Shown here one piece after another: positions 1 through 64,000 of a DNA stretch of 64,000 nucleotides. A program made the position numbers and the translations under genes. Position 1 is the stretch's first letter; every line of letters starts with the position of its first letter. Where the stretch lies: the IMG/VR virus record IMGVR_UViG_3300021387_001066, positions 12,373 to 76,372 of that record; one strand, 5' to 3'. The notes beneath the pieces were generated by a model. It did not search any database and was not told where the DNA came from. It saw nothing but the letters and a program-made list of their open reading frames with translations. This DNA is from a virus. Lineage: Duplodnaviria; Caudoviricetes.

Positions 1-309
1 GAGCTTAGAGAAGCTCTTGCATACCAGCCTAACAATAAGGTCAAACTGCTGTATGGTGTGAGAACTACCGATGATAACAAGCAGTATCAGACAATCTGCA
101 CAAGAGAGCAGTTCTTCCTTCGCAATAATGCTAATGCAACAGCAGAAGAGAGATTAGCAAAGAGGCTGGCAGACTCTAAGGCTAATGGTTCATTTGCAAC
201 AACAGAATATAAGGTACAGCCTTTGACAGAGTATACCATACAGCCAACTCCTCTGGAGAATGTGCCAACAGCTTCAGAAGATACTGGCAGTGATCTTCCT
301 TGGGAATAA
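1..309 (+). CDS. 5'-truncated replication-module protein with acidic C-terminal tail (possible ssDNA-binding/annealing protein)
   Basis: Frame is open from base 1 (ELREALAYQPNN...) to TAA at 309; it ends in an acidic DTGSDLPWE tail typical of SSB-like proteins and lies directly upstream of the primase. Confidence 0.5.
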   Translation, partial: ELREALAYQPNNKVKLLYGVRTTDDNKQYQTICTREQFFLRNNANATAEERLAKRLADSKANGSFATTEYKVQPLTEYTIQPTPLENVPTASEDTGSDLPWE

Positions 310-344
310 AAACTGAATAACTAACCCTTCTAAATGATAATCTT

Positions 345-1343
345 ATGGTTATAGGTAAGACTTCCTCAAGTATATCTAAAGCAGAGATTTTCAACAAGTA
401 CAGTGAAGCAGAGGTAATAGCCTCTGTCTTCCCTGAAATTAAGTCCCTTCCTTGTCTTATATGCTCACCTCTTAGGGTAGACAAGAAGCCTTCACTGAGT
501 ATCTATGTAAGTAATGGTGGGCATGTATATCTGAAAGACCATGCAACAAAGGAACATTATGGGTTGCTGGATTTTCTTTGTGCTTATTGGAGCTGTGGAT
601 TCAAGGAGTGCTTGGATAGGATATGCAGCCTATTTATAGCTAAGGATGCTATAGATATTAAACCTAAAGCTATTAGGACTCTGACCAGAAAGGAGGCAGA
701 TACTCTTACCCAGATACAGGTGGCAGTAAGACCTTGGAGGGACTATGATTATAAATATTGGGCTGACTATGGTGTTGAGAAGCAATGGTTAAAGTATGCT
801 GGAATACTGCCTATCAGCCATAAGATTGTCACTAAGAAGGAAAATCCCCATGATAAAGGGAAAACCTATATCTTTCCAGCAGACAAACTTGCCTATGTCT
901 TTGTAGAGAAGAAAGAGGGAAGACTTTCAATCAAGATTTATCAGCCATATTCCAAAGACTTCAAGTGGTGTTCTAAGATGGATGCCAGTATAGTAGGACT
1001 GTGGACCAAGATACCTGAATATGGTGATAGGGTAGTACTATGCTCTTCTATGAAGGATGCGCTTTGCCTATCGTGTAATCTTCATATACCTACACTATGC
1101 CTACAAGGAGAAGGCTATGGGATGTCTGATACAGCAGTAAATGAATTAAAGAGAAGATACAAGAAAGTGTTTATCTGCTTTGATACAGATGCCCCAGGTC
1201 TTGAGGATGGCAAAAAACTGGCAGAAAAGACAGGCTTTATTAATGTGGTGCCTGATTTAGGAGCTGAGAAAGATTTGAGTGACTACTATAAATCACTTAA
1301 AGATAAAGAACAATTCAAACAACTAGAAAAACTATTCAACTAA
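345..1343 (+). CDS. DNA primase (crAss-type; degenerate N-terminal Zn-finger region plus TOPRIM domain)
   Basis: CSPLRVDKKPSLSIY resembles the CHC2 region; TOPRIM motifs CSSMKDAL and ICFDTDAPG; GAEKDLSDYY at the C-terminus. Confidence 0.85.
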   Translation: MVIGKTSSSISKAEIFNKYSEAEVIASVFPEIKSLPCLICSPLRVDKKPSLSIYVSNGGHVYLKDHATKEHYGLLDFLCAYWSCGFKECLDRICSLFIAKDAIDIKPKAIRTLTRKEADTLTQIQVAVRPWRDYDYKYWADYGVEKQWLKYAGILPISHKIVTKKENPHDKGKTYIFPADKLAYVFVEKKEGRLSIKIYQPYSKDFKWCSKMDASIVGLWTKIPEYGDRVVLCSSMKDALCLSCNLHIPTLCLQGEGYGMSDTAVNELKRRYKKVFICFDTDAPGLEDGKKLAEKTGFINVVPDLGAEKDLSDYYKSLKDKEQFKQLEKLFN

Positions 1344-1359
1344 TTAAAACTAAAACATT

Positions 1360-1752
1360 ATGGCAGAAAAGAAGTTAAATGTCCTTGGAATGGACGTGTT
1401 TATGACAGCAGCTATCAAGCGTAGTTATCAGAATGTAAAGCCTTTGATTAACAAGAGAATGAAGGCTGAGCAGAAGATGAAGGATGCACAGAGAGAGATT
1501 GAGATGATTAATGAGCAGATTGATGCTATGGATATCTTTGCTAAGACTACCTCTAAGAAGGCTTGTGGCTTTGAGCTTACTTCAGAGCAGTGCATGCACT
1601 TCATTGAGAATCCAGAAGAGTTTGAGAAGTTCAAGAATGCACAGAATCCACTTTTTGAGGCACAGGATATGCCCACAGCAGGCAGTGACTTTGATGTAGA
1701 CAAAGTGCCTACACCAGAACCAATGTATGACGAGGCAGCTAACTGGAACTAA
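1360..1752 (+). CDS. hypothetical protein, coiled-coil N-terminal half
   Basis: 130-aa ORF after an AT-rich leader, co-oriented with neighbours. Confidence 0.75.
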   Translation: MAEKKLNVLGMDVFMTAAIKRSYQNVKPLINKRMKAEQKMKDAQREIEMINEQIDAMDIFAKTTSKKACGFELTSEQCMHFIENPEEFEKFKNAQNPLFEAQDMPTAGSDFDVDKVPTPEPMYDEAANWN

Positions 1753-1773
1753 TAACTTTTAAAACATAGTACT

Positions 1774-2031
1774 ATGGATAGAAAAGAAGCTTATCAGAAG
1801 ATTAAGGAGTATAATCTCCAAGATGCAGTTATGAAAGTATCGGGTAAAAACTTTACCCAGACTTCCACAGAAGTGCTTGTACATGTAATCAGCACTTATG
1901 AGGATGCTAATACTAAGGAAGCAAAAACTCCTGTTACAGAGTCTGTAGATACTCTTGAGGGAGCATGCCTTGCATTCCTTGGTATTCTGAAGGATACAGG
2001 AAATCTTGATTCCCTGCTTGCAAAACTTTGA
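1774..2031 (+). CDS. hypothetical protein
   Basis: 85-aa ORF with AT-rich leader, followed by a terminator. Confidence 0.75.
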   Translation: MDRKEAYQKIKEYNLQDAVMKVSGKNFTQTSTEVLVHVISTYEDANTKEAKTPVTESVDTLEGACLAFLGILKDTGNLDSLLAKL

Positions 2032-2046
2032 TTGTTGCCATGACTG

Positions 2047-2081
2047 AAGGGGGTGTACTGTGTGGGTGCATCCCCTTTTTA
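2047..2081 (+). terminator. Rho-independent terminator
   Basis: GGGGGTGTAC / GTGCATCCCC 10-bp stem (G-U pairs allowed) followed by a T-run. Confidence 0.8.
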
Positions 2082-2101
2082 TTACTTAAAATTGACATAA
2101 G

Positions 2102-4312
2102 ATGATAATAAAAAGAGATGAAAGTGAAGTAGCTGTACTTGGGGAAGTACAGAAATATAAAGTAAGCATAGATGAGAGGAATATCAATCACATTGTTACC
2201 ATCCTTTCATCAAACCTTTATTCTCACCCAATGTCTTCCTTCCTGAGGGAAACTGTAAGCAATGCCATAGATTCGCACAAAGAAGCTGGTGTAGATGAGC
2301 CTATTATAATTACCATTACAGACAAGGATATTGCAATCAGGGATTTTGGTACAGGCATATCCCCAGAGAGATTTGAGCAGATTTACATAAACATAGGAAG
2401 TTCTACCAAGAGAGAAAGTAATGAATATATAGGGTCTTTCGGTCTTGGTCGCTTTAGTTGCCTGAGTGTCAGTGACTTAGCTAATGTTACAAGCTTTTAT
2501 AATGGTAAGGCTTATTACTATGTGATGAATAAGGACATAGACCAACTTCATATAGATTTGCTGTTTGAGAAGGATACTGATGAGCAGAATGGTGTAGAAG
2601 TAAAGATACCTTACACTGATAAGATAGCACCAGATGATCTCAGATGTCTGACATTCATCAAGAATATCTACATTGAAGATAAAAGACGGTCTTTGTATTA
2701 TAATACATCAGATACAGAGGATTTCAATAAAAGGAAAATCCATGCATATAAGACTTTCAAGACTTGCATAGTAAACGGAAGGTTCAGCTCTTATACTGAT
2801 AGGTTTGGTGTGTTGGTTGGAGATATACTCTATCCTGTAGACTACTCACAAATTGCCTCAGATACTGTAAATGATTCTTGGAAAGACACCTTTAACACAG
2901 TACGCCCATGTGTAGAGATTGGCAGTGTAGATGTTACTCCAAACAGAGAGGAACTGTTATATTCAGAGAGAACTAAGAGAGCACTTACAAAGGCTTTTGA
3001 AGCTACTATTGCAGAACTTACTGAGTATTGGAATATACAGTGCAGTAGTGAAAAGAAGGACTTCATAGAGTTTGCGGATGATATATGTAACCACTATTAT
3101 AACATATTGCATTTAGATGAAGATGTTATAGATCTGAGCAGAAGGCTTCCGTACAATTTCAAGTACAACGGCTTTGAGGGCTTTCCTTCAAAGGATGTGA
3201 GATTAATAGTTCAGACATTCTATAATAGGTTTGTGAATGGTTTTCTTGTTTATGATGGAAGCTCTGTGAGAAGAGGTGAAAGTTATACAAAGCTACGTAT
3301 TTCACAGTTGTTTGACCGTGCTAGGGATGGTTGGAAAATCATAGCTGCTCCAAGTTACGCAGGTTTTAGTGGAAAGTATATAGACGGATTCATCAGAGAA
3401 ACCTATGGGTTTAACAAAGTGTTTATCACACACCAGATTAAACCTACCTTAAGATGGATTAAGGCATTGCACAGGGAACATTGTGGCACTTTGTGTGCTA
3501 CTTCCATGACACCTATATTCTTTAAGGTAATAAGGGAACTCTCTAATCTCTATAAGAAATATGTTGAGGAGAAGGATATTATAGGCAGTGAAGAATACCA
3601 GCAGTATAAGAAGGATAACAGAGAAGTCTCTTCTTTCCAGAACATGAAGGATAAGTCTGAATATATCTTTCATATCTATAATGGTGGTACTTTGGAAGAG
3701 AAATATACTGGAACGGTAGACATGCTGATAAGAAAGCTAAAGTGGTCCAATAGGAAACTTAGAATAGTATATGCTCCTTTGAATAGTCCTTTCACAACCA
3801 GTCTTATGAGACTAAAATACCCAAATCTTTGTGTAGTAGAGCTTGCAAAAGGTGCTTATAAGCTTGCAGAGAAGGGATTATTCCCTAAATGGGTAAAGCC
3901 TGTTGAAAGTATCTATTCACCTACGGACAAGCATCTTTGCAGGTATGCCACTATACAATATCTTCGTTCACAAGGCTATGTATCAGAGTCATATTTCTAC
4001 ATGATACCACAAGATATTGTGGAAGATTTCAAGTATCTTAACAGAATGAGTGAGAAATATAGTCCAGGAAGCAGTATGGACAGGTCCATCCTTGATATTG
4101 TTCCAGAGGAGAACTATGACAAGCAGATAATAGGTGCCTACAAGCGTGTTAAGTCATACATAGACCTTATAAACAGTTGTTACGGCTATAATAGTGACCT
4201 TTTCTGGTACAAATTGATAAAATCCAAGAAGATAAGACTTGACTTAAAATGTTGTGCTAAGCTGCTTAGGGAGAAAATCAGACCGATAGAAGAAATAATT
4301 TCAAAACTTTGA
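2102..4312 (+). CDS. rIIA: rIIA-like protein with N-terminal GHKL/Hsp90-like ATPase domain
   Basis: GHKL motifs LRETVSNAIDSH, IRDFGTGIS and GSFGLGRFS; DVTPNREELLYSERT; paired with a downstream rIIB-like gene. Confidence 0.85.
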   Translation: MIIKRDESEVAVLGEVQKYKVSIDERNINHIVTILSSNLYSHPMSSFLRETVSNAIDSHKEAGVDEPIIITITDKDIAIRDFGTGISPERFEQIYINIGSSTKRESNEYIGSFGLGRFSCLSVSDLANVTSFYNGKAYYYVMNKDIDQLHIDLLFEKDTDEQNGVEVKIPYTDKIAPDDLRCLTFIKNIYIEDKRRSLYYNTSDTEDFNKRKIHAYKTFKTCIVNGRFSSYTDRFGVLVGDILYPVDYSQIASDTVNDSWKDTFNTVRPCVEIGSVDVTPNREELLYSERTKRALTKAFEATIAELTEYWNIQCSSEKKDFIEFADDICNHYYNILHLDEDVIDLSRRLPYNFKYNGFEGFPSKDVRLIVQTFYNRFVNGFLVYDGSSVRRGESYTKLRISQLFDRARDGWKIIAAPSYAGFSGKYIDGFIRETYGFNKVFITHQIKPTLRWIKALHREHCGTLCATSMTPIFFKVIRELSNLYKKYVEEKDIIGSEEYQQYKKDNREVSSFQNMKDKSEYIFHIYNGGTLEEKYTGTVDMLIRKLKWSNRKLRIVYAPLNSPFTTSLMRLKYPNLCVVELAKGAYKLAEKGLFPKWVKPVESIYSPTDKHLCRYATIQYLRSQGYVSESYFYMIPQDIVEDFKYLNRMSEKYSPGSSMDRSILDIVPEENYDKQIIGAYKRVKSYIDLINSCYGYNSDLFWYKLIKSKKIRLDLKCCAKLLREKIRPIEEIISKL

Positions 4313-4315
4313 AAT

Positions 4316-5317
4316 ATGAGAATAATAAGATGTAAGAACAGCTTGACAGCAGTACTTTCTGACGGAAGAGTTATTCAGACAGCAGATTGTACTGACGAAA
4401 TGTTTGAGAAAGTAAAGGAATTTCAGAAGGAAGATAATGAGTTTGAGCTTATAAATCTTCTTATTCCTGAAGAGCCTGACAAGGAAGATGCTTACAGAAC
4501 CTACTTTGTAGAAGTCACTGAAAAGGCACAGTCTTCTGAGATACTTGAAATTGTGAAGAGAGGTGATGAAGTAAGCATGTATTGGAAGAATGTATCTCCA
4601 TTGTCACTTCCTCCAGAGCTTGCTGAGAGGATTCTTGAAGCAGAGAAGAACGGTGATGATGAACTCATAAAGACCTATGCAAACTTCTGGACTCTTCTGT
4701 CTCTCAATCCTGATGAAGTTGTACGAAGGAATTTGTTTAAATTCCTGAATAAATGGGGTATGGTGATATCTAAATCTGGATTGTTTGTAGGCTATAGGAA
4801 TGTAGATGTCAAGTATCTTGGAGAAACTCCTGAGGACACTATCTATACAGACCATCATAGCCATTCAACTACCATTAAGATTGGATGTGTAACTTCCATT
4901 CCTAGAAGTAGTTGTAACAATGACAGCGGTGTGGAATGTAGTAGTGGATTACATATAGGAGGTACAAGCTGGCTTCAGCAACACTATTTTGGTGATACAG
5001 GCTTGGTATGCTTGGTAAATCCAGTTGATGTAGTTGCAGTGCCTTGGGCTTCAGCAGAGTATGGTAAAATCAGAACATGTGCATACCTTCCTATTGGAGT
5101 TGCCCAGTATGACTATGCTGGTTGTATTATCCCATATACAGATAAGGATGGCTTTGATTCCAAGTATGTGAAGACCATTCTTTATGATGGTATAATGAGT
5201 CCAGAGAAAAACCCTGAATATAGTGTTGTTATCAGAGATCGTGAAAGCTATTCTGACTATAAGACTGTCTCAGACAAATTACTTGAAGTTGCAAGAAAAT
5301 TCATCAAGGATATTTAA
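4316..5317 (+). CDS. rIIB: rIIB-like protein
   Basis: rIIB-type motifs GLFVGYRNV, CSSGLHIG, LVNPVDVVAVP and KIRTCAY; follows rIIA. Confidence 0.8.
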   Translation: MRIIRCKNSLTAVLSDGRVIQTADCTDEMFEKVKEFQKEDNEFELINLLIPEEPDKEDAYRTYFVEVTEKAQSSEILEIVKRGDEVSMYWKNVSPLSLPPELAERILEAEKNGDDELIKTYANFWTLLSLNPDEVVRRNLFKFLNKWGMVISKSGLFVGYRNVDVKYLGETPEDTIYTDHHSHSTTIKIGCVTSIPRSSCNNDSGVECSSGLHIGGTSWLQQHYFGDTGLVCLVNPVDVVAVPWASAEYGKIRTCAYLPIGVAQYDYAGCIIPYTDKDGFDSKYVKTILYDGIMSPEKNPEYSVVIRDRESYSDYKTVSDKLLEVARKFIKDI

Positions 5318-6000
5318 TGACTATCGAAGAATACTTTGGAGATTGGTGTAGGGTGATAGACATAAAGGAAGCAGAATATAAGGCTAGGCTTCTGGCTTCT
5401 TCCCCAGTGTCTGTCTGCCCTATGCCAAGAGATATGTATAGAGCCTTTGAACTATGCTCTCTTGAGAAATTAAGAGTGGTAATACTTGGGCAGGATCCAT
5501 ATCCAGACTATATAGATGGAAAACCTAGGGCAACTGGTATTGCTTTTGCTAATTCTCCAGATATTCCAGAAGCTAAAATCTCCCCTTCATTAGAGATTCT
5601 AAGGGAATCTGTTATTGACTTTACCATTCCTCATGGAATAGTTAACTTTGACCAGAGTTTGGAAGAGTGGGAAAGGCAGGGGGTGTTGTTACTAAATACA
5701 GCACTTTCTTGTGAGAAAGGAATCATTGGTTCACATATATCTTTGTGGAAGTATTTCATAAAATCCTTTCTTACTAATCTATCCAGACAAACTACAGGAA
5801 TAGTGTATATCTTGATGGGCAGCCAAGCCCAATCATTTGAACCCTTCATAGATAAAAGTTCAAATCATATTATCAGGATAAGACACCCTTCCTACTATGC
5901 AAGAACCCATACCAGAATGCCCTCTGACATCTGGAATGAGGTGAATGACATCCTGCTAAAGCAGAATGGCTGTAAGATAGAATGGTACAAAGAATATTAA
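5317..6000 (+). CDS. ung: family 1 uracil-DNA glycosylase
   Basis: Catalytic VVILGQDPYP, plus QGVLLLNTAL and RHPSY motifs. Confidence 0.92.
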   Translation: MTIEEYFGDWCRVIDIKEAEYKARLLASSPVSVCPMPRDMYRAFELCSLEKLRVVILGQDPYPDYIDGKPRATGIAFANSPDIPEAKISPSLEILRESVIDFTIPHGIVNFDQSLEEWERQGVLLLNTALSCEKGIIGSHISLWKYFIKSFLTNLSRQTTGIVYILMGSQAQSFEPFIDKSSNHIIRIRHPSYYARTHTRMPSDIWNEVNDILLKQNGCKIEWYKEY

Positions 6001-6018
6001 CTATAAAATAAAGGAGTT

Positions 6019-6390
6019 ATGGAAAAGTATTTTATGAAGGGTACAGATGATGTACTGGAATTTGGAGACCAGATTGTGTTGGATTTCTCAAGTAAGGATG
6101 AAGAGGGCAAGACTACCCATCATCATTTAGACTGCAAGTTTATTCCTGTGCTTGTAGATACTCTCCTGGAAAATGACATCATTGAAGTAAGAGAAGTTGA
6201 AGGGGATGAAGAAGAGACAGATACTCTTGACTTTGGAGACATTGAACTTGAAGAGGCTATTGAGGATATCCTTGGCAATCAGGAGGATATGAAGGATATG
6301 CTTATGCATCTTTTAGAGAAGGTAGCCTATTTGATAGAGTTGGTAGAAGCAAAGCCTAAGAAGGATGTCAAAAAGTCAGCAGGAAAATAA
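6019..6390 (+). CDS. acidic hypothetical protein
   Basis: 123-aa D/E-rich ORF within the operon. Confidence 0.75.
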   Translation: MEKYFMKGTDDVLEFGDQIVLDFSSKDEEGKTTHHHLDCKFIPVLVDTLLENDIIEVREVEGDEEETDTLDFGDIELEEAIEDILGNQEDMKDMLMHLLEKVAYLIELVEAKPKKDVKKSAGK

Positions 6391-6814
6391 GAAGGTAAAG
6401 AATGCCCATCCTTTGGAGTATCAGGGAATTCAGTTCAAGTCACAGCTTGAAAAGATGACCTATGTTACTCTGAAGGAAGCAGGCTTTCCTGTAGAGTATG
6501 AGCCAAGGACTTTTACTCTGTGGGAAGGTATGAAGCCTACTGTTCCCTTTTATGACAAGGACAAGGTGTCAAGGATGCTGAAGCTTAACGATAAGAAGAT
6601 GATAAGCATTAAGCATACACCAGACTTTGTATTTGAATACAAAGGATATCTTGTAATCATAGAATCGAAGGGCCTTGAGACAGATAGGTACTTTCTTTAC
6701 AAAAAACTATTTAGGGCATGGCTTGAAGAGCATGAACCTAAGAGTATATTCTTTGAGATATACTCTAAGAAACAGCTTCTGCAGGCTATAGAAATCATTA
6801 AAAACTTAAATTAA
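6365..6814 (+). CDS. PD-(D/E)xK endonuclease (T7 endonuclease I / DUF1064-like)
   Basis: FKSQLE, HTPDFVF and IIESKG motifs. Confidence 0.8.
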   Translation: MSKSQQENKKVKNAHPLEYQGIQFKSQLEKMTYVTLKEAGFPVEYEPRTFTLWEGMKPTVPFYDKDKVSRMLKLNDKKMISIKHTPDFVFEYKGYLVIIESKGLETDRYFLYKKLFRAWLEEHEPKSIFFEIYSKKQLLQAIEIIKNLN

Positions 6815-6820
6815 GACATT

Positions 6821-7087
6821 ATGAGTATTCAGACGTACAAAAGAACAGACCTTAACGAGCCTTTCAGCTATTCTAAGGTAGGCAATGCCACCGAAAAAAT
6901 CCAAAAGTTCGTTAAGTATCTCCATGACTTCCTCCCAGTGATAGAGGAAGAGTTCAATGACCTTGAGAAGAGAAGCAAGACTTCCCCTAATGAGATATTT
7001 CCTATCAAGATGAATGCCCTGCAGGATATCTACAATGCTGCAGAGCCTTTGTATAAGTGGTATGTTGAAAGGAGAAAGCAGTCATGA
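6821..7087 (+). CDS. hypothetical protein
   Basis: 88-aa ORF with an ATGA overlap into the next gene. Confidence 0.7.
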   Translation: MSIQTYKRTDLNEPFSYSKVGNATEKIQKFVKYLHDFLPVIEEEFNDLEKRSKTSPNEIFPIKMNALQDIYNAAEPLYKWYVERRKQS

Positions 7088-8127
7088 CCATTGAGAAGGA
7101 ATTAAAGGATATTAGCTGGCAAGTTCCAGAAGAAACCTACCGTGCAGATCCATTTTTAAGCTATTCTACACTCTCTACCTATGAAAGACTTGGTTTTGAT
7201 GGACTTGACCATTTATTTGACAAGCTTGACACTCCATCATTAACACTAGGATCTGCTGTAGATTCAATAATCACTGGAGGCTGGGATGAATTCAATCAGA
7301 GATTTCAAGTACTAGATATCAATATAACTGATGGAGGTCTTGATACGTGTAAGCAGCTTATGTCAATGAATCTTCCGTATCTTTCCTTTGAAGAGATACC
7401 AGAGCAGGTAGTATCTGCTGCAGCTAAAGTGGCTGGTTTTTGGAAGGCTGATAAGTGGGATAAAGTAAGATACAGGGAAGTGCTGAAGACAGGTAATATT
7501 GCAGAGTACTATAATGCTATGTTGCACAGTGACAAGACTATCATTGATACTAATACCTACAATGATGCTCTCAACATGGTTAAGGCTCTCAGGGAATCTC
7601 CAGCAACCTCTGGCTACTTTGCAGAGGACGATGAGTTTTCTCCTGTGAGAAGGTATTATCAACTAAAGTTCAAAGCTATTGTTGATGGCATAGGTTACAG
7701 ATGCATGCCCGACTTAATCTGCGTGGATTATGAGGATAAGATAGTCTATCCGATAGACCTCAAGACCTCTGGAAAGCCTGAGTATAACTTTGAGAAAAGC
7801 TTTGAGCAATTCAACTATATGATTCAGTCAAGGCTATATTGGAGAATAATCAGGGCCAATATGCTAAATGACCCTTATTTCAAGGAGTTTAAGCTTGCTG
7901 ACTATAAGTTCATAGTAGTAAATAAGAATACCCTTACACCTCTTGTATGGGAATTTCCTTTGACTCAATTCTATGGAACACTTGTAGATGAAGAAGGCAA
8001 GGAGTACAGAGATCCTTATGTAATTGGCAAGGAGCTAAGAGGCTATCTTGACTTGAGACCAAGAGTACCAAATGGAATATCCATCGATGGAGTAAATACT
8101 ATCAACTGTTTAAAACTGAAGTCATAA
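7084..8127 (+). CDS. PD-(D/E)xK exonuclease (RecE/exonuclease VIII-like)
   Basis: LSYSTL, TLGSAVDS, CMPDL...IDLKTSG, and YMIQSRLYW (QxxxY). Confidence 0.8.
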   Translation: MTIEKELKDISWQVPEETYRADPFLSYSTLSTYERLGFDGLDHLFDKLDTPSLTLGSAVDSIITGGWDEFNQRFQVLDINITDGGLDTCKQLMSMNLPYLSFEEIPEQVVSAAAKVAGFWKADKWDKVRYREVLKTGNIAEYYNAMLHSDKTIIDTNTYNDALNMVKALRESPATSGYFAEDDEFSPVRRYYQLKFKAIVDGIGYRCMPDLICVDYEDKIVYPIDLKTSGKPEYNFEKSFEQFNYMIQSRLYWRIIRANMLNDPYFKEFKLADYKFIVVNKNTLTPLVWEFPLTQFYGTLVDEEGKEYRDPYVIGKELRGYLDLRPRVPNGISIDGVNTINCLKLKS

Positions 8128-8375
8128 TGGGAAGAAGGACATTAGCTAGCTTATGCGAAGAGTATGAAGTAAAGGACTACTTTGAATTGCTGTGTAAAGT
8201 ATGGCTGACAGGCAAGAAGAAGGAAGCCTTAAGAATGGTGTTCCAGATGAGACCTAAGAATATCAAGGAATTCATGGTAGAGCTTAACAACTGTACCTTT
8301 ACAGGAATACTCGGAGATGATGGTCCTTGGCAACCTGAGTTTTTAGATAAGATAATCTGGGAATTAGATATTTAA
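8127..8375 (+). CDS. hypothetical protein
   Basis: 82-aa ORF coupled to the upstream stop (TAATG). Confidence 0.7.
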   Translation: MGRRTLASLCEEYEVKDYFELLCKVWLTGKKKEALRMVFQMRPKNIKEFMVELNNCTFTGILGDDGPWQPEFLDKIIWELDI

Positions 8376-8379
8376 GACT

Positions 8380-8712
8380 ATGTATAGTAAAGACAGAAGA
8401 GAATACTCTGTAGTAAAGAATCTATCTAAGGAGCTTCTGAAGGAATTTGGAGAACTTGAAAAGCTCTATAAGCAGTATGCAAAGAAGACTTATGGTAATG
8501 GTACTGCAGCCTTCATAGAACCTGATAATTATGGTAAGGACAGATATAGATTCACTATAAGGTTTGTTAATGCACAGATATTCCCAAAAGAGATTGAGAA
8601 TTCTCTTGCATACCTTGTCAAGTGGGCTATTACTGACACTAAAATGGCAGTACTCAAGAGGAATTCTCTGATGTATGGATTCTTTGCTTCTAAACATAAG
8701 GTAATAGTATGA
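8380..8712 (+). CDS. hypothetical protein
   Basis: 110-aa ORF within the operon. Confidence 0.7.
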   Translation: MYSKDRREYSVVKNLSKELLKEFGELEKLYKQYAKKTYGNGTAAFIEPDNYGKDRYRFTIRFVNAQIFPKEIENSLAYLVKWAITDTKMAVLKRNSLMYGFFASKHKVIV

Positions 8713-8843
8713 CTAGGCGTAATATACAATTTAGAGACAACACAGGCTGTCTTGGATGTCTGTATGTAGTTATCATGGGCTGGCTGATACTGTGTACTCT
8801 GGTAGGAGGATATAAGATTTTAGATTGGATAATTAACTTGTAA
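8709..8843 (+). CDS. small predicted single-pass membrane protein (44 aa; below the ORF-track cutoff)
   Basis: ATGA overlap with the previous stop; MTRRNIQFRDNTGCLGCLYVVIMGWLILCTLVGGYKILDWIINL; fills the gap before dut. Confidence 0.65.
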   Translation: MTRRNIQFRDNTGCLGCLYVVIMGWLILCTLVGGYKILDWIINL

Positions 8844-8852
8844 GTAAAATAG

Positions 8853-9401
8853 ATGGAAATAAAGGTTTTGGAGAAAACTGCTGGATGTTTTCCAGTGGAA
8901 TTGGCAAATGGTGAATGGTTTGACTTGACTCTTGCAGAGGATGTAAAACTTAGGGCTCCCTATGCAAGGACACTTCATAAGAAAAAGACAGACAAGGATG
9001 ATGTTGAGAGATTCAGGGATGTGTCTTTCAACTATGCCATGCTGCCTCTTGGAGTGGCTATGGAGATACCAAAAGGCTATGAAGCACATATTGCACCAAG
9101 AAGTTCTACATTTAAGCACTGGGGAATACTGGAAACTAATGGTTTTGGCATTATAGACAACAGCTATAAGAGTGATAAGGACGAATGGAAGATGCCTGTA
9201 GTAGCTACTAGAAATATTACAATTCCAAAAGGTACCAGAATCTGCCAATTCAGAATACAACTCTCTCAGAAAGCTACTATGTGGCAGAAAATCAAGTGGC
9301 TGTTCAGTTCTCATGTAAAACTTGTGAAAGTACTGAGCTTGAACAATCTAGAAAGAGGAGGCTTTGGTTCAACTGGGAAAAGTGTTTCAGATGTAAAATG
9401 A
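8853..9401 (+). CDS. dut: trimeric dUTPase
   Basis: IAPRSS, GIIDNSY, RICQF and RGGFGSTG motifs. Confidence 0.92.
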   Translation: MEIKVLEKTAGCFPVELANGEWFDLTLAEDVKLRAPYARTLHKKKTDKDDVERFRDVSFNYAMLPLGVAMEIPKGYEAHIAPRSSTFKHWGILETNGFGIIDNSYKSDKDEWKMPVVATRNITIPKGTRICQFRIQLSQKATMWQKIKWLFSSHVKLVKVLSLNNLERGGFGSTGKSVSDVK

Positions 9402-9547
9402 AAGAAAGAGTTTGGAATAAATTTGAGATGTTGAAAGATGCACTTGGCATTGATGTGCTTCTTGAAGAATTGGCTGATGAGATACCCCTCAATCAGCTAG
9501 AAGAGTATCTAAATGCCATTGCAGAAGAAAACGATGTTGATTTTTAA
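9398..9547 (+). CDS. small hypothetical protein (49 aa; likely true start within ORF 9281..9547)
   Basis: ATG overlaps the dut stop (ATGA); MKERVWNKFEML... Confidence 0.6.
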   Translation: MKERVWNKFEMLKDALGIDVLLEELADEIPLNQLEEYLNAIAEENDVDF

Positions 9548-9557
9548 AAACTAAATT

Positions 9558-10001
9558 ATGATTAAAGAACTGATTAACAAGCTGTTTAAGAAACCAGATA
9601 ATTCTGTGTCATTCAAAAGTGGTATGGATTTGACTGGATTGCCAGTAGTAACATTGTACCAAGGAGAGAAAAAGCTTAACTTCCTTCTTGATACAGGCTC
9701 TTCTGACAGTATCATTGATACTAATATCTTAGACAGTATAGACTATACAAAGAGCGACTATCATAATACTCTTATGGGCATGGAGGGAGAGCAAAAGGTT
9801 GTCCCTTTGTGCTTAATAACCTTAACCTATAACAACAAAGATTATGAGTTTGCTTATCTTCAGAATGATATGAAGAAAGTATTTGGTCATATCAAGAAGG
9901 CTAGTGGGGTTACACTTCATGGTATTCTTGGTTCTAACTTTTTCAACCAATTTAAGTATATTTTGGATTTCAACGAGCTGATTGCATATAGCAAAGCATG
10001 A
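9558..10001 (+). CDS. retropepsin-like aspartyl protease
   Basis: FLLDTGSS catalytic motif and GILGSNFF motif. Confidence 0.85.
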   Translation: MIKELINKLFKKPDNSVSFKSGMDLTGLPVVTLYQGEKKLNFLLDTGSSDSIIDTNILDSIDYTKSDYHNTLMGMEGEQKVVPLCLITLTYNNKDYEFAYLQNDMKKVFGHIKKASGVTLHGILGSNFFNQFKYILDFNELIAYSKA

Positions 10002-12058
10002 TATTTTTGGTGACAAAACAGCAGGAACTCTTTGACAGAGAAGACTATACCATCATCTCTGTTGAGGAGTCCTTGCAACTAATGAAAGATTGGAAAGTTA
10101 TTCAACTTGATTCAGAGACCTCAGGAAGGGATGCCCACTTGTGTGACTTCCTCTGTGTTCAATTTGGCAATGACGCTGCTGATGCAAGAATTGTAGTTGA
10201 TTGCTCTACAATAAACATCAAACTCTATAAAAATAAACTCGAAAGTACCCTGTGTATACTTCAGAATGCAAAATTTGATTTGCAGTTCTTTTTCAATTAT
10301 GGTATTATCCTTAGAAAGATATATGATACCATGATTGTAGAGCAGTTAATCTATCTTGGATGGCCAGCAGGACAGATCTCCTATGCACTTAATGCCATTG
10401 CAGACAGAAGGCTGAATATCAATATTGATAAGACAGTCAGAGGAGAAATTGTTTGGAGAGGCTTGGATTCTTCTGTAATCAACTATGCTGCTGGAGATGT
10501 TACATACCTTGAGAAGATAATGTGGTCACAGGTAGAAGATCTTAAGAAGCTGAATATGTTGAATGCTGCAAAGTTAGAGTGTGATTTTATTCCTTCTCTT
10601 GCTTATATGGAATGGTGTGGCATTCTTCTTGACAGGGAAAAATGGATGCTTAAGATGAAAAATGATCAGAAAGCCTTAAAAGTAGCAAAGGAAAAACTTG
10701 ATTTATTTGTAACATCTAATCCAATCTACAAGAAATATACTTATGTAAATCTTCAGGGAGATTTGTTCTCAGGCTTTGATAGTACTCCAAAGTGTACCAT
10801 TAATTGGGATAGTCCTTCGCAGGTAACAGCATTCTTTAAACTTTTAGGATTTAATACAGCTGTGCAAGATAAGAAGACAGGTGAAGATAAGGATAGTGTA
10901 CTTGAGAAGGTTCTTAAGGGTCAAAAGGGAATTAATGATGAGTTCCTCAATATATATTTTGACTATAAGGAACATTCTAAGGTATGCAGTACTTATGGGC
11001 AGGGCCATCTTAATATGATTAATCCAAAGACTGGAAGAATACATACTGTATTTAAACAGCTTGGTGCAGCATCTGGAAGACTTTCATGTGGCTCAAAGCA
11101 GCCTAATGAAGATTTAGCCAAGGCAAATAAGGTACTTCCAAAAGACTGCACATATTGTAATCTCCAACAGCTTCCAGCAGATGAGCCTACCAGAAGCTCT
11201 TTTGTAGCCCCAGAAGGATATATGTTTGTGTCTGCAGACTTCTCTGCAGAAGAAAGCAGACTAGGAGCTGATATATATCAAGATAAGGAATTCTTGAAAG
11301 AGTTCAAGGAAGGTTCTGGAGATACCCATAATATGTTTGCATGGATTGTATATAATAAAGAATGCAGAGAATTAGGCTGCAAGGATGCTACAGAAGTTAA
11401 GAAGAAAGCTCCTCAATGGAGAAAGAAAGTAAAAGGCTTTGAGTTTGGATATATGTTTGGAGCTGCGGCACCTACATTGGCAGCTACAGCAGGGTGCTCT
11501 GTTGAAGAAGCACAAGCCGTTGTAGATAAACTTGATAAGGCTTTTGAAGGAATGACTGCATTTGCTAAGAAAGGTGCTGAGTTTGTAAGAAGTCATGGTT
11601 ATATTATCATCAACCCTACTACTGGACATAGGCTTAACTGGTGGGATTGGAATGAGTGGAAGGAAAGACAGAAGAGATATAATGAACCTGGTTTCTGGGA
11701 AGATTTTAAGGTAAATCATAAAGGAACAGGTGATGCTGTGGCTCTTGAGGTAAGACATCATTTCCAAGCGGCTAGCAAATATGATAGGCTTGCAAGGAAT
11801 GTAGTAACTCAAGGTACTGGGGCAATAATACTCAAATCTGCTATGACTACCTTGTTTAATTGGATTGTGGATAATGCTTATTTTAATATTATCCATATCT
11901 GTGTGGCTGTCCATGATGAGATAAACTGTGATTATCCAGAGTATGTAAAAGATTTTCCTGATACTCTTGAGACTATTATGGAAAATGCAGCAGGTAAGTA
12001 CTGTAAAAGCCTCCCTATACCAGCAGAAGCTTCTGTTGAGAAGTTTTGGGTACATTAA
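9998..12058 (+). CDS. polA: family A DNA polymerase (3'-5' exonuclease and polymerase domains; no 5' nuclease domain)
   Basis: ExoI LDSETSG, NAKFDL and YAAGDV; TGRIH; motif A SADFSAEESR; motif B RKKVKGFEFGYMFG; QGTGA; motif C VHDEI. Confidence 0.95.
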   Translation: MIFLVTKQQELFDREDYTIISVEESLQLMKDWKVIQLDSETSGRDAHLCDFLCVQFGNDAADARIVVDCSTINIKLYKNKLESTLCILQNAKFDLQFFFNYGIILRKIYDTMIVEQLIYLGWPAGQISYALNAIADRRLNINIDKTVRGEIVWRGLDSSVINYAAGDVTYLEKIMWSQVEDLKKLNMLNAAKLECDFIPSLAYMEWCGILLDREKWMLKMKNDQKALKVAKEKLDLFVTSNPIYKKYTYVNLQGDLFSGFDSTPKCTINWDSPSQVTAFFKLLGFNTAVQDKKTGEDKDSVLEKVLKGQKGINDEFLNIYFDYKEHSKVCSTYGQGHLNMINPKTGRIHTVFKQLGAASGRLSCGSKQPNEDLAKANKVLPKDCTYCNLQQLPADEPTRSSFVAPEGYMFVSADFSAEESRLGADIYQDKEFLKEFKEGSGDTHNMFAWIVYNKECRELGCKDATEVKKKAPQWRKKVKGFEFGYMFGAAAPTLAATAGCSVEEAQAVVDKLDKAFEGMTAFAKKGAEFVRSHGYIIINPTTGHRLNWWDWNEWKERQKRYNEPGFWEDFKVNHKGTGDAVALEVRHHFQAASKYDRLARNVVTQGTGAIILKSAMTTLFNWIVDNAYFNIIHICVAVHDEINCDYPEYVKDFPDTLETIMENAAGKYCKSLPIPAEASVEKFWVH

Positions 12059-12068
12059 ACCGCTATTT

Positions 12069-12329
12069 ATGGAATTGATTAGATCACTAAAGGAGAGGCA
12101 CAAGGCTTCTCAGAGAAATGATATTTGGCAAAGGGCTGAAAGCACTATTACACTAGATGACTTTGATAACAGCTTATACATTGCCTATAATGGAGTACCT
12201 CTTGTTCCCATTGAGAATGACTGGACTCCAGAAAAGATAATAAACAAGCTCTCTGAGCTTCGTACTAACTATGTAAAGGCTATGACCACTGAGCATAAGA
12301 TGCCTCAGATGGTTGCAGCCTTGCTTTAA
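12069..12329 (+). CDS. hypothetical protein
   Basis: In-frame ATG at 12069, just after the polA stop (MELIRSLKERH...). Confidence 0.65.
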   Translation: MELIRSLKERHKASQRNDIWQRAESTITLDDFDNSLYIAYNGVPLVPIENDWTPEKIINKLSELRTNYVKAMTTEHKMPQMVAALL

Positions 12330-12342
12330 AACAATTAAGACT

Positions 12343-12777
12343 ATGTTAATAGAGGTAAAAGCAAAGGTAAGCCGTAATATTGATGGCAAGACCAAGAAAA
12401 GACAAGAAACATTCCTTACGGATAAGGAGTTCTTTTCAGAAGCAGAATTCAAAGTTACTGAAACTCTTACTGAAGAGCAGGACAGCAAGCTTGTAGAGAG
12501 TTTTGAAATCACTTCCCTCAGGCAGTCTCCAATCAAGGAGATTGCTTCACAATATGCAGGGGAGTTCTCTTACATAGCATCTTTCAAGGATACCTTTGTA
12601 GGTGATGATGGTACAGAGAAACCTATTAAGTATAAGGTACTTCTCTGGGCTAATAGTCTTACAGAGGCTCTAGATAGGACAAATGAGCTTGCAAAGCAGG
12701 GATATGATATGACTGTAGAAGGATTAAAGGAAGTAGACTATGAGTATTTGGAAGAAGGAGGAACAGACAATGGGTGA
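12343..12777 (+). CDS. DUF4494-like protein
   Basis: Two-repeat architecture (..FSEAE..V; ..LLWANSLTEA..) resembles Bacteroidota DUF4494 as recalled. Confidence 0.6.
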   Translation: MLIEVKAKVSRNIDGKTKKRQETFLTDKEFFSEAEFKVTETLTEEQDSKLVESFEITSLRQSPIKEIASQYAGEFSYIASFKDTFVGDDGTEKPIKYKVLLWANSLTEALDRTNELAKQGYDMTVEGLKEVDYEYLEEGGTDNG

Positions 12778-13036
12778 ACTTGAGAACTGCAACTTTGAAG
12801 ATAATAGGGTTGAACATCCATCTCATTATCTCTGGTTGAAGGAAAAATGTGGCATTGAGGTCATTGATATTGCCAGACACATGAACTTTGATCTTGGGAA
12901 CTGTATTAAGTATATCCTCAGAAGTGGGCATAAAACTGAGTCTGGAATGACTGCAAGGGAAAAGCAGATTGAAGACCTCAAGAAAGCAAGATTCTATATT
13001 AACGATGAAATTGAAAGATTGGAGAAAGAAGTATGA
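12770..13036 (+). CDS. DUF3310 / T7 gp1.7-like protein (putative nucleotide kinase)
   Basis: VEHPSHY, IEVIDI, GNCIKYILRSG and EDLKKARFY motifs. Confidence 0.85.
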   Translation: MGELENCNFEDNRVEHPSHYLWLKEKCGIEVIDIARHMNFDLGNCIKYILRSGHKTESGMTAREKQIEDLKKARFYINDEIERLEKEV

Positions 13037-13413
13037 AAGACAGAGATTACTATCCCGCAGGAGCCTATAATGATCCTTATGCACCGTATAATTGGCCAGA
13101 GAATGATCCAGAAGAATTTGACTGTTTTGTATCCCAAACATTAAGCAAGACAACAGGTATATTTACAGACCAGTATATTGCAGAATGGGATGGGGAGCAA
13201 GGTGTGGACTATGACCTTTCTGAAGTAGATTGGCCTAATGAGTACCATGCTAATGACCACTATACTCCCCTCCAACTTATTGAACTCTTCAAGAAGGAAC
13301 TTGAGAGTAAACTTGAACTTGCTGATAATCCAAAGGAGCAGAAGTGGTGTAAATTTATGATTGAGGAATGCAGTAATTGGACAGAAGATGAATGTGAAAT
13401 CTGTGGAGGGTAA
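13033..13413 (+). CDS. acidic hypothetical protein
   Basis: 126-aa ORF with ATGA overlap. Confidence 0.75.
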   Translation: MKDRDYYPAGAYNDPYAPYNWPENDPEEFDCFVSQTLSKTTGIFTDQYIAEWDGEQGVDYDLSEVDWPNEYHANDHYTPLQLIELFKKELESKLELADNPKEQKWCKFMIEECSNWTEDECEICGG

Positions 13414-13415
13414 AT

Positions 13416-13772
13416 ATGAGTAAGAGTATTGAATTAAGTCCAAAGCATGGGGTAAATCCAAGTGTTACCCACTGTGAATGCTGTGGTAAGGAAATAGGCA
13501 TTGCTATGTTTGGTAAGCTAAAGGATGATAAGGAAGCTCCAAGAGATGTGTATATGGGGCTTTGCGATGACTGCCAGAAGGTAGTCGATTCTGGAGGATT
13601 ACTGATTATAGAGGTGAGGGATGGTGAGAGTGGTACTAATCCATATAGGACTGGTAGGATAGTAGGTATTAAGAAGGAAGCCAAAGAAAGACTTTTCAAA
13701 GACTTAAAATCTTCCATGTGCTATATGGAAAACTCAATGTTTTCAAGACTTTTTGAGAACATAGCCTCTTGA
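13416..13772 (+). CDS. putative Zn-binding hypothetical protein
   Basis: CECCG...LCDDC cysteine pairs. Confidence 0.7.
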   Translation: MSKSIELSPKHGVNPSVTHCECCGKEIGIAMFGKLKDDKEAPRDVYMGLCDDCQKVVDSGGLLIIEVRDGESGTNPYRTGRIVGIKKEAKERLFKDLKSSMCYMENSMFSRLFENIAS

Positions 13773-13841
13773 AATCTAAGTAAATCATTTATTTTATTTA
13801 AAGTGTTTTTTAGTAGTGTTTTATAGGTATTATCTCTGAAG

Positions 13842-13849
13842 TATCTTTG
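13842..13849 (+). promoter_or_regulatory. Bacteroidota primary-sigma -7 promoter element (TATCTTTG)
   Basis: Exact TAnnTTTG match about 10 nt upstream of the first long helix of the non-coding region. Confidence 0.7.
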
Positions 13850-13855
13850 TAGTGT

Positions 13856-14395
13856 GAAACAAGTAGTCGCAGGCTTGATTCAGAGGACATAGTGAAATAG
13901 ACTGGCATAAGCCAACCCTATATTTGAGTTCCACATTAAGTACTGCATCTACTTAAGGGAACTCACGAGAGATTCCCTGTTAAGTACCTGCGACTACTTG
14001 ATAGGGAAAACTCTTTTATAGGGTTGGCCTTTTTTCACCGAGAACAATGGGCCCAGTGCCACAGCACTGATCACCTTAACTAGGCTTGAAACATAGCATA
14101 TAGAAGGTTAGACGTAGGGTTAGTAAGTACAGGTAGTGATACCAACATAGTACTGAGGTTAAAAGCTCATGCTCCTACAGGCCTGAAAATGTTCCAGGAT
14201 ATATGACTGTAGTGTCAGCTTTCTGTGGTTTGAGGGGTAAAGCTGGCCAGTGAGGTTTACAGGGTGAGAGTCCCAACAAAAAATGTCTTCTATGAATAGA
14301 GGAAATTGACCGCCTGCAGTTTAAGTCCTAAGGAGGAATGAAGAGTCAGATGTTTTTGCTCAGTTCTGCTGGGCAGGGAAAAACTATGTTCATTT
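13856..14395 (+). ncRNA. candidate large structured non-coding RNA (possibly two RNAs split at the T-run 14030-14035)
   Basis: No ORF of 60 aa or more in 13773-14431; upstream host-type promoter; about ten helices found by eye, including 14-bp and 12-bp perfect long-range pairs, a GNRA tetraloop (GTGA) and a T-loop-like GGGTGAGAGTCCC. Confidence 0.65.
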
Positions 14396-14431
14396 AACAA
14401 TTAAACTTTAAACAATTTAATATTTAATACT

Positions 14432-14878
14432 ATGAGCAGTTACTTAAATTTCTATTTAGTCCCTAAGAAGAAAGAAGGTCAATCTGAAGAGTCAGAACCT
14501 ATACATTTGATGAGCTACAGCAGAAATTCTGATGTGTACCAAAATTACTATGATTATCTAAATCCTGCCTATTATTCAGGTGCAGATGACAAAGTAAACT
14601 ACACAGAGCTTACTCCTCATGATGCCCAGTATGTGGTTGATAAGGCTAGGGAAGACCTCTTGAAGTCAGAGAAAAGCTTTGATGATATGGTTACTGCCTA
14701 TAAGAGCCTAGACAATCTTCCGAAGGACACTCTTGAAGACTATATATTAGACTATACTTCAAGAAAGCAATATATTGATGAGCTTAAGGATGGCATTAGA
14801 GAGCTTGAGTTTATTGCTGGTTTGGTTAAAGATTTGGAATTCTCTGGTTTTGAAAAGGTATTGATTAACATTGACTGA
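14432..14878 (+). CDS. hypothetical protein
   Basis: 148-aa ORF after a long AT-rich leader. Confidence 0.8.
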   Translation: MSSYLNFYLVPKKKEGQSEESEPIHLMSYSRNSDVYQNYYDYLNPAYYSGADDKVNYTELTPHDAQYVVDKAREDLLKSEKSFDDMVTAYKSLDNLPKDTLEDYILDYTSRKQYIDELKDGIRELEFIAGLVKDLEFSGFEKVLINID

Positions 14879-14879
14879 T

Positions 14880-15080
14880 ATGAAGACTGGAATTATTAAG
14901 GACTTTTCGCTGCCTAACAACTATATTACAGACAGCATTAACCTCTATAATACTCTTAGGGACTACTACAACAAGTATCCTTCAGAGAATACAGTGACTT
15001 TTGATGCATCAGGATATTCTAATCTTGAAAGTCTGAAGAATACACTTAAGAAGATAATCTATGGAGTAAAGGAGGATTAA
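14880..15080 (+). CDS. hypothetical protein
   Basis: In-frame ATG just after the previous stop. Confidence 0.6.
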   Translation: MKTGIIKDFSLPNNYITDSINLYNTLRDYYNKYPSENTVTFDASGYSNLESLKNTLKKIIYGVKED

Positions 15081-15081
15081 C

Positions 15082-15279
15082 ATGGGGATTGCATTCATGC
15101 TTCTGTTACTAGGTATTGCAGGAATAATGCTTATACATTATTCTTCTGTGGATATTTCATGCCCAAGATGTAAGAGTGATATGGAATATAAAGGAGATGT
15201 AGTTAAGCTTTCTAATGGCAAGAGGGTAGTAAAACACATGTACAAGTGCCCTCATTGTGGGGAAATTAAGACTGTTTGA
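15082..15279 (+). CDS. membrane-anchored Zn-ribbon protein
   Basis: N-terminal hydrophobic helix, then CPRC...CPHC. Confidence 0.7.
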   Translation: MGIAFMLLLLGIAGIMLIHYSSVDISCPRCKSDMEYKGDVVKLSNGKRVVKHMYKCPHCGEIKTV

Positions 15280-15674
15280 CTATGAATGTAGAACAATTTG
15301 AAGAACTGGAAAAGAGTCTTTATGATAGGGGTTATCGTAAGTATATTCAACATTGGAAACATGAAGATTATGTTATAGGATTGCCTCTTCATAAAGATGA
15401 CAATAAATGGGAAGAGGACAGATATGCATATCAGATACTACTGCATATCTATGACCATAGAAATTGGCCTTCAGAATTTAATGTACCTTCAGAAGAGAGG
15501 AACAAAGTTGGTATTGAAATAACCATTGATGTATCAAGAACTATAGATGAAAGGATGGAATTAGTCACTTCATGGGAAGATGATACTAAGATTGAGGATA
15601 TAGAAGATATGGCAGAAAAGTTTTATAGTTGGGTTCAAGAGATATATCCAGAACCAAGAATGGAGGAACTATAA
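15276..15674 (+). CDS. hypothetical protein
   Basis: 132-aa ORF within the operon. Confidence 0.75.
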   Translation: MTMNVEQFEELEKSLYDRGYRKYIQHWKHEDYVIGLPLHKDDNKWEEDRYAYQILLHIYDHRNWPSEFNVPSEERNKVGIEITIDVSRTIDERMELVTSWEDDTKIEDIEDMAEKFYSWVQEIYPEPRMEEL

Positions 15675-15675
15675 T

Positions 15676-16215
15676 GTGGGAAATAATTATATAGCCTATA
15701 GTGATGGGTCTGGGGATAACATGCATCCCAACAGACCTGGAGGTGCTGCCTACATCATCCTTGATGAGACAGGCAAGGTGTTGAGAAAAAGAGCTAAAGG
15801 ATGCATAAGCACTACTAACAATAGAATGGAATTGCTTGCCATAGTAAGCATCGTCAATGCCCTTCCAGCACATTCCTATGTGACAATCAATACTGATTCA
15901 GAGTATTGCATAAAAGCTCTTCGATCAAAGAATCCCAAGGCAAATCTAGACTTGATAGAGATGTATCATAAGATACGCAGTGATAAGAGTATCTGTGTTA
16001 ATCTTGTGTGGGTAAAGGGACACAGTGGTGTCAAGTATAATGAAGAGTGTGACAAGATGGCCAATGAAGCCTATCAAAAGGTGAGGGATGCATATTCTGC
16101 AAAACCTCATTGTAAAGATTTAAAAACCAGCAACAAACGTAAGAAGAAAAATGAAAGCACTAATAAAAGCAAAAAGAGAAGATGTGTACAATGCCCCAAT
16201 AATCCCTTGGAATAA
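15676..16215 (+). CDS. rnhA: ribonuclease HI with basic C-terminal extension
   Basis: YSDGSG, TNNRMELLAI, NTDSEY and WVKGHSGVKYNEECDKMA motifs (DEDD set intact). Confidence 0.92.
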   Translation: MGNNYIAYSDGSGDNMHPNRPGGAAYIILDETGKVLRKRAKGCISTTNNRMELLAIVSIVNALPAHSYVTINTDSEYCIKALRSKNPKANLDLIEMYHKIRSDKSICVNLVWVKGHSGVKYNEECDKMANEAYQKVRDAYSAKPHCKDLKTSNKRKKKNESTNKSKKRRCVQCPNNPLE

Positions 16216-16900
16216 TGGCACATATACACCACTTGCGAATAGTTATATAATGGACTTGATAGATACTAAAGTCCATGATTTAGGGCTGACTGTCAAGAAT
16301 GAAAATTATAAGGTTACTACTACTCAAGACGGGCTTATCAAAGGTGTTATTGGAGAGTATAACATTATAGCAGATGATGGTGAGTTTGGGCAGAAAGTGA
16401 TGTTCAGAAACTCCTATGACAAGTCAATGAGTTTTGCTTTTGTGGCAGGCACAATCGTTTGGGTGTGTACAAATGGCTGTGTATCAGGTGATTACCAATA
16501 TAAGAGAATTCATAAAGGTACTTTTGAGGATGGCGTAAGCTCCACTGAAGTTGATGTCATTGAGAATATTGAAGGTGGATTCAATATGCTTCAGAAGGCA
16601 TTTGAGCACAATGTAGGGCAGCTCAATGAGCTTAAGAAGGTAGAGATAGGCCCTGAGGATGCATTCAAGCTGCTTGGTGAATTATTCTTCATGAGAAAGG
16701 TAATAACGATTACTCAGATGGCAGTAATCAAGAAAGAGTTTGATGGGAGTAAGAACTTTAGGCATATAGATGACCCTCACTTCAGGGCATTTGACCTATA
16801 TAATCATATCACAGAGGCTCTGAAGCTTTCTCATCCAGCAAGCTACATTAATGACCATATAACCACTCACAGCTTATTTGAACAAACATTTCAGTTATGA
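16151..16900 (+). CDS. DUF932-family protein
   Basis: RNSYDKSMSF...VWVCTNG...RIHKG motif pattern. Confidence 0.7.
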   Translation: MKALIKAKREDVYNAPIIPWNNGTYTPLANSYIMDLIDTKVHDLGLTVKNENYKVTTTQDGLIKGVIGEYNIIADDGEFGQKVMFRNSYDKSMSFAFVAGTIVWVCTNGCVSGDYQYKRIHKGTFEDGVSSTEVDVIENIEGGFNMLQKAFEHNVGQLNELKKVEIGPEDAFKLLGELFFMRKVITITQMAVIKKEFDGSKNFRHIDDPHFRAFDLYNHITEALKLSHPASYINDHITTHSLFEQTFQL

Positions 16901-16953
16901 GAGATATAAAGTAAATTAAAGATATTGGCAAGTTGAAATAATTATTTTAAACT

Positions 16954-17238
16954 ATGTATACAGTAGAGATAAGACATCACTGTAAGACTTATACAAATGG
17001 TGATGCAGATTCAGAATTTAAGCTTATAGGGTCAAAGAATTTCAAGACCAGAACAGCTGGTAAGGAGTACATTGAAAATAAACTTAAATATAAAGATAAT
17101 GTAAGAAAGAAATGGCATAAAGGTGATGAGCCTAGCTATTGCTATTGGTTTACTGGAAACACTTGGCACAATGAGTGTACTGGTGAGATGGAAGATGAAT
17201 ACTATCAGTACAAACTAATGAAAACTAAGATAAACTAA
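16954..17238 (+). CDS. hypothetical protein
   Basis: 94-aa ORF. Confidence 0.7.
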   Translation: MYTVEIRHHCKTYTNGDADSEFKLIGSKNFKTRTAGKEYIENKLKYKDNVRKKWHKGDEPSYCYWFTGNTWHNECTGEMEDEYYQYKLMKTKIN

Positions 17239-17263
17239 ACTATTAATTTAAAATCAAAATTAT

Positions 17264-17428
17264 ATGTCACAACAAGCATTAAATTCAATTGAATTGTACA
17301 GAGGTAATAATCCTAGTACTATTGAGAAGGCGTTGTCTTTTCAGAAGAAGAGTGTAGTAGATGAACTGAAGGCACATTTTGGTGCAAGTGACAATCATGA
17401 GCTTGCTATCAAACTTTCAATGGCATGA
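17264..17428 (+). CDS. small hypothetical protein (54 aa; not in the ORF track)
   Basis: MSQQALNSIELYRGNNPSTIEKALSFQKKSVVDELKAHFGASDNHELAIKLSMA; A-rich leader; ATGA overlap with the next gene. Confidence 0.7.
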   Translation: MSQQALNSIELYRGNNPSTIEKALSFQKKSVVDELKAHFGASDNHELAIKLSMA

Positions 17429-17667
17429 AAATAGGGGGCACAATTACAGTGGAGGAACTTATTGAAGAGTTGAAAAAGTTTCCTGAAGATTTAGAAGTCT
17501 TAATGGCTATAAATGAAAGTTCTGGGTTCCCTGATGATCACATAGAAACATACCCCATAGAGGGTGTTTTTAGTGCAAATGTCAATGAGCCAAGCAATCC
17601 TCCATTTGAATGGTGGTATAAGATTGAAAGCAGCGATGATAAAGTGCTGCTGTATGTATTTCCTTAA
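17425..17667 (+). CDS. hypothetical protein
   Basis: 80-aa ORF (ITVEELIEELKKFPEDLEV). Confidence 0.65.
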   Translation: MKIGGTITVEELIEELKKFPEDLEVLMAINESSGFPDDHIETYPIEGVFSANVNEPSNPPFEWWYKIESSDDKVLLYVFP

Positions 17668-17680
17668 TAATTTTGGTACT

Positions 17681-18265
17681 ATGACTATTCATAAAAAAGC
17701 AACTAAAGTCCTCTATAAGGAAGCAAGAGAGAGTGAAATGAAAGAACTTATTGAGGCTATACAGTATGTCGGAGGAGAGATAAACTTCACAGACTTTAAT
17801 GCAGATGAACTTCCATCCATTCTATATTACTTTCAAAGGCAAAAGAAAGCTGCCTATGTAGATGTGCTGAAAGTATCCTATGATACAGAACTTCACATAA
17901 CTGTAATGTTACCTGCAGAACCTGCACCTTTTGAGTGTAATATGGATGATATTCTTATGGGTCAGTTCTCTATTATTACAGAAGCTATTGATGTTTGTGG
18001 GGTATTCTTTAATTATACAAGTCATCAAGATTTACGTGAGGAATCTCTGATTATGTTATCTGCAGATCTCTACAAGACTATCTACAAGAGGTGTGGTAAC
18101 TATGGAGATACATGTAATGAGCTCTCAAGAATTGCCAGTGAGTTTGAAAGAGATCTTAACTGGCAGGAAGATGACCAGAGAGATTATATAGAAGAACTTG
18201 AAAAGTTTGAAAAGGAATATCTTAGTTCTTTAGACAAGCCTATAATTAGAATAATGGGAGAGTAA
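17681..18265 (+). CDS. hypothetical protein
   Basis: Likely start ATG at 17681 (MTIHKKATK...); ends before a terminator. Confidence 0.7.
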   Translation: MTIHKKATKVLYKEARESEMKELIEAIQYVGGEINFTDFNADELPSILYYFQRQKKAAYVDVLKVSYDTELHITVMLPAEPAPFECNMDDILMGQFSIITEAIDVCGVFFNYTSHQDLREESLIMLSADLYKTIYKRCGNYGDTCNELSRIASEFERDLNWQEDDQRDYIEELEKFEKEYLSSLDKPIIRIMGE

Positions 18266-18271
18266 TGAAGT

Positions 18272-18307
18272 AGGGGAGCAGTTAATAGCTGTTCCCCTTT
18301 CTTTTTT
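18272..18307 (+). terminator. Rho-independent terminator
   Basis: AGGGGAGCAG / CTGTTCCCCT stem followed by T-rich tail. Confidence 0.8.
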
Positions 18308-18350
18308 CTAATGAATGTGCTTAATAAGATAAAGGTTTTGCTTAAATGTT

Positions 18351-18381
18351 TTTGATGCCTGTTGTAAAGGCACTATATTTG
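18351..18381 (+). promoter_or_regulatory. Bacteroidota primary-sigma promoter (-33 TTTG, 19-bp spacer, -7 TATATTTG) upstream of the virion RNAP gene
   Basis: TTTG at 18351-18354 and TAnnTTTG at 18374-18381 with consensus spacing. Confidence 0.8.
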
Positions 18382-18408
18382 TACAAATAATGATATAAAT
18401 AATAACTT

Positions 18409-21400
18409 ATGGTATATCCCAAGTGCTACATAGTTAATAAGAATATAGATGGTTATCTTGCTTCTAAATTTGGCTGGAAGGCTGAAATGGGAAGTAAAGG
18501 ATTGAATCCAATGAAGATTGCTTCTCTTAGAGGTCTTTATGATCAGGCTGCAGAAGAGAATAAAACAGCAGAACTTCTTCCTGATAACCCTACACAGGCA
18601 GATCTTGATGAAGCCTTTGAGAAACTGAAGAAATTCAGAGCAGGCATTAGAGAAGTGCATAGAGCTAAGATGTCTAAGGGAACAAGACGTATTGACAGAG
18701 CCTATGATGCTTTAAGACATGCGTATTCACTACATGAAAGAAAGAGTAGAATCAGTCTTCTGTCTAACTTGTTCTCCTCTGAGGTAGATAGGCTTATGGA
18801 AGGAGGCAAAGCTGATAGGCAAAGCTTTGTCAATGGTTTCGCTGCTTCTGATGGTAAATATTATGGAGGTGAGTTCTCTATTTTGGAAGGTGTCTATAAC
18901 AACATACACCAGATTAGGGCTAATTACTATAGGCACATGAGGAATCCTGAAGAAGGCTTCAAAGCCTATCAGAAAAATAAGAAGCTTGATTTCCAAGGTG
19001 CTCCTACTAATGCTCAGGAATTTAAGGAAATGTGTGAGCATAGGTTCAATGAATACACTAAGATTCTTGAGAATTGGAATGAGCTTGTTCCTTTTGTACT
19101 AAAAGACCTGGTAAAAAAGGAAGGGGTGAAGTTGGGTATTAAAACTGAATATGCTGCAGTAGCTTCTTCTGATAACTTTGGAGACAATGACATTGCTGCC
19201 AAGTGGGATTTATCTGAGTCTAAGCGTGATGGATGGCAGGAAAACTCAGACCTTCAGAGTGCATTTGGTTCTGTTGGTCAACAAGTCAGAAGAATCCTTG
19301 CTACGGTTCCTCAGATTGAAAGTATTCCACAATATGTAGAAAAGACAGACGGACTTGGCAATAAGGTTACAGTCTATGCTGGTTTAAAGCAGGTTCCTGT
19401 AGTAGATGACCTGGGTAATCCTCAGTTCATGGATGCTACAAAGACTCATCAGGCTCTTATGGAATATCTGAAAGGTGTTCAGGATTCTGAAGATATGATG
19501 AGAAGGCTCTGTAGAGACGGTGAACTTGGAAAAGGTGTAGCTAAAATTCCTTGGATGCAACCTATTGTAGATGTTCTTATGAGTAATCCTCAGGCTAGAA
19601 CCCAATTCTTCTGTGACTTCAAGAAGAACTTCCAGCCATATTCTATAATGTGGGAAGAAGAAAGTGAGAACAGCTTTATAAAGAAGTGGAAGACAAAGAT
19701 ACTTAATAAGCCTGCTAACATGCTTAAAGGTAAGTATGAAATGCTGATGTCTTCTAAAGGTAACTTTCCTATTAACGTAAAAATGTGGGGGTACACGCCT
19801 GTCTTTGATGAAGTCACTAAGGAAATTAATTGGCAAAGACTTGCAGAACTTAGAAAGACTGTTTTAGCTTGGACTCATGAAGAAATAGCTCCTGTAGAAA
19901 ATGAACAGGCAGGAGATATCCGTACTCAACAGCCAAGATATGCTTCTTCTACAGCTGCTCCTCTTATTAACACAGGAACTAATACCTTTATTACTATAAA
20001 CGGTAAGTCTCAAAGGGTTACTGCTGATCTTAGAAGAGATTTTCTTACAGAAGTGTTTACATCTCTTGGATATGATGTTACAATGGATGCCATTGACAGT
20101 ATCATTCACTCAAGAGATATCTATACTGTAAGGGAACAGTTAGAACAACTCTTTAATCCTGATAATCAATATACTGGTTTTCTCTATGCTGCTGGTGTAC
20201 AGACTCTTGGAGATACCAATGTTAGGAAGCTTCAAGAAAAACACATGAAATTCAGAAGTTTGTACAGCACAAGTAAGGGAGAAAACGGTCAGCCTGTGAA
20301 AGAACATTCAGAAAAACTGCTTGATATTATAAGCAAACATCAAGAAGGATATAGGGTAGAGTCAAGAGCTAGATACCAAGGTAATACAATGTATTCCTTT
20401 GTAGCACCTTCTTATCTTGGTGACAGGTTAGAGACTATCCAGAACTTTGTAGAAGCTGACAATAAAGAAGGACTTCTGCAGTTCTTGAAAGAGGAATATC
20501 TTAATAGTCCATTCTTTGTTGATGATGAATATCTGTCAACTGAAGGTAAGTCTGGCAAAATTCTTAATACTTGGCTTGCTGATATTGTAGAGGCTTGTAA
20601 GGATAATAAAACTCCGCTTCAAGAATCTGTAGCTGCTATCTTTAACTATGAGAGAGATCTTGGTAGAGAGGATAAGAAGTTTGAGGACTTTACAGCTAGA
20701 GAGCATGGTGTAGATATGCTGATTCACTTCTTTGCTGATGAACAGCAGAAGAAAGGTTATGGAGGCAAGGGAACAAGAGATATAAATAAGAAGCTCTCTG
20801 CCATGTATCCAGTGTTTATTCTTGGTGATGCTGGTGTGAGTAAGTATATTAGGGCTCCTAGAATATCTTCTGCAGTAAGGGTAAATAAAGAAGGGAATGT
20901 TCTTGATGAAGCTGATGCTAAGTATACTGCAAGAATTGAATACAGATTTGATGATGCAGCACAGGATAGAGTTCTCGAAGGTCTGTATAATATATATATG
21001 CAGGAAAGAAGAAGAATGGCTATTGATGAAGCTATGGCGTATAAGATGTATGCTAATGGCAAAGAAGTCAAGCATCCAAAAGGTGAGTTCTCCATTCTTA
21101 CTTTCCTAAATCCAGACTCTCAGGAATATAAGGAAGAATATGCCATTTCAGAAGATAAGAAGGATGACAAGGATACAGTTAAGGCTGCTATCCGTAAGTA
21201 CATGGATGATGCTACTAAGACATTCAAGGACAGACTGGATACCCTTGGTGTATTAGAGACAGCAAGTCAAGGTAAGAATCAGGTATATAAGAACATCAAT
21301 TCTATTGCTACTCCTGAGAACATTGATACCAAGATTCAGGAATTCTTCTGGAATACCAAACTAGCTACAGCCCAGCAGTTACAGCTGATGACCATTGATC

Positions 21401-24400
21401 CATCATTCTATCATGGTACTAAAGACCTTCAGAAGCGTTATAAGGAAATTCATGCTCCTGGTAATGTATTGGATTTGATGGCTAGAGACTTTGATGGCAA
21501 TCTCTATTCTCCAGATGGTATTGAAAGGGTTGTTTACTTCAGAGACCTTTCAATCAATGCTGAGCAATTCAACCCAGAGTTTATGGCAGTTGTCCTTAGG
21601 ACATTTGCACAAGAAGGGAAAGAGAAGGAGGTGGAGGAGGCCATTAAAGATGGTATTATTCAACCAAAATCAGGAGCAGAAGAAACAGCAAGACAGAATA
21701 GACTTGCTGACTTACTTGGCAATAACTATGGTATCTATAGGTCTTATACAGGTAATACTCTTACTGATGGTCAAGGATACAGGACTCTTACCTCTTATAG
21801 AAGGGTAAAAGGTATGGCTGGTCAATGGACTGAACAAATGGAGAATGCTTATAAGGCTATTATGCAGATAAGAAAGAATCATGAAGTCAGGGATGCATCG
21901 GGTAAAGTTGTTGACTATACTGAAGCAACTCCTGAGGAGCTTAAGCAGATTGCAAGCTTTGCCTTGGTTCTTCAGCCTATTAAGCCTTACTTGTTTACCC
22001 ATGAGAAGTATCCTATTGAGATTGCCAAGAAAGACAAGAATGGTAATGTTGTAAAAGGTGCTGACGGTAAGCCTGTAATGATTAAGACTTACAAGTACAT
22101 TCCTGTACAGCATAAGTATGCAGAAGCTCTTATTATTCCTGAATTAATGCCAAAGGGACACAAGCTTCGTGACTTAGGCTTCTGGATGGATAAGCATAAC
22201 ATTGATATGGTTGGCTCCGATAAGATTGCTAAGGTAGGTTGTTTTGGTCAGGCAGATTTAAGCAATATTGGGAATAAAACCAACCTTGAAACAGCTATGG
22301 GTGCTGGTTATATTCATGAATTGCCTTATAAGGACTATAGGATTCAGACTAATGTTCCAGAACATATCAATGCTTCTCAGCTCTTTGGTACTCAGGTAAG
22401 AAAACTTATTATGTCTGGACTTGATATGGATGGAGCTGCTCAGTTTTATGCTGACTTGCTTGGTATAGATCGTGTAAACCTCAGTACTTCTAAAGATGGC
22501 AATGACAACAATGCCAATGCATCACTTAACGGAAGAAACCTGTTGGCACTCTACAACTCACTTATTTGTGCTAATATCTTTGATTCTTACGATAAGTTTG
22601 CAAAAAATGCTGGAGATATACAAGAGCTTGCTAATCTTCTACAGCAGTCTACAGTAGGCTCTATGAGAGAAGCTATGGATAATCTGTTCTCTTATGTAGT
22701 TACAGGCAGTGAGGCAGACTTGCAGAAGTTCATGATTCCTTTGTTTGAAGGGGGCTTAGAGCATGATTCAGCAGCTTTGATACTTTCTACATTCAAGAAG
22801 ATTGTAAACAAGCAACAGATATCTGGTGGTTCTGCAGTACAGGTAAGTGCCTTTGGTATCAATGGGTATGATGAAGACGGTGGTCTGAGGTTTGTTACAG
22901 ACCAAGACAACAATAAGAATATCCTATATGCTGAGATTGAGATGCCTTTCGATAAGTCCTTCATGGTAGATGTAAGGAATGCTGATGGCTCTGTCACTAA
23001 ACAGCCTGTAAGTCTTGACTATGACAAGTATTGCAATATGGATGGTACCTTGATTCCTACAGGAGAAGCCTTAAAGAAAGGCACTAAGGAATGGAAGAAG
23101 TATCAATCCTATACTTATAAGAAAGTAGATGGCAAGCTTATTCCTTGTAGGCATGATGACCCTCAGGCAGAAGTCTATAAGCCACTTATTGAAGCTGAGT
23201 ATCCTGATATACTTAGTATTCTTGCTTATCGTATTCCTACTGAGAGGGATTACTCTATGATTAACTGTCAGATTAAGAGGTTTACATCTAAGGTTGCTGG
23301 TGGTACAATTAAGGTTCCACCACAGGGCACTACTATTGCAGGTTTTGACTTTGATATTGATAAGTTGTATTTCATGCAGCGTGAATATCATAAGCACTAC
23401 AAGAATGAAGCTTATGTAGAAAGTAATTTCTCAGAGTCAGATGTATATGCTGTTTGGAACGCTATCTATCAGAATAATCCAGAAATCAGTGCTGCCCTTG
23501 ACAATGCTCAAAGTGAAGCAATGACAAGAGATCCTGAGAATCATACAAGAACCTTGAAGAGTGGTAGAATTCTTCCTAAGAATCCTAAACATTCATACTG
23601 GGAAGATGCTAAGATTGAAGAGAAGTTCGGTAAGAAAAAAGGTGAACTCTTTGCGGATGCTGCTAAGCAAATAGGTGTCAAACCTGTTACTAAGGATAAT
23701 AGTGAAACTGTAGAGTGGTTAGAAGAATACGATTTCAATAAAGCTCCTGAGGAGAATACAAGGGCTGCAAGGAACAATCTTCTCATTACTCTTATTCAGG
23801 CTAGATTGATGGATCCTCAGACTGTCAAGCAGCGTTATACTCCTGGTGGATTTGACAATGCTTCCAAAGCAGCAAGAATGATGAGGGAACTCTTTCATGG
23901 AGATTTGGAACATGTAAAAGCTGCTATTCAAAATGATACGCTTGATACTGTAGCAAATGGAAGAAAGGACCCAGAGCCAAATTATGATCCTACTGACCCA
24001 TATACCATATTGATATATAATCAGCAGAATCAGGTAGCAGGTAAGCTTATTGGTATCTTCGCTAATCAGAATACCAATCATGCCTTTGCCTCAGCTATGG
24101 ATGAGTTTGAGCTTTATGAGCCTATATCATTTGCAGGACACTCTTTCAGGGACTTGCTTCATAAGAATTCTGAAGATGCAGCACAGATAGACCTTAATAT
24201 GGCTGAGTTCCTTGCAGCTTCTGTAGATGCTGTGAAGGACCCTGTACTTAACTTCCTTAATCTGAATACTATTACTGCTGATGCAGGTGCATTGCTTGCA
24301 AGAATTGGCTATAATACCAAGGAGATAGGTCTGCTATTTAATCAACCTATTATTCGTAAGATATGTGTAGACTCTTTTAATAATGGCAGTAACATTAACT

Positions 24401-26844
24401 CAGTAATTGACGATGCTAAGAAGATGCTTCTTGGATATCTTACAGGCATTAATGTCCATAACAAGGTAAACATTGGCATAAATGATTTAGCTCTTGGTAT
24501 TGTAAATGAGCGTGAAATGCTTGAGAATGGCAAGACTCAAGATGATTTCTTTAAGGATAACGCAAGAATGCAGTATGCTGTACTTGAATTATTCAGCAAT
24601 ATTCTTAAGGCATCCAGTGATGTATCTGACTTTATACTTAATACCAAGTTTACTGCATCAAACGCTGTAAGTTCTAGTTTTGGCGGAATGTATGCCCAGC
24701 AGATGAGAGTAAGCACTTATGTAGACAAATTCCCAAAAACTGAAAAGGATAAAGGCTTTCTTAGCTATAAGGTGACTGTTGTTAAAGGTGCTCAGCAAGT
24801 AGGACTTATGAGTAAGCCTATTGACAATAGTGATGGTTTGATATTACAGCCAGGTGAGAAGATTTCTGACTACAAGAAAAGGTATCTGCATTATGTAAGA
24901 TTCAATCCATTTGCCTATGAGCAAGCTATGTATGATGCCAATAGAAATGCTATCAAGCTTTTGTCAAGATATTATCCTTATGAGACTAAAATGTATACTG
25001 AGGTCAGGGATAGAATGAACAGACTATCATGGTTTGGTACACTTTCTGAAGACGATATCAATGATATCCATAGTAATATTCCAGTAGCTTTGCTTGCACG
25101 TCAGGAGCATTCAGACTTTAATGGTGAAGCAGAGCATATTAAGGAAGATGGAACCAGAACAGGTATGACCAACAGAGACTACTATAGAAACAAGTTTGCA
25201 GAGGACTTGATGGGAATGCTTGCTGCAGATCCAGATGTCTTGGGTAAACTTGAGATATTCAAGTATCTTAGTCCTGAGTCTGTTGAAGTGGCTACTAAGG
25301 ATGAAAATGGCCTTGAAATAAAGACTGAAGCATGGAGAATACAGATGCAGGACATAGGTGGTATGGATGCTGATGTCAAAGAAGCTATTCGTGAAAGTTG
25401 GGCATACCTTATGGAAGTACAGGATGATGGTTACTTTGACAATCAGGATTATGCTGAACTTGGAAGGGATCTCTTCATGTATTGTTTCTATCAGCTTGGC
25501 TTTGATTTCAGTCCTCTGTCATTCATGCATCTTGCTCCTACGGCAGTAAAGGATAACATTATTGTACAGAGAAGTAACAGCCTTCCATTGAAGGATTGGT
25601 CAGCTGACGGAGGTAACATTTTACCTGATACTGATGATGTTCTTGTATGGTCAGCCAATGTACCAGGTAGCTTTGAGAAAGCTTCAGAATTTGGTGCAGA
25701 TAGGTCTGTTATAGGCAGAATCAGTGGTGATGCTTATCAGCTTCCAGAAAAGTTAGATCAGTATGCAGATATCCAAGATTTGATACATGAGGCTAAGAGC
25801 CATCCAGAACTGAAGTTCAAGATTGACAGAGACCTTACCAGAGAGGAATTCCAGATGTTTGTGGACCTTAAGGAGGATGTTCCTGCTAATATCTACTTCT
25901 CTTCTCAAACTCTTGAGAATGCAGGTGATTTGAAGAGTAAGTTGTCTTATGGCAAGAGCAGGACTTATAGACAGTTCCTTTATGAAATACTTGATGAGAC
26001 AGGCAGTCAGCTAAATGTTGAGGAATTTGCCCAGATGTTTATTCTTAACCATTTGGATAATGCAAGGTATGTTCTTGATATTAGCAAAAGTAATAAGAGA
26101 CTTAGGGAAATTGTTAAAGAGCAGGCTGGACAATTAAAGGATGGCTTTAAGTTTAAGGATAGAATTACCATAGATATCAGTAAGTACACCAATGACCAAG
26201 ATGCTGAGTCCCTAAAGAATCTTGTAAAGGTAAAAATGCAAGATAATACTATTACTCAAATAGAGTGGAGGCCGTGTATTGTCATTGATGGTTCTTACTA
26301 TATGGCAGAAAGCAATACTGATTTGGGCTTTAATATTACAGGAAAGGGCACTGCAAAAATTTCTTACCGTAAGGTAGTGCCTTGGGGTTCTTCTAAGACT
26401 ATTAGATATGATGGTAATGAAGAGCTTAAGCCTACAATGAGATATCAGGCTTCTATGAATGCCATACCTCAGATAGCTCCTATTGTTAAACAGCCTCAGG
26501 CTCCTGTACAGCAGGCTCCTTCTACTCCAGAAGCTCCTCAGGACAATGTCCCAACAGGAGACAATGGAGCACCTGAACCTGTTGTAGAGCAGAGTAATGG
26601 TAGTGCTACTGGTATTGATGCCATGAGACAGCTTGCTGAAGATTATATTTTCAAAGAGATGGTAAATGCCATAGAAGCTAAGTTTGGTCCAATGTTGGCA
26701 GAAGACAAACAAGGTATGAGAGATACATTGTCTAAAAGCAGTATGCAAGACCTTAATGATACTGTAGCTACTATCAGAAAGGCTTGTAGGGAGAATGGGG
26801 TCATGATGCTTGATGACAATGGTAATCCTATGATGGGATGTTAA
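18409..26844 (+). CDS. giant virion-packaged single-chain two-barrel RNA polymerase (crAss-like)
   Basis: Catalytic DxDxD motif GFDFDIDKL at 23347-23364, preceded by AYRIPTE; 2811 aa; adjacent to other cargo genes. Confidence 0.92.
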   Translation: MVYPKCYIVNKNIDGYLASKFGWKAEMGSKGLNPMKIASLRGLYDQAAEENKTAELLPDNPTQADLDEAFEKLKKFRAGIREVHRAKMSKGTRRIDRAYDALRHAYSLHERKSRISLLSNLFSSEVDRLMEGGKADRQSFVNGFAASDGKYYGGEFSILEGVYNNIHQIRANYYRHMRNPEEGFKAYQKNKKLDFQGAPTNAQEFKEMCEHRFNEYTKILENWNELVPFVLKDLVKKEGVKLGIKTEYAAVASSDNFGDNDIAAKWDLSESKRDGWQENSDLQSAFGSVGQQVRRILATVPQIESIPQYVEKTDGLGNKVTVYAGLKQVPVVDDLGNPQFMDATKTHQALMEYLKGVQDSEDMMRRLCRDGELGKGVAKIPWMQPIVDVLMSNPQARTQFFCDFKKNFQPYSIMWEEESENSFIKKWKTKILNKPANMLKGKYEMLMSSKGNFPINVKMWGYTPVFDEVTKEINWQRLAELRKTVLAWTHEEIAPVENEQAGDIRTQQPRYASSTAAPLINTGTNTFITINGKSQRVTADLRRDFLTEVFTSLGYDVTMDAIDSIIHSRDIYTVREQLEQLFNPDNQYTGFLYAAGVQTLGDTNVRKLQEKHMKFRSLYSTSKGENGQPVKEHSEKLLDIISKHQEGYRVESRARYQGNTMYSFVAPSYLGDRLETIQNFVEADNKEGLLQFLKEEYLNSPFFVDDEYLSTEGKSGKILNTWLADIVEACKDNKTPLQESVAAIFNYERDLGREDKKFEDFTAREHGVDMLIHFFADEQQKKGYGGKGTRDINKKLSAMYPVFILGDAGVSKYIRAPRISSAVRVNKEGNVLDEADAKYTARIEYRFDDAAQDRVLEGLYNIYMQERRRMAIDEAMAYKMYANGKEVKHPKGEFSILTFLNPDSQEYKEEYAISEDKKDDKDTVKAAIRKYMDDATKTFKDRLDTLGVLETASQGKNQVYKNINSIATPENIDTKIQEFFWNTKLATAQQLQLMTIDPSFYHGTKDLQKRYKEIHAPGNVLDLMARDFDGNLYSPDGIERVVYFRDLSINAEQFNPEFMAVVLRTFAQEGKEKEVEEAIKDGIIQPKSGAEETARQNRLADLLGNNYGIYRSYTGNTLTDGQGYRTLTSYRRVKGMAGQWTEQMENAYKAIMQIRKNHEVRDASGKVVDYTEATPEELKQIASFALVLQPIKPYLFTHEKYPIEIAKKDKNGNVVKGADGKPVMIKTYKYIPVQHKYAEALIIPELMPKGHKLRDLGFWMDKHNIDMVGSDKIAKVGCFGQADLSNIGNKTNLETAMGAGYIHELPYKDYRIQTNVPEHINASQLFGTQVRKLIMSGLDMDGAAQFYADLLGIDRVNLSTSKDGNDNNANASLNGRNLLALYNSLICANIFDSYDKFAKNAGDIQELANLLQQSTVGSMREAMDNLFSYVVTGSEADLQKFMIPLFEGGLEHDSAALILSTFKKIVNKQQISGGSAVQVSAFGINGYDEDGGLRFVTDQDNNKNILYAEIEMPFDKSFMVDVRNADGSVTKQPVSLDYDKYCNMDGTLIPTGEALKKGTKEWKKYQSYTYKKVDGKLIPCRHDDPQAEVYKPLIEAEYPDILSILAYRIPTERDYSMINCQIKRFTSKVAGGTIKVPPQGTTIAGFDFDIDKLYFMQREYHKHYKNEAYVESNFSESDVYAVWNAIYQNNPEISAALDNAQSEAMTRDPENHTRTLKSGRILPKNPKHSYWEDAKIEEKFGKKKGELFADAAKQIGVKPVTKDNSETVEWLEEYDFNKAPEENTRAARNNLLITLIQARLMDPQTVKQRYTPGGFDNASKAARMMRELFHGDLEHVKAAIQNDTLDTVANGRKDPEPNYDPTDPYTILIYNQQNQVAGKLIGIFANQNTNHAFASAMDEFELYEPISFAGHSFRDLLHKNSEDAAQIDLNMAEFLAASVDAVKDPVLNFLNLNTITADAGALLARIGYNTKEIGLLFNQPIIRKICVDSFNNGSNINSVIDDAKKMLLGYLTGINVHNKVNIGINDLALGIVNEREMLENGKTQDDFFKDNARMQYAVLELFSNILKASSDVSDFILNTKFTASNAVSSSFGGMYAQQMRVSTYVDKFPKTEKDKGFLSYKVTVVKGAQQVGLMSKPIDNSDGLILQPGEKISDYKKRYLHYVRFNPFAYEQAMYDANRNAIKLLSRYYPYETKMYTEVRDRMNRLSWFGTLSEDDINDIHSNIPVALLARQEHSDFNGEAEHIKEDGTRTGMTNRDYYRNKFAEDLMGMLAADPDVLGKLEIFKYLSPESVEVATKDENGLEIKTEAWRIQMQDIGGMDADVKEAIRESWAYLMEVQDDGYFDNQDYAELGRDLFMYCFYQLGFDFSPLSFMHLAPTAVKDNIIVQRSNSLPLKDWSADGGNILPDTDDVLVWSANVPGSFEKASEFGADRSVIGRISGDAYQLPEKLDQYADIQDLIHEAKSHPELKFKIDRDLTREEFQMFVDLKEDVPANIYFSSQTLENAGDLKSKLSYGKSRTYRQFLYEILDETGSQLNVEEFAQMFILNHLDNARYVLDISKSNKRLREIVKEQAGQLKDGFKFKDRITIDISKYTNDQDAESLKNLVKVKMQDNTITQIEWRPCIVIDGSYYMAESNTDLGFNITGKGTAKISYRKVVPWGSSKTIRYDGNEELKPTMRYQASMNAIPQIAPIVKQPQAPVQQAPSTPEAPQDNVPTGDNGAPEPVVEQSNGSATGIDAMRQLAEDYIFKEMVNAIEAKFGPMLAEDKQGMRDTLSKSSMQDLNDTVATIRKACRENGVMMLDDNGNPMMGC

Positions 26845-26870
26845 TTAGGTAATGTTTAAATATTAGGATA

Positions 26871-29800
26871 ATGAGTAAGTCGTGTACAATACTTGCACAT
26901 GTTAGAAGGCCTAATGGAGAAGTAGTGGAAAGCAGGTTATTCAATGACCTGCTCCACTATACTTCTGACAATAGGGAGTTAACTAAAGAGTACTATGGAG
27001 TTGGAACCAGTGAGGACTTTCTTTCCCAAGTAAGGGATTCTGATGAATTCCAGGTAGATGAGAATGGAGAAATCACACTCAAGTCCCTAAGAACTTTGGC
27101 TAAGTTGGATTTGGATACTGACAAGCTTTTGCAGGTACTTAACAAAGATATCAGGGAAGGAGAATATGATTATGAGGAAGCTGTCCGTAAGATAGAGGAT
27201 TTCAATAATAACAATGAATTCTCTGACAAGGTGATAGCAACTATCTTTCCTACTGCTTCTAATAAGTACTATGTGACAGTGGTTCCTATAAAGAAATCAG
27301 TAATTAACTCAGAGGGGAAGAAGGAGGATGAGAGAGTAGAGGTTAATGAGAAAAAGAAACTCCACGATGTAGTTCATAATAAAGAGGTTGAAAAGAGAAT
27401 AATCAATCTTTTAAGACAGCATCAAGTGTCTGTTAAGTTCCTAGAAGGTAACAAGGAAGGGGGCAGGTATTCTACAGAGAATGCCACTAGGACACAGGAT
27501 GGGCTCTATGCTCTCATAGAACTAAGTAAAGGCGGATATACAACAGATGTGCTTGCTGAAGAAGCAGGTCACTTTGCTGTAGGTGCGCTTGGTGATAATC
27601 CTTTGGTTAAAAGACTTCAGGATCTTCTTGGAGATCCATCTGTCCAAAGAGAAGCATTAGGTGATGAAGAATTTGAGAATTCTCAGCTTGGTACTAATCC
27701 TGCAAGGGAAGTAGCTGGTAAGCTAGTAGGAAAGGCCCTGCAGAGAAAACTTGATAATGCAGGGATGGTGAAAACATTGGCAAACAGAATAGCAAATTTT
27801 GTCAAGAGAGTCTTCTATGCTTTCTCTGGTAATGAGGTAAGATGGGCTGCTGCTAAGGCTGAACAGGCTGCTAATAGAATTGCCTATCAATTTGTTGAAG
27901 GTGACAACAGCTTCTCTGTTGACAATGCTATCAGTATCAGTGAAGTCATGAATAATGCCACGTTAAGTGTTAATCAAAAAGTCTATAAGGATACTGTAGA
28001 TGAATTAGGTAGAATGGTCAAGCAGCTTGAGGCAATAGCACAAGACCAGTTTACTGGTCAAATGCAGGCATCTCTGGCTATGTCAGTACTGTCTGGTACT
28101 GATGAGAACACTGGTGTATCAGCCTTACAAATGAATAAGACAGACCTTACTGCAAATTCCTTGGCCTTTGATGGTATAGTTCAGGCATTGGTTCAGGTTA
28201 CAGATTACCTTGGTCCTGATAAGGAAATAGACCAACTTATGAAGGCTGTAGATTTGGATAATGTATCTGATTTCTACGCTAACATGGCAAGGAATGGAAG
28301 ATACCTTAGGCAAGCTAGAACATTCCTTAGAAGTGCTGAGATTATTATCAGTACAATAGAAGCTGCTTTGAACTCAAATAATCTTGCAGGTTCATTGGTA
28401 CTTGCAAATGGCTCTACCATTACTGATGTAAGATATCAGGATGAGAATGGTACTTGGAAGAGCATTAATTTGAAGAATACTATTCCTGCTTATAAAAATA
28501 TCATTGCTAAAGCTGTAAGTGAACTGTCAAGTCTTGAAAGTAACTACTTTGCAAGATTCTGTGAAGATATTTATGGTAGTAAGTATATTACCTCCACAGT
28601 AGGTAAGACATGGCAAGATATCTGGCACGGACAAAAAGCTTTTGGAGAGAGCACTCAAAGTATTGCTGACATGGTGCTTGGTGTAGGTATGGAAGATATT
28701 GATGTATTCCACAGATACTTAGGCTCTATGGCTAATAATCCTGATATCATAGGACAAATAGCAGATAAACTTGTAAAGACTGCTAATAAGACCGCAGACG
28801 ATCTTGCTATCAAATATAAAGACAGACTTCTTATACTACAAGAAAGAGCTAGAAAGCTTGGTTTAAATACAGCTGACTTGCTAGAAAAAGATGAAAACGG
28901 TGTACCTACAGGTAACATGATTACTCCTCCTGCAGCTCCTACTAGCGAGGGAAATAGGGAAGAGGATGCTATTTGTCAGGCCTATATGTCTGAACTTGAG
29001 ACAGACAATCCTAATGATGTTCCTGCTGTTCAATATGGTAGATGGGAAAAGGAAAGAGATGAATTCCTTAAGCAGCTTTGGGAAGACTTTAAGGAAGAAA
29101 ATCCTGATTGGCAGTCTATGTCTGGATTTACCAGAGGTTATAAGTGGGATGCTTATAAACGTCCAAAATATAAAGATTGGAATAAGGAGCATAGTATTAA
29201 GGTAGAAGTCAAGAATCCTGATACAAACGAAATACTGTATGTAAAATGGATTCCTAATCTTACCTATCAGACTGATGCGTGGGACAATCTAAGGTCAAAG
29301 TATCCTTCAAAGAATGGTGATTCCATTGACAAGTGGATGTATGACTACAGGCAGATTAAGGAGGAACTTGACAGGATGCTTCCTGTAGGTGCCACTAATT
29401 CCTATAGGCTTCCTCAGTTCAGGGGAACCTTCATGAATTCTGTAAGGCAAAGTGCTATATTGGAGAAAGGCCCATTGAAGAAAACCAATGCATGGAGGAA
29501 GACATTTGGCCGTAGAGTTATCCTTGAAATGTTTGGTGTTGAATCTGAGGAGACAGATTATGGTGATATGACAACTATGAACTCTCCAGAAGAGGAACTA
29601 CTTGGAACAAAGCTGAATTATGAGGAGGAAAGAGCTGCAAGGATTCCTGTATTTGGTGTCAACAAGCTTAAGAACTTGCTTGACCTTGACTCTGATATCA
29701 TTGGTTCTACTATAGCTTATGCTTCTATGGCCACTTCCTATTTAAGTTTAGACAGTGTTGTAGATGGTCTTGAGGTTGGCGCTGAAGCTTTATTCAACAG

Positions 29801-31787
29801 AAAGATTGAAGGTAAGGAAACTGCCTATGAAAAAGGCAGGAAAAAGCTCGGTAATGCTTTTAGAAAGGCAACAGGCAGACATGAATCAAGAGCTACAGGT
29901 GCTAAGAACAGAGCCTATGGAAGATACTTGAAATTCCTTGAGAAGCAGGTGTATGGAGTTAGTGCTACTTACTGGGGTATTCCTATTGGTAAAGGTAAAA
30001 GAATCCTTCTCAATAAGGTTATCCAGAATATATCATCACTTGGAGGCTCATTATTCCTTAAGGGTAATTTGCTTGGTGGTGCTGTGAATACTTTTACTGG
30101 TGTGTTCAACATATCTAAAGAGGCGTTAGTTGGAGCTCATTTTAATGCTGAAGATTTAACTTTTGCAAATAGTTACTATTTTAAGCATTTTCCAGAAATG
30201 TGGACATCTGATTTAGGAAGACCTGATAAGCATAATAAGCTTAGCCTGTTTCTTGAACAGATGAATGCTTCCAGTGATAATAGGAATAAGTTCAGGAATT
30301 GGAAGACTTCACGCTCAAGAATAAATAACTTTTATAGAATGCTTGGTTATCTTCCTTATTCTTCAGGTGACCATTACATGCAGGCAATGTCCTATTTGGC
30401 TGTAGCACATGGTACAAACCTGTATGATATAGATGGTAAGAAGAGCAGTAACTTATGGGATGCTTATACCCGTGTGAAGAATGCTGATGAGAAAGGTGTT
30501 CAAAAGGGATACTCGTTGGAATTTTCAAGAGCTATTCCTCTGGATGCAAAGGATATTACTACTGAACTTTTAGATAAGCAAGGAGTATACCTTAAGACAG
30601 CTACAAGGAAAACTGCAGACTTTGAAGACTGGCTTGTAACACAAGATGCAAGGTTTGCTGATGAGGGATATAGAGACAGTCATGTTACTGACTACAATAA
30701 TTATAAGGATAAGTTCAGGTCACTTTCTGATGAAGCCCTCATGAAGTATAGGTCCAGTCAGTATAAGAGCTTGGCAGATATCCTTCAAAAGACAGAGGCT
30801 TACTTAGATTCAGGTGGTCTTCTGACTGCTGTTCCTTCATTCTCACATGAGGAGTTGGCATACCTTGCAAGCAGAGGTGTAGGTACAGGTAACTATGCAG
30901 ACATCCTTCAGACTGTAAGGAATGATATATACAATCTTATATGGACTAAAGCTGATGAGTCTTCTTATATGGATAAATGTCGTGAGACTAATAACAGACT
31001 GCATGGTATCTATAATGAACAGGACAAGACTGCATGGCATCAACAGTGGTATACCAATGCATTCCTTGCTATGAAGGGTTGGGCACTGGGTTATTTGGAG
31101 ATGATGTATTCAAATAATCATTACAGTATAGCACTTGATAGGAATGTAGAAGGTTTTGTAAATACTGCAGCTAAGATTCATGCATCATGGATTAAGGGAA
31201 TGTTTGGTGGAGGAGATGAACTTAGCTTCTGGGATATGCTTATCAGTATGCTTGCTCCTTGGTCTGAGAGGTCTAAGAGAGCAATGCATGATGCAGGATT
31301 CTCTGATGAACAGAATATGAATGCCCGAAGAATGGCAGTATCTGTGTTCTTGATGCTCTTGCTTTATGGACTCAGGCTTGCTACTGCACCTCCAGACAAG
31401 GATGATGATGAAGAGGCTGATGTAGCTACAGGTCTTATACATTACTTTGCTATGAGAACTCTGTATGAACAGGAAGCCTTATTATGGTTGCCAGAAACCT
31501 TTACCCAATCAGGACAGTTACTTGACTTTAAGCCCGTGGGTTTCAGCGCATTATACGATATCGGTAAACTTGCTTATGAAGGAGTAGGAGCAGTAGTTGC
31601 TCCAGAAACTGATAAGGATTTCTATTGGCAGAGAAGTGACAAGAATGGTAGATATGAAGCTGGAGAAACCAAGTTCAGAAGCCATTTAGAAAGGCTTATT
31701 CCTTATTGGAAAAATGTTTGGGCAATCCAGAATCCATATAAGGCTACTGAAAACTATGAGTTTGGAAGGAAATTAACTACGAGGTAA
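26871..31787 (+). CDS. large virion cargo protein with zincin-like (EExxH) domain and C-terminal hydrophobic segment
   Basis: LAEEAGHF...NPAREVAGKL; C-terminal MAVSVFLMLLLYGL; 1638 aa; directly after the RNAP gene. Confidence 0.75.
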   Translation: MSKSCTILAHVRRPNGEVVESRLFNDLLHYTSDNRELTKEYYGVGTSEDFLSQVRDSDEFQVDENGEITLKSLRTLAKLDLDTDKLLQVLNKDIREGEYDYEEAVRKIEDFNNNNEFSDKVIATIFPTASNKYYVTVVPIKKSVINSEGKKEDERVEVNEKKKLHDVVHNKEVEKRIINLLRQHQVSVKFLEGNKEGGRYSTENATRTQDGLYALIELSKGGYTTDVLAEEAGHFAVGALGDNPLVKRLQDLLGDPSVQREALGDEEFENSQLGTNPAREVAGKLVGKALQRKLDNAGMVKTLANRIANFVKRVFYAFSGNEVRWAAAKAEQAANRIAYQFVEGDNSFSVDNAISISEVMNNATLSVNQKVYKDTVDELGRMVKQLEAIAQDQFTGQMQASLAMSVLSGTDENTGVSALQMNKTDLTANSLAFDGIVQALVQVTDYLGPDKEIDQLMKAVDLDNVSDFYANMARNGRYLRQARTFLRSAEIIISTIEAALNSNNLAGSLVLANGSTITDVRYQDENGTWKSINLKNTIPAYKNIIAKAVSELSSLESNYFARFCEDIYGSKYITSTVGKTWQDIWHGQKAFGESTQSIADMVLGVGMEDIDVFHRYLGSMANNPDIIGQIADKLVKTANKTADDLAIKYKDRLLILQERARKLGLNTADLLEKDENGVPTGNMITPPAAPTSEGNREEDAICQAYMSELETDNPNDVPAVQYGRWEKERDEFLKQLWEDFKEENPDWQSMSGFTRGYKWDAYKRPKYKDWNKEHSIKVEVKNPDTNEILYVKWIPNLTYQTDAWDNLRSKYPSKNGDSIDKWMYDYRQIKEELDRMLPVGATNSYRLPQFRGTFMNSVRQSAILEKGPLKKTNAWRKTFGRRVILEMFGVESEETDYGDMTTMNSPEEELLGTKLNYEEERAARIPVFGVNKLKNLLDLDSDIIGSTIAYASMATSYLSLDSVVDGLEVGAEALFNRKIEGKETAYEKGRKKLGNAFRKATGRHESRATGAKNRAYGRYLKFLEKQVYGVSATYWGIPIGKGKRILLNKVIQNISSLGGSLFLKGNLLGGAVNTFTGVFNISKEALVGAHFNAEDLTFANSYYFKHFPEMWTSDLGRPDKHNKLSLFLEQMNASSDNRNKFRNWKTSRSRINNFYRMLGYLPYSSGDHYMQAMSYLAVAHGTNLYDIDGKKSSNLWDAYTRVKNADEKGVQKGYSLEFSRAIPLDAKDITTELLDKQGVYLKTATRKTADFEDWLVTQDARFADEGYRDSHVTDYNNYKDKFRSLSDEALMKYRSSQYKSLADILQKTEAYLDSGGLLTAVPSFSHEELAYLASRGVGTGNYADILQTVRNDIYNLIWTKADESSYMDKCRETNNRLHGIYNEQDKTAWHQQWYTNAFLAMKGWALGYLEMMYSNNHYSIALDRNVEGFVNTAAKIHASWIKGMFGGGDELSFWDMLISMLAPWSERSKRAMHDAGFSDEQNMNARRMAVSVFLMLLLYGLRLATAPPDKDDDEEADVATGLIHYFAMRTLYEQEALLWLPETFTQSGQLLDFKPVGFSALYDIGKLAYEGVGAVVAPETDKDFYWQRSDKNGRYEAGETKFRSHLERLIPYWKNVWAIQNPYKATENYEFGRKLTTR

Positions 31788-31813
31788 CACTTGTATATGT
31801 AATGTTAATTGTT

Positions 31814-31852
31814 GGGGGAGGAGAGAGCTTATCTCTTCTCCCTTTCTTTTTT
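31814..31852 (+). terminator. Rho-independent terminator at the convergence of the two transcription directions
   Basis: GGGAGGAGAGA / TCTCTTCTCCC stem followed by a T-tract. Confidence 0.75.
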
Positions 31853-32598
31853 CAAGTATCTTTAGTGAAATATATACCTATAGCTGCAAGACCTATAACA
31901 ATTAATATACCTACAAAAGCCATACCAGCTCCTACATGTTCTGAAGTATCCATGAGTCCTAAGGCAGATAAAGCTATAGCCATTACTATGAAAGTAGCAC
32001 ACCCTATACCAACCTTAACGCTTGTTTTCATTTGAGTTTTACCCTCATTTTTTGAGTATGGATCATCTACAATGTCTAATTTGTTTATTTCTGCAATACA
32101 GTTTTGAAAGTTATTCCAGTATATTTGAACAGGACGAGTAGAAGGTATTTGAGGAAACCAGTACGGATAATGTTCTATACCAGGAGGAAGAAGGTGCATT
32201 ATCTCATAATCTATGGAAAAGTGATTGTACTTTTTTCTGAAGTTTCCAGAAGGAATTCCATACACATCAAGTATAATAAGATAAAAAGTATTTTCCTCTA
32301 TTATCCATTCATAATGTTGAGGTAGTCCTAGTATCTTCAGTATTTTGTTTAAGGAGTTTTGGGCGTAGTATTTGTTTTCATCCTTATCTACATATAAAGA
32401 GACAATTCCATTCTTACCTGTTATAAGGTCAATACCTTTAGCAGATTCCCAGTCATAGGTTTCAAACTCTTTGTCATAGTCCTGAGCCTTCATGTTTCTC
32501 CAATACAGCCAACTTTTTCTTTCTCTATAGTCTGTATAAGGGCATACCCATACTTTCTTGCTTTTATAAAATTCTGCCCATTCTCTTAAAGTATTCAT
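31852..32598 (-). CDS. stand-alone membrane-anchored protein; N-terminus resembles a degenerate primase-polymerase (Prim-Pol) domain
   Basis: WAEFY..KVWVCP...W...GIDLITGKNGIVSLYVD; two C-terminal hydrophobic helices; has its own promoter. Confidence 0.6.
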   Translation of the reverse strand: MNTLREWAEFYKSKKVWVCPYTDYRERKSWLYWRNMKAQDYDKEFETYDWESAKGIDLITGKNGIVSLYVDKDENKYYAQNSLNKILKILGLPQHYEWIIEENTFYLIILDVYGIPSGNFRKKYNHFSIDYEIMHLLPPGIEHYPYWFPQIPSTRPVQIYWNNFQNCIAEINKLDIVDDPYSKNEGKTQMKTSVKVGIGCATFIVMAIALSALGLMDTSEHVGAGMAFVGILIVIGLAAIGIYFTKDT

Positions 32599-32622
32599 AA
32601 TTGATAATTATTAAGATGTATA

Positions 32623-32630
32623 CAAACATA
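32623..32630 (-). promoter_or_regulatory. Bacteroidota -7 promoter element (TATGTTTG)
   Basis: CAAACATA on the + strand, 25 nt upstream of the 32598 ATG. Confidence 0.65.
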
Positions 32631-32632
32631 CA

Positions 32633-32670
32633 AAAAGTATAGCTAGGAATAGTTACCCAGCTATACTTTT
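32633..32670 (-). terminator. terminator of the 2729-aa gene (potentially bidirectional)
   Basis: AAAAGTATAGCT / AGCTATACTTTT perfect inverted repeat with A/T tracts on both sides. Confidence 0.8.
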
Positions 32671-32695
32671 AACAAAAATTTAACCTTAGAATTAG

Positions 32696-35600
32696 TTATA
32701 ATAGACCTCTACATTTCATTTGCTCTTCTAATAATAACACATCATCTGGGCTACTAAGCATCTCGTTATATTGATCCATATTAGATACGCCCCATTCATT
32801 CTGCAAATATCCCTTAGCTGCATTACTAAGTTTCTCCCATGCAGGAAGAATAGCAGTTTGTCCATTTGGAACAACAAGTGGAGGAGTAGGAATGAAGTCC
32901 TTGAAGTCATCCAAGCCTATACTACCATCATCTACAAATGCAGGAGATATTCTCTTAGAAGTTTCAATCTCTGCAGCCTGTGGTGCAGCAGAATCTCCTG
33001 AAGGTGCTTCAACAGTCAGTGCTGTCATAATATCCTGGTCTTCACTGCTAAGATTATCCCAGCCAATATTAAACGGTGTATAACCTGGTTGGAATTGATT
33101 CTTAAGAGCAGTACCCTTCATCTTAGGATTGGAAGCTGTAAAGCTTGTCAGGTTATTTGACTGAACTATTACATTTGGATTTTTAACTATATACTCATTG
33201 TTATCTGTCTGTAATGTTCCTTTATCTAATACAATTACGTCAGCTTTAGAGTTTTTACCATTCTTGATATAATCTCTAATATCTTTGTAATGTTTAACCT
33301 TAGCGTTAGCTGCAATGTGGTATTGGCTAACTTTTGCATAATCTCCTGTATAATGTCTGTTTAGAGGTCTTCCTTGTGGGTTTTCCTGTGTTGGTGGTTC
33401 TGGAGATTTATCAGTTCTTGCATTTGCATAGTCTTGTGCTTCTTCTTTACTACTTGTGAAATACAAAGCACCTTTAAGTGAATCATCATAATCAACAGCA
33501 GTATGTCCGATTGTTTCTTGTATTGAGGTTGCTTCTCTGTTTTCAGTTAACGCATACCCTCTATACATCACAACAGGCTTACCGTTTTCTTTGTATAATC
33601 CTTTGCTAGTTATCTGAAGCTGCCCATTTGCAGTCTCTGAGTACTCAGGTCCCATTGGATCTAAACCATTGTCTCTACTGCCTCTTGGAGTAGGATAGTC
33701 AACTTCAATAGGAATGATTCTAAGATTCTTAGGGTCAACCTCTACACCATAGGATTGCTTGAGCAAGTCAGCATACATGCTTATCTGTCTTGACCATTTA
33801 GCCTTTTCAGAAGTAAGCTTAGCAGTACTGTGGTCTCGCACAGTCTTCATATCAAAGATATAGAAGTTACCGTCGTCATCATAGCCAAACAAGTCAAGTG
33901 TTCCTGCAACCTTCACATCATGTGTGGTACCATCAGCACCAGTCATAGTAATATTACCATGAGCCATGATACCTTCAGATACTACATGAATACCTCTACT
34001 GTCTAGATCATTCTTAAATAGCTCAAGCTCGTGTACAAAAGCTTGAAGAGCTTCCTTAGTGATATTAGGATAACTATCTTTTATATGACCTGCAAGGAAA
34101 TCTCTTGTAATAACGTCTACAGTATTACCTATAGAAGTTGAAGGAGTACCCCATGCACCATACTTTTCCTGCTTATGTTGAGTCCTAAGTTCTGCAACAG
34201 CTCTTCTGATATCTGCAGTAGAAACCTTTAAATCAGCACTCATTTGGTCAATGCTCTTATATGCAGCCAGCTGTTCAGGAGTGCGGTCTTCAAGATTATG
34301 TTTACCTCTTAGCTTATCGTAGATTTCCTGTGTGCTAGGAGTCCAGATATATTGTTTAACCCTTCTCCTCTTAGCTTCAGCTTCAGTAAGTTCAGGGAGG
34401 CTCTTGTCTGCACCTATCACAGTAGTTACCCTAAGATACTTAGTACGTTCTCCAGTAGTGTTGTCTGTGATGTAATAGTAAGTTTCATCCTCAGACAAGG
34501 TGAACTGCTTGGAGTCTGAGATAATCTTTTGTGTAATTTCCTTAGCTCTCTTCAGCTTGTCACTTTCCTTTCTTTCAGGTTGCTTGGTGTCATCAAGCTT
34601 TGCACCACTGTCAGGGTCTACCTGAGCACCATCCTTTGTAACTACAGCTCCATCACCCTGAGGAGTTACATTTTGAGGAGCAGACGGTTTGGCATTTGAA
34701 GGATTAACAACTGTATCATAAGGATAGACAATTCTTGTATAACCTTGATCATTTACAGCAACAGGTGCCTGTAGCTCTACACCATCTACATCATAGATAA
34801 GAGAACTGCCAGCAATAGTAAGAATACCATCATCTACAATATCAGCATAATTCCTTCTTGCCCTGCCTGCTTTAGTAGTATCAGGATTAAGAAGATTCTG
34901 TACATCTGACTTAGGTGTCTGCCATACCAGGAAACTCCTTATACTGTTAGTCTGAGAATCCCACATGATATTCCTAAGCAATTCCATAGCACCATCTGTA
35001 TCTCTTTGACCTGCGTTGATTTCTCCAAGTGGAATAGGTGCTATTGAAGCAGAATCTGGGTCACTTGCATTGTAGTTACTGTTTACAAAGAATACCTTAT
35101 ACACAGTCTTCGATGAAGCAGCATCATCACCTGCAACTTGTGATGCTTGTGGAGCAGTTACTTGTATACGCCAGTTAGCATCAGTTATATAGATGAAATC
35201 ATTGATACCTCTAAGGCCCTTGGTGTCGTCAGTCTTATTGAAACCATTTAGCATCTTGGTCAATCTTTCAACTTCTTCCTGATAGATATTAGGATTGGCT
35301 TCAAGGTCCTGCCTAGTAATCAACATGGCTTCTCTGTTCTGTTCTTTCTTTAATGGAAGGAACTGGAAGAGAGGTCTGATTACCTCATCATAGAGTCTTT
35401 GTGTTCTGCTATTAAATGAAGCTACCTCTTCACCTGTACCACTTTCCAATACTTCAGGCAATAGTTTACCAGATGTTCTTCCAGTAGTCTTATCCATGTC
35501 TTTCCTGAATACCATCATAGGATTTCCTTTTTCACCAGACCTATGGTTTTCAGGTGTGAACAGTATCCTGTCTTTCATAGGGCCATCCTGTGCATCAGAA

Positions 35601-38600
35601 TATGAAAGGCCATCGAGGAACTTGTTTCTTGCTTCCTGATATACAGGATCTGCAAGCATTTCTTCTCTTGACAATGCTCTTAACCTATCAGCTTCCTGCA
35701 GTCCATAGATAACATTTACATAGTCTGTAACAAGAAGGTCTAATACTTCAGTATTGTTATCCTGTACATTATTCCTGTTTGTTGCAGTAGTAGCATCTCT
35801 ATGATGTGCTTTCAGATAATTTGCTCCATGTACCTTCGTAATCAAAGGACTGCTGTTAGGCATACCATCAACTGTTACTAAATGTCTGCCCTGCAGCTGT
35901 GATGCACGCTTCCTGATTTCCTCAGTCATGAATGCTCCAGGACTGGTATTAGTGTTAGCATCACTGCTTGGCATGATAGCAATTGGTTGATACCATTGTC
36001 CATCAACTTCTATGGCTGTAGTGTTGTTAGGATTCTGAGGAGTCTCAACCTTTATAGCCGCAACTAGTGGCAGATGTTTTTGTGTATTGTATTGTTTACC
36101 ATTAGCTGTACTGCCCATTTGTGTGGTTACTTCTGCAGTCCAATCAGAATCTGTGATAAAGAATACAGGTTCATTTACATCAATGGTATGTTCTTCATGC
36201 CACCCATCTATCCTATGTTCATCGGTAAACTTAACTGCCCAAGCATCAGGATTCTTACTTTGAATATAGGCAATGTTTGCAGATAGTATCCAACCAAGTC
36301 TTTGCTGATAGGTTCTGGTAGAAGGAGCTGGCATTGTCCTCCCCCTTCCCCTTAATTTTTTGGTATTGAGCGAATTGTAAAGTTTCTGAAGAACACCTGC
36401 TGCATCATTGTACTTATTCTTTTGCTCAGCCTGCGTATTACTCTGGCCTTTAAGCCTGTTGATTTGCTCCTGAATAGCAGTAAGAATCTCATCAATATTG
36501 CTATATGTTTCATCTCCATTAGGTATCTCCATGAAATACTGTCTTGCAAGTTCCTTAGCCTCATCACTTACATTACTGTTATTGATAATATCATCAGCAA
36601 CATTGAGTGATTTAGCTATCTCAGAAGTAGTTACCTTTTCAAACGCCTGTTCAATAGCTGTCTTCTCCTCAGGCGCTTCATCCTGCTGTCTTTGTTGCAT
36701 GGACTTAACCTGAGCATCTGTTGCCACTGTACCATCTCCATCAACTATCTGACCTCCATCAGGGGAACTGTAGCCCATATCAAATAAAGAAGGGCCTTGA
36801 GCAGTAGAAGGAAAGGGGGAGGGAGTGGGAGAGGTATTAGCCGTAGAACCATCCTGAGTATCATCAGTTGTAGCAGGAGTTACTTGAGGATTCAAGTTAC
36901 CCTTATTTACAGCATCTTCAGTCTTTCCGTTGATAAGGTCTACATACTGACTTACTACCTGACCAATAGAAGTAAATACAGGCATAGCAGTTCTCTGCTG
37001 AGGAAGCATTGCACTGTTCTTAGCCTCTATCCACTTTCTGAACATTCCACCTTGTACACCCTGTTCATCTCTTTCAATAAGTGCAGATACTGCAGCTTCC
37101 CTGTCAGAGACATCAATACCCTTACTTGCAAGATACTGCATAGCATTTATCAGAAGGCTTTGATCATTCTCAGTAAGGTTAGGATTTTTTGCAAACTGCC
37201 TTATTAAATCAAGTTGCTTTTGATTGTTCTCTACATACCTATCATAGTTAGTCTGTGGAGATTCTGTACCATTAGTTTCCTGATAACGCTTCTTTGCCCT
37301 TTCATTCTCACTCCTTAGGAAGTTATTAATCATATATACTTCACCTTGTGATGCATTGGCTGTAAGCCTGTCTAATTCCTGAGAGTATTGTTCAAAGTCA
37401 TCAATACGTGAGATTCTTTCAGCTCTTCTCTTTATAAGGTCTGTTTCTGCATTATATTTAGCTCTTTGAACATAATTTTGGAAGGCCCTAGGATCACTTA
37501 GGATAGCTTGATATTGAGTATGGTAATCCTTGATACCTTTTTCAAGTCTGCCCATATCAATAACCTTATCAACAAAATTGGCATCTCTTGCAGTACCTTG
37601 CTGTATCAGGTTGTCAATGACAGCCTGTTGCTCTGAAGAATATATAGGTTTTGTATCTTGTATTCCTCTTTCCCTATCCAGTTCTTTCAGCTTTGTAGAC
37701 TTTTGATTCTTGAGTTCAGAGATTTGCTTGTCAATATCCTGTACTTGCTTGTTATGGTGCTTCTTTACCTTTCCATCAGGATTTATCCATTTTGCTCTTT
37801 GAGCTTCAGCCTTATCAATTTTTCGGTTTAGCTCATCAACCTCTACATTAAGCTGGTCTATCTTCTGCCTGTTCTGATGAGTGGCATTGTAGTACTTAGC
37901 TGCACCTTGTGCAAACATTATAGCTCTGGTTATAGGATCCAAATCCATGATGTCTTGCTCATTAAGTACAAGTTGTACAAGGCTACTGTCTACCTTACCA
38001 GTACTCTTACCATTCTCATCCTTTTCATATAAGTCCTTGAATTCTTCAAGCTTACTGTTTACATTCCTCAGTTCAGCCTTACTTGTAACAAGTTCTTCTT
38101 TCTGTTTGTCAGAAGTCTTGTCTGAATCAATGGCTTCAAGCTCAGATACTTTCTTCTCAAGCTTTTCCTTTTGTTCCTGCAATTTGGACTGCTCATGGAT
38201 AGCCTTGGTGATACTTCCGTGTTTAATAATGAGGTTCTTTAATCCATCATTCATAGAAGTACCATTACTGCTTCTTGAAGATTTAATTCCACTCTTTACA
38301 GTATCCAGTTTATCTCTAAGCTGCTCTTCTCTTTCATGGAAGTCCTGTTCCATTACCTTACCGAAGATAAGGCTCTGCTTGGTATCCTCATCTATCCTGC
38401 CAAGCAATCTATCAAGACTTTTGCTTTCAGTTTCAGCAGTAGACATAAGACCTAGCATCCTGTTGGCATTGCTCTGAATCTTCTCTACAATCTCTTCATC
38501 AGACATGCCAAGATAACCATCATCAGTATCCTTTACCTGTTGTATGATATTCTGGGCATCCTGTGAATCAACTGTCATTGATGAAGCTCTCTGAAGGTCC

Positions 38601-40885
38601 TTCATTACAGTATCATATACCTCAGTACCCTTAAGCTTAGATAGCATAAATACATCGTTGATAGCCTTACCCATCTGAGCTTTCCTATAGCTGAACTGGT
38701 CATTGCTTTCAGCAGCATTTTCCATCTGTGTCATCCAACTTGCAGTACCTGCAAGACCATCCCATTTAGCTCTGTTCTGTGGATCCTTCAGCCATTCAGT
38801 AAGAGTAGCTGCAGTATCATTGGCATCTGCCATTTCACTCCTTCTGTCAAAATAAGCATTCATTGCACCACTTCTCCAAGGAGTTACCCTTCTTGCATAG
38901 TCAAGCCAGCTTTCCTGCTCACCGTTACTGTTATACCCTCTGCCTAAGTTTCTAGGGTCAAGTAAACTGTTTCTTACAAGGTTGCCATTACTGTCTCTAT
39001 GATAGCCTCTACCTATGCCACCTACAGTACCCATTGTAGAACTTACTGCACCTAAAATAGCAGCCTGTATGGACTCTTTACTGGTTAATGAATTTCCAAG
39101 TGCTGTAAGGGCTGCTGCATAGTCAGAGCCAAAGCTATCTGTTACCTTTGCTGAACCATCACCTTCAAACTTATTCTTGATAAACTCATTGATATTATTC
39201 TCTGCAGCACTGACAAATACATCATTACTCAATCCCTGACCATATTCCTCAAGACCCTCACCAAGTGGCTCCTTAAGTACTTGAGTAATAGCACCAAGTG
39301 TACTTGACTTAGGTGTTACTACTCCTGAGGCATTTACACTGAATGCTGGATTCTTGTATGCCCACCCAAACATTCTGCTGTTTCTAAGTGTCTCCTGTAC
39401 TCTTGGAGCCATAATGCCAGCCTTTAATGTTTGATTGATAGCACCATTTATCAAGGAATTCACATAGAAGTTATGTATACCTGCCTTACTAGATGCCCAG
39501 TCAATCTGCCTTCTGGCTTCTAGATATTCATCTTGGTATTTATCCCAAGTATCTTTATAAACAGTGTCATAAGAAAAAGGCCTAGCTGATATTGTACCTT
39601 CATCAGTCTCAATAGTCATAAGAGGATTCAGATCATTATTGTTATAAAGTCTTTCTGCTTCTTTTTCTACTTTATCCTTATAATAGTTATCTAAATCTTC
39701 TACAGCTTTTCTTTCTACTTCAATCTTAGTATTCAGACCTTCCATTGCCCCTTCCATAGTACCTACAGCACCAGGTATTACAAACATATCTGTAACATTC
39801 TGTGCTCTCTTTATACCTCTAAGGGCTTTCTCTACACTTTCTACAGTCTTAAATACTTTCTCTGCGCTATGCAGTCTTGCTACTCCTTTAGTTAATGCTC
39901 CAAACAACTTACCAGCAATCTTGGCTTCGCCTGCACCTACCAGCATAGATAAAGCTGTAAAGCCTCCTGACTCTAAAGCTTGCCAAGGAGTAGCAGAAGA
40001 GAACAAAGCATCATCCTGTTCTTGTGTAGTAACGATGGCATTCTCTCCGATACCCTCAGGGTTGTATTTGGTTGCAGTTGCTTTAGTAGCAGCTATTCTT
40101 TCTGCAGCACTTTCATCAGAAATGCCTAATACATTCTCAAGGCCTTGCAGTACATTACTTGCCTTAGCATGAGTAAGGTCCCTTCCATATCTTGTAATGT
40201 CATTGTCTATAGCAGCATCCAACATGCCATCCCACCAACCAAGATCAGGACTTTGATTCTCAGGAGCATTACCTAAGGCATAGCTGATAGCACCATAGGC
40301 ATTACCAAAAGCCTGAATAGCTCCACCTTCAATAGTAGGGCCAATGCTTGCCAAGCCATTCCACGCCTGTTCCAGCCAGCTTTGGTTATTTCCTACAATA
40401 TCCTTGAATTGATTGTCCAACCAGATATTGGCGTTGTCTTCACCATAAGCTTCCTTCCTTGCATCATACATGCTGGCAAGCTCCTTATATTGCTGGTCAG
40501 AGATAGGCAGTTTGTCTGTATTCTTATATTTCTTATAGTAAGATGAGACTTCGTTGGCTATTCCATCAATATAGCTATTTGCATTGGTATTGGTAGAATT
40601 CCTCTCAGTACCATAATAGTCCTGCCTTTCATTTAAAACCTCTTGGTATCTGTCATCCAAATCTCTTTGATATCTGAGAGCATTGTTTAATATAAGTGCA
40701 GAAGTTGTATCAGCTTCTGATACATTTCTGTCTACTGTATTTAAACTGGGAATCTCCCTAACTACAAACTCATCTGGAGTAACTTCTTCTTCCTCCTTAT
40801 AACCCATTTGTTGGTCTATAGCTCTCTGTTCTTCCTTTGACCTGTCTGAGGCTTTCAGACCTCTTAATGTTCTTAAATCTGGCAT
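32696..40885 (-). CDS. giant virion cargo/ejection protein with RecB-like PD-(D/E)xK nuclease and ART-like domains
   Basis: 2729 aa; N-terminal Gly/Ala-rich hydrophobic segments and coiled coils; AGTLDL...FDMKT...RQISMY; YRG/YFT/NEY domain. Confidence 0.8.
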   Translation of the reverse strand: MPDLRTLRGLKASDRSKEEQRAIDQQMGYKEEEEVTPDEFVVREIPSLNTVDRNVSEADTTSALILNNALRYQRDLDDRYQEVLNERQDYYGTERNSTNTNANSYIDGIANEVSSYYKKYKNTDKLPISDQQYKELASMYDARKEAYGEDNANIWLDNQFKDIVGNNQSWLEQAWNGLASIGPTIEGGAIQAFGNAYGAISYALGNAPENQSPDLGWWDGMLDAAIDNDITRYGRDLTHAKASNVLQGLENVLGISDESAAERIAATKATATKYNPEGIGENAIVTTQEQDDALFSSATPWQALESGGFTALSMLVGAGEAKIAGKLFGALTKGVARLHSAEKVFKTVESVEKALRGIKRAQNVTDMFVIPGAVGTMEGAMEGLNTKIEVERKAVEDLDNYYKDKVEKEAERLYNNNDLNPLMTIETDEGTISARPFSYDTVYKDTWDKYQDEYLEARRQIDWASSKAGIHNFYVNSLINGAINQTLKAGIMAPRVQETLRNSRMFGWAYKNPAFSVNASGVVTPKSSTLGAITQVLKEPLGEGLEEYGQGLSNDVFVSAAENNINEFIKNKFEGDGSAKVTDSFGSDYAAALTALGNSLTSKESIQAAILGAVSSTMGTVGGIGRGYHRDSNGNLVRNSLLDPRNLGRGYNSNGEQESWLDYARRVTPWRSGAMNAYFDRRSEMADANDTAATLTEWLKDPQNRAKWDGLAGTASWMTQMENAAESNDQFSYRKAQMGKAINDVFMLSKLKGTEVYDTVMKDLQRASSMTVDSQDAQNIIQQVKDTDDGYLGMSDEEIVEKIQSNANRMLGLMSTAETESKSLDRLLGRIDEDTKQSLIFGKVMEQDFHEREEQLRDKLDTVKSGIKSSRSSNGTSMNDGLKNLIIKHGSITKAIHEQSKLQEQKEKLEKKVSELEAIDSDKTSDKQKEELVTSKAELRNVNSKLEEFKDLYEKDENGKSTGKVDSSLVQLVLNEQDIMDLDPITRAIMFAQGAAKYYNATHQNRQKIDQLNVEVDELNRKIDKAEAQRAKWINPDGKVKKHHNKQVQDIDKQISELKNQKSTKLKELDRERGIQDTKPIYSSEQQAVIDNLIQQGTARDANFVDKVIDMGRLEKGIKDYHTQYQAILSDPRAFQNYVQRAKYNAETDLIKRRAERISRIDDFEQYSQELDRLTANASQGEVYMINNFLRSENERAKKRYQETNGTESPQTNYDRYVENNQKQLDLIRQFAKNPNLTENDQSLLINAMQYLASKGIDVSDREAAVSALIERDEQGVQGGMFRKWIEAKNSAMLPQQRTAMPVFTSIGQVVSQYVDLINGKTEDAVNKGNLNPQVTPATTDDTQDGSTANTSPTPSPFPSTAQGPSLFDMGYSSPDGGQIVDGDGTVATDAQVKSMQQRQQDEAPEEKTAIEQAFEKVTTSEIAKSLNVADDIINNSNVSDEAKELARQYFMEIPNGDETYSNIDEILTAIQEQINRLKGQSNTQAEQKNKYNDAAGVLQKLYNSLNTKKLRGRGRTMPAPSTRTYQQRLGWILSANIAYIQSKNPDAWAVKFTDEHRIDGWHEEHTIDVNEPVFFITDSDWTAEVTTQMGSTANGKQYNTQKHLPLVAAIKVETPQNPNNTTAIEVDGQWYQPIAIMPSSDANTNTSPGAFMTEEIRKRASQLQGRHLVTVDGMPNSSPLITKVHGANYLKAHHRDATTATNRNNVQDNNTEVLDLLVTDYVNVIYGLQEADRLRALSREEMLADPVYQEARNKFLDGLSYSDAQDGPMKDRILFTPENHRSGEKGNPMMVFRKDMDKTTGRTSGKLLPEVLESGTGEEVASFNSRTQRLYDEVIRPLFQFLPLKKEQNREAMLITRQDLEANPNIYQEEVERLTKMLNGFNKTDDTKGLRGINDFIYITDANWRIQVTAPQASQVAGDDAASSKTVYKVFFVNSNYNASDPDSASIAPIPLGEINAGQRDTDGAMELLRNIMWDSQTNSIRSFLVWQTPKSDVQNLLNPDTTKAGRARRNYADIVDDGILTIAGSSLIYDVDGVELQAPVAVNDQGYTRIVYPYDTVVNPSNAKPSAPQNVTPQGDGAVVTKDGAQVDPDSGAKLDDTKQPERKESDKLKRAKEITQKIISDSKQFTLSEDETYYYITDNTTGERTKYLRVTTVIGADKSLPELTEAEAKRRRVKQYIWTPSTQEIYDKLRGKHNLEDRTPEQLAAYKSIDQMSADLKVSTADIRRAVAELRTQHKQEKYGAWGTPSTSIGNTVDVITRDFLAGHIKDSYPNITKEALQAFVHELELFKNDLDSRGIHVVSEGIMAHGNITMTGADGTTHDVKVAGTLDLFGYDDDGNFYIFDMKTVRDHSTAKLTSEKAKWSRQISMYADLLKQSYGVEVDPKNLRIIPIEVDYPTPRGSRDNGLDPMGPEYSETANGQLQITSKGLYKENGKPVVMYRGYALTENREATSIQETIGHTAVDYDDSLKGALYFTSSKEEAQDYANARTDKSPEPPTQENPQGRPLNRHYTGDYAKVSQYHIAANAKVKHYKDIRDYIKNGKNSKADVIVLDKGTLQTDNNEYIVKNPNVIVQSNNLTSFTASNPKMKGTALKNQFQPGYTPFNIGWDNLSSEDQDIMTALTVEAPSGDSAAPQAAEIETSKRISPAFVDDGSIGLDDFKDFIPTPPLVVPNGQTAILPAWEKLSNAAKGYLQNEWGVSNMDQYNEMLSSPDDVLLLEEQMKCRGLL

Positions 40886-40896
40886 ACTCTATTATT

Positions 40897-42405
40897 TTAA
40901 TGCACTGCAATCAAATAACCTTTTTTCTTACTATCCTTCTCGTTAGGAACTTCTATAAGCTGAATGTCAAGATTCAATGCAGCATCACTGTTAGGGTCTA
41001 CACCCATCTTCTCAAGATAACTGCTTACTTGAGCATTGAAAGCTTCCAGTAATTCAGGATTCTGTGAAAGCAATCTTGTTACATCATCAGAAGACAACAC
41101 TCTCATATCAGGACTATCACTGCCTTCAGCAGAGAAGTTACCCCACTTACTCTCTACATTGGAAGAGGATTGGAATCCCCAACCATGTCCTGGTACATCA
41201 TCTCCAATAGCACCATATCTCCATTTACCCCTACTGTTTGTCAAGGCACCTATATAATCATAGTGATGTCTGTTATCGCCGAATGTAACATCAAATCCTT
41301 CATTATGTGCTAAATCAGCCTTCTTAAGCTTCATAAGCTCTGTACCCTTAGCCTTAGCACTGCTGGCTTCTGCCTTCTCTATAGGAGACTGAGATGAAGT
41401 CTTTCTTCTCCACTTACCATCAGGAGTCAGCTCATAGTTATCCATGTTGGTATAGCTAGGATTGTATCCTATAACATTACCATCTTCATCATAGTTATAC
41501 CTGAGTTGTCTTTCAATATCTAAGTCTTTCTTTTCTTCGTCCCATTTTTCTTTGGCAATATTGGTATTAACCCAAGCTCTCGCAGAAGCATCTTGTTCAG
41601 CTCTGCTCATAACTCCAAGATCTCTTGTAGGATTGATATCTTCCTTATACACAGCACCATCAATTATACCATTGATGACTCCCTGCCTTGCCCTTTCAAG
41701 ATTATTACCTGTCAAGTTGCTATAAGCTCCAGTCTCTCTTAGAATATCATCTGCTGCCTGTTGGAGTTCTGGAATAGCAGAAGCGTTTGCTCTGAAAGCA
41801 TTTATGCTGTCAGCACTATAACCATTCTTCTCTCCCCACATTCTATAGTATCCTCCAAGTGTACTTCCTAAATCTCCAAAGTTATATATCCTTGAAGATG
41901 CAGCCTTACCAGCATTCTGACCTCTTGTATATAAATCATTACCACTAATGCCATAGAGGTTTGGAGTGTTGTTATCAAGATACATATCAATGTCCAGATT
42001 ATCCAGAGCATAAAGCATTGTTGGGTCTTTGATACTCATCTGCCTTCTGAGATCAATCTCTTTATCCAATCTAGTCTGTGCTTCATCAAGTCTTCCAATC
42101 TCCCCAGAGTATCTTCTTCTAAGATTAGACAGAGCCCTTCTGTTATTCATTGAAAGCCCATTGGTTGCCAAGTCAGCAGCCTGTGCATTAAGTTCATTGG
42201 CATATCCTTCATAGAGTTGCCTTGCCTTACTTCCTTCTGGAAGATTCTCTGAAAGATACTTGAACTTATCTGCCTTTGACGTTAAGTCAGTATAAGTTTC
42301 ATCAGCCTGTTCATAAGCCTCCTTGTATGCATTGAAAGGCACAAGCATTTCCTGCATACTAAATGGACGGAATGAATTATTTATGACGTAGCTATAATTT
42401 GGCAT
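40897..42405 (-). CDS. virion cargo protein (conserved position in crAss-like phages)
   Basis: 502 aa, Cys-free, N-terminal FRPFSMQEMLVP; lies between cargo genes. Confidence 0.65.
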   Translation of the reverse strand: MPNYSYVINNSFRPFSMQEMLVPFNAYKEAYEQADETYTDLTSKADKFKYLSENLPEGSKARQLYEGYANELNAQAADLATNGLSMNNRRALSNLRRRYSGEIGRLDEAQTRLDKEIDLRRQMSIKDPTMLYALDNLDIDMYLDNNTPNLYGISGNDLYTRGQNAGKAASSRIYNFGDLGSTLGGYYRMWGEKNGYSADSINAFRANASAIPELQQAADDILRETGAYSNLTGNNLERARQGVINGIIDGAVYKEDINPTRDLGVMSRAEQDASARAWVNTNIAKEKWDEEKKDLDIERQLRYNYDEDGNVIGYNPSYTNMDNYELTPDGKWRRKTSSQSPIEKAEASSAKAKGTELMKLKKADLAHNEGFDVTFGDNRHHYDYIGALTNSRGKWRYGAIGDDVPGHGWGFQSSSNVESKWGNFSAEGSDSPDMRVLSSDDVTRLLSQNPELLEAFNAQVSSYLEKMGVDPNSDAALNLDIQLIEVPNEKDSKKKGYLIAVH

Positions 42406-42421
42406 TATCTACTCCTCCATA

Positions 42422-45400
42422 TTAAAATGTTAAACCTCTCTTCTTTTTCTTCAGCTTACCGCCTTTAGACGTTACATAACCTCTTCCAATATTCTGGTTT
42501 TTGGTTATTACACCAAATAAGCCATCAGCAGCCATGTCAGCTACAGTATTATGTTCAGCATTCTCCCTTCCTAAGTCACTAATTCCTTGGAAGAGATTAC
42601 CTATATTAGCATAGATACTACCGTACCAATCACTATCAGCATTCATCTTCTGAGATGCTATATTGGATGCAAGCTGTGCTCTATACTGCCTATCAGCATT
42701 TCTTGCCTGTGCATTGGCAAGAGCCACTTGATTATAGGCATTAGCATTCTGTATATTAGTACCTCTGTTGAAATCAGCAACTTGCTTTCTGAGGTTGTCA
42801 TTATACTCAAGGGCCTGCCTGTAGAGTTGCCCATTTGCTATCTGATTATTGTATGCACTAGCAAGAAGTCCAGCTGCCCTTGAAGCAGAATTATTATTGA
42901 GCAATGCTCTGTCAGTAGCTCTTGCATTGGCATTCAATCTATTTTGCTCAGCCCAAATATCCATAGGCCTGTATGCAATGTAGTCTCCAATAGGCTTGTA
43001 GTCTGCCATTGCAGCTCCAGTCCTATTATACCCTTCAAGAACAGAATTAAGGCTTGATGTATCAGGTCTTCCAAAGCCAGCGGCCTGTAATCCAAGACCT
43101 ACTGCAGGACCAAACAAACCTACATATCTTGGCCATTCTGCCCTATGAATAGGTCTGACATCTCCTACTACATGATTGGCAGCAGTACTACTAGGATCAG
43201 TAACATCACTTGAATTAGTTGCCACATTAATACCCCTCGCTTTTAATTCAGTATCATCTGGAAGTTCCCTCTCTGTTGCTGTAGTAGGCAATCCTTCAAT
43301 ACTTCTTGTCTGTACATCTGGTGAAGAGATGGCACTCAATCCATACAACTGATAACCATTATCCCCATAAGTCATGTTTAGATTGGCTGAATACCTAAGT
43401 CCTGCCCTCCTAGCCATTTCATCTATATCCCTATAATATTCAGGATCTGTGAAATATTCAGTAGAACCCCAATTTCTAAGAGATGTTTTTGGGCCCCACA
43501 GAGAATCAGGCTCAAAGTCATTTTCTACATTATCTGTTGTGTTGTGACCTGCAGGAATATTAATTGCATCTGCTATATTACTAAAGTACTTGTTGCCTCC
43601 TGCATTTCTGAAAGCAGTCTGTAACTTAAGTACAGCTTCTTTTCTTTTGGAAGGAGTCAAATTACTCTGATAAGCATCAGCATAAGCTTGTTGTATATCA
43701 TTTACTGTCTTAATGGCTTCATTTCTAATAGCATCTTTCTCTTTTAAGTTAGGAGCTGCTTCAACTCTCTTAGCTACATCCTCAAGATAATCCATCAATC
43801 CTTGTCTAACGTATACATGCCAATTAGATGCAGTGTCTCCAGTTTTCCACGTACCTGCATTTACCATCTGGCTTGTACCATCTTGAGTGCCATCAAACTT
43901 GTTGACAAGCTTACCTCCATTAGCAGCTACTACAGGCTCTTGTGTCATTTGCATATTAGCGTCTTGTGGAAGTACTTGCTCTTGAGGTACTTCTTCAGCA
44001 GGAACTTGCCCCATCATCTCTGGAGGTACTTGTTGATTCATAGCTTGCTGTTCAGCCATAGCATGTTCCTCAATAGCAGCTTCCTGTGTTGCTTGTTCCT
44101 GAGCTTGTGCTTCTTGCATTACTGCAACTTGCTCTTCAGGACTTAATGCTTCAAATGCCCTCCTTGCTTCTTCTGCCTGCATCTCAGCCTTCTGTCTTTC
44201 CTGCTGATTAGCAAGGTTTTCCATCTGTACTTTAAGTGCAGCCTTTGATATAGGATCATTAGGTCTTTCCAAAGATTCCTTCTCCAGTTTCTTTGCAAGG
44301 TCTGCATAGGTAATTGCTCTCTTCTTTGAAATGTGGAATGCTTGCTTAGTTTCATCATCAGCTTCTATTCTAGCAGAATATACATAGTCATTGTAGATAA
44401 CCTCACCTTCCTCAACAAGGTTTGGAATACCTTGATTATCAACACCTACTTGAATTCCATCGTTAGGATTTTCCTCATGTGTGCCGCCAGCCCCGATAGT
44501 TACTAAACCGTTGGTCCAATCAGTTCCATTTGTCTGATAGTCACCACCCAAGGCAAACATTTTACCTCCACCACATAGTACATTAAGTGGGCCACCTGCA
44601 GATTTCTTTCTTTCAGTATGTTTCTTTTCAGTAACTACAGGAACAAAAGTAATTTCCTTTCTAGCATTACCAGCTTCTTCCCAACCTTTTTTATTAGCAT
44701 ATTCCACAGGATGAGTAACTCCATTAAATTTAAATTCTGTAAGACCTTTTCTTGCAGCTTCTCTAAAAGCGTCATTAAAATTTCTCTCTACGGGAACCCA
44801 AATAGTATCATTGGTTACAGTAGTTTCATATTCTGGTAAATCCCAATTCTTTGTACCAGCACCACCACCAATACCTCTTCCACCACCATAGGTACCTCCC
44901 TTATGATAGCTATCATAAAGGTCTTTGATTTGCTCAATACCAGACTTAGTGTTTGTACCTACATATCTACTGAGAGGTCCACCTTGAGGGAAGAGCTTAT
45001 CAGTAGTATCTAAAAGACCACCATAAGCCTTGGACCATTTGCGAGCATTACGTGCAAAAGTGATCATTTTTCTTACTTCAGGTCTGCCTTCTGCCCAAAG
45101 TTCTGCTTCAGTCTTACCAGTTCTCTTCTTAAGAGCTGTAAGCCTGCCTGGGTGTTTAATCTCTATACCACCATCTGCAAATACGTTAGGTATAGATGCT
45201 ACACCATCAAGTTTATTTTTATTCTCTGACTGCTTCTGCTTAGTGAGCAGATAATCAGACATCAGAGAGTAGTTGGTTGCACCCATATTATCACTGCTTA
45301 AAGAGTCAAGTAAACCTCCATACGCTGCAAAGTTAGACATAACATTTGAATTCTGAATAGAATCTACATTATTTGCACCTAACATCAAGCCCTGTCCTTG

Positions 45401-46057
45401 ATAAGCAAGTGCTGCATTCTCTTGATTGATAAGCTTTTGGCCTTTCTTTCGTGCTTTATCTTTGGCAAACCAACCACCCTTATAAAGGTCTTTAGTACCA
45501 AAGTCAGAAGAAGAAGCCATATTACTTGAAGCATCTATAAGACTGCCAGTAGTTGTAGAAGAAGCAAGCTCATTGCCTGTAGTTCTTGCCAACCCCGTAT
45601 TGTTCTTAATACTAGCTATATTAGGTTTATTCTCCTTGATACCCCATCCAGCATTGATTAAACCACCAAGTAAACCAGAGCCTAAAGATACAGCAGCACC
45701 AATAGGACCCCCAATACCACTGCCTATGGTATTTCCAATACTAGAAACACCTTCTCCAATGCCACCAGTAGAATAGCCATTACTGATAAGACTTGTAGCA
45801 AATGGAGATATGGCAGTAGCTGCTGTAGATAATGTTCCACCTATATTGCCTTTACTGAATGGATTGTCTGCTTTTGAAATTCCAAACCAATTATTTCCAG
45901 TACTATTCATATAATCTTCAACAGTATACCCAGTATCTCCATACTTTGCACCATAGGCAGCAGATGCCAGTCTGTCCCATCTAGCAGCACTACCACCACC
46001 TGCAAATAAGTTCTTATTCCACTTGTTCACAGTATATAACTTGTCTTTCTTCTTCAT
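42422..46057 (-). CDS. virion cargo protein 1-like (modular; repeated xxGG motifs)
   Basis: GGTHEENPNDGI and VEEGEVI motifs; Gly-rich hydrophobic stretches; Q/A-rich linker; follows the muzzle gene. ATG at 46057 preferred because the promoter overlaps the upstream GTG. Confidence 0.7.
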   Translation of the reverse strand: MKKKDKLYTVNKWNKNLFAGGGSAARWDRLASAAYGAKYGDTGYTVEDYMNSTGNNWFGISKADNPFSKGNIGGTLSTAATAISPFATSLISNGYSTGGIGEGVSSIGNTIGSGIGGPIGAAVSLGSGLLGGLINAGWGIKENKPNIASIKNNTGLARTTGNELASSTTTGSLIDASSNMASSSDFGTKDLYKGGWFAKDKARKKGQKLINQENAALAYQGQGLMLGANNVDSIQNSNVMSNFAAYGGLLDSLSSDNMGATNYSLMSDYLLTKQKQSENKNKLDGVASIPNVFADGGIEIKHPGRLTALKKRTGKTEAELWAEGRPEVRKMITFARNARKWSKAYGGLLDTTDKLFPQGGPLSRYVGTNTKSGIEQIKDLYDSYHKGGTYGGGRGIGGGAGTKNWDLPEYETTVTNDTIWVPVERNFNDAFREAARKGLTEFKFNGVTHPVEYANKKGWEEAGNARKEITFVPVVTEKKHTERKKSAGGPLNVLCGGGKMFALGGDYQTNGTDWTNGLVTIGAGGTHEENPNDGIQVGVDNQGIPNLVEEGEVIYNDYVYSARIEADDETKQAFHISKKRAITYADLAKKLEKESLERPNDPISKAALKVQMENLANQQERQKAEMQAEEARRAFEALSPEEQVAVMQEAQAQEQATQEAAIEEHAMAEQQAMNQQVPPEMMGQVPAEEVPQEQVLPQDANMQMTQEPVVAANGGKLVNKFDGTQDGTSQMVNAGTWKTGDTASNWHVYVRQGLMDYLEDVAKRVEAAPNLKEKDAIRNEAIKTVNDIQQAYADAYQSNLTPSKRKEAVLKLQTAFRNAGGNKYFSNIADAINIPAGHNTTDNVENDFEPDSLWGPKTSLRNWGSTEYFTDPEYYRDIDEMARRAGLRYSANLNMTYGDNGYQLYGLSAISSPDVQTRSIEGLPTTATERELPDDTELKARGINVATNSSDVTDPSSTAANHVVGDVRPIHRAEWPRYVGLFGPAVGLGLQAAGFGRPDTSSLNSVLEGYNRTGAAMADYKPIGDYIAYRPMDIWAEQNRLNANARATDRALLNNNSASRAAGLLASAYNNQIANGQLYRQALEYNDNLRKQVADFNRGTNIQNANAYNQVALANAQARNADRQYRAQLASNIASQKMNADSDWYGSIYANIGNLFQGISDLGRENAEHNTVADMAADGLFGVITKNQNIGRGYVTSKGGKLKKKKRGLTF

Positions 46058-46074
46058 AAGAATATATTTATTCA

Positions 46075-46082
46075 CAAAAATA
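46075..46082 (-). promoter_or_regulatory. Bacteroidota -7 promoter element (TATTTTTG)
   Basis: CAAAAATA on the + strand, between the muzzle terminator and the cargo gene. Confidence 0.65.
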
Positions 46083-46123
46083 ACCTTTTAGGTTGTGCAG
46101 TACAATTTTCTTAGCTATATAAT

Positions 46124-46162
46124 AAAAAAAGGTAAGGAAACCACTAAGATTTCCCTACCTTA
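46124..46162 (-). terminator. Rho-independent terminator after the muzzle gene
   Basis: Minus strand reads AAGGTAGGGAAA...TTTCCTTACCTTTTTTT. Confidence 0.8.
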
Positions 46163-46185
46163 AATATATATGGAGTTTTGCAAGT

Positions 46186-49100
46186 CTATGAGAAGTATAT
46201 CATGGTCATATCATGTACTTCAGTCCTATGCTGATAAGATCCACTTTCAGCAGCATTCTTCTGAAGTTTCAGATATACCCAAGGATTTCTCATTCTGTCC
46301 ATAGGTCTTACCTTGAACCTCTTGATATTCATACCAGCATCAGATGCTAAAGGAGCATTATCCCTTGGAATATCACATGCCCACATCCTGAACTTCCTCT
46401 TGATAGCAGCAAGTCCATCAGAAGTATGGTGTAATACTGACTTATGACCAGTCATGTGACTGAGTATAGCCTTACCATGCTGATATTCATCCCATGCTTC
46501 CAAGTAGTCAAATGGAAGGGTAGGAGTGAACTTATTATCAGTTTCAGTACCCTCACCATCTATAGTTGCCCTAAACTCAAGATTAGTAAATATCTTGTCG
46601 GTAGTAGGCTCTGGATTACCCACGAGAGTCATGGAGAATGGCTTGTTTACACCAAAGAAGTTACAGTATTCCCCTGCATTATGCTTCCATAGGGAACCAT
46701 CAGCCCTTACCCAAACGCCTGTATCATCAAGGTTATTAAAGTAAGGCGTACTCCCATAGTCATAGAATGATGTAAATGCATTCATCCTTTCCGAGAAAGC
46801 TAAGCTTGTATTCTTATTGGTAAATAGAATATCCTGATTAAGCTTATCATAGTAAGCAGTGAAGTTATCATAGTCCACAGGATTCCACTTGAAGTCTGAT
46901 GATGGAATATTCTGCTTAGACCATACATTAAATCCTCCCTGAAGTGAGAGGTTCTGAAGCTGTCCGTTGAAGAGGTATATACTCTTGTCTTTTGAGTCCA
47001 TAAAGTACAAGCCTGTTGGAGCAGTAGCTATTGCCCACTTGTTTGAGCATCCTATAGTATCAGAGAAATACCTCTTACCCTGTACCTTGCCAGAGTTGGC
47101 TATCTCAATAGGCACTCCTTCAGTAGAGGATATCTGTACATTCTCATTATAGAGTATCTGAGATATACCTGTATCTTGGAATGCTATGAGCTGATTATTA
47201 AGCCTTCTTATGGCATTGATAGAGCCCTTGTCACCATCAAGATAGTCTGTAGAAGCTAAGGTTACATGAGTATATTCATCTACATCAGCTCCAGGAATCT
47301 TAGTTTGAGAATAGTAATATTGGTTTGGATATACATGTTCTGTAAGACCACCATCCTCCACCTTCTTTGAAGTAAAGAAGTTATCCTTCTGAGAGTATAC
47401 TGGATTAAGCAAATTGAAGTTCACTGGAGACATGTTGGTATTATCTACCTGTCCTCTGTTTCTGTCATACCTACCGTCTATGTTCACATGAGTTTCACAC
47501 ATGAAAGAAAGTATCTCTACAAGCTGGTTGGTGTCTTCTGGTGTAAATGCATAGGTCTTAAGACAGTCGTACCTCTGATAGTATGTATCACCATCAGTCC
47601 ACTTCAGAGTAATACTGCTAACACCATCAATATTCATTGTAGGGCCAGCTACCAACCAGTTATTGTGCATCAGTGCATCTAATGTATTACCACCAAACTG
47701 ATTAATAGGCTCCTTATAAAGCTCACCAATCCAAAGGAAGTTGTGGGCTATAGGAGTATTGTTATGCTTAAACAAGTTTGACATATTTACTCCTGTGTGG
47801 TAGAATGTCATCTTGGTATCCCCCCAAAAAGACTCATAGGCATTTGAGTCATCTACAGGATTTTCATATTGCCCCACATGTATATTCCCCCAGATTCCAT
47901 AAGGCAACAATTTTATGTCATTGTTATCATTCAAACCTAAAGCCAGTACAGCGTGAGTACCAGATTTATATTTCATCAGTATAGGACTTGTAACCTTTTC
48001 TTGTGTATCAGAGCTCTTTGATATAACTCTTCCCCCAGCCCTCTGTCTAGTTCTTTCTTCTGCTGTGGAGTCTGAGGAGTTTTCTCCTTCTGAGTCAGTA
48101 AGTGTAAATATCCTATATCCATCTTTATTGTAGAGTACCTTATCTATGTTTGGATAGTAGTTGATTTCAGAAGAAGTCTCTTTCTGCCTAGGTAATCTCA
48201 TATTATGTACATAGTCATTCTCCTGCAGATGAATCTGGCATTCAACAGCATCTAGGTTTATATTACTAAGATTACCATGCTCATGAAAATACTCTGTATT
48301 GATAGAATACAGCATAGTAGATTCTTTCTTTGTCTTAAGAAGTGATGATGCATATTCTGCAGGTCTCATGTCATTGTTCAATGAACCACTCCTATGCCAA
48401 GGATAAACAGGGAAGTCATATATTGCACCCTTAGTTTCCACTTGGTCATTAGCATCTAAGTCTTTATCAGTTTTCTTCTGTACAAACACATCGTTCCAAA
48501 GAAAGTCAGCAACGAGTCTTTTCCCTCCAAAAATATCGACATTCTCATGTATTACTGTTGAGTTATTTTCACCAGAGCCATATTGGAAAAGACTACTATC
48601 TGTTGAATTATTGTGTAGAGTTTCCAGCATAGCTGATGAGGTTGTTATGCTATGTGCAGAAACACTTGCAGTGATAGGCACAGCACCGATAATTTTCAGT
48701 TTAAGGTTGTCTGTTCCATAGGTCTGAACATCAGTATCAAAATCCAAGTCAGGAGAATGAAAAGTTACTATACTTTGGTCCACATAGAACTGGGTATTTG
48801 AAGGGGATTCAATATCAACTCCAATTCTTCCTCCTCTTCTTGCAGCTCCTGTTCTGTTAGGATCTCCTATGTTCCCCTGTACATACTTATATATAGGTGA
48901 GATGTTTGTTCCAACAGAACCTTGTATCTCTACCATTCTAGTTAAGTCAGTATCCTGTTGGGCCTCTTGAGAACTATAAATAGAATCATAGTGCTTGTAT
49001 CTAAGCCAGTCTCCAGATATATTACTTGTGTTTATATTATAGTCTTGAGCCATTTGATCTATACTAGACAGCTTTACAACATACCCTGTAACATTATCAT

Positions 49101-51204
49101 GGAACCAAAATGAAACATCAGTCATACTAGAGCCATCTTCCTGAACATAGTAATACAAGTTCTTAGTATTCTCATTATGCTGGAGTCCTGTATACAAATA
49201 GCTAATCAGTGGTTTGTTTGCAGCAGTATCATCTAATGCTACCTTAACCACTCCTTCATCCCATTCCCATGAGGTAGTTGTGCTTCCTTCTGTACTACTG
49301 CCCTCACGCTGCCACTCATCATTCCTAAACAATGCGTACTTATTATCACTCCCAAGGTCTATTGCACCAAAGTCATAGTATATATAAGTAATTCTTGTCC
49401 TAGAACTGCTTGCCCCATATTGTGATGTTCTTTCTTGTTTCATCTTAAGAGAACCTCTTGTAAGAATAGTATCAATCTTAGTAGGATCGGTAAACTGTAC
49501 TATCATTACATACTTTTTAGTTGTTGGATACTCAAATCCAGTAAAAGGAATAGGTTCTATTGGAGCATCTGGATCATACGCAAAGGTAGTAATTTCTGTA
49601 TACTCAGAAGTATCTTCATAAACTACAGGCATCTCTGTACTAGCCATAAAAGGTCTGAAGAACCAAGAAGACTGAGCAAATGGAGAGTTGTCACACCTGT
49701 CCATTACATTGAATACAGTAGGATTGAGTACTCCCTGACAGAGTACTTGTCTGTCTGCAATATTTGGATAGACTATGACTGGCCTTATTCTCTTGTAGAT
49801 GGAATAGTCAAATCCTTTAGTTTCCCCATGATTCTTTAGATATGTATCTATAGCTGCGAAATTAATAGATGCACTGGCATCTACAAGATTTATAGTGTCA
49901 CTATAGACATTTGTCCTTGGGTAGAGTTCATTCTCCTTATCTCCGAGGAAAATAGGCTCAGACCATTCTCCAGTTCTCTTCTGAAGTTGAAAACCAAATC
50001 TATACTTCTCGCCACCCTTGAAAGTTGATATTTCCCTAAGGCTCTTATTGAGCATGTTAGTGTTAGTATAGATACTGTAGGAATGATCAAGCACAATCTG
50101 CTTGGCAGTATCAGTATTGCTATACACAATGCCGTTATTGCCTTCATAATAGCTTCTTTGAGTGTCAAAGTATTCCTGAATCTTGGTAACAGAAAAATTA
50201 GGCTGAGTAATATTACCCATGAATAAGGTGTTATCCTTATCTGCCATAGTATAGGCAGTGATTTCCTTACCCCCAATATACAGAAGCTCATAAGGGTCTA
50301 CAGTATTACCAGTTGTACCATTGTCTGTATAAATAAGCTGACCGCCTGTTATTGGAATATCAACCACTCTTCTTACAAAGGCATCAAGATTTAAGGAAGT
50401 CCTTTGAATAGCATATAGCCTTACATAGTCAAAGTTAGTATCAGCAGAATTAATTGTAATGGTAAAGCTGTTAGTCACCTTATCTTCTGGACTTGCCCCT
50501 CTTTCACTATGAGAAAGATAGTATAATGTAGAACACCAGATGATATTGCTCTGCTGCCCATACTTATTAACATAGGTATAACAATACTGTATTACACCTG
50601 GTGCAAAAAGACCACTTGAACTATTGTTCTTCTCGACAGTAGCACTGTCTGTCATTGCATAAGAAGGCACAAAGTCAAAGAAGAAATCCTCTACCTGTGT
50701 AGTAGCATCCCACTTTGCAAGCTGCTCAGCATTGGCTATGTTTATAAGCCTTGGTTGATTAACTCCATCAGTCCAATAGACTTTCTGAATATGCTCTGCT
50801 TCATAGTATACAAGAGTCTCCAGAGGATGCTCTACGCTGAAGTTAAGATGCCCACTAAACAGCTTTTTGCCTTTCATTGAAGTCTTTGAAGTATCACTAT
50901 ACCACAGCAGATAGATATAATCAGGCTCTTGGTTAGAGCTTGTAGTGAATATAATCAACTGATGATTAAGTACAGCAGTGCCAATAGGAGTGCCCTGAAG
51001 TACAAGTGCTATATCTTCAGTGCCATCTTGTATGATGTTTATAGCTGCAGGTCCCTTCTCATTCACCCAACTCATCATGGTATTGTTCTCATTGGTAGAG
51101 AGCCTTAGGTTCACATTCTCAAATGTAAACTCTGGATTGAATGCAGAAACTGATAAGTCCCTGTTCATTCCTTTAGTTTTCCAAGCTGTTACTTTCTTTC
51201 CCAT
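46186..51204 (-). CDS. tail stabilization / muzzle protein (P22 gp10-like)
   Basis: N-terminal KGMNRDLS; GVIQYCYTYVNKYGQQSN; C-terminal GNKGSI-like DGDKGSINAI, KRKFRMW and RMRNPW; 1672 aa. Confidence 0.85.
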   Translation of the reverse strand: MGKKVTAWKTKGMNRDLSVSAFNPEFTFENVNLRLSTNENNTMMSWVNEKGPAAINIIQDGTEDIALVLQGTPIGTAVLNHQLIIFTTSSNQEPDYIYLLWYSDTSKTSMKGKKLFSGHLNFSVEHPLETLVYYEAEHIQKVYWTDGVNQPRLINIANAEQLAKWDATTQVEDFFFDFVPSYAMTDSATVEKNNSSSGLFAPGVIQYCYTYVNKYGQQSNIIWCSTLYYLSHSERGASPEDKVTNSFTITINSADTNFDYVRLYAIQRTSLNLDAFVRRVVDIPITGGQLIYTDNGTTGNTVDPYELLYIGGKEITAYTMADKDNTLFMGNITQPNFSVTKIQEYFDTQRSYYEGNNGIVYSNTDTAKQIVLDHSYSIYTNTNMLNKSLREISTFKGGEKYRFGFQLQKRTGEWSEPIFLGDKENELYPRTNVYSDTINLVDASASINFAAIDTYLKNHGETKGFDYSIYKRIRPVIVYPNIADRQVLCQGVLNPTVFNVMDRCDNSPFAQSSWFFRPFMASTEMPVVYEDTSEYTEITTFAYDPDAPIEPIPFTGFEYPTTKKYVMIVQFTDPTKIDTILTRGSLKMKQERTSQYGASSSRTRITYIYYDFGAIDLGSDNKYALFRNDEWQREGSSTEGSTTTSWEWDEGVVKVALDDTAANKPLISYLYTGLQHNENTKNLYYYVQEDGSSMTDVSFWFHDNVTGYVVKLSSIDQMAQDYNINTSNISGDWLRYKHYDSIYSSQEAQQDTDLTRMVEIQGSVGTNISPIYKYVQGNIGDPNRTGAARRGGRIGVDIESPSNTQFYVDQSIVTFHSPDLDFDTDVQTYGTDNLKLKIIGAVPITASVSAHSITTSSAMLETLHNNSTDSSLFQYGSGENNSTVIHENVDIFGGKRLVADFLWNDVFVQKKTDKDLDANDQVETKGAIYDFPVYPWHRSGSLNNDMRPAEYASSLLKTKKESTMLYSINTEYFHEHGNLSNINLDAVECQIHLQENDYVHNMRLPRQKETSSEINYYPNIDKVLYNKDGYRIFTLTDSEGENSSDSTAEERTRQRAGGRVISKSSDTQEKVTSPILMKYKSGTHAVLALGLNDNNDIKLLPYGIWGNIHVGQYENPVDDSNAYESFWGDTKMTFYHTGVNMSNLFKHNNTPIAHNFLWIGELYKEPINQFGGNTLDALMHNNWLVAGPTMNIDGVSSITLKWTDGDTYYQRYDCLKTYAFTPEDTNQLVEILSFMCETHVNIDGRYDRNRGQVDNTNMSPVNFNLLNPVYSQKDNFFTSKKVEDGGLTEHVYPNQYYYSQTKIPGADVDEYTHVTLASTDYLDGDKGSINAIRRLNNQLIAFQDTGISQILYNENVQISSTEGVPIEIANSGKVQGKRYFSDTIGCSNKWAIATAPTGLYFMDSKDKSIYLFNGQLQNLSLQGGFNVWSKQNIPSSDFKWNPVDYDNFTAYYDKLNQDILFTNKNTSLAFSERMNAFTSFYDYGSTPYFNNLDDTGVWVRADGSLWKHNAGEYCNFFGVNKPFSMTLVGNPEPTTDKIFTNLEFRATIDGEGTETDNKFTPTLPFDYLEAWDEYQHGKAILSHMTGHKSVLHHTSDGLAAIKRKFRMWACDIPRDNAPLASDAGMNIKRFKVRPMDRMRNPWVYLKLQKNAAESGSYQHRTEVHDMTMIYFS

Positions 51205-51207
51205 GAT

Positions 51208-52056
51208 TTAGTGCTTTCTTAAATATTCTCTATCTCCCAAGTTTTTAAACCCATTATCAAATTCGCGCATTCTTGGAATGAGTGAAGTATTATAGCGAGT
51301 AATAGCCTCCATTTCACTTATCGAAGGCATCTGGAACTCACTCTGCAGCTCTTTAGCAAGTACAGCATATTCCTGCTTAGCATTCTGCAAAACCCCTGCT
51401 GAAAGCTGACCAGTATCAAACTTTACTGTGAATACCTGCTTCTTGATATATGCCTCAAGAGCCCCAAGATACACCTCATTGTCTATCAAGAGTGGGAAAC
51501 CCTCTTCATCCACTGGAATGGACTTATATTCAACACCTACTACCCCTTCTGGAAAGTTAGTGAATAGGCACCTTCCCTGTGTCTTGAATGCAGGTTCCTC
51601 ACCATATCTCCACTGATGAGGAATATACCAGTCCCAAGGATGCTTTGGAGGAGAGATAAAGTCTAAGTCCTCTGGATACTCTGGCCTTCTAAGGTGTCTA
51701 TTGTTGTTCATAAGGTCGGGGGAGTGTGGGGGAGGGGGAGGTAATACTCCCTTATTTTTAAGTTGGTCTGATACATGTGCTGGTATGAAATTATCAGTCA
51801 TGTGCCTAAGGCATATACCAGACCTTAAGTCCTTCACTTGTATGATGCTTATAAGGTCACATGGCAGAAGTCCCCTAAAGTCATGTATAGGCACATCTGC
51901 TAGTTTATCCTTGTACATCTTAGCATACCCATGCAAGGCTATGAACCTTATGGTATACCTTACAGCCTGTTCAAGGTTGACATTTTTCAGGAGTGGATGA
52001 TCAAGTATATTGTCTAGAACCCTCCTTATACTAGTATATTGATATTCTGTTACCAT
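51208..52056 (-). CDS. tail ring / tail tubular protein (P22 gp4-like)
   Basis: Y.SIRRVLDNI; YKSIPVDEEGFPLL; position before the muzzle gene. Confidence 0.75.
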   Translation of the reverse strand: MVTEYQYTSIRRVLDNILDHPLLKNVNLEQAVRYTIRFIALHGYAKMYKDKLADVPIHDFRGLLPCDLISIIQVKDLRSGICLRHMTDNFIPAHVSDQLKNKGVLPPPPPHSPDLMNNNRHLRRPEYPEDLDFISPPKHPWDWYIPHQWRYGEEPAFKTQGRCLFTNFPEGVVGVEYKSIPVDEEGFPLLIDNEVYLGALEAYIKKQVFTVKFDTGQLSAGVLQNAKQEYAVLAKELQSEFQMPSISEMEAITRYNTSLIPRMREFDNGFKNLGDREYLRKH

Positions 52057-52577
52057 AGTGTATCTGTTTTTCCTTCCTTTATATTTTCTTTAAGTGCCCT
52101 CTTGATGAACCTATTAAGTGCAAACTCATAGAATGTCTTGTTCTCAAAGGTTGCATCATGCCTACAATACTTTATATGATATACATACTTAGTCTCTTCC
52201 CTCAGAAGTGTCTTGTTCTTCATTGCCTCTGCATCTTCATACCACAGCTTAAGAGTCTCACTCCAGTTGATTGGGTAGTTTATCTTAAGTTTTCCATCTA
52301 CAATGCTTGCACCCCTTTTCATTTTTCTTAGTTCAAGCTTACCCATCCTTAAGGGGAAAGTAATTGTGTTTCCATTGGCTACCTCGTCTGCAAGATAGTT
52401 ATTTACACTCCTTACTATTGTATAGAACTCATGTTCCTTCAGAGGCCTTCCTATGTCATACCAGCCATTCTTCCTAATGTGCTTATATGAATCATAGACA
52501 CCCCAAGAGTTATTCACCTTTGCCTTACTATGTGAGCCAGCTCTTCTTACCTTGGTATTGAATTCCTTATAATCCAT
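52050..52577 (-). CDS. IHF/HU-like DNA-binding protein
   Basis: EFYTIVRSVNNYLADEVANGNTITFPLRMGKLELRK resembles the HU/IHF core; INWSET follows. Confidence 0.75.
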   Translation of the reverse strand: MDYKEFNTKVRRAGSHSKAKVNNSWGVYDSYKHIRKNGWYDIGRPLKEHEFYTIVRSVNNYLADEVANGNTITFPLRMGKLELRKMKRGASIVDGKLKINYPINWSETLKLWYEDAEAMKNKTLLREETKYVYHIKYCRHDATFENKTFYEFALNRFIKRALKENIKEGKTDTLW

Positions 52578-53326
52578 TATCCTTCAATTTGCTTCTGAAG
52601 TGCTGACTTAACATTGTTTCTGAGGAATGTAGCAAGTTCTGCCAAGTTATCGGCTGCATCATTTACAGAATCCTTCGGACGATAAGCACTACCTACAAGT
52701 TCCTTCACAGTCATCTCTACCATAGTAGGTACAAGATGATACTTTATAGGAAATTCTGCTTCCATAATATCACATGCAGGATAACAGGAGTCATCATCAC
52801 AGAGATACTTAAGAGCTTCCTCAAAGTCATCAAATACACCAGTAAGCCTAATCTTCTCAAGATTAGTGAACTGAGGATTATCACTGGTGAAGTACAAGTG
52901 CCCATCAGGATTGAGTGAACAGAAAATGATGTTCTCCAGATACTTGTTAGTACCTACATATCTCATTCTGTCTCTTGAGATGAAGCAGATATTAATGCCT
53001 TGATAGTAGTTGATTGGATATATCCTTGGAGTGAATCCATCAATCATCTTAGGTATTTCCTGCACTGACCTAGAATAAAACCTGGAGGTACAGGGTTGTC
53101 CTTCCATAGGCTCTACTTCCTCAAGGTCAAGGCATATCTGCTGAGTGTACTCATTGTCCTCTGGAAGGTCAGAGAGTATCTTGTTCTTCTCTTGCTCTTT
53201 CTTGATGAGCAGGCTTCTGTATTTCTTCAGAAGAAATAACACATGTGACTCATTGAGAAATGAATCATCACTAGTAGCTGCCTTAGCAAGGTCTAGACAA
53301 GCATAGATTATTTCCTTTACTAACAT
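52577..53326 (-). CDS. tail ring protein
   Basis: 249 aa; RMRYVGTNKY and EFPI motifs; synteny with crAss-like ring genes. Confidence 0.65.
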   Translation of the reverse strand: MLVKEIIYACLDLAKAATSDDSFLNESHVLFLLKKYRSLLIKKEQEKNKILSDLPEDNEYTQQICLDLEEVEPMEGQPCTSRFYSRSVQEIPKMIDGFTPRIYPINYYQGINICFISRDRMRYVGTNKYLENIIFCSLNPDGHLYFTSDNPQFTNLEKIRLTGVFDDFEEALKYLCDDDSCYPACDIMEAEFPIKYHLVPTMVEMTVKELVGSAYRPKDSVNDAADNLAELATFLRNNVKSALQKQIEG

Positions 53327-53348
53327 AGTCTATATACTTATTATTATT

Positions 53349-53356
53349 CAAAGGTA
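53349..53356 (-). promoter_or_regulatory. Bacteroidota -7 promoter element (TACCTTTG)
   Basis: CAAAGGTA on the + strand, 23 nt upstream of the 53326 ATG. Confidence 0.75.
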
Positions 53357-53428
53357 AAGGTTTTGAAGTCCTTACTGAAGGATATTAGGAAAACCTTTTG
53401 TTCCTTTAAGAAACTTGCTTATAAAAAC

Positions 53429-53461
53429 AAAAAGGAATGGAGATTTCTCCCCACTCCTTTT
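53429..53461 (-). terminator. Rho-independent terminator after the capsid-accessory gene
   Basis: Minus strand reads AAAAGGAGTGGGGAGAAATCTCCATTCCTTTTTG. Confidence 0.75.
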
Positions 53462-53485
53462 ATTGAGATTTAGTGCCAAAGATTA

Positions 53486-54517
53486 CTAAGCAGGAACTTC
53501 CAGAACACTTACACCAGCAGCAGTCAGCTGAGTCTTGATGTCTGACAGTACAGTGCCTGTAGGAGCTACAATGGTAATATCCTTCTCAGTGCGATAGCTA
53601 TTCACACCAGTATCTGTGAAGCCAAAGTGCAACTCCAGTACATCATATTGGGTAGCAGGATTAACCAAGTACTCAGTAGGAATGTAGTTTGGATAACCCA
53701 TCATCCTGTACTGATCACCCCTCTCACCAAGGTAGAACCACTCCATATCAGCAATAATCTTACCATTGCCAATAGCATTGGTTCCTACTACAACAGCAGG
53801 ATTAGGAATCATTTCCTGGTAGGTGCTTGAAGAAGAATCTGTGTCTTCCACATACTTAGCAGGAGTCAAGTCTTCCACAGTACCCCAGATAACATCCTCA
53901 CCATCTACAAATACAGTAGTTGGGAATACCTCAAAGTTAACCCTCTCAAGAGCACCAATGCCCCTTGTCCAAGGCTGCTCCTTCTCAGTAATAGTCAAGC
54001 CAGTAGCTGCAGAAGTAAATGACAGATAAGGATTAGAGGTCTTAGTAGCACCAACCTCACGTGCAAAAGCCAAGTTCAATGCTTCAGCCAGTGCATCGTA
54101 GAACTTCTTAGGAGTGGATACCATAGCAGAAGTTGCATGTACAGCAGCATCCTTGAAATACTGGTCCTCTTCACCCATGCCATAGAACTGCTTGAAGTTA
54201 ATGCGCAACACATAGTCCTGACCTGGAACTACCTTGCCCTGGTTAACCTCAGTGTCCAAAGCTACCTTTACACTCTTGAGTGGCATTACCATTGCAGAAG
54301 CACTGATAATCTTTGCATAATCAAAATTCTTCAACTGAATCCTGTCACTCTTCAATACTGTGTCAGTACCTTTATAAAGGAAGTACAGCTCCTTGGTTGC
54401 ACCCTCATCAATGGTTTTGAGGCCAATAGTACCAACATTTGAAGCGTCAGTTACAGTTGCGTTGTAGGCAGAGGCTACATAAAACTGCCTAACCTGATTT
54501 GTGTTGAAAACTGCCAT
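53486..54517 (-). CDS. auxiliary capsid protein (crAss 'gene 74'-like)
   Basis: MAVFNTNQVRQFYV; DLEWF-like DMEWFYLGERGDQYR; synteny. Confidence 0.75.
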   Translation of the reverse strand: MAVFNTNQVRQFYVASAYNATVTDASNVGTIGLKTIDEGATKELYFLYKGTDTVLKSDRIQLKNFDYAKIISASAMVMPLKSVKVALDTEVNQGKVVPGQDYVLRINFKQFYGMGEEDQYFKDAAVHATSAMVSTPKKFYDALAEALNLAFAREVGATKTSNPYLSFTSAATGLTITEKEQPWTRGIGALERVNFEVFPTTVFVDGEDVIWGTVEDLTPAKYVEDTDSSSSTYQEMIPNPAVVVGTNAIGNGKIIADMEWFYLGERGDQYRMMGYPNYIPTEYLVNPATQYDVLELHFGFTDTGVNSYRTEKDITIVAPTGTVLSDIKTQLTAAGVSVLEVPA

Positions 54518-54573
54518 ATTAAAATCAAATTTAAGTTAAACATATCCTATGAGTATGGCTACCTCATAGGGGA

Positions 54574-55302
54574 TTAATTATCACTATTATTACTAAGTCT
54601 GTTATATCCTTTGCTTTGAACTGCAAGTCCTACAGCAAGGTCAAGTATCTTCTGATGGAGTGATTCATGAAGCTCACATTCAGTAGCTACAGTCTCTCCG
54701 TTAATACTCAATCCGTCTGGCAGGTCTATCAGTACGATAGGCTTTATCTTCTTAAGGTATCTTACATAGTAGTCAAGCACAGTGTACTTACTTACTATTT
54801 CTATGACACCTTCTGAAAGGTCGAGCCTTAGTGCTCTTCTGTCATTAGGCCCTCTGAAAGGATTCTTCTTAAGCCTATGGTATTCATCTTGAGTAGCAGG
54901 AACTACCTCAATGGACTTTGTTCCACCACACTTCCATCCGTCAATGTCTATGGCTTCATAAGTAATGAACCACAGATCATCTGGCAGAGTGAAGAAAGTA
55001 GATGTGCTTTCCATGCCTATTGGAGTACCAACAGAGTTCTCTATTGGAAATATCCTTGCTTCCTCAACAAGGTTGGCAAGGTATCTTCTCATTTCCTCTG
55101 TTTCCTCAAAGCTACCTGCAATGTTGTTCCTTCCGTTATAGAGTGAAACTACAAGCTGCTCCTGTGCATTTGAGAGCCAAAGGGACTTCTCATACTCATC
55201 AAAGGCCAATGTCTGCTTGGTGGCTTCATCCCCATACTGAGGGCTGAAGGCATAGGAGTTGACCTGTGTATCAAAAGCATTACTGAATTGTTCAAGGTTC
55301 AT
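54574..55302 (-). CDS. tail ring protein paralog
   Basis: EYEKSLWLSNAQ; NPFRGP; YLKKIKPIVL; CELHESLHQKI; clear paralog of the adjacent gene. Confidence 0.75.
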   Translation of the reverse strand: MNLEQFSNAFDTQVNSYAFSPQYGDEATKQTLAFDEYEKSLWLSNAQEQLVVSLYNGRNNIAGSFEETEEMRRYLANLVEEARIFPIENSVGTPIGMESTSTFFTLPDDLWFITYEAIDIDGWKCGGTKSIEVVPATQDEYHRLKKNPFRGPNDRRALRLDLSEGVIEIVSKYTVLDYYVRYLKKIKPIVLIDLPDGLSINGETVATECELHESLHQKILDLAVGLAVQSKGYNRLSNNSDN

Positions 55303-55318
55303 GGCTAAATACTTTTAG

Positions 55319-56071
55319 TTATTCACTCCTCTGTCCTGCCTCAATAACAGCATTCACATTATCCTGACCAGTAGCAGTCCAAGCTATCTTTGCAAGCTCT
55401 ACAGCTCTCTGGAGTATCTCCTCGTGTATCATAGGATCAAGCTCACATCCTGCTGTCTCTTGAGCACCAGTAACACCATCACCAGTAAAGCAGTAGCCAT
55501 CAATGGTCAGACCATCAAGGGGGCCTAAGATGATTGGCTTTGGCTTCCTGAGATACCTCAGAGTATAGGCTGAGATGATGTCATTAGGACCAACTATCAA
55601 GTCTGACTTATTACCTCCGTCATTATTGATGAGTCTCCATGCCTGATACTTCAGAGGTCTCTTGAATGGCTTAGACATAAGTCTATCATATTCATCAAAG
55701 GAGATGGGGATGACAGTAAGTGGTACTGATATACCATCTCTGCTAACCTCAACCCTTTCATGGATTATAAGCCATACATTATCTGGGAATGCAGCACTCT
55801 TGGAATTTGTTCTTGGGTCAAAGAGGGCATTACCAAAGGTAGTTACCTTATTTACCTTGGTAATGGTTGAAAAGTCCATCTGCCTCTTTGGACTACCGTC
55901 AAAGCCTTCCTGAAGCTTATTGCTCTTCGGATTGAAGAGATTCTTCAGGTACTCATCCTGAGCCTTTGTAGCAAACAGACTCTTCTCATGGGTATTGAGC
56001 CCAGGAGCCTGATTAGATGTTATGTTGTTATAAAGCACATCAAATTGTACATCCCATTCTTCTGCATTCAT
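55319..56071 (-). CDS. tail ring protein paralog
   Basis: SNQAPGLNTHEKSLFATKAQ; YLRKPKPIIL; CELDPMIHEEI. Confidence 0.75.
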   Translation of the reverse strand: MNAEEWDVQFDVLYNNITSNQAPGLNTHEKSLFATKAQDEYLKNLFNPKSNKLQEGFDGSPKRQMDFSTITKVNKVTTFGNALFDPRTNSKSAAFPDNVWLIIHERVEVSRDGISVPLTVIPISFDEYDRLMSKPFKRPLKYQAWRLINNDGGNKSDLIVGPNDIISAYTLRYLRKPKPIILGPLDGLTIDGYCFTGDGVTGAQETAGCELDPMIHEEILQRAVELAKIAWTATGQDNVNAVIEAGQRSE

Positions 56072-56083
56072 AGTTACCTAATA

Positions 56084-57115
56084 TTAATTGTTCTTCAACT
56101 TAGCCTCAAGAGAATATTTAAGCTCCTGACGCTTGACACTGCTGATATACTTGGCAGCATTGTTAAGGGTACTGTCTTCACCAATCTCACAGAGTGGAGC
56201 ATTGTCACTTCTGAGGTAGTAAGCATCATTCTTCTTACCAATAAGACCAGCTTCCACACACCTTTTGATAAGAACCTTTGTAGGCAAAAGCTCATCCTTG
56301 ACTGTGGTGAGGAATCTTCTTGGATCCTTCTGAATATAATCATTCACCTTGCCCTGCAGGAAGTCAAGCTTAGTCCTTGGAGCAAGTGGCCTTCCCTCAA
56401 GAAGCTCAATGACTACCCTTAATGTATCCACATCATCCTCAATCTTACCATACTCCATGTAGCACTTCTTGGTAGCATCCATCTTGCTGAGATTTGACTG
56501 AGCCTGTGCATTCTCTGAGATAATGACAAACTGATAGGTTGCCTTTGGTCTATCTTCAAGAGCCTGCAGGGATGGTGCTATCTCATTGCTATTGGCAAGC
56601 AGTATCTTATATTTAATGTAATCTTCTGGAATGCTCAAGTCAAGATAGTTATCCTGCTTATGAAGGATAACTCTACCTATACCATTAGGATTACTGTCAT
56701 CCCAGAAGTTATCATGTTTTCTATAGATGTTCAAGGCATTGTATTCAAGGCCCATAGCCTTTTCAAGAAATGCCTTCTCATTATTGGTAAGGACGTTCTT
56801 ATAAAGACCTGTTGATGCAATCCTTGGCACTACAAAGCTTCTTGTGGCATTCTCTGCCATTCTACCATACAGCAAATGCTTTGTATTCTGTACCATAGAT
56901 GAAGGTCTTGGAACAAACCTTACAATTACTCTTTCATTCCTAAGACAGCTGATAGGTTCACCATAGTCTTTCTTAGACTCACTCTTAGGCTCCTTTTCAT
57001 CTGTCTCCTTTACATTCTTCTCAATTACCTGCATTGGCATCTCTTCTATAGTATCGTCAATGATTATACCCTGCAGATTCTGTTCTTCTTCTTCTACTCT
57101 TTTACCTCTAGCCAT
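56084..57115 (-). CDS. conserved crAss-like protein encoded next to the MCP ('gene 75'-like)
   Basis: 343 aa; LDLSIPEDYIKYKILLAN; position immediately after the MCP. Confidence 0.7.
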   Translation of the reverse strand: MARGKRVEEEEQNLQGIIIDDTIEEMPMQVIEKNVKETDEKEPKSESKKDYGEPISCLRNERVIVRFVPRPSSMVQNTKHLLYGRMAENATRSFVVPRIASTGLYKNVLTNNEKAFLEKAMGLEYNALNIYRKHDNFWDDSNPNGIGRVILHKQDNYLDLSIPEDYIKYKILLANSNEIAPSLQALEDRPKATYQFVIISENAQAQSNLSKMDATKKCYMEYGKIEDDVDTLRVVIELLEGRPLAPRTKLDFLQGKVNDYIQKDPRRFLTTVKDELLPTKVLIKRCVEAGLIGKKNDAYYLRSDNAPLCEIGEDSTLNNAAKYISSVKRQELKYSLEAKLKNN

Positions 57116-57134
57116 TTTATCTTCTCCTATAATT

Positions 57135-57177
57135 AAAAAAGGCTAAGGGAGAAGCTCTTCTACTCCTCCCTTTGCCT
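57135..57177 (-). terminator. Rho-independent terminator after the MCP gene
   Basis: Minus strand reads AGGCAAAGGGAG...CTCCCTTAGCCTTTTTT. Confidence 0.8.
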
Positions 57178-57185
57178 GTTATTGT

Positions 57186-58703
57186 TTAGCCTGCAATCAA
57201 GGCAGGAATCAAGCTCATTGTCCTTGTTGGATCAAGAACACAGATACCAGTAGTGGTCATCTTGTGGATGGTTGCACTATCCTCATCATGTGATGCATAA
57301 GGATTACCCATCTGACCAGTGTAAGGATTCCTCAAGCCCCACTCATAAGAAGTGAAGTCACCATTCTGACCCTTAACAGCACACTTGAAGATGTTAGGCT
57401 GATCCATAGTACCAATATCAAAGATGTCATACCTATAAGAATAAGCTGGACCACCCATTGGATGCATCAGCTTATTGCGAACAGGATCATCATAGAATGG
57501 GTCTACCTCAACCTTAACCTTCACACCATTAGGAGCCAAGAACTCTACAAACTGGAAGCCTGCAGAGAGTGCATTCTCATGGAGTGGAGAGTTAGTCTTC
57601 TTAACCATGCCAACCTGATCACCATTAATCTGGAATGCTGACCAGCCGCTTACAGTGTCAAGAACTGCCTTGTGGAACTGGATAGCACCACGCTCACCAG
57701 TCCTGATGATGAAGGTACGCTCATTCATGCCCAGCTTAGCAGCTGACAACTCATACAGAGCATCCTCAATCAACTTCAGAGAGAAGGTGTTGTAAGTCAT
57801 GGTGTTGCTTACTTCCATCTGCTCAAACAGACCAGCACCAGCCCTGATAACCTCACCACTCTTATCAAAGTTCAGGTATTCACCATTCCTGTTGCGAGTG
57901 CTTCTACCATAAGCCAGTACATTGTTCTTGTAGTCATTCCACTGCTGCTCCAACTCCCACTGTACCTCATGCATCCACATGTTTACAGTATCCTTCACAT
58001 AGCGACCCTGAGTCTCCCTTGCTACAGGAATACCAAAGGCAACCTTGCGGTTAAGCATAGCACCAGAAACCTTGTGCTGAATCCTGATAGTAGTGAATTC
58101 ATTACGCATGCTTACTGGAGAAGCAAACCTGATGTCACCAACCTTACGAGACAGTTCCCTTGCTACAGGAGCATACTCTACAGAGAACCTCTTACCAGGC
58201 AACAGCTCCTCAACAGGCATACCAGTAACAACACCACCATACATCTCAACACGGTAAACAGTGTTAGTACCTTCATTCCTGCCATCACCAATGATTCTTA
58301 CAGGATAGATTTCATTGAGTTCTCCAACGATAACCTCACCATCTGCCCACCAATTCTCAGGGAATACCAAGTAGAAGTACTCACCATTGACACCTAAGTT
58401 GTTAGCATAATCTGCATCAACTACATTGCCATCTGCATCCCTTGCCTCTACCAGAGGAATATTCCTCTTTGAACTGCCGATGATATCCCATGTGTATTCA
58501 TCATCTGAGTCAAACTCCTTTGTAGGGAACTTTGATAAGAAGGTATCAAGAGTCTTACCCCTGTACCATGCAAGCAGCTGAACCATCATGTTGGTAGCCT
58601 TCTGAGGTTGCATCTGGAAGATTGCTCCCAGATGGTTCAACTTTGAAGTACCCATCCAATGGTTGAAGGTCTGCATCTGAAATTTACCTAATTTTCCAGC
58701 CAT
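57186..58703 (-). CDS. major capsid protein (crAss-like)
   Basis: 505 aa; DDEYTWDIIG, MRNEFTTIR, AGAGLFEQM, TGERGAIQFHKAV and DPTRTMSLIP, as in crAss MCPs. Confidence 0.92.
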   Translation of the reverse strand: MAGKLGKFQMQTFNHWMGTSKLNHLGAIFQMQPQKATNMMVQLLAWYRGKTLDTFLSKFPTKEFDSDDEYTWDIIGSSKRNIPLVEARDADGNVVDADYANNLGVNGEYFYLVFPENWWADGEVIVGELNEIYPVRIIGDGRNEGTNTVYRVEMYGGVVTGMPVEELLPGKRFSVEYAPVARELSRKVGDIRFASPVSMRNEFTTIRIQHKVSGAMLNRKVAFGIPVARETQGRYVKDTVNMWMHEVQWELEQQWNDYKNNVLAYGRSTRNRNGEYLNFDKSGEVIRAGAGLFEQMEVSNTMTYNTFSLKLIEDALYELSAAKLGMNERTFIIRTGERGAIQFHKAVLDTVSGWSAFQINGDQVGMVKKTNSPLHENALSAGFQFVEFLAPNGVKVKVEVDPFYDDPVRNKLMHPMGGPAYSYRYDIFDIGTMDQPNIFKCAVKGQNGDFTSYEWGLRNPYTGQMGNPYASHDEDSATIHKMTTTGICVLDPTRTMSLIPALIAG

Positions 58704-58749
58704 TCAACTAAAAATTTAAACATTAAAAAATACTCTATTGTTGGATGTC

Positions 58750-59916
58750 TTAGAAGTCAAGTTTTAAACCCTTGCCTATAAATGATTCAGGATCATCTCT
58801 TACACCAGTAACCATGTTGAGATTTCCACTGGAAGTCTTTGAATTACTGAGGGTCTGCTCTAACTCCCTAAGACCTTTCTTTATTTCCTTCTTAACCTTA
58901 CCTTTGGTAAATGACTCAAAGTCCTTGAAACCATTGGTAAGTGTGAATAAGAGACCTGTGTATTTGAGGAAATCACTCCTGTGTTCCATCTCATACTTTT
59001 GAAGTGCAGTAAGGTATTCTCCAGTTTCTGGGTCCTTGTAGACTGGCTTGGCAATATTCTCATAAGCTTTCTTACGAACATCATTGCTTAAGTCCATGTC
59101 TCCAAAGAGCTGCTTATCCTTCAGAAGTGAATCTTTAAGCTTGTCAGCCTGCTTCTTTCTTTCTGCCTTCTCTTCATCAGCTTTCTCCTGAGCTTCCTGA
59201 AGCAGTCTGTTGTACTCATTCTGAAAGAATTCCCTATTGCTCTGCAATGCTTCCTTTGCATCTTCTACATCAGTGCCAGCATCAATAGTCCTTTGAGTGA
59301 ACTTCTGTGCTTTCTCCTGTGAGTAGCCCTTATTGAGGAAATCTTGGAAGATTATGTTCCTTCTAAGGTTCTCACCTTTCTCACTCTCCTCTGCCATCAT
59401 TGCATCTGTAATAGATGAGATGTAGTTGAGAGTGTTCTCATACTTCCTGATGTCAGAAGGCTCTACACCATTGTCAAGAGCTTTGAGAATCCTGCTCTGC
59501 TTGTCGTCAAATCTGGCATTTACCTCAGCTTCAATCAGGTCACTGAATGCTTCTGCAGTATCTGCCTTCTTAACAGTCTCTTCATCAAGGTTTGGGAAGA
59601 TACCATCCACTGCCAAGGCATTGGCAATGGAAGAGTAGAAGTTTTGTTTTGGAGAAGTGCCATTATCCTCTTCAGGGATAGCATCTTCCTCTGCCTTATC
59701 TTCTTTATTCTTTCCATTACCTACGCTCTCTGGCTGTGCATCTTCAAACAAAGTCTCTGGGTCCACAGCCTCAGTAATGTTGTTATCATCTATTTCCTCT
59801 GAAGGCTTCTCCTCATGAGTAGCCTCTTTTTCTCCACTAACATCTTCTGGGTCCATAAACAAGGTTTCAATCTCCTGTTCCCCAAGGATGTTGTCAAAAT
59901 TCATTTCATCTCCCAT
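58750..59916 (-). CDS. probable capsid scaffolding protein
   Basis: Acidic N-terminus and coiled coils; directly upstream of the MCP. Confidence 0.65.
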   Translation of the reverse strand: MGDEMNFDNILGEQEIETLFMDPEDVSGEKEATHEEKPSEEIDDNNITEAVDPETLFEDAQPESVGNGKNKEDKAEEDAIPEEDNGTSPKQNFYSSIANALAVDGIFPNLDEETVKKADTAEAFSDLIEAEVNARFDDKQSRILKALDNGVEPSDIRKYENTLNYISSITDAMMAEESEKGENLRRNIIFQDFLNKGYSQEKAQKFTQRTIDAGTDVEDAKEALQSNREFFQNEYNRLLQEAQEKADEEKAERKKQADKLKDSLLKDKQLFGDMDLSNDVRKKAYENIAKPVYKDPETGEYLTALQKYEMEHRSDFLKYTGLLFTLTNGFKDFESFTKGKVKKEIKKGLRELEQTLSNSKTSSGNLNMVTGVRDDPESFIGKGLKLDF

Positions 59917-59950
59917 ATTAACTTCTCTTTAAATTTCCATTCTTCTGCCA

Positions 59951-59958
59951 CAAAAGTA
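59951..59958 (-). promoter_or_regulatory. Bacteroidota -7 promoter element (TACTTTTG) for the scaffold-MCP operon
   Basis: CAAAAGTA on the + strand in the terL-scaffold intergenic region. Confidence 0.7.
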
Positions 59959-60007
59959 TGCTATTACAGCGTTTTCAGCAGATTGTTAAAATAGTCATTA
60001 AAAAGAG

Positions 60008-62308
60008 TTAATAGATTAACTTAGAAAAATCAGTTATATAGAGTGATGAGTCCGCATAATTTACTGCCCTTTCTCTACCATTCTTGCCAGGATAGTTCTT
60101 TTCCCAGTAAGCATCAGTATTTATTCCTGTAGGCTTCTGCTCCTGCCTTCTCATATCCCCCTGATAGAGAATCATCTTCTCTTCCCTATAGAGCATTAAC
60201 TGTGCAAGGGCCATAACTCTATCGACATTTATCTGAGGATTCCAAAGTATAAGCTCCTTTAGAAGTGCCCTATTCCTAATATTGTATAGGTTAGGTACAG
60301 TCACTTCAATATCATTACCCTCACTATCTTTTTCAATTCTTGTGGTTGGGGAAAGCAGCCAATCCCTTATAAGCCTGAATCCATATTTAATGATAGGCAC
60401 AGTAGCATGGATGCCCACAGCCTTATTACCATAGCCTATGGATGTAATAAGTTGTTTTTCCTTAAGATATTCTGGTGTAGGAGCTAATAAATGAGTGCAG
60501 TTACATTTACTGAAGTATCCAAAGATGCCTTTAAGATTCTGCTCAAACATTGCTCTTGCATTGTAGAAGATGCATAGCTTCTTGCATATCTCATAGAAGT
60601 CATCTGCAAACATAGGTCTACCAGTATACTCTGCAACTATTTTATCTGTCCAAGTATCAAGCATGAAAATAGAGCCAAGTGACATTGTTTCTGCTTCGTC
60701 ACTATCATAAGGGTCGATGCCAGAAATGTATCTTTCAGCAGGTATCTTTCCATCAGAATTCTTCTGAGGCATCTCAAATATCTCCAAAGCCCCTTTTACC
60801 TTATTGTTCTTAGTAGGGAAATCCCTAATAGGAGTATCAACAGTAGGAGTGAACTCTACACCTCCATCCTTTGTAACCAATTCACCTACATACACATCAT
60901 CATACTCTGTAGGATTGTTGTCTAGCTGATTAAGCCTTTCATTAAGCTCAGTTACAGGGAACATGTTGCCTTGGCTTCTTATAATTGCCTCTTGAGGAGT
61001 AATAGGATACTGGGAGATTCTTCGTGTAATAGTATTAATATCACTTGAGCCATACTTTACCTTGTATCTGTCATAGCATATTTTCAGAAGAGCCTTAGTG
61101 ACATCAGAATTGCCATTCTCATCCATGCATGAGTCATCATAGTTAAGATACGCTGGATAGAACATACAGCACTTCTGCCTGCCTTGACCTTCTTTATCAA
61201 ACACATTATCCAAAGGGTTAAGGTTATATCCATCTGGAGAATAGAACATCTCTGCAAAGGCTGTAAAATCTGATTGGTCATTACCTGCAGTTCCATAAGC
61301 TGCTATCTGCCCAAATACAGAAGAGCCATGTTCAACAGAAGGTCTAATCATGTTATACATTTCTCTTAAGTCCTTGAAGATACCAGCCTCTTCAACTAAG
61401 TAGAGCACACCACGGGAACCATTAAGCTTATCTTGATTTACACCAGAAATAATGCCTGATACAGAATTCTTGCTTCCAAAGATGACATCAGAGCCAGTCT
61501 TCTTATAACCCATTTCCCACATGAGTTCTTGTATACTGCTCTTGCTTCTCCTTGAGTCAAACTGAGTATTCTTTGCGCAGAAGTCTATGTAGTCAATAAA
61601 TACATCAAGTATCTGGTTAGTACCTATAAGCTTAGTTCTATCAGCTGCAGTAACCATACATTGTACTTCCTGCTTATTCTCTGAAGTTTCTCCAATGATG
61701 AATCTCTTAGCAAGCATACCAGCACCTAATGAGGTTTTACCACGACCTCTGGAAGCAAGATATGCTGAGTGGTGCTTGTTCATTCTGCTTTGGAGTAGGT
61801 AATGTGTAACAAAGAATTGTCCATCCCAGAATCTTGGATGCCTAGTAGTACGCATGTCCAAGCCATCAGACCTTCTGACAACCAAGTGCATTGGGCAATA
61901 GTTAAGCATCCAATAGTAGTCACCAGTCACCCACATGCCTGTAGAGGGATCTATAAGTCCTTCCCAACCTCTTCTCTTCTCTTCAGTAAGCCATCTTCCA
62001 AAGTCACTTTGAGGATTTACATTAGGTCTTAGAGGTGTATACTTGCCTGTCTCTTCCCAAGCTTTGGCTGTTTGTCTGAAGAACTCTGTGTTCTCAAGGA
62101 TTGGAGGTTTGGTAATATCAATGATAGCCCTTCCCATGTCATCCCTTGGAAGGTCTGATACCATAGGCCTGTTAGCACTTACCATCCATCTTATGAATGG
62201 TACATTGTTTATGAAATCCCAGAAATTCTCCTGTACCTCCTTTGGGTAGGATTCAAGGTCTAGCTCCTTCAAAGAAGTCTGACATTTATTAAATTGTATG
62301 TTCTCCAT
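60008..62308 (-). CDS. terL: terminase large subunit
   Basis: Walker A ASRGRGKTS, Walker B YLVEEAG, GTAG coupling motif, nuclease SGIDPYD, DRVMAL. ATG at 62308 preferred over TTG at 62332. Confidence 0.92.
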   Translation of the reverse strand: MENIQFNKCQTSLKELDLESYPKEVQENFWDFINNVPFIRWMVSANRPMVSDLPRDDMGRAIIDITKPPILENTEFFRQTAKAWEETGKYTPLRPNVNPQSDFGRWLTEEKRRGWEGLIDPSTGMWVTGDYYWMLNYCPMHLVVRRSDGLDMRTTRHPRFWDGQFFVTHYLLQSRMNKHHSAYLASRGRGKTSLGAGMLAKRFIIGETSENKQEVQCMVTAADRTKLIGTNQILDVFIDYIDFCAKNTQFDSRRSKSSIQELMWEMGYKKTGSDVIFGSKNSVSGIISGVNQDKLNGSRGVLYLVEEAGIFKDLREMYNMIRPSVEHGSSVFGQIAAYGTAGNDQSDFTAFAEMFYSPDGYNLNPLDNVFDKEGQGRQKCCMFYPAYLNYDDSCMDENGNSDVTKALLKICYDRYKVKYGSSDINTITRRISQYPITPQEAIIRSQGNMFPVTELNERLNQLDNNPTEYDDVYVGELVTKDGGVEFTPTVDTPIRDFPTKNNKVKGALEIFEMPQKNSDGKIPAERYISGIDPYDSDEAETMSLGSIFMLDTWTDKIVAEYTGRPMFADDFYEICKKLCIFYNARAMFEQNLKGIFGYFSKCNCTHLLAPTPEYLKEKQLITSIGYGNKAVGIHATVPIIKYGFRLIRDWLLSPTTRIEKDSEGNDIEVTVPNLYNIRNRALLKELILWNPQINVDRVMALAQLMLYREEKMILYQGDMRRQEQKPTGINTDAYWEKNYPGKNGRERAVNYADSSLYITDFSKLIY

Positions 62309-62329
62309 ATAAAATCTACTTTCCAAAGA

Positions 62330-62337
62330 CAAAAGTA
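62330..62337 (-). promoter_or_regulatory. Bacteroidota -7 promoter element (TACTTTTG) upstream of terL
   Basis: CAAAAGTA on the + strand, 22 nt upstream of the ATG. Confidence 0.7.
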
Positions 62338-62376
62338 GAGTAGGGGAACATGCCAGCCAATGACCTAAAAAGTGTG

Positions 62377-62766
62377 TTAAGATAAGCTTAATAACTTACG
62401 AAAGCCCTCATACATTTTCATGGCTATATACCCAACCGTATATGCTGGTGGTTCTCCAAAGTCTTCAACATTATATACCCGAAGCATAGCCTGCTTTATA
62501 TGTTCAGCTTCATGGACAAGAGAGTTAATATAATCCACTATATACTTATGAGAATTAAAGAGCACTATGCTCACATGTTTTCTATGGTTACTGAATGTCA
62601 GTGCTTTTGCACTATCTTTCATAGAGTTATATACCCCATCTATCATCTTAAGGCTAGCTCCAGCAGCTTCTAGGTCAGACTCAACAATACTGAAGAGGTC
62701 ATAGTCTAAATCATAATAAACTATGACCTTCCAGTATTCTTCAATATCGAACTGCTGTTTAATCAT
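62377..62766 (-). CDS. small HExxH (zincin-like) protein
   Basis: NSLVHEAEHIKQ followed by a downstream EPPAY. Confidence 0.65.
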   Translation of the reverse strand: MIKQQFDIEEYWKVIVYYDLDYDLFSIVESDLEAAGASLKMIDGVYNSMKDSAKALTFSNHRKHVSIVLFNSHKYIVDYINSLVHEAEHIKQAMLRVYNVEDFGEPPAYTVGYIAMKMYEGFRKLLSLS

Positions 62767-63179
62767 AACATTTCATCCCAATCTATAGGGTTGTCCATAA
62801 ACATACAGTCAGCATAGAACCTATTGAAGACATATCCATCTTCTGCATCAGGATCTTCAATAACATCCCTTACATACTTAGCCAGATGTTCCTCAGTAGG
62901 CACTGACTTCCCCAAGAAATCTGCCTTGCACATATTAGCTACATAGGTAGCATCATACATCTTGCCTCTCTTAAGCTTAATATCATAGGAATTCAGTATA
63001 CCTTCCACAGTATCTTTGCTATATGGGGTAATATACTGCTTCCTACCATTAACCTCTGTGTACATCCTTGATACTGCTTCATCACATAGTTTCTTATTGA
63101 AATGACAACCATAGTTATTTATATAAGCCTTCATCCCTTCAGGGATTTCATCATAGCTTCCAGTAGTCTTGTGATACAT
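62763..63179 (-). CDS. hypothetical protein
   Basis: 138-aa ORF (YGCHFNKKLC; YVANMCKADF). Confidence 0.75.
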   Translation of the reverse strand: MYHKTTGSYDEIPEGMKAYINNYGCHFNKKLCDEAVSRMYTEVNGRKQYITPYSKDTVEGILNSYDIKLKRGKMYDATYVANMCKADFLGKSVPTEEHLAKYVRDVIEDPDAEDGYVFNRFYADCMFMDNPIDWDEML

Positions 63180-63201
63180 AATAAATAAGGTATTAAAGAT
63201 A

Positions 63202-63226
63202 GGGGAATACCAGTAAGATATTCCCC
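63202..63226 (-). terminator. GC-stem hairpin, possible terminator
   Basis: GGGGAATA / TATTCCCC stem; short U-tract on the minus strand. Confidence 0.5.
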
Positions 63227-63237
63227 CATCAAGTTTA

Positions 63238-63459
63238 TCATCTCATTCTCTCCTTAAGGCTAGAGTAGCGGTTCTTCATAGAGGTGCTTCCACTTCTTTT
63301 CTTTATGGAAGAATCTTCCCACTCCTCATCATCCTCATCATAGTCCTCACTTTCCTCAAAGCACTCCTTGAGGTCATAGAGGAAATCCATCATCTTATCT
63401 ATCTTCTTGGTTACTTTCTCCTTCTTCTCTGGAGACATCCTAAGTCTTACTATCATCAT
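63238..63459 (-). CDS. small charged hypothetical protein
   Basis: Likely start MMIVRL at 63459, after the upstream gene's stop. Confidence 0.6.
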   Translation of the reverse strand: MMIVRLRMSPEKKEKVTKKIDKMMDFLYDLKECFEESEDYDEDDEEWEDSSIKKRSGSTSMKNRYSSLKERMR

Positions 63460-63469
63460 AGCTCTGAAT

Positions 63470-63955
63470 TTATTTGCTGTTTCCTCCTTTAAGCAAGGCA
63501 AGAGCCTCTGCAAGCTGATTCTGAAGGCTTCCTACCTGTTGCCTTAGCTCTTTTACTGCATTCTCATTGACAAGCTCTGGATTAAGATCTTCAAGCACCT
63601 TATCATACTGTGGTATGAGTTCCTGATGTCTAGAGCAGCTCTCAATGATATTCCTGCTTGTCTGCCTAAGAGACCTCACATAGTTTACCAGTGAGTCCTT
63701 GCTGTCAGAGAGAACTACTGTATTAGGGCCAAAATCTGCTATGGCATTGTTGCTGGGAACCTGTTTGAATTCCCTTCTCTCACCATCCATATTCACTGTA
63801 ATATCCACTACCATCTCTGGCATCTGGCCAAAGGTATTCTGCATATTTCTTGGGTATGGAAGGCTTACCTTGTCTATGGTAGCAGTGAACAGCTTTACAC
63901 CTTCCTTATTGTCAAGTCCATAGAGGACACTTCCCTTGCTTAAATTTGAAAACAT
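63470..63955 (-). CDS. hypothetical protein with C-terminal coiled coil
   Basis: 161-aa ORF (MFSNLSKGSVLY...). Confidence 0.75.
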   Translation of the reverse strand: MFSNLSKGSVLYGLDNKEGVKLFTATIDKVSLPYPRNMQNTFGQMPEMVVDITVNMDGERREFKQVPSNNAIADFGPNTVVLSDSKDSLVNYVRSLRQTSRNIIESCSRHQELIPQYDKVLEDLNPELVNENAVKELRQQVGSLQNQLAEALALLKGGNSK

Positions 63956-64000
63956 GATTAATACTGATTTTTACTATTATTAAATTGTACCTATCAACTG

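Follow-up and report, generated by a model that had tools for sequence, protein, structure and literature searches.

What the largest ORF-free gap in the genome of a crAss-like rumen phage contains is the question raised by this locus. The window, that is, the whole 64-kb stretch of DNA that was analysed, corresponds to 12373-76372 in an IMG/VR virus record of 76 kb and 73% completeness; its crAss-like traits are giant ORFs (2811, 2729, 1672 and 1638 aa) together with genes for RNase H and a family-A DNA polymerase. SRR873601 contains an identical 8.7-kb contig (SRR873601_419419). Gene orientation switches from the + to the - strand at ~31.8 kb. The gap, 13773-14431 (659 nt), falls within the replication-gene module, between the genes for DNA polymerase A and RNase H, and is followed by a gene that starts at 14432 and encodes a 148-aa product; RNase H and others belong to this downstream operon. 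Searches of the gap under code 11, code 4 and with TAG read as Q returned no ORF, and a gene concealed by an alternative genetic code is therefore rejected. Decayed genes are likewise rejected as the origin of the gap, given that the ORFs found in relatives at the equivalent position have left no tblastn trace in the window. The answer favoured here, and considered rather likely, is that the 5' part of the gap is a self-contained, moron-like small-RNA gene of the phage, equipped with its own host-type promoter and intrinsic terminator and acting in trans.

Promoter, terminator and hairpins of the predicted RNA

The -7 consensus of Bacteroidota promoters is TAnnTTTG. Intergenic DNA, which makes up 5.1% of this genome, contains 11 of the 61 sense-strand matches to it, a 3.5-fold enrichment, and a box of this type, TATCTTTG, lies on the + strand at 13842-13849, just where an earlier note on this DNA had placed it. 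The same octamer precedes the tRNA-Arg gene of the phage: the second-largest gap of the genome, outside the window (G000:C1:5385-5842), holds a tRNA-Arg(CCT) at 5514-5587 that has a TATCTTTG -7 box before it and short G+C-rich hairpins on its flanks. From the box at 13842-13849, host RNA polymerase would start a few bases downstream (~13855) and stop (~14036) at a run of six Ts, 14030-14035, on the same strand, which the earlier note had also located correctly. The whole predicted RNA, ~180 nt on the + strand (13855-14036), thus takes its 5' end from the promoter and its 3' end from the T-run, and it includes no ORF of more than 12 codons. A further match to TAnnTTTG, TATATTTG at 13919-13926, sits where arm B ends, within the RNA; the homologue L071 described below does not preserve it exactly, and it is probably incidental.

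This RNA would consist of a small 5' hairpin, a single-stranded linker of ~33 nt and a long 3' structure. The 5' hairpin, P1 (13860-13877), had gone unmentioned in the earlier note: segment A (13860-13873) and the CTTG that follows it are themselves a hairpin in the MFE fold, with a 5-bp stem (13860-64/13873-77) and an 8-nt loop (13865-72). The linker (13878-13910) is the least conserved part in alignments with L071, and in the same alignments it holds a conserved GGACAUA at 13885-13891. The 3' structure would be closed by the 12-bp basal stem P2, whose arms, B (13911-13922) and B' (14017-14028), are perfect complements as had been claimed, and would bear two hairpins, C and D. With its G+C-rich base and the T6 tail behind it, P2 is a predicted intrinsic terminator, the structure of which is unusually large (118 nt); a T-rich tail also lies 3' of the stem in L071. 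Hairpin C (13925-13965) appears in the MFE fold at the position given previously, as does D (13973-14008), the description of which has to be amended. The lower stem reported for D, 13973-78/14003-08 flanked by AGAG/CTCT, stands; the open 20-nt loop above it does not, a 7-bp upper stem (13980-86/13995-14001) closing an apical loop of only 8 nt (13987-13994) and bringing the stem to 14 bp (13973-86/13995-14008).

The three hairpins are variations on one module. C aligns with D over its full extent, a direct repeat (D6) with a period of 44 nt is present, and C is clearly a local, tandem duplicate of D. P1 repeats the top of D in inverted orientation, agreeing with the reverse complement of D at 20 of 21 aligned positions, plus a 2-nt gap. 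The module is thus used three times in the RNA, in one case, that of P1, inverted. Owing to this inversion, the 7-8-nt loops of P1 and D are exact complements, and bases 13866-13873 of P1 (the 5' half of a putative kissing helix, K) match the D loop at 13987-13994 (its 3' half) in a perfect 8-bp complement. Segment A is indeed the perfect reverse complement of A' (13987-14000), and the order A-B-A'-B' does cross, both as noted earlier; A' is the D loop plus the 3' arm of the upper D stem, however, and what the A/A' complementarity chiefly represents is the perfect match of two hairpin loops.

These repeats are far beyond chance. Folding of the 191-nt stretch yields -68.8 kcal/mol, whereas its 200 shuffles give -43.0 +/- 4.1 (z = -6.3) and none of them is as stable. 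Perfect inverted repeats of at least 12 nt with arms within 220 nt number only three in the 76-kb record, and A:A' (14 nt) and B:B' (12 nt) are two of them; the 12-mer AAGTAGNNGCAG occurs three times without mismatch in the 64 kb, always within the element. The remaining inverted repeat, 32633-32670, adjoins a TATGTTTG box upstream of a 248-aa gene on the - strand, at the flip of gene orientation. No copy of the element is present elsewhere in the same phage genome. Inside the 1638-aa ORF, a site at 27120-27144 resembles a fourth, degenerate copy of the module, in that 14 nt are exactly complementary to the 5' arm and loop of D, with CAAG 5 nt upstream; taken alone, it is not significant. A search of the phage genome for targets of the RNA gave as its best complementarity these 14 nt (27131-27144), and 13.6% of shuffles reach at least 14 nt.

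The rest of the gap, from 14037 to 14431 (395 nt), is a second non-coding domain, ORF-free and by eye G+C-richer, with a fold no better than that of shuffles (z = -0.6 and +0.1 on the two strands) and with neither an Rfam match nor a TAnnTTTG promoter. Two short rumen contigs, L064 (positions 1-359) and L065, encode a 99% identical 148-aa protein behind a wholly different ORF-free sequence in place of 14073-14390, and their homology with the window resumes only ~55 nt before the 148-aa start codon. Lacking a fold signal and being replaced by unrelated sequence in a near-identical variant, 14037-14431 is rejected as part of the RNA; the non-coding stretch upstream of the 148-aa gene is, on the evidence of these contigs, a swappable cassette within one phage population.

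Pairing in a homologue and distribution of the element

Six matches came from scanning JGI metagenomes with a degenerate pattern for hairpins C and D, and one of them is a true homologue: L071 (REGX01397908.1), a 1558-nt metagenome contig. Its similarity to the window forms a single block from the -7 box to the T-run, at 76-80% column identity, between unrelated flanks. The box reads TATTTTTG in L071 and TATCTTTG in the window, at equal distance to the RNA. Here the RNA lies 3' of an unrelated gene and is followed by at least 240 nt of unrelated ORF-free sequence, and no relatives of the L071 genes were found in the window or in crAss-like loci. Since similarity is limited to the promoter-terminator block, the conserved unit is exactly promoter to terminator, the hallmark of a transcription unit that is autonomous and moves horizontally. 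Within the block, hairpin C is missing from L071 by a clean 40-nt indel, leaving one tandem hairpin unit there versus two in the window. L071 folds at -46.1 kcal/mol on the + strand (z = -5.1) and at -34.1 on the - strand (z = -3.2).

MAFFT and model-based alignments both misplace a 1-nt bulge in B' of L071, and pairs were for this reason tabulated by explicit coordinates. All 5 pairs of P1 persist, with U.G replaced by U-A at one of them, and so do the 12 of B:B', two through compensatory changes (C-G to A-U, and C-G to U-A). Of the 14 pairs in D, 13 remain, with wobble-type changes (U-A to U.G and G.U to G-C). The loop-loop helix retains 7/7, one by a compensatory change from C-G to G-C, while the eighth loop-loop pair of the window has disappeared from L071 by a matched loss of its two sides. 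The compensatory change in the loop-loop helix, found in the one homologue, indicates that the long-range complementarity of A and A' is under selection. Altogether, 10 paired bases are substituted between the window and L071; three of the affected pairs changed in a compensatory way, three changes are compatible with wobble pairing, and one terminal pair is broken. When 10 substitutions are randomised among the paired bases, typically 7-8 pairs break, and one broken pair or fewer was obtained in 0 of 50,000 trials (p < 2e-5). Substitutions are also distributed unevenly, affecting 10 of 76 paired versus 17 of 55 unpaired bases (Fisher p = 0.016).

Strand is indicated by the same comparison. 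G.U pairs, three in the window and two in L071, become A.C mismatches on the opposite strand, and a model built in this analysis, R1, scores 231 bits on the + strand versus 35 bits on the -. This one pairwise comparison of two members shows selection on the + strand for base pairing within P1, within D, in B:B' and between the loops. The -7 box, the fold and the conservation in L071 similarly lend support to the earlier prediction of a promoter-driven, structured + strand RNA of ~180 nt. For the loop-loop helix alone the support is modest, consisting of one compensatory pair and a matched indel, for which a hand estimate gives p ~0.05. P1 and D being inverted duplicates at the DNA level, covariation between their loops could also arise by gene conversion, and the concerted change of P1 and D could reflect either this or co-evolution with a DNA-binding protein.

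The absence of a recognised family, as reported in the earlier note, holds for Rfam 15, which at gathering thresholds gave 0 matches in the whole window (pRNA, RNAI, riboswitches, GOLLD and ROOL included). At E <= 10, the sole match on 13700-14500 was to a plant miRNA-precursor model, at 27.5 bits versus a threshold of 100 and on both strands, and is generic long-hairpin noise. Model R1 was run against 50 related phages in their full records, of which 15 reach 90% completeness or more, and found the element in none. Syntenic loci of relatives, 56 viral ones located via the upstream 118-aa gene and 3 via the downstream 148-aa gene, together with L082-L085, gave no blastn or model match, and several Logan contigs reached through the flanking genes likewise lack the element; in these the equivalent position is tightly packed with ORFs, and there are relatives that carry the 148-aa gene without the element. 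There was no blastn match among GenBank phages, and five exact-pattern scans of viral contigs yielded nothing, or one chance match within a coding region. A CRISPR-repeat mimic (an RNA anti-CRISPR) would share its hairpin unit with a repeat array of a host genome; exact matches to the pattern of C and D in 185,579 species genomes were confined to two single, chance-like sites, with no array. The element is also absent from relatives of the gene neighbouring it in L071 (L072-L079). The family is undescribed, and two members are known.

A probable loop-loop contact and the alternatives of attenuation or DNA binding

The complementarity of A and A' could be realised either as a kiss between the loops of P1 and D or as a long duplex, A:A' pairing being mutually exclusive with the P1 and upper-D stems. 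Contact energies were obtained as nearest-neighbour estimates, in which the ensemble cost of freeing both segments is added to the duplex energy and steric penalty is excluded. By these estimates, a loop-loop helix of 7-8 bp in the window costs 0.2-3.2 kcal/mol to open and nets -10.3 to -10.6 kcal/mol, and the 7-bp helix of L071 costs 2.0 and nets -9.1 kcal/mol. The 14-bp duplex of the window has an opening cost of 17.1 and a net energy of -7.4 kcal/mol, and the extended duplex of L071 one of 15.4 with a net of -1.3 kcal/mol. Extension of A:A' through CTT/AAG to 17 bp, as suggested in the earlier note, requires a 2-nt bulge and only worsens the net energy in the window (opening 21.3, net -4.3 kcal/mol). 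The kiss is thus favoured over the duplex in both the window and L071 and, because it nets a better energy than the 14-bp duplex, is on these estimates the better-supported form of contact. A truly knotted RNA, as had been entertained, would be unnecessary, the cheapest and conserved contact being a kiss of 7-8 bp between two pre-formed hairpins.

In the small-RNA reading, the P1 and D loops most likely form such a kissing helix, which would anchor the 5' end of the RNA at the tip of the terminator structure, so that the fold is compact and closed. The RNA would then act in trans, as a base-pairing regulator or as a protein or RNA decoy, rather than on neighbouring genes. Production of the RNA, an intramolecular kiss and action in trans are what we infer.

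The mutual exclusion of A:A' with P1 and upper D is also the basis of a different proposal, in which the element is a cis-acting leader or attenuator of the downstream operon and the choice between A:A' and P1 plus D sets read-through at B:B'. No TAnnTTTG promoter occurs between the terminator and the gene at 14432, and the downstream genes may consequently need read-through. Yet A:A' overlaps neither B:B' nor the T-run, so that the terminator is present in both conformers; never overlapping the terminator stem, A:A' cannot be an antiterminator. The preference for the kiss over the duplex in both genomes also speaks against such a switch, and linkage to a downstream gene, which attenuation would presuppose, is absent: in L071 the RNA precedes unrelated non-coding sequence among unrelated genes, and the phage variant with the 99% identical downstream protein differs in sequence upstream of that gene. 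Attenuation, and with it the riboswitch- or attenuator-like switching offered in the earlier note, is for these reasons considered unlikely.

Judged unlikely to the same degree is a function at the level of DNA. Here the module would be a set of three imperfect palindromes of ~21 bp (13859-78, 13936-56 and 13980-14001, with half-sites TTAAGTA / TACTTRA) that bind a dimeric protein, either as operators over the transcription start or as initiator sites of a replication origin. In favour are the confinement of all three AAGTAGNNGCAG copies to the element, the position of one palindrome on the predicted transcription start, and the location between DNA polymerase A and RNase H genes. Further, the stem sequences are conserved beyond what pairing requires, and the element of the window folds well on both strands. 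Binding of a protein to DNA leaves unaccounted for, however, the compensatory changes in B:B', the lower D stem, and the G.U pairs valid only on the + strand. Nor does it account for a similarity that ends exactly at the promoter and the T-run, or for P1 and D spacers that stay complementary yet differ between genomes. The cumulative GC skew, moreover, turns at ~31.8 kb, with the flip of gene orientation and away from the element.

Relation to known RNAs and implications

A close precedent for the geometry of P1 and D is provided by RNA I and RNA II of ColE1, in which hairpins that are inverted copies of each other present fully complementary 7-nt loops, kiss, and then extend into a duplex. 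The loops described here similarly give 7-8 perfect pairs between inverted hairpin copies. The ColE1 hairpins, however, reside in two transcripts from opposite strands of one locus, whereas those of the phage reside in one transcript by inverted duplication, and the phage RNA has no match to the Rfam RNAI family.

A second precedent leads to another proposal for the phage RNA. The pRNA of phi29-family phages is a phage RNA with two mutually complementary loops that covary between phages (PMC4201828). Like pRNA (RF00044; promoter-driven, ~120-170 nt), the RNA considered here is phage-encoded, has a predicted promoter and contains two complementary, covarying loops, and its P1 and D loops might accordingly pair between molecules, head to tail, to yield dimers or closed rings. 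Sequence does not distinguish intra- from intermolecular pairing. Such self-assembly is nevertheless decidedly improbable. The 33-nt linker would be long enough for an intramolecular kiss, which is kinetically favoured. In pRNA a 4-nt intermolecular loop pairing operates on the portal of protein-primed Bacillus phages, whereas the present helix has 7-8 nt and belongs to a crAss-like phage. The gene lies in the replication module, neither at a genome end nor beside packaging genes, and no pRNA model matches it. A pRNA-type ring on the portal would be expected to be essential for packaging across the phage group; this element is absent from the 50 related crAss-like records and is therefore not an essential structural part of the virion. 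If self-association were true, it would extend the phi29-pRNA principle to a second natural case, one found in an unrelated group of phages and borne by an accessory, horizontally moving gene. As a variant of this idea, P1 may mimic the real target of the RNA and mask the D loop until a trigger arrives.

That the element merely serves the upstream DNA-polymerase operon as a large terminator, its repeats being a functionless by-product of local duplication, would suit the stem and T-run after a long + strand operon and the evident origin of C from D, and is very improbable given a conserved promoter box and P1 inside the conserved block, loop complementarity preserved via compensatory change, and an RNA that in L071 comes after an unrelated gene. 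A retron msr-msd or a DGR template is rejected, there being no RVT_1 match in the 76-kb, 73%-complete record, and so is a type III antitoxin RNA (ToxI-like), the tandem hairpin units numbering two in the window and one in L071 and no toxin being present. Neighbouring proteins gave no PADLOC match and no Pfam match above the curated cut-off, and no defence-type or toxin genes were found among the neighbours.

The small-RNA gene favoured here also has a likeness among bacterial genes. Small RNAs of Bacteroidota, such as GibS of Bacteroides thetaiotaomicron, are transcribed from TAnnTTTG promoters, measure 100-200 nt and end at intrinsic terminators. The layout of such a stand-alone gene recurs here in the sequence: an upstream -7 box, a non-coding RNA devoid of ORFs, and a 3' stem followed by a U-run. 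Unlike those RNAs, this one is phage-borne, and it has no similarity to any Rfam family; internal complementary loops are, to our knowledge, not a described feature of Bacteroidota small RNAs. Among crAss-like phages, phi14:2 produces abundant transcripts from long intergenic regions, to which no function is assigned and which exceed most genes in transcription, and its middle and late genes have promoters for the host RNAP (bioRxiv 10.1101/2020.03.07.982082). A long ORF-free gap in a crAss-like genome is common to both cases; the phi14:2 transcripts arise from the early region of a marine Cellulophaga phage and have no reported structure.

CrAss-like phages are among the most abundant viruses of the gut and rumen, and almost nothing is known of their non-coding RNAs. 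The unusual feature of the predicted RNA is the presence of two fully complementary loops within one transcript, and the cassette that encodes it, from promoter to terminator, appears to move between unrelated phages. With clean boundaries and with support for its pairing on the + strand, the element offers a tractable candidate for a phage accessory RNA, whether regulator, decoy or self-assembling RNA.

Follow-up and report, generated by a model that had tools for sequence, protein, structure and literature searches.

Conserved terminal cysteines suggest a head-to-tail disulfide tether among three giant cargo proteins of crAss-like phages

Crassviruses are the most abundant human gut phages. 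How their giant RNA polymerase (RNAP) and its two partner proteins are packed and delivered is a question for which the crAss001 atlas of Bayfield et al. lacks density: gp47, gp50 and gp49 show no ordered density there. All three proteins are packed in crAss001 virions according to mass spectrometry (PMC10172136), and the same was recorded by mass spectrometry, per GenBank notes, for their phi14:2 counterparts gp078, gp077 and gp076 (gp67, gp66 and gp65 in Drobysheva et al.; RNAP structure PDB 6VR4). In some phages the crass RNAP cargo proteins are fused into polyproteins (bioRxiv 10.1101/2020.03.07.982082). What, then, might hold the three together where they are encoded separately?

The window, a stretch of 64,000 nucleotides (positions 12,373 to 76,372 of IMG/VR record IMGVR_UViG_3300021387_001066), contains the RNA-polymerase cargo block of a crAss-like gut phage, with homologues of gp47, gp50 (RNAP) and gp49. 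The RNAP (2811 aa; 18409..26844, plus strand), homologous to crAss001 gp50 and phi14:2 gp66, was recognised by the catalytic DFDxD motif of two-barrel RNAPs, present as FDFDID in the translation, by tblastn homology to Steigviridae RNAPs and by synteny; its core gave profile matches across Crassvirales families. Homology of the gp49-type protein (gp49h, 1638 aa; 26871..31787, plus strand) to crAss001 gp49 was detected by tblastn and supported by alignment, and the gp47-type ORF (gp47h, 2729 aa; 32696..40885, minus strand) was assigned by synteny and collinear blastp matches to crAss001 gp47 (E 5e-13 and 3e-9). The two ORFs next after gp47h encode cargo protein 2, the gp46 homologue (gp46h; 40897..42405, minus strand; Pfam PF25712 crAss_CARGO2, E 3e-51), and cargo protein 1, the gp45 homologue (gp45h; 42422..46075, minus strand; PF25725 crAss_CARG1, E 5e-51). 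The gene order reproduces the crAss001 gp44-gp50 synteny, in which the trio adjoins cargo proteins 1 and 2 and the muzzle ('stabilization') protein. PHROGs and Pfam gave no match for the three giant proteins of the window. Unlike the fused polyproteins of Intestiviridae, Crevaviridae and Suoliviridae, the three modules are separate ORFs here: RNAP and gp49h are separated by a stop codon and 26 nt and differ in frame, and gp47h lies on the opposite strand. Their summed mass of 809 kDa agrees with the cargo of about 800 kDa given in the first-pass annotation of this DNA.

That annotation had placed cysteines at the ends of these proteins, and all four codons indeed read cysteine. The single cysteine among the 2729 residues of gp47h, Cys2725 (TGT; 32711..32713, minus strand), lies five residues from the C-terminus. 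RNAP has 15 cysteines, including Cys6 (TGC; 18424..18426, plus strand), the last residue Cys2811 (TGT; 26839..26841, plus strand) and 13 further internal ones. The four cysteines of gp49h (positions 5, 564, 702 and 1370) begin with Cys5 in the motif MSKSC (TGT; 26883..26885, plus strand). Cysteine makes up 0.04% of gp47h compared with 1.17% in the non-cargo ORFs of the window; the probability of at most one cysteine is ~4e-13, and that one falls within the last 5 residues. No cysteine was present in gp46h of the window or in eight Steigviridae homologues checked, and gp45h has one internal cysteine (Cys501), with none in several genera. The low cysteine content of the crass cargo agrees with the known avoidance of this residue in ejected phage proteins (PMC11445570).

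Conservation was assessed in ~190 related loci of Steigviridae, Intestiviridae, Crevaviridae and Suoliviridae, with identities down to ~20%, by counting distinct free termini. A cysteine 0-7 residues from the end was found in 83/83 gp47-type C-termini, and 59/59 RNAP C-termini had one 0-8 residues from the end. Cysteine occupied position 3-7 in 72 of 73 RNAP N-termini, the start in some Intestiviridae loci being set by the M-x-C motif despite an upstream in-frame ATG, and was present in all 51 gp49-type N-termini. The two outer termini of the trio had a cysteine in 0/50 and 0/57 cases, and the background among 200 other phage ORFs was 5% for N-termini and 11.5% for C-termini. The pattern thus exceeds chance, and the conservation in orthologues on which the first-pass annotation had made its proposal depend extends to nearly all free termini in four families. 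When the last 200 aa of 32 homologues were aligned, the terminal cysteine of gp47h was the sole invariant column, and Cys5 of gp49h was likewise an invariant column among its homologues. In phi14:2 there are exactly four cysteines in 5398 residues, namely the four junction cysteines, and L191 has the same restriction at the three termini that its locus covers. A plain HMM built from Steigviridae gp47h detected no homologue outside that family; with hhalign the relationship was strong for Intestiviridae and cr108_1 and weak for Suoliviridae and Crevaviridae.

Other roles for the cysteines were rejected. The gp47h end can look CaaX-like (e.g. KCIAF), but prenylation was discounted: the cysteine lies at 0-7 residues from the end, and the prenylation enzyme is not known from bacteria. 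A lipoprotein cysteine was rejected because neither signal peptide nor lipobox precedes Cys3-7. A signal in the RNA where the genes meet was rejected because the gp47h cysteine is kept in convergent as well as co-linear genes and both TGT and TGC are used at the junction sites.

The fused loci were informative for the pairing of the termini. Fusions followed the order gp47-RNAP-gp49; where a junction was fused its cysteine pair was dropped, and the remaining pair stayed. RNAP+gp49h fusions of Intestiviridae and Crevaviridae kept the gp47-type C-terminal cysteine and an N-terminal MSC, and when four such fused proteins were aligned the sole conserved cysteine column was the N-terminal one. Fusions of gp47h and RNAP (four Suoliviridae subfamilies and cr108_1) have no N-terminal cysteine and retained the C-terminal one together with that at the N-terminus of gp49h. 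In the triple-fused variant L175 both cysteines are missing from the RNAP-gp49h junction. Since two-protein lineages have two conserved terminal cysteines, the unit is the pair at a junction, 47C-50N or 50C-49N. Searches of the fused proteins with small HMMs for each of the four terminal modules revealed no counterparts, and the junctions were therefore placed roughly, via core-domain matches and the missing conserved cysteine columns. The fusions probably trace to few independent events, ~3-5. The order from the 2729-aa protein through RNAP to the 1638-aa protein, put forward in the first-pass annotation, is the one that fusion order and junction cysteine loss predict; the bond itself we infer.

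By definition, a fusion removes a C- and an N-terminus together, so that paired cysteine loss alone is also compatible with free-end cysteines that serve other partners. Each terminal cysteine might bond separately to another virion component (portal, inner face of the capsid or cargo protein 1) and anchor its end; if a free end is required, paired loss would be automatic, and many intermolecular disulfides do occur among crAss001 tail proteins. Such anchoring, however, leaves unexplained why cysteines occupy the four facing termini only and neither outer one, and it finds no universal partner in the cargo, given that gp46h, and in several genera gp45h, lack cysteine. The precedent in cyanophage A4, considered below, links a protein to the next protein, and we regard separate anchoring as very unlikely.

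Equally weak in our judgement is the idea that the cysteines are kept for a reason other than a bond between the proteins, be it as a packaging tag, as a redox sensor that activates a self-inhibited RNAP or for homotypic dimers. The polymerase phi14:2 gp66 is self-inhibited and its mechanism of activation is open (bioRxiv 10.1101/2020.03.07.982082). A tag or homodimer cysteine should, however, persist internally after fusion, whereas no conserved cysteine column was present at the fused junctions, and this idea gives no account of a distribution (C-terminal, both N- and C-terminal, N-terminal) that matches gene and fusion order.

The surroundings of the cysteines bear on the chemistry of a junction. 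The first-pass annotation had also considered a metal shared between facing cysteines; a bridge of Zn or Fe-S type would hold the trio non-covalently. The pairing logic would be identical to that of a disulfide, and a metal bridge could also form in the reducing cytoplasm. The two-protein lineages, with just two conserved terminal cysteines, nevertheless exclude a Cys4 site as the general unit. No further conserved ligand was found near any of the four cysteines; position -4 relative to the gp47h cysteine, for instance, is His in 18/51 and Gln in 11/51 sequences. CxxC motifs of the Rad50 zinc-hook type or additional conserved ligands were absent: each terminus has one cysteine, next to which His, Cys, Asp and Glu are not conserved. 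As the matching signature of A4 corresponds to a disulfide, a metal bridge has, in our estimate, only a slight chance of being correct. Basic residues adjoining the cysteine, which could lower the thiol pKa, occurred in only 40-60% of the sequences.

AlphaFold2 models placed the C-terminal cysteines of gp47h and RNAP on small helical domains behind long linkers, as the first-pass annotation had described them. For gp47h this is a predicted three-helix module of ~50 aa (32699..32851, minus strand) preceded by a disordered P/A/Q-rich linker: in a model of the last 200 aa, fragment residues 104-145 were disordered (pLDDT <50), the last 50 aa reached pLDDT 90-97, and the last helix carried Cys2725 at its end. 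The RNAP counterpart (26593..26841, plus strand; alignment and AlphaFold2), behind a P/Q/A-rich linker, comprises three helices and a beta-hairpin with the pattern D-x-x-G-N-x-h-C; it was modelled as the C-terminal 83 aa of the L002 orthologue (66-70% identical), where the hairpin ends in the cysteine. In the modelled terminal modules confidence drops at the very ends, where the cysteines sit. A read-through single chain of the L002 RNAP C-terminus, the natural intergenic codons and the gp49h N-terminus gave a pTM of 0.64, a value that is uninformative on docking.

Altogether, the distribution of these cysteines makes it likely that interchain disulfides tether the three crass cargo proteins head to tail. 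In the virion, Cys2725 of gp47h, the first member, would be bonded to Cys6 of RNAP, the middle member, whose Cys2811 would be bonded to Cys5 of gp49h, the last member; each junction cysteine would be carried on a flexible end beside a small terminal module. A reducible tether of this kind would stand in for the peptide bond of the fused-gene families and may keep the ~0.8 MDa cargo in fixed order and at 1:1:1 through packaging and ejection, to be cleaved by the reducing cytoplasm of the host. We infer that crassviruses form this bond, that it serves co-packaging and ordered ejection, and that reduction releases it. Virion assembly takes place in a reducing cytoplasm, which was counted against a disulfide, as were the 13 extra cysteines of the window's RNAP, a protein that is not cysteine-free. 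In crAss001 virions, the tail as well as gp57 does contain intermolecular disulfides (PMC10172136).

If true, a conserved end-to-end tether would set the order in which the cargo proteins are joined and their stoichiometry, and would explain why one family has the three modules as separate genes while others have them fused; reduction in the cytoplasm would be a simple activation switch. In uncultured podophages, the cysteine signature may also be of use for spotting ejection proteins and working out their order.

Among the closest known systems is the pre-ejectosome of cyanophage A4 (A-4L, Saffermanviridae), in which cryo-EM revealed a disulfide between Cys1715 of gp27 and Cys5 of gp26, packaged in the capsid (PNAS 2025, PMC12002296). 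The first-pass annotation knew of no such link being described; this one bond has been published, whereas none was found for Crassvirales, the papers examined on the crAss001 and phi14:2 cargo making no mention of terminal cysteines or of a covalent link among the trio. As in the crass cargo, the capsid holds consecutive giant ejection proteins, two in A4. The A-4L genome encodes a gp27 of 1717 aa whose only cysteine, at 1715, lies three residues from the C-terminus, and a gp26 of 1114 aa whose only cysteine is Cys5 of the motif MSKHC, compared with MSKSC in gp49h of the window and MSKTC or MSKRC in relatives. The sole cysteine near the C-terminus of the upstream protein recurs in gp47h (2725/2729), while RNAP ends in cysteine but has its 13 internal ones; the downstream cysteine at about position 5 recurs as Cys6 of RNAP and Cys5 of gp49h. 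Homology of A4 gp26 or gp27 to the crass proteins was not detected (no hmmsearch matches; hhalign probabilities at most 0.5%). A4 differs in that its chain has a single junction and lacks an RNA polymerase, compared with two junctions in the crass trio, and its proteins form an ordered pentameric ring about the portal axis, whereas the crass cargo lacks ordered density. The A4 bond stabilises this ordered core, so that threading as one chain need not follow, and it was published as a stabilising detail rather than as an order-wide conserved rule.

A broader reading, the 'redox-cleavable polyprotein', is offered tentatively and appears somewhat improbable as a whole. Two disulfides would create one thread of ~0.8 MDa, at 1:1:1, that passes through the tail in order and is cut on arrival by thiol reductants of the host, the polymerase thereby being released and activated; in function the thread would correspond to the crass peptide-bond fusions and to the single-chain N4 vRNAP. 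The signature, a lone C-terminal cysteine with M-x(1-5)-C at the start of the protein that follows, would mark the order of ejection proteins and be a general convergent podophage marker, because it is common to crass phages and A4 although no homology between them was detected.

Schitoviridae (N4, DEV) resemble the crass phages in that they pack and eject an RNA polymerase together with accessory proteins of ejection, and in marked cysteine avoidance in ejected proteins (PMC11445570). Their polymerase fold is unrelated, the N4-type proteins have neither cysteines nor terminal pairs, and the link is a peptide bond; the crass trio of the window has 1, 15 and 4 cysteines, and only its cargo protein 2 is cysteine-free. 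The N4 vRNAP combines an N-terminal domain, core and C-terminal domain in one chain, whose relation to the three crass proteins has been posed as an open question. In AB toxins (diphtheria toxin, clostridial neurotoxins), which are unrelated, are produced when a single precursor is nicked and involve no phage, one interchain disulfide holds the two chains together during unfolded translocation until it is reduced in the cytosol of the target cell, a purely functional analogy to the tether proposed here for the crass cargo.

The window comes from the genome of a crAss-like phage. Five large genes lie between 18.4 and 46.1 kb, arranged and oriented as crAss001 gp50, gp49, (small gene), gp47, gp46 and gp45 are. 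The 2811-aa protein (RNAP; 18409-26844, + strand) carries the FDFDID motif of two-barrel virion RNA polymerases and matched Steigviridae RNAPs in tblastn, the 1638-aa protein (gp49h; 26871-31787, +) matched gp49 homologues, and the 2729-aa protein (gp47h; 32696-40885, -) aligned with crAss001 gp47 over two collinear segments (E 5e-13 and 3e-9). Pfam assigned the 502-aa product to crAss_CARGO2 (E 3e-51) and the 1217-aa product to crAss_CARG1 (E 5e-51). All five cargo proteins were detected in crAss001 virions and placed in cargo zones (PMC10172136). The summed mass of gp47h, RNAP and gp49h of the window is 809 kDa; their three crAss001 counterparts weigh 262.5, 276.9 and 154.5 kDa, together about 690 kDa. 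A 248-aa ORF with three cysteines (31852-32598, -), which gave no Pfam match, separates gp49h from gp47h, two convergent genes; the small gene that crAss001 carries there, gp48, is a different one.

The first-pass annotation had proposed that terminal cysteines join gp47h, RNAP and gp49h head to tail. The four residues were found where it had placed them, and all four codons encode Cys. The sole cysteine of gp47h is residue 2725 of 2729; RNAP has 15 cysteines, among them Cys6 and the final residue Cys2811, and gp49h has four, among them Cys5. At the Cys content of the other ORFs of the window (1.17%), the probability of at most one Cys in 2729 residues is about 4e-13. AlphaFold2 models likewise agreed with the earlier description of the Cys-bearing C-terminal domains as small and helical, following long linkers. 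In gp47h, a disordered linker of about 40 residues leads into a confident three-helix module formed by the last 50 residues, and the Cys sits where the final helix ends. The RNAP C-terminus, modelled on L002, a related locus whose protein is 66-70% identical to that of the window, consists of three helices and a β-hairpin with the C-terminal Cys at the hairpin's end. A model of the RNAP C-terminus and gp49h N-terminus of L002, joined by read-through into a single chain (pTM 0.64), showed only that the Cys-bearing ends were less ordered than the adjoining modules.

Conservation was assessed in 25 annotated phage genomes, in IMG/VR contigs found by gp49h alignments and in IMG/VR contigs found by the Intestiviridae gp47-type protein and Suoliviridae gp49h, counting distinct sequences. 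Cys was present in the last 10 residues of all 83 free gp47-type C-termini, in the first 8 residues of 72 of the 73 free RNAP N-termini, at 59/59 free RNAP C-termini and at 51/51 free gp49-type N-termini. The lone exception is a fragment from the IAS virus record, which contains ambiguous bases; its upstream piece begins MSLYC. At the outer ends of the proposed chain, Cys was found in 0 of 50 gp47-type N-termini and 0 of 57 gp49-type C-termini, and across 200 further ORFs from these phages the background was 5% for the first 8 and 11.5% for the last 10 residues. When the C-terminal 200 residues of 32 gp47h proteins that are 11-33% identical to the window were aligned, the Cys was the only invariant column; in the gp49h alignment Cys5 is one of about 60 invariant columns. 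Both Cys codons are used at the junction sites. In most lineages gp47h contains the C-terminal Cys alone, and gp49h often only the N-terminal one. In crAss001 the termini read ...ALRCNS (gp47 C-terminus), SKRC... (gp50 N-terminus), ...DKICGANTLYEL (gp50 C-terminus) and AKKC... (gp49 N-terminus). The marine phage phi14:2 takes this furthest, in that the single Cys of gp47h (1797 aa) is the last residue, RNAP (2180 aa; structure PDB 6VR4) has two, Cys3 and Cys2179, and gp49h (1421 aa) has Cys3 only. On this sequence evidence, the terminal-Cys pattern is confirmed in all four Crassvirales families sampled. Within their first 12 residues, at the Cys-free outer end, gp47 homologues share a short motif, (E)GLKGL or LRGL (MPDLRTLRGLKA, MEGLKGLKGL, MALEGLKGLTAQ; window 40850-40885, -), which might be a leading or docking signal.

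Some crass phages are known to carry these modules as fusions (preprint 10.1101/2020.03.07.982082), and all fusions found follow the order gp47h, RNAP, gp49h. Modules were assigned by profile matches of the RNAP and gp49h cores and by hhalign of the gp47h N-terminal third, which reached 97% for Intestiviridae and 92% for cr108_1 and just 58-61% for Suoliviridae and Crevaviridae. RNAP and gp49h share one ORF of 4070-4407 aa in Intestiviridae (LMMB, crAss002, ctbg_1 and about 70 IMG/VR loci) and Crevaviridae (cr127_1). In all these lineages the end of the upstream protein retains the Cys, mostly as the second-last residue, and the fused protein begins M-x-C; this N-terminal Cys is the sole conserved Cys column of four aligned fused proteins, and the cr127_1 protein has no Cys past residue 2015 of 4133. 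Fused gp47h and RNAP occur in four subfamilies of Suoliviridae and in the Steigviridae genus Pipoluvirus (cr108_1), always without an N-terminal Cys and with a Cys 0-4 residues from the end, and the adjacent gp49h begins MQC, MIC, MFC or MAKGIC. From this pattern of retention and loss it follows that the functional unit is a Cys pair at the junction of two separate polypeptides, and that gp47h-C pairs with RNAP-N and RNAP-C with gp49h-N. The paired loss is partly automatic, since every fusion does away with a C-terminus and an N-terminus at once. Probably only a few events gave rise to the fusions.

On a Suoliviridae-type IMG/VR contig of 195 kb (L175:2-13819, +) all three modules share one uninterrupted frame. 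In place of the RNAP tail and the 109 N-terminal residues of gp49h, and with them both cysteines, it has an insert of about 200 aa containing HEYAHH. This single contig may represent a naturally occurring fusion of all three or a chimera or artefact of assembly. In bajarodcaudo virus 1, cr116_1 and one IMG/VR contig (L008:5813-13996; L077; L092:11680-22545) the RNAP gene is interrupted right past the catalytic GSDFDK motif by an endonuclease-encoding segment that looks like a mobile intron at the active site. In cr52_1 and cr7_1 (L089:7570-25673; L091:5533-27704), the giant cargo genes contain 26-148 in-frame stops when read under table 11, consistent with reports of stop-codon reassignment in some Suoliviridae.

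Cargo protein 1 (gp45 homologue) of several Steigviridae (L003-L008) has a conserved (K/R)GKFTxYCGGxVTxxC motif with two Cys eight residues apart, present twice in DAC17; the motif could close a disulfide loop within the protein or bind a metal at a small site. The window protein (42422-46075, -) has one Cys, in 'LCGGG' directly before the crAss_CARG1 domain, and cargo protein 1 of cr128_1, cr85_1 and IAS virus has none. Two genes upstream of the gp47-type protein, Intestiviridae encode a protein (861 aa in LMMB, 557 aa in crAss002, up to 1304 aa in IMG/VR relatives) that likewise has a single Cys near its C-terminus (..GGKQSCR, ..LFRCGGKKKIA; L083:2227-4812, +; L085:2480-4153, +); the L104 relative lacks this Cys. 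A small thioredoxin- or glutaredoxin-like protein, found in several crass genomes within the replication module close to the cargo genes (L008:4832-5077; L009:3681-3926; L013:21978-22247; L087:28320-28589), probably serves ribonucleotide reductase; it might also take part in virion disulfide formation.

Both a disulfide and a shared metal had been suggested as the link. Each terminus contributes one Cys, and no other conserved candidate metal ligand was found in the alignment neighbourhoods of the terminal cysteines; a Cys4 site is ruled out as the common unit because two-protein lineages hold just two such cysteines. The paired residues are most simply read as forming a disulfide. Intermolecular disulfides are known in crAss001 virions, in the tail and gp57 (PMC10172136). 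By further inference, the cargo would be packaged stoichiometrically, threaded as a single chain and released by reduction. The finding bears on how the polymerase of the gut's most abundant phages is delivered, and it lends itself to direct testing.

In N4-like phages the ejected proteins lack any Cys, which has been explained by transit through the oxidising periplasm (PMC11445570); crass cargo shares this avoidance, the junction cysteines excepted. The closest parallel comes from the cyanopodophage A4 (A-4L), where cryo-EM of the packaged pre-ejectosome revealed a disulfide between two ejection proteins, gp27 Cys1715 and gp26 Cys5 (PMC12002296). These are the only cysteines of A-4L gp27 (1717 aa) and gp26 (1114 aa), and the latter lies in 'MSKHC', the same signature as MSKSC, MSKTC and MSKRC in crass phages. 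With the cross-family comparison and this structural precedent in another phage, the proposed head-to-tail pairing of gp47h, RNAP and gp49h is well supported. The A4 bond stabilises an ordered ring. No homology between the A4 and crass proteins was detectable; the window would thus resemble A4 in working but lies outside the A4 family. No mention of terminal cysteines was found in the part of the Crassvirales literature covered. Disulfide-tethered ejection proteins and the crass cargo block were known already; what appears to be new is the variant in crassviruses, in which the chemistry and function of the link are putative.
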